A DNA stretch of 63,886 nucleotides, the filler included, from Folioceros fuciformis (lineage: Eukaryota), in the NCBI GenBank assembly GCA_049999805.1. It is 8 parts of 8 records of this genome, joined end to end, with 100 filler letters (N's around TTAATTAATTAA, not from the genome) between each part and the next. Parts side by side here need not be neighbours in the genome. Positions count along the whole stretch, not along the records: positions 1 to 25,469 come from JBNGIO010004527.1; 7 more parts are not named here. One strand, given 5' to 3'. Each line of letters opens with the position of its first letter. Positions within the stretch are counted from its first letter, which is position 1. This document shows, one piece after another, positions 1-63,886 of the stretch. The notes under the pieces were generated by a model that was given only the letters and a program-made list of their open reading frames with translations, did not search any database and was not told where the DNA came from. Both the position numbers and the translations under genes were made by a program.

Positions 1-119
1 TGATTTACTTAGGGTGGGTTATTAGGGTGGGCTATTGAATAATTTATTAGGACGACACATGGTTGTGTAGAGGCCAGGCTGTATACTATATTACAATATA
101 TATATTTATACACGAGTGG

Positions 120-1230
120 ATAAGGACGTATCATGGTCATGAAAATGAGGTTCTTCTTGGTCCTAGTGCTAGTGTAGCCTTCACTTTTAACAAGGTGTAT
201 CTATTGTTAGAAATGAGGTTCTTAGTAGTCTGGCCTAGCATGCTAGGAATGAGGTTCTTACTCTTCCTCAGTGGTAGTCTAGCCCAACCTACTAGGAACG
301 AGGTTCTTCCTCTTTCCCAACGGTAGTCTAGTCTTCTTTCGTCAATGTGTATCCATTGCTAGGAATGAGGTCCTTACTCTTTCCTCGTGGTAGTCTAGTC
401 TAGCCTACTAGGAATGGGATTCTTCCTCTTTTCCAATGGTAGTATAGCCTTCTTTCAATAATGTAATGTGTATCCATTGCCTTATAAAGAGCATTGGCCA
501 ATGCAGTCCTTAGAACAGCGTATCTATTGCTTTACAAAAAGCATTGATCAATGCGTTCTTTAGAACAATGTATTTATTGTCTTGCAAAGAGCTTTGGCTA
601 GTGCATTCTTCACAATAACGTATCTAGGGTTTAGGGTTTATTGCCTATCTATTGCCTTGAGCAAGGACTAGTGCATTCTATACAAGAGNNNNNNNNNNNN
701 NNNNNNNNNNNNNNNNNNNNNNNNNNNNNNNNNNNNNNNNNNNNNNNNNNNNNNNNNNNNNNNNNNNNNNNNNNNNNNNNNNNNNNNNCAATGCATTCTT
801 TAGAACAACGTATATATTGCATTCTCTACAACAAGGTATCTATTGCTTTGCAAAGAGCATTGGCCAATGCATTCTTTAGAACAACGTATCTATTGCATTC
901 TCTACAACAAGGTATCTATTGCTTTGCAAAGGGTATTGGCCAATACGGTCTTTGAAGAGCTACAACAAGGTATCTATTGCTTTGCAAAGAGCATTGGTCA
1001 ATGCATTCTTTAGAACAACGTATATATTGCATTCTCTACAACAAGGTATCTATTGCTTTGCAAAGAGCATTGGCCAATGCATTCTTTAGAACAACGTATC
1101 TATTGCATTCTCTACAACAAGGTATCTATTGCTTTGCAAACAGTATTGGCCAATATGGTCTTTGAAGAGCTACAACAAGGTATCTATTGCTTTGCAAAGA
1201 ACATTGGTCAATGCGGTATTTGAAGAGCAG
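120..1230 (+). repeat. Tandem repeat array derived from the C-terminal coding end of a CRE-like non-LTR retrotransposon
   Basis: The unit caaggtatctattgctttgcaaagagcattggccaatgc recurs, with a higher-order period of about 210 bp (789 vs 999). It translates as KVSIALQRALANA, the same motif as the RLE C-terminus at 26085-26250. Confidence 0.75.
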
Positions 1231-2547
1231 CAAGGTTTAGTGGCTTCTTTGCCATGGGTGGTAGTAGGAAGCCTAGAAGGCTTGTTTAGGGTTTTAGTTA
1301 TTTTAGAAGAGCACCAAGTGAAGGTCAAGTGGCTTCTTTGCCACTGGTGGTAGTAGACCTTTTGTTATTTCATATCACAATAGTGTAGGCCTAGTAGGTA
1401 GCTTTGAGAATGAAGTTCTAAGGGCTAGTATGTTTTTTTTGTCTTGCTCACCTACTTGGAGTAGAGGGATTTTTTTAATAATTGGGTTGCAGTGTGATGT
1501 ATAGAATGAATGCCACATGTTAGCTAGCACTTGGAATGTTGTGGTTGGCCGAGCCCATAAAGGAGTGAGGCAAGTGTCGTTTCTTTTACTTTAACATAGG
1601 AAGAGACAAGGGAACAAGAGATACCCAGGGAGGGGAGGGGAGGGGAGGTCATAAAAAGCATAAAATTCGTGTGTCCCGTCGGTGCGTAGGGTAATGTGAT
1701 ATTCTGTCGTATGCATTGTTTATTGTGTACAAAAAGGTGTGTAGGTACTAGTACTACTTTCCATGGTGGACGTTAATTAGGGCCCGATTTGCTTGACGTT
1801 CACAAGGCCGTGAACATGTCTTCCTCGCATGCAGTTCAGTTCACCGTTGCGCCTCGTCTTCCTCTTCGCCTTTCTGCTTTCCCTTTCTTTAGGGTTTAAG
1901 TCCCTCGCAATTGGCCAGGCCATCGGTTCCAGCCCGCGGGTTCGCGATGCCCAACTTTCCTGCCATGTCGCACACCACTGGGGTTACTTGGAGGTAATTG
2001 TCCGCACCAGAGCTGCCAAATCGGGAAGGCTAATTTGCCGGTGATGTCGCCAATGGACGTGCTCGGTGCTTGCGGAAAGGATGTTAACAGCTGTCATCGT
2101 GTTCTTGCAGGTGGGATGTCGCAGCTTCTAGTTCCTAGCTCGGGACGAGTTGTTGACCTGATTGTATCGCTTTTGGATGCCCGGAGTCGCATCGTCTCGC
2201 AGGCTGTGTGTGTATCGACTCCTGCTTCTTTGTGGCTTGTTGCTCCCTCGAGACTTGACCAGAGGTAGATTGAAGGGTACTTTGGAGCGGGGATGCCCTG
2301 TCGCATCTTCGTGCAGAATGTGTACGATTGTTTGGCTGATTGCATCGGTCCTGTCGTGCAGATGTGTGGGCGGTAGGCGTCGGACCGTCTTGTTTGACAG
2401 AGGACCAGAGAGAGTGCAAGTTTGCAGTATCATAGAGTAGGCAGAGAGGTATTGCACAGGGAAGCTATATGAGGAAGCACAGGACGGGCAATCGCAGGAG
2501 GTAAGACTATACTTGGTAGGACTGAATGACAGATAAGTCAGGGGAGT

Positions 2548-5279
2548 ATGGAAATGGAGTGTGCGAGTGACCTTATGGTCTTGGGTAACAAGGGGCCACA
2601 GGATGGGAATGAGCTCAATGAGAGTTTGAGGCAAAAATTGGCCAACATTGACTGGGATGGCCCAGGATATAGGGAGAGTATGACAATCTTTCTGGAAGTG
2701 TTGGCACCTGAGCCTGCCGCAGGGACAGCAGCTGAGTTTCCGGGACAAGCTGGCATTCCAATACCGGGCTTTGGCTATGCAGTTTGTCAAGTGTGTCAAG
2801 AGCCAGAGAGTTTGGGGGAAACTTTGCTGTGCGATGGTTGCAGAACTAGCTTCCACATCACATGCTTGAGGCTGCAAGCTGAACACGCTTGTAAGCTTGA
2901 TGAATGGTTTTGCCAATCTTGCTCTGAAAGGGGGTTTAATGAGAGCTGGCCATTGGGGATGGTGGACTTGAATTTCATGCTAAGCAGGTCGTCACTGGAG
3001 GGAGGAAGGAAGGGGTGTAAAAATGTCCAGCAGGGGGGTCCCTCGGAAACTGCTGATTTGAGTAATATCACAGTGGAAGAGGCAACCTTTAAATCAGGGG
3101 ATGCAGGAATTTTGCAAGTAGAAGGAAGGGGACTTAATGGTGGAAGAGGCAGCCAGACTGATAACTTTAACAGCCCAAGGCAAGTACTCACCTGCATCAT
3201 TTCGTGAGGAAGTTTGCATCCGGGCACAGAAAAGCACAGTTTCTCCACTCCTTCTGTGTAGTCATAGCGCAAGGCTGATTTCTGTCAACCGTCTGGTTCC
3301 AGTCATCACTCCCAACTGACATAGTCTTAGCTGCATATAAGCTGTTCAGTATTTTAAAGAATCCCGTTCAAAGGATTAAGTAGATTTGGCATGTGTCTGT
3401 TTCAATTGTGCCTAGGAAATGTTTCATGACTTTGACTTTGACTTGCAGGCCCAGAGCTTCTTCACAGCTGTCGTCTGACGGTTCAGATAACAACAGCTTA
3501 GCAAGTTGTCAGAACAAGAATGAAAGGAAAAGATCAAGACAAGAAACTGAGACTACGTCAAAGTCTTTTTCAGAGCCGGACGTCCCAGTTGTTCATCGGG
3601 ACGTTGAACAAGATGGAACACATGTGGATCAGAGTGTGGACCAACTACAGGATGGGAGCCGTGTTTCCTGCTCACCCGAAAGATTATTGAAATGTGCAGA
3701 TGAAGCCCTGGAGCAGTTGCGGATCTACATAGCTTCAAGGAATGGGACTCTCGATGATGGTTGGACAGCTCACGTCAGGGAGAGAAGGAGGGAGGGTAGG
3801 GCTCCAACCACCCGGACCCACTATTATTCACCTGAGAAAAAACTTTTCTATTCACGCAAGCAGGTCGCACGACACCTGGGTCTTGTCGATAGCGAGGATG
3901 ACGCTGGAAGTGCAAGTGTTTGTGAAGCTGAGACCCAGGTCATGCAAACCAAGTGTGATGGCAGTGCACTTTCAGGTCATGCTGTTGAAAGGCTTGCAAA
4001 CGCTGTAACCGGGTCCGATGACACTGTGCCATGCTGCCAGAGTGCGGCTCCTTTTGGAGCCTTGCAGCCACCAACGGCGATGATGCCATATGATGGTGGC
4101 AAGGCTGATGCCTCGCTGACTACATGTCGCAGGTCTAAGCCAGCTAGGGCTGCCAACACTGGTGTGCCAGGGAAGGCAACAACTGATGCTGCTGAGTTGG
4201 AGCAGCAAGAGAGATTTCGCAGGTTGGAGGTTGCAGCCGTTGAGCAGTTGCGAAGGTATGTAGCTGATAGGAATGGAACTCTCGAAGACGGGTGGGCAGC
4301 AGACGTCACAAAAAGAAAAAAGGGTAAAGGGTCAACTGTAAGGACACATTATGTGTCACCAATGGGCAAAGTATTCAAATCGAGGGTGCAGGTTGTTGAA
4401 TATCTTGGTCTCCCAAAGAATGTTCCAAACAGCCAGGAAATTGTTGCTGCAGGCTACCGGACCACTGTAACAGACGTTGTGAATGCAGCTGCAAATGTGG
4501 GTGAGGTTATTGTACTATCAGGAGTGGTGGACGTGGAGCTACCGGTTCAGGTTCCCAAGGTCCCTGAAGAATCATCTAGAGTGTGGCGGCCAACCAAGTT
4601 GCTCGAGGCAGTGTCTGCTATGGATCCATCCCAACCTCGAGAAGCTGAATCTCTTCCTAGCCAAGTTCAAATACCAATGATGATTGAGCCACTCTCTCAA
4701 CCCGATCTTCTTTTCCAGACACATGCCTCCAGAAGTTCTTCAGGGAAGGGTTACTTGCAGCTTCTCGAGGAGAACATTGTGGGCATGAGAGACCGAAGTG
4801 GTAGACCGGGAGGAGGTTGGAATCAAGATGAATGTGGACTGGTGACAAACTCAGAATATGGGGTAGAGGAAAGCAGGTGTATGTTGTCAAGGATAGATAC
4901 TGCACACAATTCTGTTGTGGTGGAGCCCTTCATGGAACGAGTTCGAGAGGAGCAGTGGAAGGGGATACCTAACTCAAATTGTCATGATTCTGCAGAAGGT
5001 GCACCCAAAGACGAAAGAGAAGAATCTGAATGTTCAAAGTGTCAGGAGGATGCTGGCGATGCTTTGACAGAGGATGATCTACTGCGGAATATCAGGGAGT
5101 TTGTGGCAGAGCAAAACGTGTTGCTTGAGAAAGAGATGGACCTCCAGATGGAGAACACGTCGAACAGCTTCGCACCACGCAAAAGGGCAAGAGTCCGATC
5201 GTGTTTGGACATCGCGAGACAACTAGGTGCTTCTGGGTTGAAGAACCTGGATGTTCAGAGTCCGGACACTGGAGTATGA
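2548..5279 (+). CDS. PHD finger + two MBD-like domain protein (MBD9-like N-terminal architecture); exons 2548-3179 and 3449-5279
   Basis: The PHD reads CQVC..LLCDGC...FHITC...WFCQSC. Two MBD-like motifs read GWTAHV...THYYSPEKKLFYSRKQVARHL and GWAADV...THYVSPMGKVFKSRVQVVEYL. A phase-2 GC-AG intron at 3180-3448 (AG|gcaagt...ttgcag|G) joins the two ORFs in frame. The true 3' end may extend further. Confidence 0.8.
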
Positions 5280-5911
5280 CGCGCTTTGACCTCAAGAATG
5301 TAAGGAATTGTTTCCATCCAGAGGATTCTTTAATCGTTCAATGCTCATGTGTTATGTCTATCAGCTGCCTCCAGTCTCGGTCGATTATTGGAGGTCCAAT
5401 CTATTCACTTGATGGTAGCCCTGCAGGCTTGTATGCAGTGTGTGTACATTGAGAGTAAGGGTTGATGCCGGACGGCCCCTAGGAAGGGGGCCACGCAGCT
5501 ATCATCAGACGTTGACAACGAGTTGGGAGTTCAGTTCTGGCGAGGAGTTCGACATAACCTCCTGATGACCAGACTTGCTTCGCCTAACAGTGATGGAGAA
5601 GCGAACGTGGCGGTTGGTAGACAGGAACAAAGCAGCCCACTTCGAATGAAGACCCATGTGCAGTTGTTCTCTTCCCCCTTGAGCATGAGCAATTCTGGTG
5701 GGAGAGGGAGATGTCATGAACGTTGGGGTCCGGGGGCAGGCAGCGTCATAGCTTTCAGAAAGCGACATGAAGTCCGGTGCTGAGTAAGTTGGAAACTCAT
5801 CCCTCAACCGTTCCAGCATTGTGTAGTCCTCCCTGCAGACTGTACTCTTTCCTGCGCCGTGTCCCTCTGTCGTCCGTGTGAGCAAAATGTAAACTCCGAT
5901 CCTGCACCTTC

Positions 5912-7852
5912 TCACCCCAGCAGGTGCAAAAGAGCCAGCCCTCCCGACGCAAGAAGCAGCGGCACCATGTCTCGAGCATGCTGCTGCGGGTCTAGGGACA
6001 ATCCAGCGTCAAGTACGTTCATCTTGCAAGGCATGTTGAGCGCCTTGTTTACCAAGGATACAGAGAAGTCGGCTATTTGCGGGTTCTCCGCCTTGATAAG
6101 GTTGGGATACACCCGGCACCTGACAGACACAGCTGGGAGCTCCTCATCCTCGACTGGGAAGTAGCCGAGCCCGCAAGGCCCGCACCCAACCGCTGGTTGC
6201 TCACACGGTAGCTGCAATACTGAATTCGCTTCAACAATGGCGGACTTACTCAGATTGTTCCTCGTGTACAATTCCATCTCGTCAACTCCGCATGCCAGAG
6301 CCAACGCCGAAACCTGCAGGGACTGTGTTACCAGGAAGGTCGAGCCACAAGCAGAACAGGCAGAGGATGGGGCGGGCAGCTCGGCACAAGGCACAGATAG
6401 GTTCTGCCCTAACTGCAGTGGGGCCTTTGCCTGGCCGGGTAGGATCCCATTCGCGTACTGTAGAAGCTCGGCGGGGACCTGGCACAGCTGCGCCATGGTA
6501 TCAAGACTGGAGTCATTGACCTTCACCTCGGGGCTGCAGGGGCTGCATCTCGGCGAGAGCGAAGTTCCGCAGGTTACGATGAGTTGGAAATTCGGCGGCA
6601 CCTCGGTGTGCACTTTGGGATTGGCGGCCTCCAGCCCCTTCGTCCTGCATTTGGCCGATACCGCTGCTAAGCTCTCGTAATCCTGCGCTATGTACGAGGC
6701 CCCGCACAGCCCGCATTGCCTCGAGCTCTCCCCGAAGCAGGGCACGCTGATCAGTTGCCCCGGCCGGAGCACGGACGATTCGTTGCGGAGTGCAGGGTTT
6801 GCAGCCAGCAGTCCCTCGTTGCTCACTCGGCAGGTACGCGCGGCTATGTCGACACTTACTGCTTCCTTGGCGCGGTAAAAGATGCCACAGTCGCCGCATC
6901 CACTTGTGGATCTCGCCAGCTGCGGCTGCCCACACGGGACGCTGATGTACTGCCCTGGGTAAAGCTCCGGGTCTCCGGTAGCCGCAACAATGAGGTCCTT
7001 GTTGGCCTGGTGCAGGTCTTGGAGAAGAACACGGCACTTGGCGGCTATGGCTTCCAAGTCATCCCCATACTTGATGAAGTAGAAGGCCCCACAGGGGCCG
7101 CAGTCCGCTGGGTCTGTCCCCGTGCACGGCAAGTTCACCGTCCGTCCCTCGGCATCGTCTACACCCGGGTTAGCTTGCTGCAGCAGGCCGAGGTCGACAT
7201 TGCACGTCTTGGAAAGGGAGGAGAGCGTGTCGCCTACGCCTCCCGCGTACAAGTTGCCGCACACGCCACACCTCGAGGTGTTGAGCGACAGGGCAGGCGG
7301 CGCATCTGACGGGGCAGTGCTCGGGCTCGGATCCGGAGTTGGTTCTGGCCTTAGCAATGGAGAGGGTAGCCTCTGGGGGAGGCTCGTCGGCGCCGCCGGC
7401 GCACGTGTGATCGGAGGTGTCTGTGGAGCTTGCGGCGGAGGTGCTGTGGGAGGGGCTTCTGGAGGAAAGGTAGAAAGCGCCGGAGGTGAAGAAGCCGGTG
7501 ATGCTGGATCCGTCGGGGATGGAGTAGGAGCAAGTTCCACTGGTAGAAAGGGCGAGGGTGACCGGAGTCGCGTTTTCTTCCACTGCCACTTTCCCCTGTG
7601 CTTCCCCCACGTCTTCTTGTTCCTCTTGTTGGTCCTGTCGAAACTCGCGGAGTATTCCTCGAAACTGCTCCACGTGCCTAGCCGCGCGGGGAAGAGGTTG
7701 CTGAGAGGCGAGCTTCGTATGGACATGTGAGGACGACGGTCCTGCTCTAACGCTCTACCGACAGGGAGAGCGTTGAAGCGACCGAATCCCCTTGCGCAGA
7801 GGTGCACTGACCCGATCCACAACAGGAGGAAGAGGTGCCATCTTCTGGCCAT
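5912..7852 (-). CDS. Secreted, probably GPI-anchored Pro-rich protein with seven LysM repeats (intronless)
   Basis: A signal peptide MARRWHLFLLLWIGSVHLCARG starts at ATG 7852, in frame within ORF 5912-8035. A Pro/Ser/Ala stalk follows, then 7 repeats of CxxC..Y...GD.L..I...C......L..AN....L.PGQ.I.VPC. The C-terminal tail MVPLLLASGGLALLHLLG is hydrophobic. Confidence 0.8.
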   Translation of the reverse strand: MARRWHLFLLLWIGSVHLCARGFGRFNALPVGRALEQDRRPHMSIRSSPLSNLFPARLGTWSSFEEYSASFDRTNKRNKKTWGKHRGKWQWKKTRLRSPSPFLPVELAPTPSPTDPASPASSPPALSTFPPEAPPTAPPPQAPQTPPITRAPAAPTSLPQRLPSPLLRPEPTPDPSPSTAPSDAPPALSLNTSRCGVCGNLYAGGVGDTLSSLSKTCNVDLGLLQQANPGVDDAEGRTVNLPCTGTDPADCGPCGAFYFIKYGDDLEAIAAKCRVLLQDLHQANKDLIVAATGDPELYPGQYISVPCGQPQLARSTSGCGDCGIFYRAKEAVSVDIAARTCRVSNEGLLAANPALRNESSVLRPGQLISVPCFGESSRQCGLCGASYIAQDYESLAAVSAKCRTKGLEAANPKVHTEVPPNFQLIVTCGTSLSPRCSPCSPEVKVNDSSLDTMAQLCQVPAELLQYANGILPGQAKAPLQLGQNLSVPCAELPAPSSACSACGSTFLVTQSLQVSALALACGVDEMELYTRNNLSKSAIVEANSVLQLPCEQPAVGCGPCGLGYFPVEDEELPAVSVRCRVYPNLIKAENPQIADFSVSLVNKALNMPCKMNVLDAGLSLDPQQHARDMVPLLLASGGLALLHLLG

Positions 7853-10036
7853 GGCTCCCGCTGTCAAGTCAGTACTCTGGTCGGGGGTAGGATCCCGCCC
7901 CCGCCCGTTCCTAGGAACTCTGCCTGTCGAAGGGCTAGATGGCGCGGGTGTCTGTGCAAGGACCGGGCATTGGGTGGCATCCCGCCTTTCCCCCATGGCT
8001 AGCTGACAGCCTGAACTGCGGGTTACGCAGGACATAGCTCTCCTCTGTCAGTCAGAGAAATCTCTTCATAGGAAACTGGGACCGCTCTGTGAAGTCAAGA
8101 TCAGCGTCGCATCTGTTCAAAGTCCGTCGTACATATTTTATCGCATTCATTGAATTCCCCCATAACTGCGGCGTGCACGTCCGACAAATACGCCTATACG
8201 GAAACTGCAGAGGTCTGTCCAGACGGCTTACTGTATTAGGCCAAATGCACATGCAGTGATAAGAATCCCAGATGGACAGCGGTAGGTCTGGTATGGTAAA
8301 AGTTACCAACTTCCGTCACGGGATTCCGTCCTAATTGGATTCTAATAGGAATAGGATTTGTCTCTTGCATGTGGCCTGTCCTTCAACTATGCAGAAGGCA
8401 CAGGCGCTCGTCCCTCTGGGTTCACACCCAATGCGGATTTGTTTTGAAAACATTTATACGTATTCTTCGACGGCTGCTAGAACTTCCCACATGCATACAA
8501 CTGTCTATGACAGCAAGGGATTTTTTTTGAAGACGAGTGTTCGCTGAAGGAACGAATCAAGGATATCCCAGAGGACTAGGGGACGGCACAAGAATCTCAT
8601 CTCCACGTACGCCGATGTGCCGTGTCTCGGCGTATGTGGAGATGAGATTCACGATGCGCCGAATCTCTCAATTTTCAATTTGGGACGTGGATTTCGGTAC
8701 CACCGTGGCAATCGTTGCATATCCAAACATTCTGTCACTGGCACAGATGCGTCATCCTCTGTGTCCAGCCGACCAACATGAGAACGAAAGGGACTCTGCT
8801 CATCAACCACCTACCTGAACATGATCCGAAAGTTTACGGTGCGCAAGAATGCCCACAATTTCCTAATAGAGGTGAAGGAGTTGTTGGACGTGACCGAGGA
8901 TGGCGAACGCAGACTAAACTAGGGAGCTCCACCATCTCTTGGAAATGGAATACGAATGGGATACCCAACGAACTGTCTGAACAGCGTGACACAGCCCAAA
9001 TTGTTTTCCCTGTACTCTTTCCGTCGGGGCAGCAACCTGAGGGATGCACAAAGTGCTCAGTGTCTACAGAGACATCGTCTTCTCCACTTGAGCGCTGGTG
9101 AGCAGTAACCAGTTCATCCGCTGTGAACCGACATCAGCACCATGACATCCTACCAGTTGGACCCCGAGGAAACAAGCGTGCTCGCCGTGTCAGTATTTAT
9201 TCGGTGCGGACTTGCATCTCCTGAACACTGATGTCGCAATCGGACTACGAGTACTAGGTGACACGCTAAGTCTGCATTGCTCCACTTTCTTCCATTGCGC
9301 ATGTGGCAAGCGTTGTCGTCCCTATGGTAGCAAGTTACTTTTAGCTACGCAGCAAGAAGTAGTCGGATTACTATAGGAATAGGCCTGCCTGCCAAAGTGT
9401 CTCGCTCTGTCGAGTCAGGGGTGAAGGGGGGCTGCAGTCTTGAAGCACGGTAGTAAGGAGTGCTCTCAAAACACAGATTCTTCCTTGCACTGTTGCAAAC
9501 ATGAACTGTGAGGGGCTTTGAGTACAGGCGGATTAGAGACTTTGCAAGCATTGAGCGCAAGTAGAGAGAAGCAGGACGCGACTTACCCAAGGTAGCGTTA
9601 CATAGTCGAGGAGAGAAGGCTGCGCTGGCATGGTTCCACACATGCCGTTGGAGTTCGATCTTCTTAGTTCATAGCTTTGCACAGATCCCACGTTCATGCA
9701 TTCTGCATTCATTCATTCATTCCTGTTCCATGCCCTGCGAGGAATATCCTGCAATCATCGCACGCCACATCCCGATATCTCCTGAGAACCGCCCACGAGA
9801 TGCCTTGGGCTCCATCTCCGCTGCCAGACTTGGCATGTCCACCAAATTGCTTGGTGCAAACTCATGGGCTTCAAGTGCTTGTTCTCTAACTTGTACACCA
9901 AATCATTGTGTGCAGCTATGTCTTTTAGCTTCTTGAGCAGATTCAGAGGTGGACAGCTGTATGCTCCAAAGTTTTTCGTACGCATAGATCGTCTATGTTG
10001 ATAACCGGCTCCCTCTTCCTCTGGAAACGCCTGTTG

Positions 10037-13000
10037 TCAGCAATGCCTCATCTCGCCGACCAAAAAGCTATGAACCAGTCCGTCCATATCCGTCCACCAA
10101 CTCTGACCCGGCTGTTTCCATGCCCTCATGCTTTTCCTCCAGGCCTGCATCTCTATTCTTTGCTCCCACATCTGGACACCGGTGTATATGTTCGACATCA
10201 ACATGTATGCTGAGACATCTTTCTTGTCTAGTTTGACTGCTTCATCAAAGGCATGGCGACCTACGTTCACGTTATTCCACTTCCGACAGGCACCCAATAG
10301 AGTGTGCCAAACTGCAGAGTTAGGGAGTACAGGCATTGTCCTGACTACGGATAGTGCCTCCTCCAGTTGCCCTGCGCGACCCAAGAGATCAACGATGCAT
10401 ACATAGTGGTCTACTGTGGGAGTGACATTGTACTCCCGGCCCATAGCCTTGAAATACTCTTGCCCCTTGTTCACCAGACCCGTATGATTACACACGCTTA
10501 GTAGACACAAGAACGTGATGCCGTCTGGATCGATACCATCCTCGCCCATTCTGGAAACCAAGTCAAAGACTTCTTCACTGTTACCTTGACGGGTGTACCC
10601 TGCAATCAGTGCATTCCAGCTAGAAACGTCTCGTTTGGGCAGCGCCTCAAACACCTCCATTGCATCGGCCATGCTACCACACTTCCCATACATGTCTATC
10701 AAACTGCCTGCTACGAGGACATCAGCTTGGAGCCCTTGTTCTTTGATCTGTGCATGAAGCTGCTTACCAAGATGCAAAGCTGCAACACTTCCGCATGCCT
10801 GAAGGAGGCCCACAAATGTGACGGAGTTGGGTGCGACAAGGCCCTCTGATAGCATCTCCTTGTAAAGACACAGAGAGTCCTGACCCATCCCCTGCTGGGA
10901 ATACCCTGCTATCATAGCACTCCACGTTACAACATTTTTTTGGCCAAGTCCATCAAACAAGATCCGTGCATCCTCGAGACTGCCACACTTGGCATACATG
11001 TTCACCAAACTACTGGCTACGAACACATCGGCTAGCAGGCCTTGTTGTTCTCTGATATGTGCATGGAGCTGTTTTCCCGTCTCATAAGCCGGGGTACCCA
11101 CACTTGCGCATGCCTGTAGGAGGGAAACAAATATCATAGGATCAAGTGCAGCCATGCTCTCTGCTTTCATAGCCCTGTAAAGCTCCAGGGCTTCTTGCCC
11201 CATGCCATGTTGGGAATAACCTGCAATCATAGCACTCCATGTCACCAAAGTCTTTCCACAAATGCTGTCAAACACGACCCGAGCATCTTTTAGGTTCCCA
11301 CACTTTGTGTACATGTTTACCAAGCTGTTGGCAACAAACACATCGGCCTGGAGCTGTAGTTCTCTAATTTGTGCATGAAGCTGCTTTCCCATCTTCAAAG
11401 CTGGGGTGCCCACACTTGCACATGCCTGCAGGAGGCAAACGTATGTCACAGAATTCGGCGCAGCTAAGTCTTCTTCTTGCATAACACTAAAGAGCTCGAG
11501 AGCTTTCTTCCCCAGACCCTGCTTAGAATATCCGGCTATCATGGCACTCCAGGTCACCACATCTTTCTGAGGAAGAGCCTTAAATACAGAGTCAGCATCC
11601 TCTAGGCTCCCGCACTTGGCATACATGTCTACCAAACTGCTAGCTACAAACATATCAGCTTGAAGCCCTCGTTCTCTGATATGTTTATGAAGCAGCTTCC
11701 CTTGCTCCACAGCCGTACTGCCAACACTTGCACATGCCTGCAGGAGTGACACAAATGTCACAGAATCGGCTTCAACCATGCCTTCTTCTTGCATAGCCTT
11801 GTAAAGATTAAGGGCTTCATGCCCTATACCCCGCTGGGAGTACCCCCCTATCATAGCATTCCAGGTCACTACATTCTTTTGACCAAGTTTGGAAAAGACA
11901 CTCCAAGCATCGTCTATGCTCCCGCATTTTGCATACATATTCACTAGGCTCCCACCTACAACCATGTCAGCCTCAAGCCCTTCCTTTCTAATCTGGGCAT
12001 GAAGCTGCTTCCCTTTCTCCAAAGCTGCAGAGCCCACACTTCCACATGCCTGCAAGAGGCACACAAACGTCACAGAATTGGCTGCTGCCGTACCGTCTTC
12101 TAGCATAGCACTATAAAGATGAAGGGCTTTCTCACCCATGCTCTGCTGGGAATATCCTCCTATCATGACATTCCAAGTTACCACATCCTTTCGAAGAAGT
12201 CCGTCAAACACTCTCTGAGCGTCTTCTAAGCTGCCACACTTTGCATACATGTCTACCAAGCAACTACACACAAATAAATCAGGCTCAACGCCACTAGCTA
12301 TCACATCAGCATGCACCTGCTGCCCAGCTTTCAAGTCTGCTTCTCTCGCACAAGCCTGAAGGGCTGCTACAAACACATGGCCATTTGGCTTCACTCTTGA
12401 CCTCCGCATACTATGATACAGCTCTATAGCCTTTCTGTCCTGTTCGTGCTTAGAATGAGCAGAGATTATGGCACACCACGTGAAGACATCTGGGTCGGCA
12501 ACCATAGAGAACACATCCATGGCCTCTTGCAACCTGGCATGAGAAGCATACATTCTCAAGATTTGATTGCACAGGAACGTATCTGAATCATACCCCGTCC
12601 TAACAATGAGAGCATGAATACAGCGACCCAAAGCCAGATCTTTCTTGGCCACACATTCCTTTAGGACCGTATACAAAAGAGATGTGGAGATATAGCACTC
12701 TGTGTGCACCAGAACTCCCATAGCCTCAACAGCCTCTGCCAGCTGCCCCTGCTCACATAGCTTGTGGACCGTTTCCACACTTACCCCTTTCCCGCAACCT
12801 GCGGGCCTTTGAGTGTCAAGAGCAGCCGGCACACTCCAGTTGGATATGGAGGCACGATGACCCATCTCCACATCCATGGCAACCAGCTGGTCATCCCGCC
12901 AAACGTGCCTGCAGAAGTTGTTCAGTCCGACGCCCTCCTGGCACTCCCCATGCTGCCGGTCAGACGAACAAGAACCGATCGAAGACATGCATCTAGCCAA

Positions 13001-13201
13001 ATATCCTCCTTGGTGGAGTGCCTCCCTTACGCACCTCGTGAAAATACATGCTTCACTGTTGCCCGACGGGTGGCTCCTTGATTTCGGCTGAACGAGTGCT
13101 CTTCCTGGCATGTCGGATAACCCTGCACTTCGTTGCGTCCAAAAATACTGGACCCCCATCGACTTTCTGTCCGGTTCGATTCCTACGCTCCAGACAGCCA
13201 T
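10037..13201 (-). CDS. PLS-class PPR protein, E1-E2 plus WW-type PG box, truncated before the deaminase core (E+); start codon uncertain
   Basis: Repeating P-L-S motifs (DVVTWNVMIGGY / NSVTFVCLLQAC / FVASSLVDMYAKCG) are followed by E1 (VWHTLLGAC) and E2 (SAYMLMSNIY). The protein ends KQPGQSWW...HSFLVGE with no HxE/CxxC. Confidence 0.92.
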   Translation of the reverse strand: MAVWSVGIEPDRKSMGVQYFWTQRSAGLSDMPGRALVQPKSRSHPSGNSEACIFTRCVREALHQGGYLARCMSSIGSCSSDRQHGECQEGVGLNNFCRHVWRDDQLVAMDVEMGHRASISNWSVPAALDTQRPAGCGKGVSVETVHKLCEQGQLAEAVEAMGVLVHTECYISTSLLYTVLKECVAKKDLALGRCIHALIVRTGYDSDTFLCNQILRMYASHARLQEAMDVFSMVADPDVFTWCAIISAHSKHEQDRKAIELYHSMRRSRVKPNGHVFVAALQACAREADLKAGQQVHADVIASGVEPDLFVCSCLVDMYAKCGSLEDAQRVFDGLLRKDVVTWNVMIGGYSQQSMGEKALHLYSAMLEDGTAAANSVTFVCLLQACGSVGSAALEKGKQLHAQIRKEGLEADMVVGGSLVNMYAKCGSIDDAWSVFSKLGQKNVVTWNAMIGGYSQRGIGHEALNLYKAMQEEGMVEADSVTFVSLLQACASVGSTAVEQGKLLHKHIRERGLQADMFVASSLVDMYAKCGSLEDADSVFKALPQKDVVTWSAMIAGYSKQGLGKKALELFSVMQEEDLAAPNSVTYVCLLQACASVGTPALKMGKQLHAQIRELQLQADVFVANSLVNMYTKCGNLKDARVVFDSICGKTLVTWSAMIAGYSQHGMGQEALELYRAMKAESMAALDPMIFVSLLQACASVGTPAYETGKQLHAHIREQQGLLADVFVASSLVNMYAKCGSLEDARILFDGLGQKNVVTWSAMIAGYSQQGMGQDSLCLYKEMLSEGLVAPNSVTFVGLLQACGSVAALHLGKQLHAQIKEQGLQADVLVAGSLIDMYGKCGSMADAMEVFEALPKRDVSSWNALIAGYTRQGNSEEVFDLVSRMGEDGIDPDGITFLCLLSVCNHTGLVNKGQEYFKAMGREYNVTPTVDHYVCIVDLLGRAGQLEEALSVVRTMPVLPNSAVWHTLLGACRKWNNVNVGRHAFDEAVKLDKKDVSAYMLMSNIYTGVQMWEQRIEMQAWRKSMRAWKQPGQSWWTDMDGLVHSFLVGEMRHC

Positions 13202-13635
13202 GGCTTGTAGGAGTACGCTGTGTCAATTTCTTTCTGGCATGCGCCCCCTCCGTATGACACACACGAGCGTGGACGAGAGGAGGACCCAGCTGGGGAAGCT
13301 GAAACGTGGTACTCGGTGGTGAGCGTGCCTATGTTCCTCCATTCCTAGCTGGGACAACGAAATGCAGGATATGGGGTCATTCGGTGTTGAGCCTTGCGAG
13401 TCCGGTGGCTCAGTTCCTAGGGGCACAGACATGGAAGCATCTGAAGGCACCTAGTTGGTGGAGCACGAAAGACCTTACACATTCTTAGAGCTTACAAATT
13501 TTAAGAATCTCCGAGCTCTGAGAATCAACAAGGTGTTTGGTGCTCCTCCTCCTAAGAATTCCCTCCTCGGCAGAATACAAGTGTTCACACAAGGAGGGAA
13601 ACTCCGTAAGGGCAGTCAACTAAAGGAAGTATGAC

Positions 13636-16183
13636 TCAGTGCCTGTCTCCACATGAACAGAACCCATTAACGAAGTGGTGAACACGGTGGGCATCTCTAA
13701 CGATTATTTCTCGATTTTCAATCCTGGACATGGCCTTGGTGCCGCTGTGGCAATCATCGCACATCCGGAGATTTTTTGTAACTAGCAAACTTGCACCATG
13801 TGGAGTGTTTAGCAGACCATACGCTAGAGCCAGTTTCTCAGCGTGTCCACACAGCACATCTTCCTTTTGTTCCTGAATAGCTGCATTTGGTGCCACCGCA
13901 ATGTGGGGAAGACTGCCTCGCTGTTCTTCCAAACGGAGGTTTACACTTGTAAGCTTGGAGGCGACGTCGTCCGCTTCTTCCCCTACCAGGAACGTATGGA
14001 CCTTACCTTTCACCTCGATCCAGGCTCTTGCAGGCAGCTTCTGGGCACCTGAAGACTTCCTTAATCTCTCTATCCCCTCAAAATCCCTCCAAACACCAGC
14101 ATTTGCGTAAATTTTCCCCAAGAGCACATACGCAGCTGAGTTTTGAGGTTCCAGTTTTGTAAGTCGTTCAAAACATCGCCTTCCCCTTCCGACGTCACCG
14201 TGGCTCTTGCAGGCATTCAGCAAAGACTTCCATCCGACGATATCTGCATCAGATTGTTGTGACAGGAGCATGTCTTCTGCCTCATCCAGATGGCCTGCTC
14301 GCCCAAGAAGATCAACCATGCAGTTATAGTGGTGGGATGAGGGCCGGATTCCATGCTTCTTCACCATGAGATTGAAATAGTGCTGACCCTCCTGTACCAG
14401 CCCTGCATGACTGCATGCCACTAGAAGACAAATGAAGGTAGCCTGATCGGGCTCGACCCCCTGCTGCTGCATCTCCGTGAAGCACTGCAGGGCTCTTACA
14501 CCATCACTACATTGGCTGTAGCCGTTCAGCAAAGCGGTCCATGTTACAACGTTTCTGGTAGGCAATCTGTCAAACACTCCGAGAGCATCCATCAAGCTGC
14601 CACATTTTGCATACATGTCCACCAGACTGTTGCCAACGGCAGAGTCTGCTTCCAGTCCTCGTTCTTGGATTTGAACATGAAAGTGCTTGCCCTGGTGTAA
14701 AGCTCCCACAGATGCACATGCGTTCAGGAGGCACACATATGTGACATGATCTGGAGCGATCATGCCTTCTTGTTGCATTCTTGCGTAGAAATTAAGAGCT
14801 TCTTGACCCAGCCCATGCTGACAATATCCTGAAAGAATGGCGTTCCAAGTCACAACACTTTTCGTGGGTAAGCTGTCAAAAACTTTGACAGCCTCTTCCA
14901 GCATCCCACATTTTGTATAACCGGCAATCATGGCACTCCCTGACACAGCATCCTTCGTAAGCAGATTGTCAAACGCTACACGAGCATCCTCCAGGCCGTC
15001 ACATTTCACAAACATGTCCACCAGATTCCTGCCAATCTCCTCATCCTTATCCAATCCCCTTTCCTGAATCTGAGCAAACAGCTGCTGCCCATGATCCAAG
15101 GCACCAGAGCTGGCACACGCTTTCAAAAGGGCTACAAATGTGTTGTGATTGGGAGCAGTCGCACATTCCCATTGCATACTTGCATACAGCTTAAGGGCTT
15201 CTCGACCAGACCCACAATGAGCATATCCTGAAAGCATGGCATTCCATGTGACAGTATCTTTCTTCTGCAAATTGTCAAACACTATACGGGCATCCTCCAT
15301 GCTTCCGCACTTAGAGTACATGTCTACCAAACAGGTGCCAACCACTAAATCCCCTCCAAGTCCAGCTTTCTCAATACTCCAATGAAGTTGCTTTCCCTGA
15401 TGTAACGCTTGGATGCTGGCACACGCCTTCAAGAGGGAGATGAATGTTACACGATTTGCTGGAATTAACCCCTCATTTTGCATACTCGCATACAATGCAA
15501 GGGCCTCTCGACCAGCTCCATGGCCAGCGTATGCAGTGAGCATAGCATTCCAAGAGACAACAGTCTTAGTTGGCATCTTATCAAACGCCCCACGAGCATC
15601 CTCTATGCTCCCGCACTTTGAATACATGTCAATCAGCGAGTTCCCGACAAATACATCAGGCTCGAGTTTGCTTCCCAACACATCAGCGTGAACCTCCCTT
15701 CCAGATCCCAAATCCGATGCACTGGCACATGCTTTCAAAACTGCCACAAAAATGTGATTGTTCGGTTGTACTGTTGTTTTCCGCATTTGTCGGTAGAGCT
15801 CCACAGCCTGCATGGGGTGCCCATGATCGGCATGTCCCAAGATAATGAAAAACCAGGAAAACACGTTCGGTGCAGCTAGCGTTGTGAACACATGTGTTGC
15901 ATCCTCCAACTGCCCATGAGAAGCATACATGCGGATGATGTGGCTGGCCAAGAACGTGTTCACCTCATTTCCGCTCCTCTGAGCAATATCATGAACTCGC
16001 CTTCCAAGCACCAAATCTTTTTTTTCAATGCACCCCTTGAGAAGACGGTAGAGAAGAGGCACCCCCACAGGCGATCGATGACCCAGTAAGAGCTCTGAGG
16101 CTTCAACTGCCTCACGAAGATGTCCATCATCACATAGTTTGCTTAAGGCACGAGAGTTCAACAAGCTGTTACTCCTGGATGAC
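13636..16183 (-). CDS. PLS-class PPR protein with complete DYW:KP / DRH-type deaminase-like domain (candidate U-to-C organellar editing factor); 5' exon not resolved
   Basis: A PLS array, E1 and E2 are followed by KLPARAWIEV...HTFLVGE, CGHAEKLA, KNLRMCDDCH and terminal CSCGDRH. A splice acceptor tttgcag|G at 16184 precedes the long ORF, which implies an upstream exon. Confidence 0.93.
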
Positions 16184-17049
16184 CTGCAAAGTGGAAAACC
16201 CTGTCAAACCCAGCCCAAAAGAAGGCTATAGCAACTCTCAGCGACCGGCTGAGTAGGTGGCCAACCTATCGGAATTTCTACCATCTCCACGCCTGAATTC
16301 AGGCTGGTAGGGTGCCCTACAGGCACCAGCAGTTTCCACTAGCTGTAGCTTCACCCATGCGTCGTTTGAATCAACCCACACCGCATCTTTTGATGTGCTG
16401 TCCACACAGTCCGGATACCTTGGGCTCCTCTGCAATTCCCACAAACGTCAATTTCTGAACAAAGGCTGAAACAGGCTTCAAAAAACAGGAATATGGCAGA
16501 GAGGGACCACCTTGTTCCACCCGCTGGCCCTCCAGTCAGAAGGATTTGCTCCAACCTTTTCCACTGCAAGGGAGCTGAACAGAGACACCTGACAGCCCCT
16601 CAGTTGAACCTCCAGAAGAAGAGGACTGATGCAAACTCTGATACCAAGCCTGCAGCATTGGGATAGCAACCTCAGCTCCCTCCCTTCGTCACGGAAGTCC
16701 CGAACGGAACTGAATTGGTGTTATCCTACCTCATCAGACCTGCTGTGCCAGCTCTGCCAGTACTTGTTCATCCACAAAGGTTCCCGTACACGTAGGTCCA
16801 CTGCACGCAACCTGGAACATGAGAACGAATGGACTTCCTCCCATCACCTACCCGACGTGATCAAAACACCGGGCGGGCTCCCCTCTTTTCAGCCGTCTTG
16901 ACAGCACTCCTGTCTTCATTTCATTTTTCCGGAACCTCACCGCCTCGACTCACAAAATCTAAACATATTTTCTTATAGTTGGAGGCGCGAAGGTGAGGCC
17001 TAAGCACTTGGGGAGCGAGCCAGGCGGGAGTAACAGTCTGGCACTCCAC

Positions 17050-17409
17050 ATGGCTGCGGCGCAGGGGCCTAGCAGGACGGCGGAACCTTCGCTCAAGCGG
17101 AAGCGCGGGCTCTTCGCCAAGGATCTGCGGCTTATGATGTACGGGTACGGGGACGATCCGGATCCAATTTCCGAGAGCGTGCTCCTGGTGGAGGACATTG
17201 TGGTGGAGTACATCACCGACATGATGCACAAGGCGCAGGATGTGGCCGCTCGCAGAGGGAAGCTGACCACCGAGGACATCATGTTCATGGTGCGCAAGGA
17301 CGCCCGAAAGTTTTCCAGGGTAAAGGAGCTGCTGGCCATGAACGAGGAGCTGAAGCGTGCCAGGAAGGCGTTCGAGGTGGATGAGGAAAAGCTGGCGTAC
17401 GAGGACTGA
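17050..17409 (+). CDS. TAF13: Transcription initiation factor TFIID subunit 13
   Basis: The sequence KRKRGLFAKDLRLMMYGYGDDPDP...LVEDIVVEYIT...RGKLTTED.MF.VRKD.RKF.RVKELL.MNEELKRARKAF matches the TAF13 histone fold. ATG is at 17050 and the coding region is a single exon. Confidence 0.95.
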   Translation: MAAAQGPSRTAEPSLKRKRGLFAKDLRLMMYGYGDDPDPISESVLLVEDIVVEYITDMMHKAQDVAARRGKLTTEDIMFMVRKDARKFSRVKELLAMNEELKRARKAFEVDEEKLAYED

Positions 17410-18089
17410 GAATGCAGCCCGCAATCCCCACCTTGTCTGGCACTGGATGAGGTGATACCCCGAGGAGCCTCTTCTACCCTATCAACCATCTTCCGGCTCC
17501 CGAAATACAGGTACCAGCAATTTGGCCACCCTACTGCCACCATTTACATCTTTTTCTCCGATGCCGTTGTGGAGTCATACTGCAGCAGTGTTCTTTGGTG
17601 TTGGGAGTGGAGTTCGAGAAGCCCCTGCCCGGAAGTGAATGCAACGACCGCAAAGGCCGGACAGGTGCCATGTATACGTACCACTAGGACAATCCTCGAG
17701 GCTTACCTATTAGAGGAAAGGGTTCCACCTTCTTACAACCTGACCATCCCGAGAATGAGCAAGGGGCAAGGAAGGTTGTTGGGGATGGGTACATGCAGTC
17801 ATAGTTGTAGTTGGGAAAGGATCAACTAGTCTTAGCTGGGATAGCAATGCACCGATTTTTAACTTTTTGAGTGCAAGCAATGCATGTTCATGTATCTCCT
17901 CCCAATTTGTAGACTGCCAAACGGCACGTCTACTACCAAAAACATTAGAACTTGATAATTCACTAAAATTTCTTAGTTTGTGATACTCAGTCTATTATAT
18001 ATTCATAATTATTTTAAGTTGTTATTATTTATTTATATTCTATTTATCATTGTTATTTTATTTACCAATTTATAGGGCAGGCTCACATG

Positions 18090-18760
18090 TATGGTAATAA
18101 ATATGAAACATTATTATATGGTAATGAACACTCAATATCTTATATTGTATGGTAATGAATGTTCAATGTCTTACGTTGCATGGTAATAAATACTCAATGT
18201 TTGTACAATGATCTGCTTATGCTCAGTTCATTGTACAATGATGAACACTTTTGTCAACACCTCGTTGCATGGCAATGAACACTTTGTCTATCAACGCCTC
18301 TTTGCATGGCGATCAACACTTTGTCTATCAACGCCTCGTTGCATGACAATTAAACACTTATCTATTAAGGCCTTGTTGTATGGTGATGAACACTTTGTCC
18401 ATCCACGCCTCGTTGCATGGCGATGATCACTTTGTTTATTAATGCTTTGTTGCATGGCGATGATCACTTTGTTTATTAATGCTTTGGTGCATGGCGATGA
18501 TCACTTTGTTTATTAATGCCTCATTGCATGGCGATCATCACTTTGTTTATTAATGCCTCGTTGCATGGTGATGATCACCTTTGTCTATCAACACCTCGTT
18601 GCGTCACTTTGTCTATCAACACCTCGTTGCGTCACTTTGTCTATCAACACCTCGTTGCGTCACTTCGTTGCGTCACTTTGTCTATCAGCACCTCGTTGCG
18701 TCACTTTGTCTATCAACACCTCGTTGCGTCACTTTGTCTATCAACACCTCGCTGCGTCTA
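18090..18760. repeat. Minisatellite with 37-bp units grading into 28-bp units
   Basis: The 37-bp unit atcactttgtttattaatgctttgttgcatggcgatg and the 28-bp unit cactttgtctatcaacacctcgttgcgt occur in tandem. Confidence 0.9.
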
Positions 18761-19054
18761 TAAACATACAACAATGTACACTCTATGCAACGCTTGGCGC
18801 ATGACGATGTACATTTTACATTTGTAGCATCCTCATGGCCAGCTTCCTTGCATGGCCATGAACATCGGTTGTCTATATATAGCATTCTACTAATGCTATT
18901 TATGTTCAATGCATTTTCTACTAATAGGTTAGATTGCATAGTGATGAACACTCAATGTCTGTAGCATGTTGCGGGGCGACTTATACGTGATGAGCGCTCC
19001 ATATCTATAGTGTTTAATGAAGTTGGGGGTAGAGCGGAGTATAGTGGAGTAGAC

Positions 19055-19205
19055 TTGATGTATGAACATTCAATTGTGGAGCACAATTGATCTATGAACA
19101 CCGGATTGAAGATGTATGAACATTCGATAGTGAAGCACACTTGATCTATGAACACCAGATTGAAGATGTATCAGCACAGTTGATCTATGAACACCGGATT
19201 GAAAG
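19055..19205. repeat. Short tandem repeat
   Basis: ttgatctatgaacacc(g/a)gattgaa occurs three times. Confidence 0.75.
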
Positions 19206-20394
19206 CACAAATGCTCGGTGATACTTGATCAAAGATAGAAATGTTCATTGGGAAGGTGATGTATGCTAGGTGAACACTTAAAATTCGTAGCATTCTTGTC
19301 ACAAGGCAATAACACTCATCAAAGGGTTGTACAACTCGGTTCGAGGCAGAACTGGTTGTAAGGTGATAAACAATAATTAACATTCAATGGCTTAGAATTG
19401 CTACATGAAAGGAAAGCCAAAGCCCACTTTGCTTGCTGTACCATGAAGTTCAGTGCTCAATCTATGTGCCTCTAAAGGGGTCTGTGTGCTAGCGTGCTGC
19501 ACTTGCAGCAGCAGGAGCGAGTTTAGCAAGTGGGGTAAGTGACACGACCAGCTAGAATAAATTGAGTCTTTTAAATTTACCCCCTGGATCGTCGTCGTCC
19601 ATTGGAATGGTGACGGTCTTGCAGCGGGACGAAGGCGGTTCCGTTGGCCAGCTGAACGGTTAGGAGGGAAATTTTGAGCGGCTCGTGGAGTTTTGCATGC
19701 ACAATAGCCGACGGCCGCCTGGGCACTGGGTGTCGAGTGCTGGGTAAGCTGAGGGCCGAGGCTGACATCCATCAGCTCATGAATGCGCAAATTCGTGCGA
19801 GCTTGTCAGCCGTCACGGACTTTCTTTGTTGCGAGCGTGAGTAAGCCAACGTCCAGTCCCAATCTGACCGGGGCTGCAAAAAAAGAGTCGGACTCCCAAC
19901 TTCCTGCTCCGGACCGGACCCTCTCATGGCTGTGCAAAGCCTGTGTGGGGTCGGCCTGTGTGGGGTCGACCTGTGCTGCTTTGAATTCAGATCACCAGGC
20001 CTGCGCTGCCGGAGATCGGACGTGCTCTTCGGTCTCGCCCTCGCGTGCTTGCTCTTCCCTCGATTTCATTGAGCCGCTCGCATGCGGAAGGACAAGCCGT
20101 GCTGCGCCTTTTCAGTTTGGTGTATCTCATTCCCCTTCTCGCTTGCGGAAGGACGTTGTCGATCCTTCCCTGCGCGAGAGCGGGAAATTTATTCTCGTCC
20201 GTACCGAAATATGTGATGATGAAGTCTAACTGCCTGCCGAGGACTCTGACGAGCTGGTGCTAGGGAAGGACTCGTCAGATTGACGTCGGACCCAGCTACT
20301 GCACATCCTGCTGCCTGCTGCCAGCTGCAGCGGACGTCGGGGTCGGCTTCCGCTTTGGCGAAGCTGCCAGAGGGCCTGGTGGCGCCGGATTGCG

Positions 20395-23300
20395 ATGTCG
20401 AGCACTCGGCCAGCGGCTGAGAACATGTTGCGCGGGGAAGGTCGGCTGCAATCTTGGAGCATTCCACCGCGGCTGAGGCACATGCTGTGGCCGCTCGGGA
20501 GGCCGAAGCACGCGGTTGGGGACCTGGAGCTGGCCCAAGGCGGCACGGGCGTGGAGGCTGCCATGGCGCGGGCCGAGCAGGCTGCCCCGAATTCTCTCCC
20601 TCCTTCCTCACAGGAGGAGAAGAGGGGTGAGGATTGCGGGGGACAGAGGCAGCAGAAATTGGACGCTGCCGAGCTGGGCCGGCCCGAGGTGGCCAAGGGG
20701 CATCAGGATGAGCCTGTTTATCATCTGCGGGTACCGCAAGCTGGGCTTGGGGATGTGGGCTGTTGGGCAGATCCGAAGATTAAGTCACAGGACTCGGAGG
20801 CGGTACCGGTTGTGTCGCTGCTGCCAGATGAGATGGGGAACCTGAGGAAGCGTGTTGTGGAGGCAGACACACAAGAGGAAGACGTGGGCTGTACTGCCAC
20901 CCAGCGGCTGAGGGGATCGCGATTGGCGGTCCGGATGGCGACTCAAAAGGGATCCCAAGTGCACACGTCCCCCTCCCGAAAGCTTGCTGTGGCAAGCATG
21001 GAAGAACGAATTCAAGATTGGCTGGGTCGCTGCAGGCTGTCGCCAGAAGAGAGATCCCGGTTTTCACTCACGGCAATGGATGGAAGGGGTCTCCGTGCTG
21101 GATATGGAGGTCAAGGTGAATTTGAATCGGTGGGCTGCCGGAGGACGGCGGTTGGAGAAAGGAATGATTCGGTGTCTGGATTGAACGGAAATTCTTCTGG
21201 CCCGACTGGAGGCGAGCAGGGACGTGCGTTGAAAGGGAGCAGCCTGACGGTGGGTCCTCCGGAAGGAATATTGAAGGAATGTCACGAAGGTAAGGAGTTG
21301 GAGAGAGAGGAGTGGGCAATGTTTGAAGGAGCTGCAGCGGAGCCAGGGCAAGACGAGGCTGTGCGACAGACGTCCGTGCAGGCTGGTGGTATCGGGCAAG
21401 ACGCGGGGGATGATGTGGCTGCAAGGGATGCCACAAATTCTGGGCAGAAGTGTTGCTCTCCAAGTGCTCATAACGATGTGCCGTGTCGGGTCACCGTGGA
21501 CAGAATTGCGGCAGTCCAAGATGAAGGAGACAACTGGTTTCCGTTGCAAACATTTACACGGGAATATTTGACATCTAGCAACGGAGGCTATCGAGAAGAG
21601 ATGGACAGTGAGAGTATCCTTGGCTATTTCCCGTTGGTCACCAGTGTTCCACTTCAAACACAAGGTCGAGCCTCCCATGTTCCACAAGACAAACAAGGTC
21701 GGGAAAAATTATTTTCAGTTCCTGGACCTATTCTTCCAAGGAAACATGGAGTCCAGAATGTTGGAAGACCTGTGACTACAGCTCAGGTTGCTACACCGAA
21801 ATTTTCTCCTCCTGCACTTCAACTCCTGCTTTGTGCAGCAGCTCCCGCCGATGCACCGGGGGATGCTGCGACTTTTCCTGGCCAAACAGGTGTGCCACCT
21901 TTAGAAGCCCAACAACAGTTTTGCGTCTTGTGTCGCAATCCAGAGACACAAGAGAGCTTGTTGTGCGATAAGTGCCACAAAAGCTTTCACGTGGTTTGTC
22001 TGGGGATAGACCTCAGGACAGATGCCCTTCAGGAGGAATGGTTGTGTCCTTCCTGCAAGATTGATGAAGGTCCTTGGAGTTGGAAACTTAGAAAGGTAGG
22101 TGTAGGTGCACCTGTACGTGAGGCCCAGCGGCAAGGGCTCCGAAGTGCTGCCAGACAGACAGGGCATGCTGGCGCCTCCATTCAGGATGATGACAGATTC
22201 GGCAGGCAAGTTATACAGAGATCTCTCTTCTTCACGCACAAATTGTCGTTTGTGTAACTGATTCTCCTAATTTTTATCTTCTGCTTTGCAGATTTGAGGC
22301 TTCGGAGCTACGGAGCAATGGAACCTATGGCTCCACCATGAATCTCAGACGCAGGAAGGCTACCGACTCAGCCGTTGCGGACCAGCTTCCTTACGACGGT
22401 GGGCAGTCTCCATTCGAAGATTCCTTCATACTAGAAGACCCCTACTACAGAACCAAGTTTGCACCACGATTTTCAGAGGAGATTGTCCGGAAGTACGAAG
22501 CTCAAGCCGTGGAGAAACTGCGGATCTACATTGAAGACAAGGGTGGAGTGTTAGCGGAAGGATGGATCGGCCGATGCATGCTGGTGAAGCACAGGACGGC
22601 ACTGCAAGCGTATTATGTGTCTCCGAGAGGGAAGAGGTTCCAATCGAAAGTGCAGGTGGCAGATTATATGGGACTGATGTCATTAAAACCCAGGCAACCG
22701 CATTATTCCACTCAGCTGATGCAACCAGAGCAGTCGCAAAAGATGAAAATTGAAGCAGAAGCAGTGCAAAACTTGCGAAAGTTCATTGCTTCCATGAACG
22801 GCAATCTTGGACCAGGTTGGACAGCTCAAGTCGTTCCCAAGAAACACATACATGGCAGGATGCACATCTGCTATTGGTCTCCCGCACCGGACAAACTTCA
22901 GTTCAGAACGAAGATGAAGGTGGCACAGCACCTGGGTCTGGTGGATGAAGGACGTAACGATGTACATTTCACAGAACCAGACCAGACAGGACTTGAATCC
23001 GCTCCTCATCAGCAGGTCGCAAGCTCTGACGTCTCAGACCACCAGGAGCACCGGGAACAGTGTGCTTGCAGCGAAGGGATGAGAACCAATGAGCAGGAAC
23101 TAAGAGATCCAGATTTCCCTCGACAACCTTCTGCATATCAAGCTATGAACGAATTACAACCGAATTGGGATTCCTCGGTGGGAGGTGAAATGGCTGGGAG
23201 TAGTGCCGATTATTCAAGTGCTCGACATGTTCGAACCTTCGGACCAAACCAGTGGTTCAACATTGTTCCTTCCGTTGACATTACCGGTGGGCGAGAATTG

Positions 23301-25469
23301 CAATCAGCAGTGACAGTGAGTGTGCGACCTGAGGGCCGCCATCAGCATGCGTCCTTGAAGGACAAGGACGGCAGGCAGGAGGCTTTCATACTCGGGTCTA
23401 ATTTGGGCTTGAAGGGTTTGCCCACAGGCACTGGTGTCCCATCCACACCGCAGATTTCGAGCATCTCATGGGCCCCAAAACGCTCTGATGCAGCAGAGAT
23501 CCGCAGGAGCGTGGATGTAAGCTTACAGAGGTGGGTATATCATCTTGCATGCATCTGAATTCGCATGCTGCCTCAATTGACAGCAACTTGAAGTGGCTCG
23601 TTGGCAGGTGCATCAATGACTACCATGCTGTTGAAGACAACGGTGGCCATACAAGCCAGGATGCAACACTGTCGTCCGGACACAAATCACACAGGACTAC
23701 CGCCGCAGCTGGGCCCAACATTTCGAACAACGTGACTGACAACAAACTCACCTGTAACGGGTACCCTCTCTTCGTCCCTTTTGAAGATGCCATACCCAGC
23801 CGACCTATTTGGTGTCCTGCTCGTATGGATTTCTGTTAAATAAAATCTCCGACTGATCTACGGGACTGTGACTGGCTGGCAGTTGTAGATCGGACGAAGA
23901 TGCACTTGTCGACGATAATGCTGTCCCAAGAGGCAACACACGTGTGCCACCAGAAGCAGCAGATGACAACTCCAAGCGCAGCAAAGTGGTGGCATCAACG
24001 AGGGTGATGTGAGTGAAAAGCACACTCCTACGCCTAGACATACTCCTAGACCGCGCCGTACTTTGTTCTGAACACCCGGCTGTTTTGCAGGAATCTGGCA
24101 CGAATTGCTGCACCTGCAGAATGCAAAGATGTAAAAGGCGAAAAAACTATCCGACAGAGAGTTGAAGCAGCCACGAGGCAGGTTCTGTTGACGGAGATGT
24201 TCAGGCCACTGAAGAGATCCAAAATGAATGCTCCCCGGCCAGTGGAGCCGTGCGATGCTATGGCAGAAAGCAACTCAGGCACCGGTATCGGAGGTGCGAC
24301 AACGGGGGAGGTGGGTTCGACGAGCCATGGGCGTGCTTGCTCCACAACGGTTTATCAGGTGGACCCTCAGGCAGCTGGTAGATGGGATATGGAGGATACC
24401 CACATTAAAGCCTGCTTCTGCACACCGCGCGAACCCTTCCTGGACCAGCCAACGGAGCCACTGCACGACAAGACAGCCAACCCAGACGAAGTAGTTCCAG
24501 TAGCGGAGTCTGAGAAGCGCAAGGGGAGGAGAAAGACGGCCCAGGCCCAGCCCCAGGCCCAGGAATTAGAAAAACCTGATGACAATGGCAAGGAGGCGAG
24601 GACGAAAATGCCGAGAACACGAAGCAGAGATCAAGCACCTGTCGCAAGCGCGCAGGATGACGACACGCTCGGGCGGAGAAAGAGGATGAAAACTGTCACC
24701 AGAGAACCCCAACAGATGGGCAGGAACAGCAAAGACTCCACACATGCGGACCCAGAGCAGGAGAAAGAGGCACAGGCGGTCCCGCAACCAGGCAGACGGA
24801 GGGGACGGCCTCGCAAGGTGCTACTCCCCCCTCCAGAAATGGTGCCCGCTCAGAAACCAAAGCAGCAGCGGCCCACACCGGCGGCTGGAAAGCAATCAGC
24901 CCTTCCACAGCCTTTAGAGACACGCAGGGGTCGCCCCAGAGGAGCCCATGCAGTCGAAAACGTCCGCAGCATCCCCAAGCCCAAGAAGGCCGCCCGGGGG
25001 CCGCTCCAAGACTCTCCCCGAGACAGCTGCGAGTACGTGGAGGTGGACGCGCCATCCATCTTCAGCTTCCCTGCCGCAGTCGTGAAGGAGGAGCCCATCA
25101 GCGACGCTGAAACTGCGAACGTAGCGAGAAGTAGGAGACGGCGCGCTGAAGCCGTGCATGCATATGGGAGAAGTGCAAGGAGGGCTCGCATACAATCCGA
25201 GGACGAAGCCTGGGCGGAGGCCAAGGCCGACGCGGACGGGCCATGGATCCGGAACATCGTGGCTGTGCATGACGGCAACTACAGGGTGTGGGATGACCGG
25301 GGCTTCGCGGTGCCCGAGGACGAGCTCGGAATGGCAAGGACCGTGTACGGGGCTCGGCACAACCGCGTTGGCCGCGAGGTGTTCAGAGGCGACTACCGCG
25401 GCGTAATCGGGAACAGGAACGATGTGGCTGCGACTGGGCCAGGTCACAGGACCACGATTCGCAAGGACT
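20395..25469 (+). CDS. PHD + two MBD-like + AT-hook protein; exons about 20395-22205, 22292-23530, 23608-23760, 23889-24008, 24091->25469 (runs into gap)
   Basis: The PHD reads CVLC...LLCDKCHKSFHVVC...WLCPSC. MBD-like motifs read GW...YYVSPRGKRFQSKVQVADYM and GW...YWSPAPDKLQFRTKMKVAQHL, and AT-hooks are RRRGRPRK and RRGRPRG. All four proposed introns are phase 2 and keep the frame; the first is GC-AG (22206-22291). The start codon is uncertain. Confidence 0.8.
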
Positions 25470-25569
25470 NNNNNNNNNNNNNNNNNNNNNNNNNNNNNNN
25501 NNNNNNNNNNNNNTTAATTAATTAANNNNNNNNNNNNNNNNNNNNNNNNNNNNNNNNNNNNNNNNNNNN
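25470..25569. other. Artificial scaffold-join spacer (also near 32818-32917, 39928-40027, 42067-42166, 44910-45009, 60267-60366, 62431-62530)
   Basis: An N-run, TTAATTAATTAA (stops in all frames) and a second N-run recur identically seven times. Confidence 0.95.
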
Positions 25570-26380
25570 TGGCCTGGTCTTTCTCTTCCTTGTAGCTATG
25601 GGTCTCCCTCAATGAGCTCGGGAGCCACTTGGCGCGTTGCCCTTTTGGCAGGCACCGCATCGCCACCCATAATGCAGTGAGGAACGTTATGTTCTCTTTG
25701 CCTAAGGAGGGTGGCTTCTTCCCCTACAAGGAGCACCCTTATACCTTGCTAAACGACGTCTCCCTCATTGCAGAGCATTTCCTGACCGGGGGGGACCAGG
25801 TTTCTATAGTGGATGTGGTGGTCACATACTCCACTCGAACAACCATGAGCGAGCACGTCGTTATCAACCCCCGGGTTGGGCAACAAAAGGAAGCGCGACA
25901 AAGAAGACTTAAAAGTACAGGCCCATGCAGCAGGGTCACTTGTTCATCCCCCTTGCTATTGAGACGCATGGGGCCATGGGTAAGGATTTTTCCAGGTTTT
26001 TGAAGACATGCGCGAAGGTCCATCACGTCAGCAGAAGCGGCGTAGGGCTTCCCCTATCTGGCTGGCATTTTTCTAGCAACAGGTTTGGATTGCACTACAA
26101 TTGGCCTTAGCAAATGCAATTTTTCGTTTCGATTGCGCTACAAAAGGCCTTGGCAAACGGGATTTTTTGTTTCGATTGCGCTACAAAAGGCCTTGGCAAA
26201 CGCGATTTTTCGTTTCGATTGCGCTACAAAAGGCCTTGGCAAAAGCAATTTTGCGAACAACATCAAGCACGGTGGATGCGGCTTCAACAGGCCCCGATGG
26301 TAAGTAGGCCATACCTTATACGTGAATGTGACATCTTAGGGGCGATAGGGAGTTACAAGTTAGATAGACGAGGGAGCTAG
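25570..26380 (+). mobile_element. 3' remnant of a CRE-like non-LTR retrotransposon (CCHC finger + restriction-like endonuclease), frameshifted
   Basis: Motifs GSHLARCPFGRHRIATHNAVRN, DVVVT, FIPLAIETHGAMGKDF and IALQ.ALANA are typical of the RLE C-terminus. A 43-bp segment is triplicated at 26127/26170/26213. Confidence 0.8.
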
Positions 26381-26769
26381 ACATACGAGGACCCCATTTT
26401 TGGCTTTTCCTATTGTGGGTTGTTCCCCTTGTCATGGGGTAGATGAAACTTCCATCTATTTTTTTTCTATAAAGTCTTTAGGTTTCCTTATAATAAAATG
26501 CCTTTGATTTTTACATCTTAAACTCTCAAGAGTGCTTCATATGCACACTCTAAGACTTTGCTTAAGCCTCACATGGAGGTAAAATCTCATGGTTCGAACA
26601 TGTTGCCATAAGACATTTATTCTTGCTCACTTTTGAAATTACAATGGCTAGTGTGTAGTGTTACACACTAGCCACATTACAATCGCAAGAATTACTCTTC
26701 CTTCAACAATAAACATCATCCATTAAACAATACTCACGCATCACAACAATTACCACTAAACATCACTAA

Positions 26770-27100
26770 ACACTACCCAAAACAACACTAAACACCACCC
26801 AAAACAATTACTCTTCTTTAAACATCACCCAAAATAATTACTTGTTGCTGCACCCAAAATAATTACTTGTTGCTGCACCCAAAATAATTACTTGTTGCTG
26901 CACCCAAAATAATTACTNNNNNNNNNNNNNNNNNNNNNNNNNNNNNNNNNNNNNNNNNNNNNNNNNNNNNNNNNNNNNNNNNNNNNNNNNNNNNNNNNNN
27001 NNNNNNNNNNNNNNNNNACTTGTTGCTGCACCCAAAATAATTACTTATTGCTGCACCCAAAATAATTATTCTTCTTTAAGCATCACCCAAAATAATTGCT
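26770..27100. repeat. 25-bp minisatellite spanning a gap
   Basis: Tandem copies of cacccaaaataattacttgttgctg. Confidence 0.9.
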
Positions 27101-27391
27101 TGCTGATACACATAACTCAAAATTTCGTACAATTCTTAACTCCTTCCAATAAGTTTTCGTTCATCTGTCAAGACGAGAGCTCCACGCACGTGGATCCAAA
27201 TCCAGCTCAAGAACGGAGATGTCGCCAGCACGTCTTTCATATGAAAGAACAAATCCCTACAGAAAATAGGTTGCAAACCTGCGATATAGAGTTTTTCGGA
27301 ACCCGATGTGGATCTCATCTCACCCACTCCCCCCTACCCTCCGACCCCAACACGCCCTCCCTCAGTAGGGGATACGCTGGTGAGCACTTGA

Positions 27392-30300
27392 TCATTGGTC
27401 TACAAAATACTCGCCAGGCTTGTCAAACCTTAAGACACGTTGATCCAGTTTTTGCAGACAGAACCCCCGGGTCCTCATCTCTTCCGGACACTCCTTACTT
27501 TTCTGGTCCACAGCCTGAAACGTCCATCCCGCATTGTTCACGACAATGTTGGAAACTTGGACCTGAGAGGGAGCTAGCGTTTAGAAGATTATATCAGAAA
27601 GTAAGAACCAAAACAACCGTAGTGACCGTACCTTTGCTCCAGGCACGGCATGGATCTCCAGAGTTCCGTTGAGGGAGACATTGTGGNNNNNNNNNNNNNN
27701 NNNNNNNNNNNNNNNNNNNNNNNNNNNNNNNNNNNNNNNNNNNNNNNNNNNNNNNNNNNNNNNNNNNNNNNNNNNNNNNNNNNNNNTGGATAGAGATATC
27801 GTCACCGTCCAGTATCAGAGTGGATGACTGCGAGATTGTGCAGGAGCCAGTGACTTTCCTCTTCGCGTCTCGGAGTGTAAGAGCCCAAACAGGGCTCCAT
27901 ACGATGCGCGGCCACATTTCAACCTCCTGGCCGTTGAACGTGCCTAGTACGGGGTCCCCGATCTCGACACCAGCCTACAAGGACAAGGGACGCAAGAGCT
28001 TGGAACGAGCCTTCCACAGAAAATATAAGTCACCAAAGCGGGGTCATAAATACCTTCCGCAAAATGAGGCTGTTACACCTGTAGATTGCAAATTCACCTG
28101 AAGTTGCGCTGTGACGAGGATTTCCTAGCGGAACCTACCCAGCCCTCACCCTATCCAATATAAGGCTTGCCAGCACACGCTACTCCTACGCACAGGAATT
28201 CTTCACGGGACCCATTGCTGGGACATGAAAACAGATGCGACCAATACCTTAATTGCATCTTCAGCATTGTTTTTCACGGGGGCATAGGCAAGCCACACGT
28301 CCAACACCTGTGGACGACGTAGACAGTATTCATAGAGTCAGGGCACACAGGCCATGACATCTGCCACTTCCAAAGAGAACAAGTTTTTAACACTTACAGA
28401 AAAACCAACTCGGGCAGATGGCGCTAAAGTCCTTGGGTAATCTTGCATCATACATTCCAGCCTGGTGGAGGATCTGAAAGTTCTCTTGCTGGCATCTTCG
28501 TACCTGGTAGTTCAGCAGTCAGGCTAAATTCCGTCGGCAGACCTAATTTATGGCACACCCCTTTCCGTGAGGTTACAGCCTCCACAACACCACTGAGAAG
28601 TTGAGCACACATATACTACCAAACACTACTGATCAGGCCTGTGTAACACCACTGTCTCAGAGCCAAACGTGGGCAAGAGTGCCATTCATAAGATAGGACT
28701 GTCTGTCAGCGCGTCGTTGAGTGCTCAGGTCAAAGTGAAGAAATTTAGCGATCAACAAGTGGACCAGAACCCACAATCTGTCGGTCTTATTTCATCATGG
28801 CACCGTCTCTGACATGCAACACGTCCAAACGACCCCGGACGAGGTACATGCACAGAACAACTCTGAACATAAAAACATGTTACTACAATTAGCAAGTGAG
28901 GTACTCAGTTCAGCGGGAAGCTCAGCATGTGAATGATTGTTCATCCACAATCAGTTCTGTTGAGCTTGATCTTACATCTCATCCTCGCTACCTCAAAGAA
29001 TGAACCCATACCACTCTCGTGGAGGACACACTGTTACAGCACACGACACATTGCAGAAGGGAAGCCGGAGTACATGAACAAAATATACCAGGCAGTTCAG
29101 GAAAATAAAACTTTGAATGCGGAAAATTCAATGTTCACAACACGTTCTGTTCAGCTTGACATTTAGACCTCGTCCCAGCTACCTCAGGCAATCGTACATG
29201 GATGACAATACAACCACAGGTTCAGCCTCCTGTCAGGAAATACTAGATGCTAACTCTCCTCCGTGACCAGGGGAGGAAAGGAAAACTTCGAAAGTCCCGA
29301 GTGTATCACGTCAAACGGCATCACTCCGACATGCCTACCAATCTCCAGATGTAAGGACCGAGACAAGGCATGCAGAAGACCTTCAGCATCAGCGTCTGAA
29401 ATACGCCTCACGACTTTCACCTGAATAGGGGGTGATTGAGAGTCCAAAAGAACCTAAATAGAACTTCACATCTTGGGAGACTTATTTGAGACACCAAACA
29501 GGAAGGTTGGAAGTCAGGACAAACAATGAGGTGCTCAGTTCAGCGGGAAACTCTGCATGTGAATGACTATCCACAATAAGTTCTGTTGAGCTTGATCGTA
29601 TGAAAAAATCATCACCGCATCCTCAGTGCAATAAAGGAGCTAAAATCCCCGAAGTTGACAGCAAGGAGGACATTTTCAGGATAGGTTACACAAGAATTCA
29701 AGCTACTCAAAATGTCACGGCTGCTTGGGTCCTGAGGGATGAATCAACATGCGGGTGTTCAACCACTAGACGACCGGAGCCTCCTAGAAGAGGTCACGAG
29801 AGCCATCACAGCAAAATCCCACTTGAAAAAAAACAGGAAAACAACCAATGCACGGTAGAGGGTAGACATGTTTAGACAGACAACCTGGGATTCAAAAAAC
29901 CTGTGCAGCCCATAGAACTGTGGGAGAGAGATTTACTTGGGGTTTACAAACTCGGTAATTTTCCCCTTCGTACGTGACACTTCCACGAGGTACGGCTCAA
30001 GCTTGATTACAAGCTGCAAGATATACTCACGCGACCTTAGACTCTGAGTTTATCAGGGATGTCCAACAGCCAAGCAGTAGGGAAGCTTTGTACCTGATTG
30101 ATGTTACCAGGATATGGAGAAAATCCAGTCTCATCATTGACATCTCCGTTCGGGTTAACAGTGCTACGAAGCAAAGGATCAAGTTGATTGTATTCCACAT
30201 TGATGACCATCTGCTGACCTGGCGCAACACACCCACGGTTTTGAGCAGGCAGACAACATGACTTTGTAGCAGCGGACCCTGAAGCCAACCCCAAAATACT

Positions 30301-32311
30301 CGCAGTGCAATCAGAGATACATACCAGTGCTACCAGTAAGTCGGGCAATGCCACCAATAGGCTCCTTTGCTCTTCGCAAAACACACAGAGAGTTCACATC
30401 TAAATCTTGCACAAGACTGACCCCCAAGGATGCTGGAATAGCCTACAGAGTCATCCAGAACATATAAATCAATGCAACGAGCACAACACACCACAATTGC
30501 AGAAGAATCAACAAGACATGAACTAGCTACCTTGAAGAGAAGCCCGTTGGTATCTTGGAAAAACAAAAGCCACTTACGACCAGAAGCCTGCCTGTTGCCA
30601 CCTCAACAAAATTGGCACTGACAGAGCATAAGGGCGTGATAGCGCACCATCAGAATCTCAGTTTGCTTATCTCCACCCTTCACTGGTGCCTGATTCAGCC
30701 TGGGCAGGATACTGACCACTTCGGTAGTAGACCACTTGAGTACAGCACGGCATGTACGTCTCCATGACCATGCGGCTTTGTCTGGTAGCACACGAAACCG
30801 CATGACATTCAGATTGACAGAAAAAGTTGACCACAGAAATTGCGACGGTCAGGACAGAAGGCGTGCCTGAATGAGAAAAGGATCATGAGGGTCCAAGACG
30901 ATTGTTCCGTCGTTGTCACCTAGGCATGCAACTTTTTCCTGAGGAAAAAACGACATAATACATGAGCCATGGAAGTGCTTGGCATCACCTACGCAGCTTT
31001 GAGAAGGGTACGGTCGAACCTGCTTCAGCAAGTGAACCTGAACTGGATCCATGCCAAAATAATTATTTGTTTGCAGTAATACTTGAGTACGTCCATGGGT
31101 GTCATCAGATGTCATGATAACAAAAGGAATCTTTTCTGTCAGTCTCCCTGCACTCGATACAGACAGCTCAATCATTAGGTCACGAGAGCCAGGCCAGTCG
31201 GTTCCGAAAACATAGAATTGAAGCAAAACGATGGACGCCATAGAACAAAATTCCACAACAGCTGGTAACAGGCTTCATACCGAGCCAGAAATACATTCAA
31301 ACAACCGGGCCGACGGTCATCAGTACACCCTACAGGTTCGGAGGACTAACCTCGATTCACCCTGCTGCTTGCTTCCTGCAGCGCCAGGATACTGTCAACG
31401 TATAATTGCAAAAAGCAAGTCCCAGTAATAATCTCCGAAGGGAGAGCAACCTGCAAGGGCTTCAAAACTTAGACTTCAAGCCGCAGCATCACCACCCAAT
31501 GCCAATGGCGTTATCATAGGTAACACACCCAATTACTTTGATTCCGCCGTATCCTAGTCGCTCTCCAAGCCCACCGGCAACAAGAACAAACACAGCATGG
31601 GCAACCTCGGAGATCCCCGCGTCCTCGTACCGCATATACTCTTCATCTCCATACACAAGACGCTTTCCTGTAGGTACCTGCACCGGTCTAAAGGCATTGA
31701 TGCGGTACAGCATCCGACTCTAGACTGCACACAATTCCAGCAACCCTGTGCGACGATTCCTGTAGACAAGCGCATGCATGCATGCGCTAAAAGTCCTACC
31801 GACGGTGTGAACCCATCGAAGGGATTCTTCCCCGCTCTGGAATCAGCGAGAAGACGCCTGGCATTGCGAATGTACGTAGCCAGTCCACCAGGATAGTTTG
31901 CATCCAACTTCTCCACCTGACTCCACGCCCAACCCACTCAGCAACAGGATTCCCTTATCTCGTACCTCCAACAGTCCATGAGAAAGCCAGCCGCCTCACC
32001 TGCCTGAAGAACTTGAGCTTCTCCCCATCAGCAACGCCGGGACCAGGCCAGCCAGAGAAAAGATGACCTTGCCGCTCCTCCACAAGCATGCGCGCCAGCC
32101 TTTTCTGCCACCACCACCAGATACCGTGTCCCGAAACTCAGCCATCGAGTCACTCGAGATACATGCACGCCAGAGAGGAAAAGAAAACAATCGCCAGCAG
32201 GCTGCAGCTTCCACGCACCTGCGCGGTGGACAGAAGGGCGAGATTGGGCCCCAGATCCGGCCCAGCCCAGTCTGCTTGAGCGGCCTCCTGCAGGCTTCCA
32301 ACGGCAGCCAT
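27392..32311 (-). CDS. USP: UDP-sugar pyrophosphorylase, multi-exon
   Basis: Exons encode [16 protein letters not shown]...[77 protein letters not shown] and [12 protein letters not shown] is at 32311 and the stop is at 27394-27392. Confidence 0.95.
28721..28803 (-). ncRNA. Intronic C/D box snoRNA, U37/SNORD37-like guide for a 25S rRNA adenosine
   Basis: It has box C ATGATGA, box D CTGA and a terminal stem gtgc/gcac. The guide aatttcttcactttgac is complementary to conserved LSU rRNA GUCAAAGUGAAGAAAUU. The +5 rule targets the second A of GUCAAAG. Confidence 0.85.
28897..28995 (-). ncRNA. Intronic dual-guide C/D box snoRNA (snoR29-like), copy 1
   Basis: It has a terminal stem tgaggta/tacctca, box C AGGATGA, D' CTGA after tcaagctcaacag, C' TGGATGA and D CTGA after ttcccgctga. 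The guides pair with LSU rRNA UCAGCGGGG and CUGUUGAGCUUGA. Confidence 0.85.
29090..29186 (-). pseudogene. Degenerate third copy of the snoR29-like snoRNA
   Basis: It keeps cagttcag, ttctgttcagcttga and gctacctca at the same spacing as the intact copies, but the D guide and box C are eroded. Confidence 0.55.
29527..29625 (-). ncRNA. Intronic dual-guide C/D box snoRNA (snoR29-like), copy 2
   Basis: It has box C GTGATGA, the same two rRNA-antisense guides as copy 1, box D CTGA and a terminal stem tgagg.tgc/gcacctca. Confidence 0.85.
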
Positions 32312-32374
32312 CCTTCGACTGTGAAGACCTGAGTTTCCGCCCTAGATTTAAGTGTACACGTTACGTACTCCCGC

Positions 32375-32389
32375 TAGGGTTTAGGGTTT
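32375..32389 (-). promoter_or_regulatory. Double telo-box (AAACCCTAAACCCTA) in the USP 5' region
   Basis: tagggtttagggttt on the + strand lies about 65 bp upstream of the USP ATG. Confidence 0.6.
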
Positions 32390-32917
32390 ACAACCATTTT
32401 ACGATTACCTGCAGCATACGAGGTGTTACAGGGAGGAGAAAGGAGGGCCAATCGCAAACGTTGTTTGCGTCGGCCAATCTACGGCCTGTTGTGCAAGACG
32501 TGGATGTCCCTCTGACATAAATGGCTGTGGGCGGATATCCGGGCTGCAACTGCAACGCTAATGCGTCTCCAATCCAATCCGCGAATCAGGAGAGCACAAA
32601 TTCGCTCCGGGACGTCTCGGAGTGAGCAAAGGGGAAGCAAGCCTTGGGACGGCAGGTTTCGGACAATCCTGTGCTCAGAGACGCCTCAGGCGATTCGCAG
32701 CAGGCATTTTTGAAGTGGATGCTAGCAAAGCTGAGGCAGTTGGGCTAAAAAATCTTAGGCTGGGCTCGGCGTGGTGGGGAATCCAATGCCTCTGCAGTTG
32801 CGGCTCCCCCTGGGAGGNNNNNNNNNNNNNNNNNNNNNNNNNNNNNNNNNNNNNNNNNNNNTTAATTAATTAANNNNNNNNNNNNNNNNNNNNNNNNNNN
32901 NNNNNNNNNNNNNNNNN

Positions 32918-35900
32918 ACTCAAGGTTGACACTCAATCCTTTCTTGAGTACTCACACCTGATAAATGTCTGAAAGAACCAGACTGCTTCTGACTGGAGTT
33001 TTACTCACAAGACCTTAAGTCTCTTCTTCCTAAGAGCAATCTGGTGCGGAATCACGCTGCCTTGCGTGAACCAGATTGTCTCATGCTCCGTGTCCTTACA
33101 GACTCTTGACTGTCTGCCCACAAAGCTCCCGTGTGAAACTTGGGATTCGCAACAAGGGCCAGTGCCGACATATTGTCACACACAATTGGGGTAGGTGCCT
33201 GCTAGGTCTGATCCAGATCATGTAAGAAGCTTCCCTCCCATTCTGCCTCCTTTGAAGCATCTGTGAGTGACCTGTACTCTGCTTCTGTGGATGACAGGGC
33301 TATGGAAGTCTGTTTTTTACATGACCAGTTCACAGTGTCAGAGGCAAGCAAGAAACAATATGTAGATAAACTTCTTCTGGAATCACTGTCCGAAGCCCAG
33401 TCGGCATCGGTGTACCCAGCAAGTGTAAGTTTCTCTTGCCCACTCCTCTTGTAAAATAGACCATATGTGTGGGTACCCTTAAGGTACCTAAAGATGCGTT
33501 TAACAGCTACCCAGTGGGCCCTGCCAAGTTTCTCCAGGAATTGAGAGACAGTGCTCACTGAATACTGTACATTAGGCCTGGTCCAGTTTGCCACGAAAAT
33601 CAGGCTGCCTACAGCATGCCTGTAGGGCACATCCTTCATGTCCTTGATCTCAACATCAGACTGAGGGCATTGCAAACTGGTGAGTTTTGCTCTCGTAGCA
33701 TACGGGGTTATAGTAGGCCTAGCCTCATCCAACTTAAATTTTCACAGGATATCATTGATGTATTTGTGTTGATGCACAATGATTAGTCCTTCATCTCGTA
33801 CCCTTAGGATTTGAACCCCAAGGCAGGATTTGAGCTCACCGATGTCCTTCATCTCGAATTTTGTGCGTAGCATAAGCTTGACTTCCGCTAACAAGAGCTG
33901 GCTATTTGTGGCGAGGATTACGTCGTCCACATGTAAGGCCAATACAACAAAGTCATTGCCTTTGTTTAGTCTATACACATTCGAGTCTACAGTGCTCCTG
34001 ATGAAAGAGATGCTCAGAAGGTAAACATGCATGGTAATATACCNNNNNNNNNNNNNNNNNNNNNNNNNNNNNNNNNNNNNNNNNNNNNNNNNNNNNNNNN
34101 NNNNNNNNNNNNNNNNNNNNNNNNNNNNNNNNNNNNNNNNNNNATACCATACCCTACCACTCTGCTTCAATCCATATATACATTTGAGCAACTTTAGAAC
34201 TTGGGTGGGGTTCTATGGGTCTTCATAACCCTCTGGCTGCATCATGTACAGGTCCTCATCTAGGTCACCATACAAGAAGGCGGTACATACATCCATCTGT
34301 TGTAAGTACAGATATAACTCTGCTGCAAGAGCAAGTAGGATTCGAATGGACTGGGCTCGAACAACTGGGGAGAAAGTCTCCTGGTAGTCCAGCCCCTCTA
34401 CTTGAGTAAATCCTCTAGCTACGAGACTGGCTTTATATCTTGCAATGTCTCTGTGTGCATTTAGTTTTAATTTAAAAACCCATTTGCAGGAGATGGCCTT
34501 GCGGCCAGGAGGCAAATCGACAAGTTTCCAGGTCTTGTTTTTGAGCAAAGACTGGTACTCGTCCTCCACTATGAGTTGCCACTTAGAAGCATCAGGGCCA
34601 GCCAGAGCTTGTTTGTAGGAGATAGGTTCTTTAGCAGGAAGGATGTCAACAGTGGCACCAAAAACAGTGGAGGATGTCCTGAAATCAACAGACTGGTAGC
34701 GTGGCTCACTCCATTGTGCTGGAACAGGCCTGTGCCGTATAGAACGTCTAAGGACAGGTGCGCAATCAGGATCATCGTCCACATATATAGGTGCAAAACC
34801 CTGAGCAGATACCTGCTGGTCATGGTCAAAATCTGCCAACTCATCAAGGTGTACTGCATTACTAGCATCAGATAAATTCAGGGCCATGTCCTCCACTGAA
34901 ACTGTATCGTCCATGTTGTTAGCATGATCAGGAACTGGTGGGTCCTGGGCTAATGCGTATGCTGGCTGTTGTGCAGGGACAGTGGGAGGATTGGGGTCCT
35001 CCGGATCAAGGCGAGCATCATCTGCTGGTTGATCAGTGTCATCCAAAGGGAAGGTAACTGTGTCTGATTCCTCGTCCAGGGTGTCTCCCTCTGAGTTCTT
35101 AAACAAGATAGGAGCATGTGTACAAGCAGTGTATGATTCAACAAAGGTGACACTTCGTGCTAAGGTCACTGTCTGTGATACAGGATCATACAACTTATAA
35201 GCTTTGACATGCTCACTGTAACCAACAAATAGGAGACTACGGGCACGGTTGTCTAACTTTTTTCTCTTCTCCGCAGGGATATAGGCAAAGGCCTTAGAAC
35301 CGAACGCACGCAGATGAAGTAGGCTGGGCTTACGATGCCAGAATACTTCAAAGGGAGTCCACCCCTTCACAAAGCTAGTCAGAACCCTATTCAATATGTA
35401 TGTGGCGGTGACCACAGCCTCTGACCAATATTCTTGAGGTAGGCCTGCTCAAAGCATACTCCTCGTCATACCCAGCAAAGTTTGGTTTTTGCGTTCAGCT
35501 ACGCCATTTTGCTGCTGAGTATGCGGCATAATCAGCTGTCTCTGAATGCCCTTCTCAAATAAGTACTCATCAAATGCATGATTAACAAACTCCGTCCCAT
35601 TATCACTGTGCAAGGTTTTGAGCAGGCTACCAGACTGACGTTGAACTGTTGGCAGCCAGTCCCTGAAGCAGCCAAAGGTATCGCTCTTCAGGTGCATGGG
35701 GATGGTCCATGAGTACCGGCTGTAATCGTCTGTCAGAGTCAGGTAATACAAAGCCCCTCCAAGTGAAGGTGTTTGTATTTTTCCTGACATGTCATCATGG
35801 AAAAGCTCTAACACAGAGGTTGCTCTATGTGCAATCTTAGGGAAAGGGAGTTCCTTTTGCTTAGCAAGGATACATGAATCACAAACAGGTAAATCCTTAA

Positions 35901-38888
35901 AGCAATTAGGTAATGGTTCCCTATGACATCCCTTGTTAGAAATATCTATCAGCTTGTTTCTATTGGCATGCCCTAAGCATGCATGCTACAAGGAAGCTAA
36001 CTGACTAAAAGTCATGCTGACTGTAAAAGCGGAATGACGTACAGGCTCAGGAGAACACCTCAACTCTAATTTGTACAAGTCATGATCAAGGACGCCTCTG
36101 AATGCACAGACAGAAGGAGAAAACTTCTTGTAAAAGCAGCAGGCCTCATCATTCACATGTATCTCATATGCATGCAACTGCATGAGCTTGCTCATTGACA
36201 TGAGGTTTTTCGCCATGTCTGGTACATAGAGAACTCCTTCGATGTGTTGTACAAATCCATCGTTGAGAATGAAGGTACATCGACCATGTCCCTCCACTTG
36301 AAGCCAGTGTCACTTCTTTCATCTCCTAACGGCACTCTATCCTTCATGTGATGCAGCATCAGCTTGGAGAACAGTCTCTTATCATTGCAGATGTGAGTGG
36401 TAGCTCCAAAATCGAGATACCAACCTCCGACATCGTGCAAAGAGCTTGTTAGGCAAATGGTGAGAATCTTCACTGTGGCTTTTGAATTCTCTCCTTTATC
36501 CTTCACAACAACACTAGCAGATTGCTTGGCTGGTTGCTGGCGCTGGGGCTCGCCTGCCTTCTTTTTTCGGCAATCCCTTACCCAGTGCCCAGGTGCCCCA
36601 CACCAGTTGCATTTTCCAGTGCGCTTGATTGTTCCTGTAAAACCTGAATCAATCGAGCTAGCCTTCCCCTTCTGCTTATTTAGCTTGAACTTAGCCGCTA
36701 ACACCTTCTCCACCTTGGCCTTTGTACCTCCGGTAGAAAGCAATCGGCTCTGTTCCTCTTGATGCAGAGCAGCCACTATATCGTCAACGGTTAGTGTGAT
36801 GGCATTCCCAACGGCAACAGCAGCCTGTGAGGTGCAAAGAGGCCCATTGTACGAATTGACGNNNNNNNNNNNNNNNNNNNNNNNNNNNNNNNNNNNNNNN
36901 NNNNNNNNNNNNNNNNNNNNNNNNNNNNNNNNNNNNNNNNNNNNNNNNNNNNNNNNNNNNNGCTCAGGAGCTGTACCACAGCATCCTCCTCCACTATCTT
37001 GATATTGAAGGAAGCAAGCTGAGCTCGAAGGTGGCGGAACTTACTGGTATAAATCCCCACCTTATCTCCCTCTTTCATTCGCAGAGCGTAATATTCTTGC
37101 CATACAGCACACTTGGTCATGATGTTTCGAGCTGATCCCAGATCTGGATACCCTTGGTTAGGTACTCGACGTCAGGAACCAAGACTGTGTCTAGTCCATT
37201 AATGAGGATGGCGACAACAACCTCATTGTGTGTTGCCCACTTTTCTTTGTCAGCTACCAGACCAGTAGTAGGATTTGGTTCTGAGAATGAGCCACCCACT
37301 ACATCCCACACGCCCCTAGCAATGAGGATGGCCTTCATGCGGACCTTCCACACCTGGTATTTGGTTCCATTGAACCTGTCCTTTTCCTTCAAATCTGAGG
37401 TAAAAGATGGCGTTGACATTCTGTGGGGCTGTGTAGGGTGATGGGTTCAAAAGATGGATTAGACCAGAATTGGAGCGAGGTATGTTACGGTATGTACCTG
37501 GCCTTCATCCTCTGAGCTAGAGGGTTGATGACAAATGTCGCCATCGGACAAGTCACTATTGTTCAAGCCAAACCAGGAAATACGACTCTAGCTAAGTGCA
37601 GTCCCAACTATGGTCAAAAGTGTAAAGTAGATAGAATTGTATGTAAGGTTGATAGCTGATTCAATTTACTCATCTTAGAAAAATTGCTAACGATGCGTAT
37701 TCAAGGGTGGCTGGTGGGAGGTGGTCAAGCTGGAAGAAGGCAGATAAAAACACTATCTGACCCCTAACATGATGGCTCCCTCTAACAGCCTCCCTAGAAG
37801 CGTAACGGTGCAAGTGTGAACAGACACCTTTCTTCATGCAGCGTTTCAATTTATTTTAGGGTTCCTAACCGTCATGTCAGGTTCTCATGAAACGATAGGT
37901 CAGACCTATCAGAAATCAGGAGACACAAGCAATCCAAGGGTTAGCCATGAAGATGTGGCGCTTCAGATCAGCGCCAAAGATCACAACTCTTGTCGGATGC
38001 CCTCTCGCGTCTCCTGCGCTCCCCGCCAGCGGAAGCAGTGTCACAGGATGGTGTCTCTGCTTGCAGGTAGAAATTCGGTGGAGAATCCCTACCCAAGGTC
38101 CATCTGTTGCAAAATTCTAGTGATCTACGCCACGTTGCGATTGATCTTGGAAAATTTGGTGTCGATGCAGACTTGGACACAAGCAAGATCCTTTCTCAAG
38201 AGATGTTGATTCGATTCCAACTTACCCAAAGCTGATTCCAATTTAACTTCAAAAATTTCCTTGCTTTGAGGCCACCTGTGTGTGCTGGCTATTGATTGCA
38301 AATTTCTGTCTGATACAGGGGCAAACACAGGTGGTCTCAAACAGGAAGGTAGAATCGACTCCAAAGGAATATCTCTTGGGGGCGGTTGATATCGAAGATT
38401 AGGATTCTGGTTCCTTGCATGACACCTTGCACGGAAAAGGGAATCAGTGTAGGAGTTCCTTCGTTATAGCACAGCAACGCGTGCCCAGTGAACAGCAGTA
38501 CCAGAACCTATCAACAAATTGTCTCAGCCATAGATTAGGATAGTTAGCCTCGTATAGGTACAGGATATCCTCAATACAGGTAGGTCTGTTGGTCCTTTGT
38601 GGTTTTGGTGGAAAACCACGGGCACCTGTCCTCTGTTGACGATGACCTGCACGAGGGCTACCCCATCCAGGCATCATGTCTTGAGATCGGTAGAGAGCAT
38701 CTGGTGCTCTGATACCATGTAAATGTTGCGGGGAGTAGGTTTGCTATGTTTCACTTGAACATTATTCAGAAAAGAATTAGAAAAAATGAATTACAAAAAC
38801 GTTTGAGTAAAACCGTTTATATACTAAACCCCATGTCGTTTCACATAACCCTAACTTAACTTAATGAATGTTGGCTTTAACTCCAACA
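32918..38888 (-). mobile_element. Ty1/copia LTR retrotransposon, decayed (5' LTR, PBS, gag, protease, integrase, RT, RNase H); 3' LTR lost at contig edge
   Basis: Motifs include gag (RFNGTKYQVWK), CNWC..GH...C, WYLDFGAT, integrase SDNGTEF/QQNGVAER, RT YKASLVARGFTQ/HVDD and RNase H YTDADWA/SSTEAEY. The PBS tggtatcagagc is at 38717-38706 and a putative LTR is at 38718-38888 (TG..CA). There are several stops and frameshifts. Confidence 0.92.
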
Positions 38889-38959
38889 ATATCTGACACA
38901 AGTTTTCAGCGCCAAAACCTTGTGAAGCCTGAAATGACAGAATACGCCCGTCTGGGTTA

Positions 38960-39655
38960 GACCATGTTAGTAGTTACTGCATCCCGGATGAAGTGATGAT
39001 GCACCTCAATGTGCTTGGTACGGGCATGGAATACTGGATTCTAAGCAAGTGATAATGCCGACTGATTGTCACAATATATCATTGTTGGTTCCTTTTGTTG
39101 TTGGCCCAGATCTGCAAGCAATCTCCTAAGCCATATTGCTTCCTTGGCAGCTAAAGTGAGAGCAGCATACTCTGCTTCTGTTGATGAGAGTGAGACTCTT
39201 GACTGTTTCTTGGACGACCATGTCATAGCTCCTCCTGCCAATAGGAATGTATATGTGGAGATTGATCGTCGAGTATCTGGGTCTGATGCCCAGTCGGCAT
39301 CATAGTAACCAACCAAGATAAATTGTTCTTCATCTCGTTTCCTCTTCAAATAATGCAGTCCATGATTGCTTGTGCCTTTCAGATACCTCAATATCCTTTT
39401 AGCTGCTGACCAATGCACTTTGCCTGGCTCTTTCAGAAACTGGGAGGTCATACTAACAGCTAGAGACACATTTGGTCTACTGTGATGTGCACAGAATATT
39501 AGCGAGCCCACTACTTGGGCATAAGGTACGTTTAGCATCTCTTCTCTCTGAGCATCAGTCTTAGGAGATTGATCTTTTGTTAGCTTACATCCTGCTTCTA
39601 AGAGTGTCAAAGCTGGCTTAGCATCTATGTGGACTTTACATGTTGAACAGACCCC
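38960..39655 (-). mobile_element. Ty1/copia RT-end/RNase H fragment of a second element
   Basis: Motifs VPYAQVVGSL, KRILRYLKGT, YYDADWA, SSTEAEY, YCDNQSA and HARTKHIEV. Confidence 0.9.
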
Positions 39656-39669
39656 TTGGAAATAATAGG

Positions 39670-39927
39670 TTTTTTTTTTTTTTTTGATCTGGGAGTGAGT
39701 GCTGTAGAGGAAAGGTTGGGAGATTAGGTTAGAATAGTAGTTAGATTTATGGTGAGTCGATAGGGTAGGTAGGTTGTGTGGTAGATAGGTGTGGAGGCAA
39801 AACCCCGGGCACTGATTGCCGACGGGTTCCACCTTTAGTGGCCACACTTATCCCACTGTCGTTGAGACATTGGGTTTCGTTCCCACGAAGGAGCGATGGG
39901 GTTCCTTGCTGCTGTGGATGGAGGGTC
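39670..39927. repeat. Unclassified interspersed repeat with a T16 tract; 39789-39927 recurs inverted at 45707-45845
   Basis: A 139-bp reverse-complement match with 3 transitions. The poly-T at 39670-39685 abuts the copia fragment. Confidence 0.85.
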
Positions 39928-40027
39928 NNNNNNNNNNNNNNNNNNNNNNNNNNNNNNNNNNNNNNNNNNNNTTAATTAATTAANNNNNNNNNNNNNNNNN
40001 NNNNNNNNNNNNNNNNNNNNNNNNNNN

Positions 40028-42066
40028 ATGTGGCATATGGTATATAGGCCAGACCTGGTATCTGGGTGAATCCTCGTGCTACTAGTCTTGCCTTGTAGTG
40101 TTCAATTGATCCATCCCCTTTTCTCTTAATTTTGAATACCCATTTGCTAGGAATAATTTTTCTTCCTTTAGGTGGCCTGACCAGCTCCCATGTAGAGTTC
40201 TTAACTAATGAATTGTATTCAGAATCTACAGCTGCTTTCCATAAGTCCTTTTCAGGTAGGGTAAAGGCTTGTTTTAAAGTAGCAGGTTCTTGAGGGTCAG
40301 CTGTGGCTTTGTATATGGCTTCTAGGTAAGGTAATGCAAGCGAAGAAGTGTGATCGGCAATAGCAAGGTACCCAAGGGGAGGCTCTCACCAACTGGCAGG
40401 TCCAGGGATGCTTGGACGGGAACGTAAGTTGTACCTGGGTGCAGGTTGCTCATCATTAGAAGTGTCATTTACGACAGATGGCGGATGTGGTCCCTGAATA
40501 GGTTCAAGGACTAGTAGAGAATCCTCATGATCGACATGATTTTCATACGCAGGATCAAAATCCTCATAATCAAAGTCACCAGGTTTAGGAAGATGTTGAG
40601 GTTCTTCCAAGTCAGGATNNNNNNNNNNNNNNNNNNNNNNNNNNNNNNNNNNNNNNNNNNNNNNNNNNNNNNNNNNNNNNNNNNNNNNNNNNNNNNNNNN
40701 NNNNNNNNNNNNNNNNNNAGTCAGGATCTGGTGTAGTAGGTCGTCGTAGGAGGATTGACTCCTCCTCCTCCTGCAAATCAGAGACAACACGAGAAGAAGG
40801 AAAAGGGAAGTGATTAAGGGGATCATAATCAGGAAAAATAGAGGAATCTTCGTTATCAGAAGGAAATGGTGTGGGAGTAGCCGAGAGTGAAGGAAAATCG
40901 ACAGATCCTCCCACTAAAGGTAAGAGAAGGGCAGACTCATTAAAGGTCACACTACGAGCATATAGAAGCTTATGATTAGAGGGGTCGAATAATTTATAGC
41001 CTTTGATGCCTTCAGTATAGCCAATAAACTTATATTGGACAACTTTTGGATCAAATTTCTTGCGTTGTGCAGGAGGAATAAAAGCATAAGCTGGGGAGCC
41101 AAAAATACGAAGGTGNNNNNNNNNNNNNNNNNNNNNNNNNNNNNNNNNNNNNNNNNNNNNNNNNNNNNNNNNNNNNNNNNNNNNNNNNNNNNNNNNNNNN
41201 NNNNNNNNNNNNNNNAAAGCTTCATATGGAGTCATGTTCTTTACAGCAGAGGTAGGTAATCTATTCAGAAGATAAGTGGCAGTAAGAATGGCTTCAGCCC
41301 AATAAATCTTAGGTAATTTAGCTTGAGATAATAAGCATCCAGTGATTTCGTGTAAACGTAGATTTTTATTCTCGGCCACACCATTTTGCTGAGGAGTATA
41401 AGCAATGGAAAATTGCTGGGCTATGCCTTCAACCCGACAATAATCAAAAAATGCTTGGGAGGTAAATTCTCCTCCATTATCAGAACGTAAAGTTTTAAGT
41501 TTCCGTTCAGTAAGTCGTTCTGCCCATGCCATACAATCCTTAAAAAAATGCATCACTTTTGTGTTTAATAATATAGGTAAGAACGAAACGGGAATAGTCG
41601 TCTGTGAAGGTCAAAAAATATCTACTTCCACTAAAGGAGGGTGTAGAAATGGGACCACAAATGTCTGTGTGAACAAGCTCAAGGGGGAACTTGGCCCTCT
41701 ATGGTGAGTTGTTCTTAAAAGGGGCTTGGTGTTGTTTAGTAGTAACACAAGCCTCGCACCAAGGTAGGTACTGGATTTTTGATAGACAGGGAGTTCTATA
41801 AAATTTTCCCTTAGACATTTGTATTAATTTTTGGCTATGGGGATGGCCAAGACGACAATGCCAGAGTAGAGTAGGAGAAATGGTAGCAGAATTTGGGGCC
41901 GAGACATTTATGGAATGTGTAGGACCCACTTGGATTGACAAGTTGTAAAGTCCATTATTCAATGTGCATGTGCAAATCATGAGAGACTTATTGTTGGTGT
42001 AAGAAATGAAACAACTATTTGCGAGAAGTGTGATTTGCATATCATGTGTTTGGCATAGGCTAGCAG
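40028..42066 (-). mobile_element. Ty1/copia fragment: GAG-pre-integrase, integrase, start of RT
   Basis: Motifs LWHCRLGH..CEAC, LRSDNGGEF, TPQQNGVAE and HLRIFGS, plus RT start motifs near 40050-40280. Confidence 0.9.
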
Positions 42067-42166
42067 NNNNNNNNNNNNNNNNNNNNNNNNNNNNNNNNNN
42101 NNNNNNNNNNTTAATTAATTAANNNNNNNNNNNNNNNNNNNNNNNNNNNNNNNNNNNNNNNNNNNN

Positions 42167-44909
42167 CATCGCAAAGTGGTAAGTCTTTGAAACATTTGGG
42201 TAGGGGCTCTCTACAGCTACTTAGGTTAGACATTTTAATCAGCTTGTCTCTATTAGCATGTCCCAATCGAGCATGCCACAAACTAGCTTGGGCAGATTGT
42301 GATGACTGGACAGCATGCACCGACTCTGGAGGTATACAGGTGAGATCTAGCTGATATAAATCGTGAACAAGATGTCCCTTTGCTACGACTTTATTATCCC
42401 CCCCTCGCTTCTGTAGTTCGCAACTGTTAGAAGTGAAGAGGAGGTCGTACTGACGCAAAGACATCAATTGACTTACGGAAAGGAGGTGCTTTGCCATAAG
42501 TGGAACGTGCAGGACATGATCTAAATGGAGGATAGAGCCATCATGCAAGCGAAAACGGCATGTGCCTGATCCAGCAATAAGAAGACCTGTACGTGTAAGC
42601 TCATCCCCTAACAGGACCTTATCGGATGTTTGAGAAGGTCTGTAATGACTGAGAAGACGTCTATCATTGCAGATGTGCGAAGTGGCACCCGAGTCTAGGT
42701 ACCAACTGTGGGGAGAGGAAGGGACTGAGGAAGATGAAAAGCAAACCGTCATCACAACAGGAGGTTTGTGAGAAGTCGAAGGTGCCTTGGCGACAGAGTG
42801 GGCCTCAGCTTGCTTGGGCTTCTCGACCTTACGAGCTTCGCCAGCCTTCTTTTTTCTACAGTCACGCTCCCAATGCCCCTAAATCCTGCACCAGTTGCAG
42901 GAGCCAGTGCGTTTGGTGGAAGAGGGGACAACTAAGCCGGAGCCAGAGGTAGATTTACCCTTCTGTCCACCCATGTGTTTCTGTCCTTTCGTGTAAAGAA
43001 CTTTATCAGTCTTAATTTTTCCACCAGGATGTGTGGATTGAAGTATGCTCTGCTCCTCCTGTAGAAGAGCCCCGATCACGTCCACAAGACTGATTTGAGG
43101 GGCCTGGCCTGCAGCTACAGCCTTGTCTGCAGCACGGATGGAGGCTCCGAAACCAGAAACGAACGTCTGATAACTCGGAGGTAAGCAGGTTAGGAGCTGA
43201 GCAACCGCATCCAGCTCGGGAAACTGGGACCCAAGATTCAAAAGTTGAGCCCTCAGTTGTCGAAATTTAATGACGAAAGGTCCCACCTTCTCGCCTTCTT
43301 TCAGCCGCATTGAAAACAACTCTCCTCGGATGGAACACTGAGTAAGAATGTTTTTGGCCTCGTACGTCTGCAACAACTGATCCCAGANNNNNNNNNNNNN
43401 NNNNNNNNNNNNNNNNNNNNNNNNNNNNNNNNNNNNNNNNNNNNNNNNNNNNNNNNNNNNNNNNNNNNNNNNNNNNNNNNNNNNNNNAATCAACACTGCA
43501 CGAGCAACGTGATTCAGGTTATCCCACTTTTCAATTTCATCCGCTGGAGCAGTTGATGCTGGTTTAGGAAGAGCGCTGCTGACGATGCCCCACACGTGCC
43601 TGGCCTGCAGAGCAGCTGTCATGCGCACACACCATCCATGAAACTTAGTGCCATTAAAGCGGTCTTTCTCCTTAAATTCCATTGAGAAAGATGGGGCAGG
43701 TATCACAGGCACTGGTGGAAGGGATGGTGAAACTACTCCGCCCCCTCCACCTCCTGCTCCTCCTCCACCTCCAGCGCCCCCGCCTGTAGCCATTCTGACT
43801 TATTTTGAGGAGATTATCAGGTGCTCACAGGTGATCAAGTCGATTGCACAAGGTATTCTTCTCGAAATACGTCAAGATGCTGTAAGAGGCTGACAGGTGA
43901 AGCGTAGGGGAGGTGCAGCAAGGTCAGATGTCACAAGACATCGCGGTGGGTGTCAGTTGACGGTTGGAGGCCGAAGATGGCTGACGTGGTATATTTTTCG
44001 CGTGGCTGGCTGCAGAATCGCGTCCTGTGAGTTCTTGCTGCGGGCAGACACCTGTAAATCGAGGCGCCTCCCGCCAGAAAACACAGCGAGCGCAGTATCG
44101 GCAGACGNNNNNNNNNNNNNNNNNNNNNNNNNNNNNNNNNNNNNNNNNNNNNNNNNNNNNNNNNNNNNNNNNNNNNNNNNNNNNNNNNNNNNNNNNNNNN
44201 NNNNNNNTCAACCGCAGCCAGGGTCTCTTGATGGCGCGCAGTATGAACTTCACCCTGTCGAGAAAGCACAGTAAACAAGGCCGATTCTGTAGTGTGCAAC
44301 CTGTCATTCAGCCCTCGGTAAGCTCCGACTGTCTCCGGCAGATTTATTGCCCGAGATCGGAATGTTTCCCACAAGCCGTCCTCTTGTGAGTCCCGAGATT
44401 CCGGATGTCTCTCTACATGCACCCTATTTGAAGTCCGACTGAAAAGCAGTGTGTAAGGAATATCCTCCTGGCCTGCGTGAAAATCTCGTACAGTCCTGGA
44501 AGCCTGATCCTGACGCCTAATTGTGAGTCGACTGCAGGGTGATAGAGGAGTGTGCTCGACGCGAGAACGCCCCCGTCGAGGCATTTTATAATTAGAGTAG
44601 CATGATCTGCTGCGTTGAAACAGCTAGATCCGCACAGCGGAAGTCTCTGATTTACTGTCATGCAGATTTTAAATCATATTCCATTGCTAATGTGGTCATG
44701 CAAGTAGTAAGAAGGAATTTTTGACACACGATCCTGGAATCACAATTTCTGTGACTCACGAATTTTGTGTCCTATAATCCCTGTTTGCTACATGCACCTA
44801 CCATGACTTAATGAAGACAGAAAAATCCAATCGTGTATCAAAGCCCGTGGGCTCTGATACCATGTCAAGTGACCAAAAAATCAATGCACACGTAAGTGCT
44901 CAGAATAAT
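42167..44909 (-). mobile_element. Ty1/copia 5' portion: LTR edge, PBS, long leader, gag, protease
   Basis: The PBS tggtatcagagc is at 44862-44851. Motifs include gag KEKDRFNGTKF (related to the 37419 gag), WYLDSGATSH and WHARLGH. Confidence 0.9.
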
Positions 44910-45074
44910 NNNNNNNNNNNNNNNNNNNNNNNNNNNNNNNNNNNNNNNNNNNNTTAATTAATTAANNNNNNNNNNNNNNNNNNNNNNNNNNNNNNNNNNN
45001 NNNNNNNNNTGAGCTCTTGGAGGTCCTCTCTTCATGAGCTCTTGTGGTCTGTCCCTGCTTGGTTTAGGACCTGC

Positions 45075-45232
45075 AGTGTGTTGCCGGCTGTGCAACGTCT
45101 GTAGGATCGCAAGCCGTGTGTTGCCGGCTGTACAGTGTCTGGTAGGATCGCAGGCAGCGTGTTGCCGGCTGTACAGTGTCTGGTAGGATCGCGGGCAGCG
45201 TGTTGCCGGTTGTATAGTGTCTGGTAGGATCA
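45075..45232. repeat. About 41-bp tandem repeat (4 units)
   Basis: gtgttgccggctgtacagtgtctggtaggatcgc recurs at 45078, 45118, 45159 and 45200. Confidence 0.85.
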
Positions 45233-45706
45233 CAAGGTGTAATGACCAGGGTGAAGGGGCTTGCCCCTAGCTCTTGATTGTAAAGGGTGTGTCTTTCTCT
45301 CAACCTGTCCACTCTTGTTCCTTGCTTGGTCAAGTGCTGTAGGCCGGCCATGTCTCATGGCGTCTGGTAAGGTTGTGGGGAGGAGATACCCAAGAGGGGA
45401 GTGTGTTCCCTTCTTCCTTTTGTTTGGGGTTAGTCTAGTGACTCTTGCCGGGTAGGGGGAGTTCGTAGGGAAGTGTAGAAGGTAGTGGTGTCGTTGCTGG
45501 TTGCTGGTAGTTACTGGTGTTGGTGCTGGAGTAAGAGAGTGAGTGAAGGAAGTCACAGATCTGAGAGGTTAGAGTCGTTGTAGTGACTGGAGTGAGTTTG
45601 TGGGCACCGAGAGAGGTGCAGCTGACCGCCGGACAGCGAGGCCTGTCCTACGCCTGATCGGAGCTGGAGGGGAGCCCTCGAATCCATCATCGAGTTGATC
45701 AAGTCC

Positions 45707-45845
45707 GACCCTCCATCCACAGCAGCAAGGAACCCCATCGCTCCTTCGTGGGAACGAAACCCAATGTCTCAACGACAGTGGGATAAGTGTGGCCACTAAA
45801 GGTGGAACTCATTGGCAATCAGTGCCCGGGGTTTTGCCTCCACAC
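45707..45845. repeat. Second, inverted copy of the 139-bp repeat at 39789-39927
   Basis: Reverse-complement near-identity. Confidence 0.85.
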
Positions 45846-46460
45846 ACGATTTGATAAAGAGTTATCTAAGGCTATGGGTATGCTAGGATAACAGGTATCA
45901 CATAAGTAAAAACTGATCAATATCATATAATATTACAAAATATAACATTCAACTACAAAATGAGAAATTCAAAACTTTGTAGCAAGAACAATCAAGTTTT
46001 TCTCTTCAAAGCTTTTCAATATTAGTGATCATCATTTCTTGAAAGCTTTATAGTGAGATAAATCAATACCAAAGTTTAACAAAGATCTATCTCTTCACGG
46101 CTTTGCAGCAAGATTAGTCAAAATAAGACTCAGACTTCTTAGTAAACCAAGCTACCAATACCATAGCATTCTCTATAATTTCTTCACTTAGCTATGGTGT
46201 TGGTAATGACCGTGTGTTAGTTTTTTAAGATTGTCTAAAATACTTGATAAATGGGTATAATGAGCAAAGCAAGGAAGTAGTCTAGCAAGGTAGGCGAGAC
46301 TATGCCATAGATCCCAAACACTGNNNNNNNNNNAGGCGAGACTATGCCATAGATCCCAAACACTGTTATGTTAGCGGGGTCATTGGAGCTCAGCTTCATG
46401 TTTGTCCTAGAGCACCGCGTCAAGGTGGTGTTCAATCGCCGCTGTCCTTGACGATGCCCT

Positions 46461-49010
46461 TGTTAGAAAACCCATATTGTTTAGAGTTTGTATGCACCAC
46501 ATCTAGGACTATATAAGTAAGCATAGGCTATTACTCTAAGTGTACTGAACTGAGGCTCTTACTTGGGGCTTATCTGGGATATTGTGTTTCTAACATGATA
46601 TCAGAGCCCGTGTTTTAGTCCCAAGTTCCTTGATTTTGGAGCCGCCAGTACGGACTTATGTAGGACTATCTTTGCTTGTTTTGCATTGTGTACAAGGCCA
46701 CGTAGACCATGTGTCTATTGTAAGACCGTAGACCGTAGACTATGTGTCTGTTGTAAGACCGTAGACTATGTGTTTGTTGTAAGACCGTAGACTATGTGTC
46801 TATTGTAAGACCTTACGTAGACTATGTAAGACTGTAAGACCTCATGTAGACTATGTGTTTGTTGTAAGACCTTACGTAGACTATGTGTCTATTGTAAGAC
46901 CTTGTGCAAGTTAGTGAAGCTTGGTGATATTGCAGGGAAGTCATCCTGTTCGGCTGCAAAGGACGGGAACATCCTTTGCGGGAACATGGAGACACGTCTT
47001 CTAGAAACTCGTGTGGTGGAGAAGTTTGGAGGGAAAACCTTCACCTTATGGAAGCTGAAGATGAAGATACTTCTTATTAACGAGGGAGTGTGGAAGTTTG
47101 TTGACAAGGTCTCGATGTTGCACCCATAGAGAAAGACCTCAACAAAGATGGTCGAGCGCTGGCAACAATCCTATTGAATGTCTTAGACGACGTTCTCTCT
47201 TAATTGAGTGAATGCGCAACGTCACAAGAAGCTTGGATCACCCTCTACAATACATACGAAAAGAAAAACATGGTAAGTTCAATGTTGTTGGAACAACAAC
47301 TTGCAAACCTCACGATGGCTGCTGGTGACACCATCCAGCAACATGTCAACAAGTTAAAGACCTTAGTGGACCAGATGAAGGCGATGGACATCAAACTGAC
47401 CGACGAAAGGATCCTCGTGGTGTTGTTGTGTAGCTTACCATCAACCTACAAGCCATTTGTGTCATCCTTAAGGACAACGGTCGCGATGCGTTCAAGCGAC
47501 AAACCGCTGTCGTTGGATGAGGTGGTCGGATTGCTTTTGCAAGAAGAATTGGAGTTTTCAACCAAGAAAGAGAAGATTGATGACGCCATCCTTTTCGCCA
47601 AGAAAGGCAAAGCAAAGGCGAAGTTCAAGTCTAAGGATGAGTCCAAATCCAAGTCTACAGACGAGATGAAGAAGGATGGTACGAGCCGTACGATGAAAGG
47701 ATCTTGCTATTATTGCAGGAAGCTAGGTCATCATGCTAAAGAATGTAAAACTAGGTTGGTAGACGAGTCGAAGAAGGAGAAATCCTCTCAAGCCAATCAA
47801 GTGAGTAAGCAACCTCAACAGGAACAATCTTTCGTGGCTAGCGATGGAGCTAATTCATCGACGAAGGATGAGAGCCTTTATCTTGACTCTGGTGCATCTC
47901 AGCACTTCAGTTACAACCTTCTAGGGTTCACTGGCTACACTAGACTCCCGAAGGACCATACAGTGGCACTCGGTGACAATACGTCACATGATATCGAGGG
48001 GAAAGGAGTCTTACACGTTTAGTTGCAGGGCGATAACCCCGCACGTATTGAGAATGTGCATCATGTACCTAATCTCACGAGGAATCTTCTTTCTGTTGCG
48101 TGGATTGCAAATGCAAGTCGTGAAATAGTCTTCACCTCCGCAGGCTGTCGCATTCAACTTGTACAGCCTAAGCCGTCACACGTGGTTGCTCGTGGTGTTT
48201 GTGTAGGAAATCTGTACAAACTTTGTGCTTCAATGAGAAAGCAAGCTTGTACGTTCCTGGCCAGTTCACACAACCACATTGGGTCTATCAATTTATGGCA
48301 TTAGCGTTTGGGCCACATCGGAGTGGACAAACTCAAGCTGATGATGAGTCATGATATGGTGATTGGATTGGATTTGATGAAGATTATTGCAACACAATTG
48401 TGTCTAGGATGTTAGATGGGGAAGCTAAATCACACAAAGTTTCCTAAAGCTGCGACACATCGTGCGCAGAAGGCGCTGGAATTAGTCCACACTGACGTGA
48501 GTGGGCCCATGCGGAACCCCACCCAGGGGGGTAATCGCTACATGCTCATCATTGTCAGTGATTTTACACAGAAGATGTGGACTTACCTTTTGAAAGAGCA
48601 ATCTCACGTGTTCCAGACTTTTAAGGAGTGGAAGACTCTGGTCGAGACCAAACGTGGTGAGCCTTAAGATGCTTCGGAGCGACAATGGAGGAGAATATGT
48701 TTCTTCTCAGTTCCAGAGTTTTTGTAAGGAGAATGGCATCAAACGGCAACTCACAATTTTACACACACCGCAGCAAAATGGAGTCGCGGAGCAGAAGATA
48801 CGGAGCCTTGTGGAAGCAGCCAAGTGCATATTGTTTCACAACGGCTTGCAGGTCAACTTTTGGGGAGAGGCTGTCATGACAGCTTCCTCTGGTGTAATAC
48901 TGGGCTGTACCTAGTATGACACCAAAGGAAGCTTGGTCTGGTATAAAACCTGATATCTGACATTTGAGAGTTTTCGGTTCCATGGTCTACGCTCGTATCT
49001 CGAAGGAGAG
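46461..49010 (+). mobile_element. Truncated Ty1/copia element (135-bp LTR, PBS, gag, protease, integrase; RT absent)
   Basis: The LTR at 46461-46595 is bounded by tgttagaaa/tttctaaca and contains ctatataag. The PBS tgatatcagagc is at 46596-46607. Motifs include CYYC..GH...C, YLDSGAS, VHTDV.GP and RSDNGGEY. There are in-frame stops and tandem repeats in the leader at 46700-46900. Confidence 0.9.
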
Positions 49011-49232
49011 CTGGACCAAATGGGATGCTAGTGGAACAAAGTGTCGGAGAGCCGGACCAAATGGGATGCTAGTGGAACGAAGTGTCGGAGAGCCGGACCA
49101 AATGGGATGCTAATGGAATGACCAAATGGGATGCGAATGGAATGAAGTGTCTCCTGTGGAATGAAGTGGAATGCGAATGGAATGAAGTGTCTCCTATGGA
49201 ATGAAGTGGGATGTGAATGGAATGAAGTGTCT
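49010..49232. repeat. Tandem microduplications at the broken end of the copia integrase
   Basis: Repeats of ggaccaaatgggatgcta(g/a)tggaa and gaatggaatgaagtgtctc. Confidence 0.8.
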
Positions 49233-51904
49233 CGTGCTTATACTATCTTACTACGCTGAAGGGGTCTTTTTTAGCCGGGATGTTGTTTTTCAGGAGGCTG
49301 TCTTGATACTGCCTGGAGTGGGCCCTTAATATGTTCAATCTACCGACATCGACATAGCCAAGGTTTCTATGCACAAGGAAAGGCTGGAAAATCGGCGTTC
49401 TTGTCCTCCACTCGCGACTGTGCCTTGCGCTGGTGGAAAAGTCATTCAGCATACGCTTCCACGTTCGTTTTTCGTGTTACAGTCTACCGTGGATCGGCAC
49501 GTTGCTTGGTTTTTGCCACGGGCCTCTCTGGATTAAATTTTCCTCCTTCGACTACTTACACATACTTCCCGAAAGCCAGAAGAGGTTCAATTTCCTTCTG
49601 GTCACAAAAGCCTGTGGCCTTCTCAAGAACACTACCGCTGCCTGCTAAGTCGTGTTGGAGCTTGGTCACTTCAGCATGTTCCTTGCCAATTTTATTCGTA
49701 ATTCCTGCTTGTAATCACCTCGATCCTCAATCTGCTCTTCGACGTCTAGTCCAAGGGCTTCTTTCAAACATTCCGGCTTCACAGGCAACCTACTTCTTAC
49801 GAGCGAAGAGTCGCTCTGCAAAATCGTACGTTAGTGTCTCGTGCTCGTGAAGAAAAAGTGCATGATGATACAAAAAGCTTCGTGTACAAGGATAGTGAAT
49901 TCCCAGATTGTTTCTTTGTTGTGGTTTCTGTAATCGTTAGCGCGGAATTCGAGGGAAGCTTGAAGCCATGCTCCAATGGATGGGAGGCGCCCGGAAGAGG
50001 ATCAATGTCGTGAGTTGAACTGCTTCGTGATGCGTACTGATAAATTTGCATCTTGCGCTCGCAAACTGCTGCGCAATGTATCTTTTTTGTTATCGACGAA
50101 AGGATTCCGCTTCCCTTCTAGATGCGTGTGTGTTCCAATTTTCTGGATAGGCTGAGGACTTCCTGCAGCAGCAAGCATTTTCACCAGCTTTTCCTTCTCC
50201 TACAGACATTGATAAGTGTTTTTGTTCCTGTGGCAGTCCAAGAATTCTCTTCGACGCAGGTGATCCCTCTGAATCTGATGTCGTGATGCCGATGCCTGCC
50301 TGTAGTCGTGAGCTTGAAAACGTTTTCACTCCCTGGAAAGAATGACATGCTCAGGCAGAAGCAGTCCTTCGAGCAACGGAAGCAAGATCGATCCGGTCAG
50401 GCTGTAGATGGAACTTCATGCTTGCCGAATGGGGACGATCCTCGGGCCTGTCGGCAGAAAGCGCTCAAGTCACTGGACATACAATGTTTGCGGAGGCTTT
50501 GTGAGGACGTTCCCGCGACGTCCCAAGGGCCTCAACCGAACATTGAAGGTTCTTCGCTTGTAATTTGGCTGCTAATTGTAGCATGTGGGGTAGGNNNNNN
50601 NNNNNNNNNNNNNNNNNNNNNNNNNNNNNNNNNNNNNNNNNNNNNNNNNNNNNNNNNNNNNNNNNNNNNNNNNNNNNNNNNNNNNNNNNNNNNNATGTGG
50701 GGTAGGCGTCTGCTCTCTGAACATATTCGCAATTTCGAGTTCAGCTCCTGGGAAATTCGGTGGTAAAAAACAGGAGGTAGCTGTGCACGCTGATGCTGCT
50801 GCTGCTTCGGCGTTGCAAAGCACGAAGCGATCACACCGAGCCGGTGGGGAATGTTATAGGGTGTAAGACGTCCATGAAATTGTCCTGTTGTGTCTTCAAT
50901 TGGAGGCAAGGAGCCGTGAGTCTCTTACCATGAGATTTGCTCTTCTACACAGGTCCAAGAAGTCCGCAGCTCTGCGCTACACTGAAGAATAAGTAAGAGC
51001 TTGGACCTTATCTGCACTCACAGACGTCGGAAACATGTGGGACAGTAAAACAAGTGTTCATTTCGGCAGCTGTGAGAGCCCGATGACACCAACCCCTCCA
51101 GGTGCTGGAAAGCTTGTTGGGAGGTCGGACCGATCAAGGAAGCATGCTACATCCAAAGGCTTACGGCCACTTTGTGTGAGGAGGGATGGAAGAAAGCTAG
51201 CAAGTCTGATAGCAGAAGAGGACGGTATGAGCATGCTAGACAAAGCTCACAGTGGATTGGTCATGAAGGCTCCACGATCAGTAATGTCGGTCAATGCTTG
51301 GTAGGGACAGAAGTTAAACTCCGGCACGGCCCGGAGAATGTAACTGGAGCTCCTCGATCCTTCTTCCAAACCCAGCCACCCTTAGAGGCTGCTCAGCCAG
51401 GTAAGTTGGTAATTGTCCATCGAGCCTCAAGACTTCCATTCCAAGGGTCCATACACTGAGGTAGCGTGGGGATAAGTTCGCAGGTACTGGGGAACTGGCC
51501 ACCTGGAATAGTGACGTTCAAGACCCCTTTGCATCTGTCAGTCCCAGGTGCTTGTGTATACTTCTTCCCCGCTGGTGAGCCCTTAATCAAGGAGGCACCG
51601 CAGGCTGTAGAGGGCTGAATCTCTGCTGTGCAGGCCAAAGCCTCTGCTCCCACATCTACTTCACGAGGTTGGAAGCAGACTCAATCTCTCGGACGGAAAG
51701 CGAGGATTCCACTTTCAGAGACAAGAGGTGGTTGATCCCTTTCTCCTTCCAGTTTAAAGAGCTGAGCTTGGGAGCCGTTTGATCAGTGGGGATGTTGCTT
51801 GATGCCTCGTAGGCGACTTTTGCACAGTTAATGTAACTGGGAACAAATTCTATAGAAGAGTATCGTAAGTTCAGAGGACCCTCTACAACATTTTCCCTGC
51901 GGGC

Positions 51905-54900
51905 ATGCAGACAAAACGTCTTCTGGATCTCTCCTATGACGCTACGGAGTGCATGTCACCCGTAGGAGGCGAACTGCTGTTAGGGGAGTCCCATGAATGC
52001 ACACATCATGCTCAGGCAGGAGCTGAAAGGGTGGCTTGCAGTTTTGGAGATATGATTATGTGGAAACCATTGTTTTATCAGAGCAATAGCTGCATTGATG
52101 AACTCTTTGACGCATCAATTCATCACAAGGGGTCGCCTTTCTGTTTAGAGGACGGGGATCACAATCAACCTTGCGATTTGTCAAAGGCAACGAGTTTCAA
52201 CCGAGCATTTGATTTCGGGGAAAACAGTGAGAGATATGGTTACGATATGGATCTGGATGATCCCCGGTATGAGTATTCGGGTGCATTGCAGCAAGGATCT
52301 ATGGGGACTAGTTGTATCCAGAGCCAGATGAAGCACTCCATTCCCTATGAGAATTCAAGCCCTTGGGAGGATTCCAGAGGTCCGCATTGGTCGTACTGGC
52401 GTGAAAACGCTTTCGAGGTACGTCTGTTGCAGGAGGAACGACCGGAAACCCAAGCAATTGATGTTGTTCGTCGGCTGGGTCGCTCATCTTCTGCTGATTT
52501 TCCTCTGGACAGGAGGAGTTTTACAGCACCTCTGACGGAATGTTGCAAGGTGATGGCCTCTTCCCTGCGGTGCCGTTTTTGGAACTTCCGGCGTTCTTGG
52601 GCAACCAGGAGCTGGATCTTGGCTGTGCTGCTGCTGGTGACCTCATTCTCCATCAGAATCCTGAATTTTTTAGGTATTGCTTCACATTGTTACTGGATGG
52701 CCTCGTCTTTGAATGCCTTGCACACGGTGCACACCTAGCAGCCATTTTGTGTGTTCCCTCTGCTAACTAACAAGGTCTCTTGAATATTGCGAAGGCACCA
52801 GTTTGGATGTTCTCCTTGGCAGTCAACAGACAACGCACAAGGTGAAGCTGATTCACATGTGCCTTCAATCAGATTGTCGCCATATCCACTTTGTGCGTAT
52901 GTGTGAATCTCAACCCTAAGTGTTGGAAATTGCAGAGGCCTCGAAGAACGAAAACGTTCATGATGCTTCGAGTTCTTCGAAGGACAGCTACTTCGTGGGA
53001 CCGTTGTCCCCTGTGAGTCACATTCAACAAGAAGACCACAAGAATCACGAGCCTTTTGAACGACAAAACTATGATCCTTCCAGAGATCTCACGTTTGTAC
53101 AACATCGCCAACATCAAAATTTTCCAACTGCGATGCTCATACGGCTCACTCTTGTGCAGGAGGAACTCTTGTTGACTATTGCTCATATTGCAGGAAACAC
53201 TTCTGGGGTGATCAAGGAAACGGCAAGCCTTTCAAATCTCTGCCAGGTATTGCTCTCTGTAGAATCACCGAATATGCAGTGATGCGAAGATCACCGTGCT
53301 GGTCTTACTGATTGGGCCGTTGTAAGAGATTATATGCAGTCCGAGTGTCACATGTCAATGTCTCCATGCTGTTACCTGTCAGAAATCATGCATAAAACTC
53401 GCAAACAAGATACGGAGGACAGTTTTATGATTTGGACGGAGTTCAGGTAGCTAGTCGTTCTTGAACCCATGCACACCATATTTTAGAGTCTGTAGGAAGA
53501 GCACGCACTGCATACGCTGACCGTCCAAGCTTTCCTCAGCCCAAAAGCGCCCTCTCGGAATCGGAAGATATCAGGTGTGCCTTAGCCAGTGATCTTGACA
53601 CTTCCTGCTTGTCATATTGGGAATCTGGCTAAAGGAGAACAATCTGGTTTGCAAATTCTGGATACTTTTCCAGGAAGTCCACAATTTGTTCCCCCTGCAG
53701 ATGAGTTGTCCAACAGGATACCAGGAAGCATGTGCTCGAGCAAAACGGTCCCAGTTCATGAGGAGAAGGACAACCTGCAGAGTCCACATCCTTTTACCAA
53801 GGATTCACAGTATGCTATGCAAACCATCAACCTGCAATGTCGTGTAGAAAATTTACCTGGAAAAGCTGAAAACGAGCAATGGACTAACTATTGTCATTTT
53901 GGGAACAGGAAAGAAGGATTTAATGTCGTCTACAATCGTTCACAAATCCATTCAGACAGTTCGCACAACGACCACCTGTTTTCGAGTTAGTCATGTACGT
54001 TAGCATCTTTGGGTTCTGATCACGTTGAACATGACTTGCGCAGAGCGCCATTTCAGGGGAGACAGTCCTAGAAAAAAGGGATTGCAACGGCAAACCCGTC
54101 ACCGGATGTTTTCCGGTGCGGATGAGACACGGCTTGAGTTGAATGATTTGGAAGTCAATACCCCACCAGGAAGGAAAACTCGAAGAAAACTGGAGGACTA
54201 CATGGTAAAGTCAAATGGGAGATCTGGCATAGAAGCAAAGGAAGGCGACATGAGAGCCACTGGTAACTCTCATGACTTCGCCAGGCAACCTGGCGATGCC
54301 ACTGTGATGTCGGGCCCTCGATTTTCCAAAAGAATTGAAACTCCGAAAGGCGGAGCCATCCCTCTCCCAACATCCAGGAGCGCTTCGAGTGTTAAGCTTC
54401 CTCAGCAATCAACATCAGACAGCAGGTCGAAGAAGCCCGCAGAAAAATTGAATCGCCATTTGGGAAATATAAAAAATGAATGGGAGAACTCAAATTTGGA
54501 GGGATCAGCAGACCGGAAGACCACCCAGGAAAGAGAACGTGCACCGGACGGCAAGTGCATAGACGTGTCGCCGGCGTTATTGAACACTGTTTGCCCGCCG
54601 CAAGTCATGGAAAGCTACAAGTGGATTTATCCTCCAGGCCTTGCCAGCGCTTTGGCCAGACTTTGCCAACATCCAGAGACGACTTCCACTTTGCCACTAT
54701 CCCCTCTACCTGCTGTCCAGAACTTGCTTGAGGAAGCAGGCAACGACTCTAAGACACCAACGGAGAAAGGCAGCCTGCCATTTACAAGGTATGTCTGCCC
54801 CGACCTCGAATGTGCTGCACATGAGATCAGTTGAGCATTTTTCCTTCGCTTACGTAATTTCTCTGCTACAGGGACCTACGACAACCTCCCAAGTGCAGTG
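51905..54900 (+). CDS. Possible multi-exon hypothetical gene or pseudogene, no recognisable domain
   Basis: Successive + strand ORFs of 277, 120, 133 and 269 aa have a polar, disorder-like composition and some plausible splice donors (ccag|gtattg about 53247, caag|gtatgt about 54789). No homology was recognised. Confidence 0.3.
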
Positions 54901-56509
54901 AATCACCCGACATACACGCCGGTGATAAATCCTCCCAAACCACCTTGCCTCCTTCGCTTATTACTAGCTTCTCCATCTTTGCATGCCACAAATATTTTAC
55001 CGGAAGTAGCCCACCTCCAGCTACCCTAACCCACTGTCCCCACAGCGGAAATTCCGCTGACCCATAACATGCATTTGCTCTTTCAGGTTGTGAGATGCAG
55101 CCTCCTCAATCAGCAAGATCATCGGTGGGACGGCGGGACCCATCGCCCATCCCTCTAGCAGACCGGAAGTACGTGGGCATGCTTGAGAGCTATGTTGTGC
55201 AGCTAAACCTGGTAAACAGAGTGCTCCAGGAGTAGTTTTTAGGTTTTCTTCCGTTCTCCAGTTCGGAGTAAAAAGCACCTGCAAATTTAAGTATGTAATA
55301 ATGTAAGGACAATTCCAAGGCCCACGAAGGCGCACAGTAACCTGTAGTTCGTACCCAGACAAACCAGAGGTCCGAGAAGGTTCAGGAGAGCGTGTGGGAC
55401 ACGTCGGGTGCACCGCCTCGCCTCGCCTCGCCTGGGCTCAGCCCTAGGCCTTTATAATCCCCACCCCTTCCCCATTTGCAAGCATTTCGTGCACCAACCG
55501 CCTTGGGGAGCGGCAGCCTGCCTTGGCCTCCAGGCTCCAAGCCTTTTCCTCTCCCTGCGCCGCGGCTCGCTCCGCCGTCTTGCATCTGGCGCTCTCGGCT
55601 GGCGCGTTGTGACGCAAAATTTAAAGCACCGGTTGCGCCGCATAGTGGCGGCAATTGTGGACGCTTTCTTGGGCCCGCTTCCTTCCTTGGTGTATTTGTC
55701 GTAGCTTAGCTACATCGCTGACGATCAGGGTTCTTACCATACAACATCTTGGGGTGTCTGTAGGATAGGCCTGGGTCTAGCGTGGGGAGCAGGGATCATC
55801 GCGCCCTTTCCCCTTGCAAGCACGGTGGTCTTGAAAGAAAAAATTGTCGTGGTCTTTCCTGCTCTGTCCGTCCGTTCCATCAGTTGGTGTGTGCCTCGCT
55901 TAATCCGGCTAAGAGGTTGTTGTGCCGCGGTTCAGGTTGATTGAGGCACTCTGGGCAAGAAGCTGTGCGTGCCTCTGGGCTCGAGCTGTGCGAGCGTTAT
56001 AATTCTGACCTCTTCCGTCCCTTACTCCTGTCGTTCGTTCCTGTCATCTGTACCGAGAGTCTTTCCTTGAGGGTGATCTGCTGCGCCGTGGTGGTCTGGC
56101 TCCAGGTTTTGGGAAGTACCAAGGGGAATCAGGGGGAATAACAAAAGGCATCATATCATACACCACAGTATCGCAAACGTGGCTCGCAGTCGCATGAGAA
56201 GCTGGAGGAGTTTTCTTGGCCCCGCTCTTTTGTGCGTTTGTGAGTGACAAGGCTGTGTTGGGGTCGTTTCACTCTCTTACAGGAGACCATCGGTCTGGGT
56301 TTCCTGTTTGGCATCCAGGTGCAAGGAAAGGGAAGAGAGGTTATTGTTGCGGGGGGAGGCGTGTTTCAGGGTTTGGTCACTCGGGACGGTCTACTGTCTC
56401 TTCTCTACACTCTGCTTGTTTGGCTGCCTGGAAGGTAGTAGAGGCTACCGTTTATCCTTTTGTGGCATTTGCTTGCAAGAGGAGTTTGCTGTGAGTGGCA
56501 GGTTCCCAG

Positions 56510-56575
56510 ATGGGAATTGGGATCAGGAGGACTGTCCGCCCAAAGAAACGATATCCAGGCACCGGCACTGGCACT

Positions 56576-56633
<58 letters not shown>

Positions 56634-57517
56634 TAAGAGAAGGAGGAGTTGTCAAGGTAGGAGGAAAGCAAAACAATTCTGACAATAGAAACAAAAGTAC
56701 GTGGGCGATAGACAGCGGTCGGCGGTCCGTGATGAAGAACAACAGGAAGCGATGGAGCGTCAAGGGGAGCGACGCTGCCTTCCAGCCGCTGAAATGCAAG
56801 CAGTTGGGAGGAGGCGGAGGACAAGCGTACGGAGTTTACGAGCCGCCCAGGTTGCTGGATTTGAAGTGGCAAAATCGAGTGAAGACGAGGAAACATTACG
56901 TGTCGAAGTGGCGGATCCCTCCTGATGCGCCCAGGAATACGAGCACTTACATATTGCAGTCGAAGAGGGCGGGAGCGCTGGGGTTTATGGCCTCCCCCGC
57001 GGTGGACGTGGCGTCGCTGCCTGCGTCTTCCCCCCTGCCCTTGTACAGTGAGGTGGTTATGGAGGAGGTGAAACAGTGGGGAGTAGATGGATATGGCTCT
57101 ATGACCAATTTGATTCGGTTGCGCTCATCGGACGATGACAGTGACATGGGGTCTATCCATGTTGACAGAAGCGCTGATGGCGGCGATAATGCCCGGTCTG
57201 GTGGCGATGGGACTGCCCAGCAGCAGTCGATGCGAGGTGTGGAGCAGCGTCTGGAGCAGGATTTGGTACGTTTTGAGCTCACGTATCCTCCCAAGCGGGG
57301 AGAGGAGTTGCCGGTGTTGCAGCGCCGGGTGGAGGAACAAGACCAGCAAATTGCAGCGTTGGAGGACGAGAACTTGACTTTGAGGGAACGCGTCTACTTG
57401 CTGCAGCAGGAGATGGGTGACATGAGGCAACGGCTTGGCTTAACGGGTTCTACGAGGCTAGGCGTGCCAGATGATGCATACTCTGAGCTTGTAGATGTTG
57501 TGTCTGATGCAGTTTAA
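56510..57517 (+). CDS. PRLI-interacting factor A-like protein (plant family with APRNT motif and C-terminal coiled coil)
   Basis: Motifs YEPP, APRNTSTYI...KR.G, WGVDGYGSM..LIRLR, EQRLEQDL.RFE..YP and RV.EQD.QIA.LEDENLTLRER.YL. A GGCACA repeat encodes a (Gly-Thr)n tract, and a TATA-like ctttataa lies near 55450. Confidence 0.85.
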
Positions 57518-59779
57518 GTCTCTGCTGGTGGTGGTGCTTATCCTTCCTTGTCTTGCCCTGCCCTATCTGTGAGGATGAATCTGTGGACGGCGGTGGCAAG
57601 GGGATGCGCCTAGGAGCAACAGCTGCCGGGCTGGGCAGCCCAGCCCAGCACACCACAGCACAGCACAGCGGGCTTGCACCGCTCAACGGTTGCAGGACTT
57701 ACACCATGGAGCATGTGAGTGGCTTTGGTCATTGTTTCACTTGCCCGGAGTGCCCTGCCCTGACCCCTCTTTGCTTTTGTGTGGTGAAGGAGATTGCTGT
57801 CCCGTCTCATAATTTCTGTAGCAGTCTCTTGTGCTACAGGTGAGTGAGGAGGGCTGGGATCAAGTTGGCATGACAAAATGTGCCAGGCCATGCTATGCTC
57901 AGCGCGGTAAGGGTTGGTTTGCCCAATGTCATCTTTGCTATTCGCATATGTATTCTGTGACAAGGGTTGTCTAATGTAGCTGCCAGTTTTACTGGTCCAA
58001 TACCTTAGGCTTAGGAAAGATGGTAGAAGAAGAAAGTGATTTGTGACTACCGCTGCTTGATGGTCTTTGTACACAGAATTCAGATCATCTACTCTGGTTG
58101 CATGTATCCTCAGCGGCCGTGGGGTGTCGAAACTGGACACGAAATCCTTGTCATCTTGTTAACTCTCATCTGCAATCGTCATAAGTCTCATTTTTTCTTG
58201 TACGCGCACAGATATTGATCACTTGCCAAACTGCCCGTCTAGTTCTTGTCCCACAAAATATCTCTTCTGACACTTCCATTTTTCGCACGCTCGTGCCACG
58301 CAAAGCTTCGCTCGTGAGAACCTACCGAAGACGTCCACGGAGTCCTTCCCAGTGAAGCCTGAGGCAAATCCAGTCGAGTAGCGGCTGGTTGCTGACGTCA
58401 CGATGCATCCACCAGCGAAGCAGAGTGTGACGGGGAAACCGTTATCGTTGGGCTCATTTCCGGCCTAGCAGCCACGTGAACGTCGTCCATCGTCGTCGTC
58501 GTCTATCTGGCCAGACACCAGCATGCTCTCGCAGGAAGCATACGTTGAAAGCCCTGCGGAGGGGAAAGCTCATGGAGCAAAATGAACTTGGGAAGAGCCT
58601 TCTCCCGGGAATCCTAAAGACTGCCAGAAGCCTAGTCTTTTTGTGTTTCGCAAGGTGAATTCATCTCTTGACAAAAAACGGAGCTTCTAGCTGGGGCCAT
58701 CGGTAGAAGGTGTCCGTTGTCTAATCCTCATTCCATCTCGTCCTCATGCTGGACTGTGGAGCAGCAGTAATCCAAGCCCGTCATTGGTGTCATGTTTCCA
58801 AGGGATGCTGTTCCTCATCACACATGCTGGTCATTTCTGAAGTCGGTATCTCGTAGGGCTGCGTGTTTCTTGGGTCCGAAGGCCAAACATGTTTACTACC
58901 ACGTGCGCGCACCCTTTACCACATGCGAACAATGTACTGCAGTCTACACAGAAAGTGCACAGCACAAGCAGGGCTTGTAACAAGCCGCATATCTAAGGCC
59001 TCAGTCTCAGTCTGGTCTTTAATGGGAGTTCCTGAGTAGGTCTTCCTTTCCGCCGCTACTAAGCAGCCGTCTTGTAATGGGACCTTTTGCACCAGGTTCT
59101 AGGGTACTCCTTTCAACGCAGCTACTGGGCCCGGTGTTTTTGTGCGAGCCAGTTTCGCGGTCCGCAAGTTGTGTGGCTTTAGCGACATACAAGCCTATAG
59201 ATGTGAGCCAATCTCCCACATTAGGTAGCACGAACCCGAAGTTATCATCCCAGGAACCGAAATGCTCTATCCAGAGAGATCTAAGCGCACAACCTGTCAT
59301 CGGATTTAAAATGCCTACAATTGATAGATCCCAACCCAAGCGCGCAAGGCAGGGATCGGACCTACATCTTTCATCTCAAGAGGCAGACGCTCTATCCGCT
59401 GAGCTAAAAGGACAACTTCCCAAGTATTGATAACTTCTTACACTTCAACCAAGAACAGTAAAACTAAACTAAGAGATCATTGAAGTGACTCTATTCTTTA
59501 CCAACTTGCTCTATAGAATAATTAATCTTCTAGTGGTACTAAACTGAGAGCAATTAATTTGCTAGTAGCACTAAACATATCTTTGAGGGATGCCATGAAG
59601 CTGCTCACATGGGGTTTGAGACCATGATCGAAATTAAAGTGTAAAATATTTAGTAGATTAATTATTTTCTATGATTTTATTGAAAAAAAAATGGAATGTC
59701 CTAGCTACTCCAATATTAAGGAGCACAACTTGAGTAGGGCCAAAGTACCAATAAGGTACTAGCCTCTTCGAACATCATC

Positions 59780-60266
59780 TTCAAACTACAGACTACTTCC
59801 AAAATGTCACGATGTAGAATAATGACTACTTCCAAAATGTCACGATGTAAAATAATGACTTCTTCCAAAATGTCACCATGTAGAATAATGATAAGCCTAC
59901 TTATTATAGGTGCCCACGAAGCCCCTTGACGAGCTCTTGTTACTCTTCTAAAGACTACATTGGACAATGCTCTTTGCACAATAATGGAGATGCATTGTCC
60001 AAAGGCAACTACTAAGTAAAAAGGAAGAACCCCATTTCTATGACTATGATACACCTTTGTTCATTCCTTGATGAACCTTGAAAAGTCTTTGCCCATGGCC
60101 ATATAGGTCTTGAAAGCAAGAGGATGAAAACATGCCCATCTCGTAAGGGAGAATACTTATGGACTGTGGGACTTGCACAACTTGTGGACTTTGGGACTTG
60201 CACAACCTTCTACCATTCATTCTAAAGGACTTTGGGACTTGCACAACCTTCTACCGTCCATTCTAA
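59780..60266 (-). mobile_element. Degenerate 3' remnant of the same CRE-like element with internal tandem repeats
   Basis: KYSPL.DGHVF, MAMGKDFSRF-like and CISIIVQRALSNVVFRR segments are present, with a 33-bp repeat encoding IILH.DILE at 59790-59890. Confidence 0.65.
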
Positions 60267-60590
60267 NNNNNNNNNNNNNNNNNNNNNNNNNNNNNNNNNN
60301 NNNNNNNNNNTTAATTAATTAANNNNNNNNNNNNNNNNNNNNNNNNNNNNNNNNNNNNNNNNNNNNCTGCAGAGGAGATTGTTGACGCTGGGGGAGAGGA
60401 TATTGGCGCCTCGGGCGCCGAGCTCTCCCTCTCCTAGGGGTGGGTGCACTTTCTGCTGGGAAGTGCATTGAATAATCAGGTGGGCAACCTGCAGCGGCGA
60501 GTCCCTTTGCAGACGCACACTCGGATGTGCCCCTACTGGGAGCGCCCTGCCTCGGCATGATTCCAGGGTTCCTCTAGAAGTTTCAGCATG

Positions 60591-60790
60591 GCTCTGATAC
60601 CATGGCAATATAGCAATTAGAGAGCATAGCGATTCTAGGATTAGTTCTTCATGTAGTTTATAATAATATAATAAAGATCAAAGTTTTCTTATTAGTATTT
60701 CTGCTTAAATAGTAGCTTGCGTGCCTAACCGTTTCACCCTTAACGATCGTGCCGTTTCGTCCGCGTTTACCTCACACTTATGCTTAAGCA
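60591..60790 (-). mobile_element. LTR retrotransposon 5' end (PBS plus putative short LTR)
   Basis: The tRNA-iMet PBS tggtatcagagc at 60602-60591 is adjacent to an LTR-end CA. The distal LTR boundary is approximate. Confidence 0.6.
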
Positions 60791-61180
60791 TGGTTATGGG
60801 TACTAAGTGTGCTTCTAACACCCTTTCTATTACTGTCTCATCAATTTTAGATTGCGTATATCCCTTTGTGGTAGATGATACTCACATTTTGGGATCTAGA
60901 GATTGCACAAGAGAAGCTTTTAAGGTTTTTTCCTCCGAGTTAGCTCACATCAGTTTAAAGTTGAAGGTCTTTAAGTACAAGGTTTGGTCTGCTTACGAGG
61001 GATTGGCTNNNNNNNNNNNNNNNNNNNNNNNNNNNNNNNNNNNNNNNNNNNNNNNNNNNNNNNNNNNNNNNNNNNNNNNNNNNNNNNNNNNNNNNNNNNN
61101 NNNNNNNNAGCGACTCTAATGGTGGGTAGACCTTTTCCCTTTCCGAACCATGACATCTTAGGTGCTATTGAAAGTTTTTA
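60791..61180 (+). mobile_element. CRE-like retrotransposon remnant (RT catalytic region and ORF terminus across a gap)
   Basis: VVDDTHILG...L.L...K.KVW is an RT motif. GRP....HDILGAIESF matches the terminus SRP....CDILGAIGSY at about 26300-26360. Confidence 0.6.
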
Positions 61181-61934
61181 GGTTTTGTAGCTATAGGAGC
61201 TAGCCCCTAGTGTTCAAGTCATGTTTTAGGTATCTGTCTCACCTTTTTAGAGGTAGATAGGTTTCCTATCATTTTTTTTCTAGAAATATATATATATATT
61301 TTTAAGATCTATATTCTTAAATGGAGTTGAAGTAAGCATTAGCAATACATATCTAGGTTATTTAGATTTTTTTGTTTTTGTTTTTTTGCTTTAAAAATTT
61401 TGGCTTTTAAAACCTAATCTATTAGATGTGTAGNNNNNNNNNNNNNNNNNNNNNNNNNNNNNNNNNNNNNNNNNNNNNNNNNNNNNNNNNNNNNNNNNNN
61501 NNNNNNNNNNNNNNNNNNNNNNNNNNNNNNNNNCTTATTCTAAAAATAATATCGTAATTTAAATTTATTTATTTTTATATCTACATGACAAGAGAATTCT
61601 TGTTATATGGAATAATGATACCAACAATAACATAATCAAGATTGTGGACAAATCTAAACTGGACAACCTTTTTTTTATGTGCCATTCTTGTTTTCAAAAC
61701 TTTTTGCACACAAATATGCTTCTTTGCTAGAAGTGAGGCAACTCTAGTTTGGATACCCTACACTCTCACACAAATGGTTGCAAGCATTGCTTGGAATTGC
61801 AAAAGCTGATCTCTAGATTTGTTTGTTGCAATCCCCACAAGTGAGCTTGGAGGTAGTCTTGCAATTGAGTGTGTTCCCAAGGTAATGAAATGATTGTGGA
61901 GAATTATGGGAATTGGTCTTTGCAACTTTTGCAA

Positions 61935-62110
61935 TGGAGAACGCCGGAGTTGGTGTTTGGAGCTTGTTTGTGAAGAATGTGGGAGTTGGTGTTTAGAGCT
62001 TGTTTGTGAAGAATGTGGGAGTTGGTGTTTAGAGCTTGTGTTTGGAGAATGCAAGAGTTGGTGTTTGAATTTGTTTGTGGAGAATGCAGGAGTTGGTGTT
62101 TGGAGCTTGT
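61935..62110. repeat. 36-bp tandem repeat
   Basis: About 5 units of ggagttggtgtttagagcttgtttgtgaagaatgtg. Confidence 0.85.
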
Positions 62111-62530
62111 CCAGTTGATCAATGACCATCGTGATCGTGCTTACAACGCCGTTACAAATATGAGGATATAAGACAAAAGATGCCGAGGACATGTTCCTGT
62201 ACAAAACATGTAGAGAAGAAACCCAGATCACGATGTGGAGGGGCCAGGACACAACTTGAGGGGGAAGAATGCGGGTTCTTGTTATAATAGACATTACACA
62301 TGCGTGTGATGTAAGTTAGGTGCGCGCTCCGGTACATGGAGGTCTTGGTGATGCAGCAGCATTGGACTAGGTTCATTATGAGCAGTTAAGTAGGCAGGAG
62401 GTAGGAGACCCAAAGCCGGTGTTGGGGTAGNNNNNNNNNNNNNNNNNNNNNNNNNNNNNNNNNNNNNNNNNNNNTTAATTAATTAANNNNNNNNNNNNNN
62501 NNNNNNNNNNNNNNNNNNNNNNNNNNNNNN

Positions 62531-63886
62531 GCAACCGGGCTTTGGCTGGCGGAGTTGGCCAGGGGTAGATATGAAAGAGGCAGGCATCCCCGCAGCGGTG
62601 GAGGTAGGCCAGATGGGGGCAAGGCCGGTGCGGTGGCGTATGGTAGGTCGCCGGGGCAGTCTATGACAGGCCGGTGGCTAGCTGGTGGTCTAGCAGGCTG
62701 CTAAGGAGCCTAGCCAGTAGCCCAGCGTCCCAGACAGCCAACAACATCAGTTGCGCCAGGTAGCCAGGCTGGGTAGGCTGGCTGGCTGGCCAGATCCGGG
62801 AGGCACGCATGGGCAGCCAGCGTGCCGGTTGATGGTAGGTGATGGGCTGCTGAGGAGTCTCGACAACAGTGAACCTGGGCCGGCTGCAAGTAGGCAGGCG
62901 GGCCTGTGGATCTAGGCAGCCAGGCCGACTGGCTGGACCATGGCCAAGCGGCGGGCTGGCCGAATCGTCGACAGCAGCGGGAGCAGGCCGGCTGGCGGTG
63001 GGGTCTAGCAAGGGCGTTATGCTAGTTGGAGGCGGCAGCTAAAGAGCTTAGCCAGTAGCCGTCCCAGCCCGGCAGAAGGCAGGCAGCACTACGAGGGGAC
63101 AGACCCGACCAATAGTAGGCGGCCCAGCAGCGGGCTGCATGACCGGGTCCGGGAGGACAGGCGGATCCGGCATTGCCTAACAGCTGGTCCAGGCAGATAC
63201 TGGCCGGCGACCCAACAGCCTAGAGGCTGTAGGAATCCACGCTAGGCGGGGTCTGGTGATCCAGGCCTGCTAGCAGCCGGATCGATCGGCAGAGGCAGAT
63301 CTGAACTAGGCAGCCCAGAGGCGGCGCTGGAGGCTGGCTGGTAAGGTTGGCAGGTGAGGCTCAGGTCAGGCGGCCGCTGGCCGGCTACAGGGGCAGATCA
63401 AGATGCAGCAGGTTGGGCTGGATCCGGATCCGGAAGCCAAGCAGCAACCTGGCTGCAGGGCCCAAGCAAGCTGGCGGCCTGCCGGATTCAGGCTGGCTGG
63501 GCAGGTGGCCTGGCCATGGCGGCTGGTCGCAGCTGGGCCGGACAGCCTAAGGCGGCGCTGGATCGTAGCCAGACGGGCCTCTGGCTGATCCAAATCCTGC
63601 TGGCCAGGAGGGGGGCCAGGTATGCGAGAAGGATGGTAGAGGGGCTGTTGGCTGGTGATGGCCGGCTGAGGAGCTTAGCCAAGCAGCCCAGCCCGCGCCG
63701 GTGGCAAGCAGGCTGCCGGGATCGGATCCCGGCTAGGATCTCTGCTGGGCCACGGGACCGGCTGGCCACAGGCACAAGGGGCAGCCTGATAGCAGCAACC
63801 AGGCAACGCAGGGTTCAGACAGTCATGGCTGGCTATCCTGGATCGCGTCCATCAGGACAACTGGCTAGGGGCTCTAGATGGCCGGG
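62531..63886. repeat. GC-rich degenerate low-complexity repeat, unclassified
   Basis: Dense ggctgg/ggcc/cagcc/gatcc words with no credible ORF. Confidence 0.5.

Follow-up and report, generated by a model that had tools for sequence, protein, structure and literature searches.

The window analysed here is the whole stretch of 63,886 nucleotides, filler included, from Folioceros fuciformis. Its minus strand carries a single uninterrupted frame at 5915–7852, comprising 646 codons and encoding a protein of 646 amino acids (P0001; ORF listing) with seven LysM units. With the stop codon at 5912–5914, the coordinates 5912–7852 given in the sequence-only reading are correct. A tblastn search found no second copy of the gene in the window. 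An MBD gene lies on the strand opposite to the seven-LysM gene. The features are as follows.

5912–5914, minus strand: stop codon (ORF listing)
5915–7852, minus strand: coding sequence as read earlier, 646 codons, protein P0001 (ORF listing)
8033–8035, minus strand: in-frame upstream ATG, alternative start that would add 61 non-hydrophobic residues (ORF listing)
5427–8183, no strand assigned: jointless collinear contig of run X1, behaving as RNA
7787–7852, minus strand: putative signal peptide, residues 1–22 (MARRW, hydrophobic core, then ARG; hydropathy peak at residues 5–22, model helix 4–18)
7562–7642, minus strand: basic segment, residues 71–97 (12 K/R and 1 D/E in 27 residues)
7277–7561, minus strand: Pro/Ala/Ser/Thr-rich (PAST), AGP-like region, residues 98–192 (P 34%, PAST 73%, pLDDT mostly <50)
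7124–7270, minus strand: LysM unit 1, residues 195–243, first to fourth Cys (Cys pattern; model strands 201–203 and 238–240, helices 210–216 and 221–227)
6932–7102, minus strand: LysM unit 2, residues 251–307 (best Pfam stretch, 260–306)
6737–6898, minus strand: LysM unit 3, residues 319–372 (Cys pattern, model)
6569–6715, minus strand: LysM unit 4, residues 380–428 (Cys pattern, model)
6386–6547, minus strand: LysM unit 5, residues 436–489, CSPCSP variant (Cys pattern, model)
6203–6358, minus strand: LysM unit 6, residues 499–550 (Cys pattern, model)
6026–6184, minus strand: LysM unit 7, residues 557–609 (Cys pattern, model)
5915–6025, minus strand: C-terminal tail, residues 610–646, candidate GPI-attachment signal (hydropathy)

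Run X1 contains a contig of 2757 nt that is collinear with 5427–8183 and covers the seven-LysM gene without a joint. In the same run, GT..AG joints at 5299>5427 and 9489>9587, missing from the DNA runs, occur in both neighbouring transcripts, and X1 is read as RNA because of these spliced joints. The gene is intact and probably transcribed, and its proposed lack of introns is borne out by the continuous frame and the jointless contig, in a run that shows splicing in both neighbours. A pseudogene was rejected given the intact frame, the conserved Cys and the presence of RNA. Likewise rejected was a LysM receptor kinase whose kinase exon would lie downstream: the frame comes to a stop, the RNA contig runs collinear with the DNA, and the opposite strand is occupied by the MBD gene. 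The start at 7852 is provisional because the in-frame ATG at 8035 and further upstream ATGs fall within the RNA contig; translation from 8035 would render the hydrophobic N-terminal segment internal.

Repeat array, termini and proline-rich region

P0001 is a LysM protein of unusual architecture. One of its 29 Cys lies in the N-terminal hydrophobic segment and 28 in the repeat region, those of the mature protein being arranged as 7 × (CxxC-x18-C-x25-33-C), with CxxC starting at residues 195, 251, 319, 380, 436, 499 and 557. Linkers between units span 6–11 residues, which would string the seven modules closely together, and the CxC motif was absent from P0001, P0002 and P0003. The Pfam LysM model PF01476 scored 60.4 bits against a cut-off of 20.9 (E 1.6e-16), four stretches passing alone, and all ten other family members scanned also exceeded the cut-off. 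In two AlphaFold2 models all seven units adopt a strand-helix-helix-strand (beta-alpha-alpha-beta) fold; unit 7 has strands of only 2 residues, under the 3-residue listing threshold. Model confidence was moderate (pTM 0.33 and 0.44; mean pLDDT 59.6 over the full length and 68.1 within the LysM region), with inter-domain geometry not confidently predicted. The seven LysM units with four regularly placed Cys each, as first proposed from sequence, are therefore supported by Cys count, profile and predicted fold.

Foldseek returned Ecp6, OsCEBiP (1.7e-5), SleL, MltD and AtCERK1 as top matches of the P0001 model, and an independent aligner gave SleL (Z 8.4, units 6–7 against the SleL LysM pair), OsCEBiP (Z 7.0) and the Volvox chitinase LysM. 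The last of these, 5k2l, was the best single-domain structural match, aligning with unit 2 at Z 6.5 and rmsd 2.1 over 49/49 residues with 33% identity. A profile search of the PDB retrieved Ecp6 (2.2e-11), LytE (2e-9), SafA (7.7e-6) and K1B (1.4e-4), the latter reaching E 0.1 by plain sequence. The best ESM Atlas score, 0.88 (<0.9), concerned clusters of Basidiomycota and Bacillota LysM and is a lead only.

The Cys frame extends across the family, 68 of 69 repeats having exactly four Cys; among these 68, the gap between the first and second Cys is 2 in 66 and that between the second and third is 18 in 54. Wherever every member is represented in the family alignment, the Cys do not vary, and the fourth one lines up with the C-terminal Cys of the Volvox chitinase LysM. 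Only two of the seven units of P0001 contain the canonical GD(T/S)L-type loop; together with the four stretches passing Pfam alone, this suggests that several units may not bind sugar.

Hydropathy places strong hydrophobic segments at the two termini only, the two most hydrophobic 15-residue windows starting at residue 6, at the N-terminus, and residue 632, at the extreme C-terminus. Under the −3/−1 rule for signal peptide cleavage sites, cleavage would fall after residue 22. The tail combines small residues (DAG), a polar spacer and a terminal hydrophobic stretch at 628–646 (5915–5971), and a C-terminal hydrophobic stretch is present in 12 of the 16 family sequences examined. The signal peptide and GPI-like tail of the sequence-only reading are accordingly retained as putative and candidate features, called solely from hydropathy and residue rules, small residues included in the case of the tail. 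The basic segment was also confirmed, with 12 K/R in residues 71–97; among family members, a comparable K/R-rich stretch is found in P0002 only.

The label 'extensin/AGP-like' given to the Pro-rich region held in part. Arabinogalactan proteins are recognized by a PAST content of at least 50% with AP, SP or TP dipeptides and a secretion signal, and P0001 shows 73% PAST, eight AP, seven SP and three TP together with a putative secretion signal. The Ser-Pro(3–5) repeats of extensins are lacking (SPPP 0, PPP 1), and extensin identity was rejected. The further description of the region as a stalk does not stand: it lies N-terminal of the LysM array, whereas the anchor signal directly follows LysM7, so that it would form a distal tail rather than a stalk raising the LysMs off the membrane. 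Unlike the LysM array, it is not conserved across the family: P0003, P0007 and P0008 have a short version or none.

Distribution and age of the family

The homologue census consisted of one exhaustive search of cluster representatives, with names for part of the matches, and yielded 213 matches at E≤1e-3, eight of them at E≤1e-30. Full-length relatives occur in Marchantia (Mp7g16540 in Marchantia polymorpha), Selaginella, Diphasiastrum and Cryptomeria, the last with eight LysMs, and a partial one in Psilotum; shorter forms are present in Psilotum and Ginkgo. All members found are annotated as hypothetical, and none from an angiosperm, moss or alga appeared among the named matches of this search. 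A special link to hornworts, raised earlier with regard to cyanobacterial or fungal symbiosis, is not upheld, as one liverwort, two lycophytes, one fern and one conifer also have family members, besides the short forms of Psilotum and Ginkgo.

Comparison of individual repeats placed 239 of 294 best cross-species matches at the same repeat position, and this position-by-position correspondence indicates that the seven-fold array is ancient. The repeat phylogeny that had been proposed as a check was run with 69 family repeats and 306 other LysM domains, built without reference plant, fungal or algal LysM sequences; it gathered all 69 into one clade (support 0.76) apart from the 306, with unit 5 forming a position-specific clade (support 0.99). 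The full-length tree paired P0001 with P0002 (support 0.998), its deeper branches being unresolved (0.007–0.67). The four-Cys unit occurred in none of 153 non-family proteins, algal and fungal ones included, and the best non-family matches were bacterial multi-LysM arrays with a two-Cys clasp (E 2.4e-26 and weaker), one of those identified by name coming from a Bacillota species.

The proposal of a distinct family is supported by its own four-Cys frame, relatives in several land-plant lineages and positional repeats. It is distinct from the three-LysM/CxC receptors, with seven units, no CxC, and receptor-type Pfam models scoring below cut-off on P0001 (LysM_RLK PF23577, 19 bits against 27; LysM3_LYK4_5 PF23473, 20 against 29.3).

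The family is so far undescribed in the searches made. The sequence-only reading had allowed for an already described, widespread family: the architecture is widespread among non-flowering plants, but no description was found. In the accessible text of Zhang 2009, plant LysM proteins carry at most three motifs, a Selaginella member of the seven-LysM family excepted, and this one sentence is the sole mention of the family in print that we found. No paper was retrieved for the Marchantia and Selaginella gene identifiers, although supplementary tables may list these genes. Among the matches listed, a plant seven-LysM protein is undescribed, the multi-LysM literature there being fungal or bacterial and its plant part angiosperm gene counts. 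Searches combining chimeric AGPs, LysM and arabinogalactan found no paper, and those combining Volvox LysM and disulfide nothing relevant. For LysM, hornworts and cyanobacterial symbiosis, a LysM receptor kinase was the sole LysM mention in the paper examined. The accessible part of a Marchantia LysM receptor survey reports four homologues in four clades (a pair of LYKs plus a single LYR and a single LYP), a total in which the seven-LysM gene appears uncounted.

Proposed function and alternative readings

The best explanation as a whole, and one we consider fairly probable, is that P0001 is a multivalent lectin for GlcNAc polymers, chimeric and AGP-like in build and held by a GPI-type anchor, and that it belongs to a small, ancient family retained in non-flowering land plants and unseen in angiosperms among the named matches, a judgement that covers these statements jointly. 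The gene product would be a secreted cell-surface glycoprotein of a land plant, directed to the secretory pathway by its putative N-terminal signal peptide, and a GPI anchor would replace its C-terminal hydrophobic tail immediately behind LysM7. From the membrane outwards, the seven LysMs would come first, with the AGP-like Pro-rich region and the basic patch as the distal end in the wall. Each LysM may be braced by four Cys at the pole where the domain termini meet, most likely through two intradomain disulfides, in which one CxxC Cys would pair with the Cys that follows strand 2 and its partner with the Cys ending helix 1; less likely alternatives would be an internal disulfide within CxxC or a Zn(Cys)4 site. 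The array could bind long GlcNAc-containing polymers (chitin, peptidoglycan and related glycans) through avidity, like bacterial multi-LysM autolysins. Since P0001 has no kinase, it would either relay the signal through a LysM receptor kinase, the mode of LYP/CEBiP proteins, or retain or sequester polymer at the surface. We infer GlcNAc-polymer binding, the anchor and the disulfide pairing, and the putative role suggested earlier, multivalent GlcNAc-polymer binding as receptor or decoy, is plausible.

Several features would also fit a chimeric arabinogalactan protein integrated in the wall and serving development or structure, not the sensing of microbes, its LysMs binding the plant's own glycans (GlcNAc-bearing N-glycans, AGP-derived signals) or serving as a rigid spacer. 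The PAST-rich region (73%) with its AP, SP and TP dipeptides and adjoining basic patch, the degenerate sugar-loop motif in most units and conservation in lineages of differing symbiotic habits point this way. However, the Pro-rich region is short or absent in three members that retain the array, and LysMs of known ligand bind microbial GlcNAc polymers according to the accessible literature, so we regard this reading as unlikely. The lack of a signalling domain in P0001 is equally compatible with a decoy or buffer, perhaps shed by anchor cleavage, that, like fungal LysM effectors, would sequester chitin or peptidoglycan fragments and dampen immune signalling, to the advantage of fungal or cyanobacterial partners. 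The Cys-braced multi-LysM build recalls such effectors (seven-LysM Tal6, in the accessible description), and Ecp6 is the top structural and profile match; yet the case is one of pure analogy, the fungal-specific Cys spacing has no match in any of 11 family proteins, and we consider this role quite unlikely.

Origin and Cys chemistry offer two further alternatives. Instead of arising within plant LysM genes, the family could have been acquired horizontally from a bacterial or fungal source or could derive from an algal-type LysM. This would accord with the bacterial two-Cys arrays being the best non-family matches, with the weak similarity to canonical plant receptor LysMs (K1B, above) and with the receptor-specific Pfam models falling below cut-off. 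Against it stand positional orthology in liverwort, lycophyte and conifer, which implies that any transfer predates their split, the single clade of family repeats in a tree lacking reference plant, fungal and algal LysMs, and the confinement of the four-Cys unit to the family among the 153 non-family proteins compared, none of the members being algal or fungal. A recent horizontal or algal-type origin, as floated earlier, is not supported in view of the positional orthologues, the single clade and the absence of algal members among named matches, and transfer in general appears improbable. Finally, the four Cys per unit might constitute a zinc site or a redox-active CxxC conferring metal- or redox-dependent function, given CGxCG motifs (CGPC in units 2 and 7) that we take to resemble redox or zinc-knuckle motifs and a LysM topology that should bring all four Cys to one pole. 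The secretory route and even Cys count (28) favour structural disulfides instead, and algal and fern chitinase LysMs use a disulfide at the aligned C-terminal Cys in the accessible literature, leaving this possibility hardly credible.

Work on plant LysM perception rests on three-LysM receptors, mostly from angiosperms, and a conserved seven-LysM anchor-type protein with its own Cys frame went uncounted in Marchantia and general land-plant surveys. This suggests that early land plants had a wider glycan-sensing toolkit than assumed and that flowering plants pruned it. More speculatively, and with considerable doubt, the family could be added to LYKa, LYKb, LYR and LYP as a fifth class of LysM surface proteins in land plants, one that has been overlooked. 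In this view it would be an ancestral sensor of seven modules, tuned to chitin or peptidoglycan as intact polymers over short oligomers, that already existed in the first land plants, was lost by flowering plants and persisted in bryophytes, lycophytes, ferns and gymnosperms. It may help plants without flowers to distinguish fungal or cyanobacterial partners from pathogens. The role of the family is directly testable in Marchantia polymorpha, a genetically tractable species that has a member. In addition, the tandem array with its Cys bracing is a candidate scaffold for binding chitin or peptidoglycan with high avidity.

Comparison with known LysM and arabinogalactan proteins

Bacterial multi-LysM wall binders (AtlA, LytE, SleL, SafA) resemble P0001 in carrying tandem LysMs that jointly bind long glycan, a property presumed for P0001, and bacterial arrays are its top non-family sequence matches, with LytE, SafA and SleL also recovered by profile or structure. 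Their linkers are long and Ser/Thr-rich. In contrast to P0001, they are associated with hydrolase domains or the spore coat and have zero or two Cys per unit; AtlA has six LysMs in the accessible description.

The LysMs of chitinases from algae, ferns and horsetails (Volvox 5k2l, Pteris PrChi-A 4pxv/5ylg, 5bum) share a Cys just before strand 1, and their Cys in ...VPC after strand 2 aligns with the fourth Cys of the family. They differ in number, one or two being fused to a chitinase, whose catalytic domain is GH18, and in having two Cys, no CxxC and no anchor. For the fern chitinase LysM, the accessible text of Akcapinar 2015 reports disulfides within the domain. The same text describes a fungal-specific LysM of ~53 residues with Cys at 5, 17, 42 and 52 and proposes two intradomain disulfides. 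Fungal proteins of this kind, such as the seven-LysM Tal6 of Trichoderma, likewise have many LysMs in a row with four Cys per unit. Their spacing nevertheless departs from the CxxC-x18-C-x25-33-C of the family, and they are soluble effectors without an anchor signal, unlike P0001 with its candidate anchor.

Chimeric arabinogalactan proteins comprise fasciclin-like, plastocyanin-like and xylogen-like classes. P0001 matches their build of signal peptide, PAST-rich region with AP, SP and TP, folded domain and GPI-type tail, the termini being predicted in its case, but its partner domain is LysM and its PAST region is not conserved in the family.

Plant LYP/LYM/CEBiP proteins likewise have a secreted LysM ectodomain, no kinase and a C-terminal hydrophobic GPI-type tail (putative in P0001), with GlcNAc polymers as the likely shared ligand class, and OsCEBiP is among the best structural matches. 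They have three LysMs rather than the seven of P0001 or eight of the Cryptomeria member, and CxC between LysMs, as the accessible literature describes for NFP and AtCERK1, rather than four Cys within each unit. They also lack the N-terminal AGP-like region and, unlike the named matches of the seven-LysM family, include angiosperm members. The best reading is that P0001 is related to LYP/CEBiP in function and lies outside that family.

The LysM gene, its transcript and its surroundings

The open minus-strand frame at 5912–8035 spans 707 codons, and the window protein (P0001) comprises 646 residues from the start at 7852 adopted in the sequence-only reading. The protein opens with MARRW and a hydrophobic core, followed by a basic segment (residues 71–97; K/R 12/27) and a Pro-rich region (residues 98–192) with 34% Pro, 73% Pro+Ala+Ser+Thr and the dipeptides SP (7), AP (8) and TP (3), in which a motif count found no SPPP. 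The remainder holds 28 Cys, arranged as seven CxxC...C...C units whose CxxC starts lie at residues 195, 251, 319, 380, 436, 499 and 557; successive units are separated by 7, 11, 7, 7, 9 and 6 residues, and a Cys motif scan of the protein revealed no CxC. A hydrophobic stretch of 18–19 residues closes the protein, and its most hydrophobic 15-residue windows are the two termini. The earlier description thus proved correct at the coordinates it gave. The window comes from a land plant; around the LysM gene lie two PPR genes (E and DYW types, both intronless), genes for MBD and PHD proteins, and fragments of copia-type retroelements.

Neighbours of the LysM gene
3393–5279 (+): MBD ORF (Pfam MBD 2.4e-13), with a second similar stretch upstream
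10037–13201 (−) and 13636–16164 (−): tandem intronless PPR genes, the product of one ending in an E motif and that of the other carrying a DYW deaminase domain whose C-terminus is ...CSCGDRH in place of DYW
20395–22257 (+): PHD-finger ORF
22338–23558 (+): MBD-domain ORF directly following, the second MBD copy in the window; it may form one gene with the PHD ORF
34213–44584 (−): copia-type LTR retrotransposon pieces (RVT_2, integrase core, SH3-like, gag), probably degenerate because split over several ORFs

X1, a sequencing run behaving as RNA, shows two joints bounded by canonical intron ends (5299>5427 and 9489>9587); both are missing from the DNA runs X2 and X3, so X1 contains spliced RNA of the locus. 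Within this run, a 2757-nt contig collinear with 5427–8183 is joint-free, and thus the LysM gene is probably transcribed and unspliced. Since the contig starts precisely at the acceptor site of the adjacent plus-strand MBD gene, it fuses two convergent transcripts and gives no 3' end of the LysM gene. The MBD and LysM genes converge, one RNA contig spanning both 3' ends, and a 127-nt GT..AG intron (5300–5426) lies just past the MBD ORF. The other joint, in an X1 contig at 8747–10000 downstream of the PPR stop, omits 97 nt and ends CT..AC, equivalent to GT..AG on the minus strand, representing either a PPR gene 3' UTR intron or a separate small transcript.

At its other end, the 2757-nt contig extends to 8183 and so takes in an ATG at 8035 that is in frame, along with several that are not. 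The latter (8035–8183, minus strand), the first near 8163 and opening a short ORF, and their in-frame counterpart may represent uORFs or an alternative N-terminus. The favoured candidate is the start at 7852, which combines a purine at −3 with G at +4 and places the hydrophobic core N-terminally, where the homologues also have it.

LysM identity and predicted structure

The assignment of the units to LysM is upheld by Pfam (E 1.6e-16; 60.4 bits, cut-off 20.9), with four stretches individually exceeding the LysM cut-off; for the plant receptor-type LysM models, P0001 scores below their cut-offs. AlphaFold2 on the family alignment predicted strand-helix-helix-strand in 7/7 units. Mean pLDDT was 59.6 over the entire chain and 68.1 when only the LysM region was modelled; with corresponding pTM values of 0.33 and 0.44, the unit folds are supported and the inter-domain arrangement is not. 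Foldseek matches in the PDB comprised Ecp6 (1.9e-6), OsCEBiP, SleL, MltD, a Thermus NlpC/P60 LysM pair and AtCERK1. A Foldseek-independent aligner recovered SleL (Z 8.4, on units 6–7), OsCEBiP (Z 7.0) and the Volvox chitinase LysM (Z 6.5, rmsd 2.1, 49/49 residues, on unit 2). Against PDB sequences, the family profile matched Ecp6 (2.2e-11), LytE (2e-9), SafA, the Volvox chitinase LysM, legume LysM receptor kinases, CEBiP and fern chitinase LysMs. The conserved LysM Asn occurs in 7/7 units, and a GD(T/S)L-type loop is kept in only 2/7, which counts against a fully active array.

A land-plant family and the age of its array

Searched exhaustively with HMMER, 1.84 billion cluster representatives yielded 213 matches at E<=1e-3, eight of them at E<=1e-30. 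All family members found are annotated as hypothetical or uncharacterised.

Family members (organism names from cluster look-ups)
Marchantia polymorpha (Mp7g16540 / MARPO_0123s0036): full length
Selaginella moellendorffii: two loci
Diphasiastrum complanatum: two loci
Cryptomeria japonica: two models
Psilotum nudum: partial long form and four-unit short form
Ginkgo biloba: EGF domain and three units
Two further clusters: long forms

Among 175 proteins compared, the four-Cys unit was confined to the 22 family sequences and occurred in 0/153 non-family proteins, most of which look bacterial. Exactly four Cys are present in 68/69 family repeats, with a C1–C2 gap of 2 in 66 and a C2–C3 gap of 18 in 54 of these 68. 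All seven full-length proteins from distinct lineages carry seven units, and the Cryptomeria models (P0007/P0160) eight, the extra one being N-terminal. The units of the short forms, three beside an EGF-like domain in Ginkgo P0023 and four in Psilotum P0013, do not map simply onto positions 1–7, suggesting a separate subfamily. A hydrophobic stretch soon after the last unit ends 12 of the 16 family sequences examined, the remaining four being alternative or older gene models or a shorter model; the tails fit a putative GPI-attachment signal.

The best cross-species match of a unit was the same-position unit in 239/294 comparisons, against a chance level of about one in seven. Placed in a tree beside 306 LysM domains of the other matches, the 69 family units all fall into a single clade (support 0.76), with position-specific clades for positions 1 (0.97) and 5 (0.99) and no own clades for positions 2 and 3. 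Judged from these sequence comparisons, same-position matching and repeat-tree clades place the seven-fold array before the split of the sampled lineages. The full-length protein tree resolved only the pairing of P0001 with its homologue P0002. A horizontal origin, raised earlier, is unsupported as far as testable, the units matching by position across land plants and forming one clade; nor, to the same extent, is a hornwort-specific role supported, given members in a liverwort, lycophytes, a fern, a conifer and Ginkgo.

The bacterial matches P0010–P0021 have as many as about 16 LysMs in a row, every one flanked by a Cys ahead of strand 1 and another within an ...ICIP strand 2, an apparently regular two-Cys clasp; 38 of the proteins compared hold at least two such units.

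Proposed mode of action and relation to known systems

P0001 belongs to an ancient family and has a LysM array with a conserved Cys frame, terminal hydrophobic segments and no kinase; RNA of its gene is present. It would be secreted and GPI-anchored directly after unit 7, so that the array would extend outward from the membrane, leaving the AGP-like region and basic patch farthest out. Each unit would form two disulfides at the pole where its N- and C-terminus come together, and long GlcNAc polymers would be bound by avidity, followed by signalling via a partner kinase or simple capture. The family may bear on the evolution of plant immunity and symbiosis.

According to Zhang et al. (2009), plant LysM proteins carry at most three motifs, except one Selaginella protein with four, Selmo1 416289, which is family member P0006; the Marchantia family gene is not among the LysM receptors counted in the available part of a study describing four homologues in four clades (bioRxiv 2022.12.28.521631). 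Literature searches, supplementary tables lying outside their scope, found no paper on the family gene identifiers and none combining chimeric AGPs with LysM; among the papers listed for five to eight LysMs, those on multi-LysM proteins concerned fungal or bacterial ones.

Akcapinar et al. (2015) report four Cys at positions 5, 17, 42 and 52 for fungal-specific LysMs and an intradomain disulfide for one fern chitinase LysM; 0/11 family proteins match the fungal pattern. P0001 shares with fungal Tal6-type proteins a Cys-braced multi-LysM array but differs in Cys positions. The family unit resembles algal and fern chitinase LysMs in its terminal Cys clasp, its fourth Cys aligning with the one at the C-terminal end of the Volvox chitinase LysM, and goes beyond them in having a further Cys pair and a CxxC. 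P0001 probably functions as LYP/CEBiP-type proteins do but stands outside that family, whose defining three LysMs, CxC motifs and receptor-type profiles it lacks.

Follow-up and report, generated by a model that had tools for sequence, protein, structure and literature searches.

An intact DRH-type DYW:KP PPR gene in the hornwort Folioceros fuciformis, a likely candidate for a U-to-C RNA editing factor

Here, we show that the hornwort Folioceros fuciformis (GCA_049999805.1) carries an intact PPR gene, presumably nuclear and transcribed, that encodes a DRH-type DYW:KP protein. We analysed a window of 63,886 nucleotides, by which we mean the whole stretch of DNA under study; it is stitched together with artificial spacers and therefore a gene neighbourhood can be read only in positions 1-25469. 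The reading that we favour, with a probability of roughly 0.6, is that the product, a PLS-E1-E2-DYW:KP protein of DRH type, goes to an organelle and there most likely acts as a U-to-C factor for one or a few uridines in organellar mRNA. The original prediction had called the gene an intact natural U-to-C factor. An intact DRH-type DYW:KP gene is indeed supported by its motifs, its domain length, two trees and spliced contigs, while the U-to-C direction, likely as it is, is inferred from the family to which the gene belongs.

The gene (Table 1) contains a minus-strand stop-to-stop frame of 855 codons (13636-16203) that has no ATG ahead of the repeats. A 2540-nt contig of the public sequencing run X1 matches 17380-16729 and 16181-14598 with 0 differences and skips 243 nt between these two blocks. 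Canonical splicing can account for the missing 243 nt in 19 ways, only one of which supplies an upstream in-frame ATG; it has introns of 80, 81 and 82 nt, starts at 16734 and gives a precursor of 951 residues. The other 18 GT/GC-AG solutions provide no upstream ATG and were rejected. The gene is spliced, with exact exons and targeting that stay putative; exons 2 and 3 come from the splice model because the interior letters of the contig are not shown. With the exon interiors as modelled, the first 30 residues of the N-terminal extension would contain three Arg, one acidic residue and four Ser/Thr, which is compatible with a putative organelle targeting peptide. Several out-of-frame ATGs lie upstream of 16734, and the one at 16771 overlaps the start.

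Table 1. Parts of the DRH gene, from start to stop, and neighbouring genes (positions along the window)
Feature	Position	Strand	Basis
Exon 1 end, inferred start codon at 16734; then 80-nt intron 16729-16650	16730..16734	-	contig and splice model
Exon 2, inferred, putative targeting peptide begins; then 81-nt intron 16510-16430	16511..16649	-	contig span
Exon 3, inferred; then 82-nt intron 16265-16184	16266..16429	-	contig span
Last exon, entire PPR array and DYW domain, intronless	13636..16183	-	contigs and splice model
PLS array: degenerate first motif, L1-S1, three P1-L1-S1, extra S (SS), one P1-L1-S1; 16 motifs	14551..16158	-	hand-set borders
P2-L2-S2 triplet, 35/36/32 aa	14242..14550	-	hand parsing
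E1 (14241-14140) and E2 (14139-14038), 34 aa each	14038..14241	-	Pfam, hand parsing
DYW:KP deaminase-like domain, DRH type, 133 aa and stop	13636..14037	-	Pfam, PDB matches, alignment
PG-box equivalent: LP for KP at positions 1-2, Trp at 6	14011..14037	-	alignment
G64-H65-A66-E67-K68: zinc ligand and catalytic Glu; Ala replaces Ser of PG domains	13834..13848	-	alignment
Lys88, active-site lysine, also conserved in PG	13774..13776	-	alignment and papers
CxxC, catalytic zinc site	13750..13761	-	alignment
C-terminal D-R-H and stop	13636..13647	-	translation, genome pattern count
Tandem downstream PLS-E1-E2-E+ PPR gene, SWW box, ends before deaminase core	10037..13222	-	Pfam, translation
TFIID-18kDa (TAF13-like) gene, upstream, divergent	17050-17409	+	Pfam

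A second X1 contig covers 12633-14329 with 0 differences from the window, and therefore the DYW motifs and the stop codon are not assembly errors. X1 may be the assembly's own sample and is thus not necessarily independent; we took it as RNA by guess, since its contigs skip intron-like stretches and the record bears no RNA label. Run X2, from a different organism, provides four gap-free contigs along the gene at ~92-95% identity. The DYW region shows 54 differences in 684 nt between X2 and the query, and the four DYW differences listed are two silent ones and two toward the family consensus. We count the spliced contigs and the X2 relative in favour of our preferred reading.

The identity of the DYW domain is far beyond chance. 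Pfam finds DYW_deaminase (E=8.5e-33), the E motif (4e-14) and PPR_2 (4e-84) in the query protein, and the only sequence matches in the PDB are three solved DYW proteins, namely 9KFX (E=4e-35), the OTP86 DYW domain (1e-31) and DYW1 (1e-26). Single-sequence prediction left the DYW part at pLDDT <50. With an alignment of 52 rows as input, the model reaches pLDDT ~90 in the deaminase core and stays <50 in the gating segment, and its fold matches 9KFX, 7O4F and 7O4E at E values of 1e-15 to 5e-11; the top six fold matches are all DYW structures. Since the gating segment is poorly modelled, we make no claim on the gating geometry.

The residues of the domain are L1-P2, W6, K88, M92, C93/C96, H97, H120, C127, C129 and D131-R132-H133, followed by the stop, so that all zinc ligands are kept, including those of the second zinc site. 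As had been predicted, HAE stands in place of HSE (A66; 13845-13837, minus strand), the CxxC motif is intact at its expected place (C93/C96) and the protein ends on DRH instead of DYW. HAE, or alternatively HCE, is the KP form of this motif. Position 66 is Ala in 32/32 nearest paralogues and Ser in 27/27 PG-like rows, these groups themselves being defined by HAE and HSE. The altered PG box, which had been read as KLP, is present, but its K is the last residue of E2, and therefore LP replaces KP and Leu takes the place of the KP lysine itself. The literal Lys-Pro pair is thus half present, with Pro2 kept and Lys1 changed to Leu, and the PG pair is absent. Paralogues have K (30/32) or M (2/32) at position 1, and the KP-like rows from outside have K in 28/36 and L in 1/36. 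Trp6 is found in 23/27 PG-like rows and 28/32 nearest paralogues and in only 2/36 KP-like proteins from outside. We regard LP and Trp6 as minor deviations.

A shortened gating region had also been claimed. The region is shorter, but this is the family-standard KP deletion: KP domains are defined by a deletion of 3-4 residues (xHP) that leaves 132-133 aa, the alignment shows the gap in the query, and a length of 133 aa is shared by 24/32 paralogues versus 136 aa in 18/27 PG-like rows. Beyond this, the gating segment of the query departs from the paralogue consensus. The helix after CxxC carries Lys at position 101 and not Glu, and K88 is found in 27/27 PG-like rows as well. By our own mapping onto a PPR-DYW structure of 2026, the interface residues R91, R114, R118 and H121 are all kept, and F596 of that structure corresponds to V119, which is typical of KP. 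A PG box, HSE, a length of 136 aa and a DYW end, which together define DYW:PG, are all absent from the query.

Clustering with canonical DYW:PG domains had been named as one outcome that would speak against the original prediction, and the query stands apart from the PG rows in both of our trees. In a 96-row tree, which omits 2/65 homologues with aberrant ends (P0066 and P0067), it falls among HAE domains, with the PG-like rows on one side of a branch. In a 65-row tree, which uses 12/65 homologues and takes in six HSE and ten GRP-clade domains of this genome, it lies inside the KP group (SH-aLRT 96-97), and the GRP clade, supported at 97, does not include it. Both are quick IQ-TREE runs with SH-aLRT support only, in which about half or more of the forks stay open. 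Published KP references are not part of the rows; among the named KP-like entries, P0037 from Ceratopteris lies closest to the query. The branch of the query is long for its group (0.31-0.35 versus a median of ~0.2). The DRH-stop, the position outside the GRP clade and Lys101 in place of Glu assign the query to the DRH subgroup. Elsewhere in the genome, on contig C6303:72525-72788 (L036), we noticed an HAE-bearing DYW domain in which the xHP segment is retained; it terminates in DQW and groups with the PG type; HAE alone is therefore no marker of KP.

The query gene is an ordinary one: its class has been published, and the genome has hundreds of such genes. Exact DNA patterns count 359 CGHAEKLA-coding sites, 55 CSCxDRH-stop ends, 188 GRP ends (at least one of them without a true stop) and 193 QPGQSWWTD sites, while the HSE pattern, which is not exhaustive, finds 9 sites of which 2 are not HSE; reversed-pattern controls gave 0. 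All 150 candidates that were scored, out of 559, match the query at E <1e-47, and the 149 besides the query itself are 57-76% identical to it. The 34 best database homologues (48-63% identity) comprise 32 assembly proteins and two JGI proteins, one of which, P0035 with HSE, takes rank 33. Identity to the query is 46% for a KP-like protein of Ceratopteris and 44% or less for seed-plant DYW proteins.

The protein follows the (P1L1S1)n-P2L2S2-E1E2-DYW order with standard motif lengths and has 19 PPR motifs with P2-L2-S2 counted (31/35/36 aa), then E1 and E2. In the PPR code the pairs NN and NT stand for a pyrimidine and SS for A. At the query motifs we read S/N (-20), N/T (-17), N/N (-16), T/D (-14), N/N (-13), S/S (-10), N/D (-9), N/N (-7), T/D (-6) and N/D (-4), and several motifs carry non-canonical pairs, e.g. 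F/N and R/D. Together with the published pairs SN=A, TD=G and ND=U and the alignment of S2 to position -4 relative to the edited site (PMC9478123), the clearer pairs predict a target with A(-20) Y(-17) Y(-16) G(-14) Y(-13) A(-10) U(-9) Y(-7) G(-6) U/C(-4). Organellar sequence for a target search was scarce: rbcL has no match in this genome assembly, cox1 has one short match of 61 positions in a nuclear context, and a mitochondrial contig of a related organism, looked for among metagenome contigs in two pattern scans, gave 0 hits. The cox1 fragment lies at contig C1915 (L031:1500-1675, minus strand). Some of its codons presumably look unedited, and one would need U-to-C. C-to-T decay of a nuclear cox1 copy could mimic unedited codons.

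KP proteins have been placed in hornworts, lycophytes and ferns, with DRH and GRP as hornwort subgroups (Gerke 2020, as cited). The claim that DRH/GRP forms occur in all three lineages thus fits KP as a whole, while the two subgroups are described as belonging to hornworts. KP proteins are confined to U-to-C-editing lineages, and their arrays match U-to-C sites (Gerke 2020, as cited). Three of seven designer KP proteins were active in U-to-C editing, namely KP2 and KP3 (GRP) and KP6 (fern) (Ichinose 2022, PMC9478123). In contrast, KP1, which is mainly DRH-based and the only tested DRH protein that we found, showed 0% editing of both the U and the C target in 3/3 replicates, in both E. coli and HEK293T, and in E. 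coli it was inactive with or without MORF2 or MORF9 (PMC9478123). KP6 edits in both directions (PMC9478123), and its direction is shifted by single residues (Ichinose 2025, PMC11845758): L6C, V17T, D47E, D116A and I119V act toward U-to-C, and E64G, L113V and F133H toward C-to-U, the triple making KP6 C-to-U only. U-to-C editing by KP6 was abolished by K693A and K713A and reduced by K626A and K683A (Chun 2024, PMC11713852). K88 is essential for U-to-C yet conserved in PG (PMC11845758), and HAE has been described as not discriminating the direction of editing. A lysine-uridine conjugate has been proposed, with cytidine release as a hypothesis (Hayes 2024, PMC11332814). The analysis also drew on PMC13386178, PMC12733224, PMC10030945, PMC7611903, PMC10226603, PMC13324415 and PMC12684383. 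The activity of natural KP proteins is stated as unknown by Ichinose 2025 (PMC11845758), and our literature search, with subscription journals mostly outside its coverage, found no title that reports an assay of a natural KP protein or activity of a DRH domain.

Compared with these proteins, the query is closest to the hornwort DRH subgroup, on which KP1, designed from 301 DYW sequences, was mainly built. It shares the PLS-P2L2S2-E1E2 architecture, 133 aa, HAE, M92 and the DRH end, and its residue numbers line up with those of the published KP consensus; it differs by Leu and not Lys at 1, Trp and not Cys at 6 and the divergent gating segment. It is set apart from KP1 as a natural protein with its own array. 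GRP domains (KP2, KP3) share the KP clade, HAE, K88 and the 133-aa type, but form a separate clade (SH-aLRT 97), have Glu where the query has Lys101 and end on GRP. The DYW:PG editors (OTP86 7O4E/7O4F, DYW1 7W86, synthetic 9KFX) are alike in fold, HxE..CxxC, second zinc site and lysine, but carry the PG box and HSE, retain the xHP segment at a length of 136 aa and end on DYW. In KP6 and its derivatives KP6u and KP6c (PMC11845758, PMC11713852, PMC11332814), K58, K68, K88 and E67 are in register with the query. With an offset of 625, KP6 K693, K713, K626 and K683 correspond to positions 68, 88, 1 and 58; the query keeps three of these lysines and has Leu at 1. K68 and K88, whose KP6 counterparts are essential for U-to-C, are both present, and they are necessary, not sufficient. 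While KP6 has E64, L113, D116, I119 and F133, the query combines A116 and V119 (U-to-C side, as KP6u) with G64, V113 and H133 (C-to-U side, as KP6c), and C6, T17 and E47, the other residues favouring U-to-C, are absent. At 28 of the 44 positions at which KP6 differs from the 133-aa KP consensus, the query is in the consensus state (hand count), which confirms KP membership and does not settle direction.

In the mechanism that we propose, the spliced mRNA would yield the precursor, whose N-terminal extension of ~110 aa may direct organelle import. The PPR array would then bind the RNA on the 5' side of the edited base, its S2 motif placed at -4, the zinc site H65/C93/C96 together with E67 would hold the base, and K88 would attack C4 of the uridine as nitrogen donor, giving a conjugate and finally cytidine. 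The K88 chemistry is carried over by analogy from the work on designer KP2, KP3 and KP6, of which KP6 is the source of the lysine-crosslink mechanism, and the release step is a hypothesis there. We count in favour of U-to-C editing the KP hallmarks, the KP-group placement, the 28/44 consensus states, the K58/K68/K88 register, A116/V119 and the lineage restriction. Counted against it are the 0% of KP1, G64/V113/H133, the missing C6/T17/E47 and Leu1 (K626A reduced KP6 U-to-C), as well as K88 being shared with PG, HAE being neutral, the divergent gating segment and the long branch.

Several of these points would fit a protein that is expressed but weak, partner-dependent or an orphan paralogue, which still binds RNA although its own site is gone, or which depends on a cofactor from hornworts. 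Such proteins are to be expected in a fast-evolving family of hundreds of members. The inactivity of KP1 in two hosts, with no help from MORF2 or MORF9 in E. coli (PMC9478123), the K1L change, the divergent gating segment, the F/N and R/D pairs and the very large family all point this way. However, the frame is unbroken, the zinc ligands and R91, R114, R118 and H121 are all kept, and the gap-free X2 contigs at ~92-95%, with DYW differences that are two silent and two toward consensus, speak against it. We consider this explanation possible, if doubtful.

The direction of editing could also differ. The same gene and fold might act C-to-U or in both directions, so that Trp6 DRH paralogues would not be obligate reverse editors; we hold this to be unlikely. 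In its favour are G64, V113 and H133, which are the KP6c triple, and W6, which the PG-like rows (23/27) and nearest paralogues (28/32) have in common and only 2/36 outside KP-like proteins share. KP6 itself is bidirectional (PMC9478123), and canonical HSE is scarce in the genome (9 pattern sites, 2 not HSE, by a pattern that is not exhaustive). Yet the triple is plain KP family consensus (G64 in 31/32 and V113 in 32/32 paralogues) and was assayed only in the fern-based KP6. A116 and V119 are present too, KP1 showed no C-to-U activity either (PMC9478123), and the large WW/E+ set (193 sites) is the class predicted for C-to-U.

The tandem downstream neighbour belongs to this discussion. It stops 20 residues after WW and resembles the DYW:WW class; tblastn within the window found no hidden DYW exon for it. 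All 13 SWW frames in 12 fetched loci, this neighbour included, end without a deaminase core, in a sample that is biased since the frames are the best matches to a truncated search sequence. Published work describes E+ genes as enriched in hornworts, full-length DYW:WW domains as known there, and the WW/E+ class as predicted for C-to-U sites. It might be that the Trp6 DRH branch, which includes the query, is a C-to-U or bidirectional class and not a set of reverse editors, and that it possibly also lends its deaminase in trans to truncated WW/E+ proteins such as the tandem neighbour, as G64/V113/H133, W6, the few HSE genes and the 13/13 WW frames would suggest. This seems quite improbable to us, and full-length hornwort DYW:WW domains are the more obvious deaminase donors. 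If true, a C-to-U role of the Trp6 branch would split DYW:KP by function and help to explain the failure of KP1 in U-to-C editing. Finally, a canonical DYW:PG C-to-U editor with odd residues, a pseudogene or an assembly artefact, to which the PG-like W6 and the absence of an ATG before the repeats in the unspliced frame might point, is highly improbable given two trees that split the query from the PG rows (six HSE domains of this genome included), 133 aa, HAE and DRH, the 0-difference contig over the DYW exon and the one splice model that supplies an ATG.

The X1 contig 12633-14329 runs continuously from the 3' end of the DRH gene through the intergenic stretch into the 5' part of the WW neighbour. 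Neither strand nor expression level nor individual transcripts can be read from contigs, and therefore we do not take it as a dicistronic mRNA; it may reflect transcript overlap or read-through, which look alike in contigs. Beyond the stop of the neighbour there is a 97-nt GT-AG intron (9586-9490), and a degenerate PPR motif remnant lies in its 3' region (9678-9902, minus strand). On the other side, the TAF13-like gene is arranged head to head with the DRH gene, with ~315 nt between the start codons and one contig that spans both 5' regions. The assembly contig of the DRH gene also holds two PHD-finger and MBD gene regions (2530-5279 and 20284-23558, plus strand) and a LysM-domain gene (5912-8047, minus strand). 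Elsewhere in the window, pieces of gag, protease-like, integrase and RT sequence are left of broken copia-type retrotransposons at 34213-37040, 40612-43799 and 47204-48022. Paired N runs occur at 25470, 32818, 39928, 42067, 44910, 60267 and 62431, and the three that were inspected flank a 12-nt all-frame-stop linker. Contig C4527 differs from the window at 44462.

Gerke 2020 and Gutmann 2020 may already list this gene, or an orthologue together with its predicted target. Owing to its KP-to-LP change and its divergent gating segment, the gene is a somewhat poorer choice for first experiments than consensus-like paralogues. The amination of uridine in plant RNA is still an open question, and a natural DRH protein that edits its own target would inform both the mechanism and U-to-C tools. 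The query opens that question no more than its many paralogues do, but it is useful as a natural variant for asking which residues set the direction of editing.
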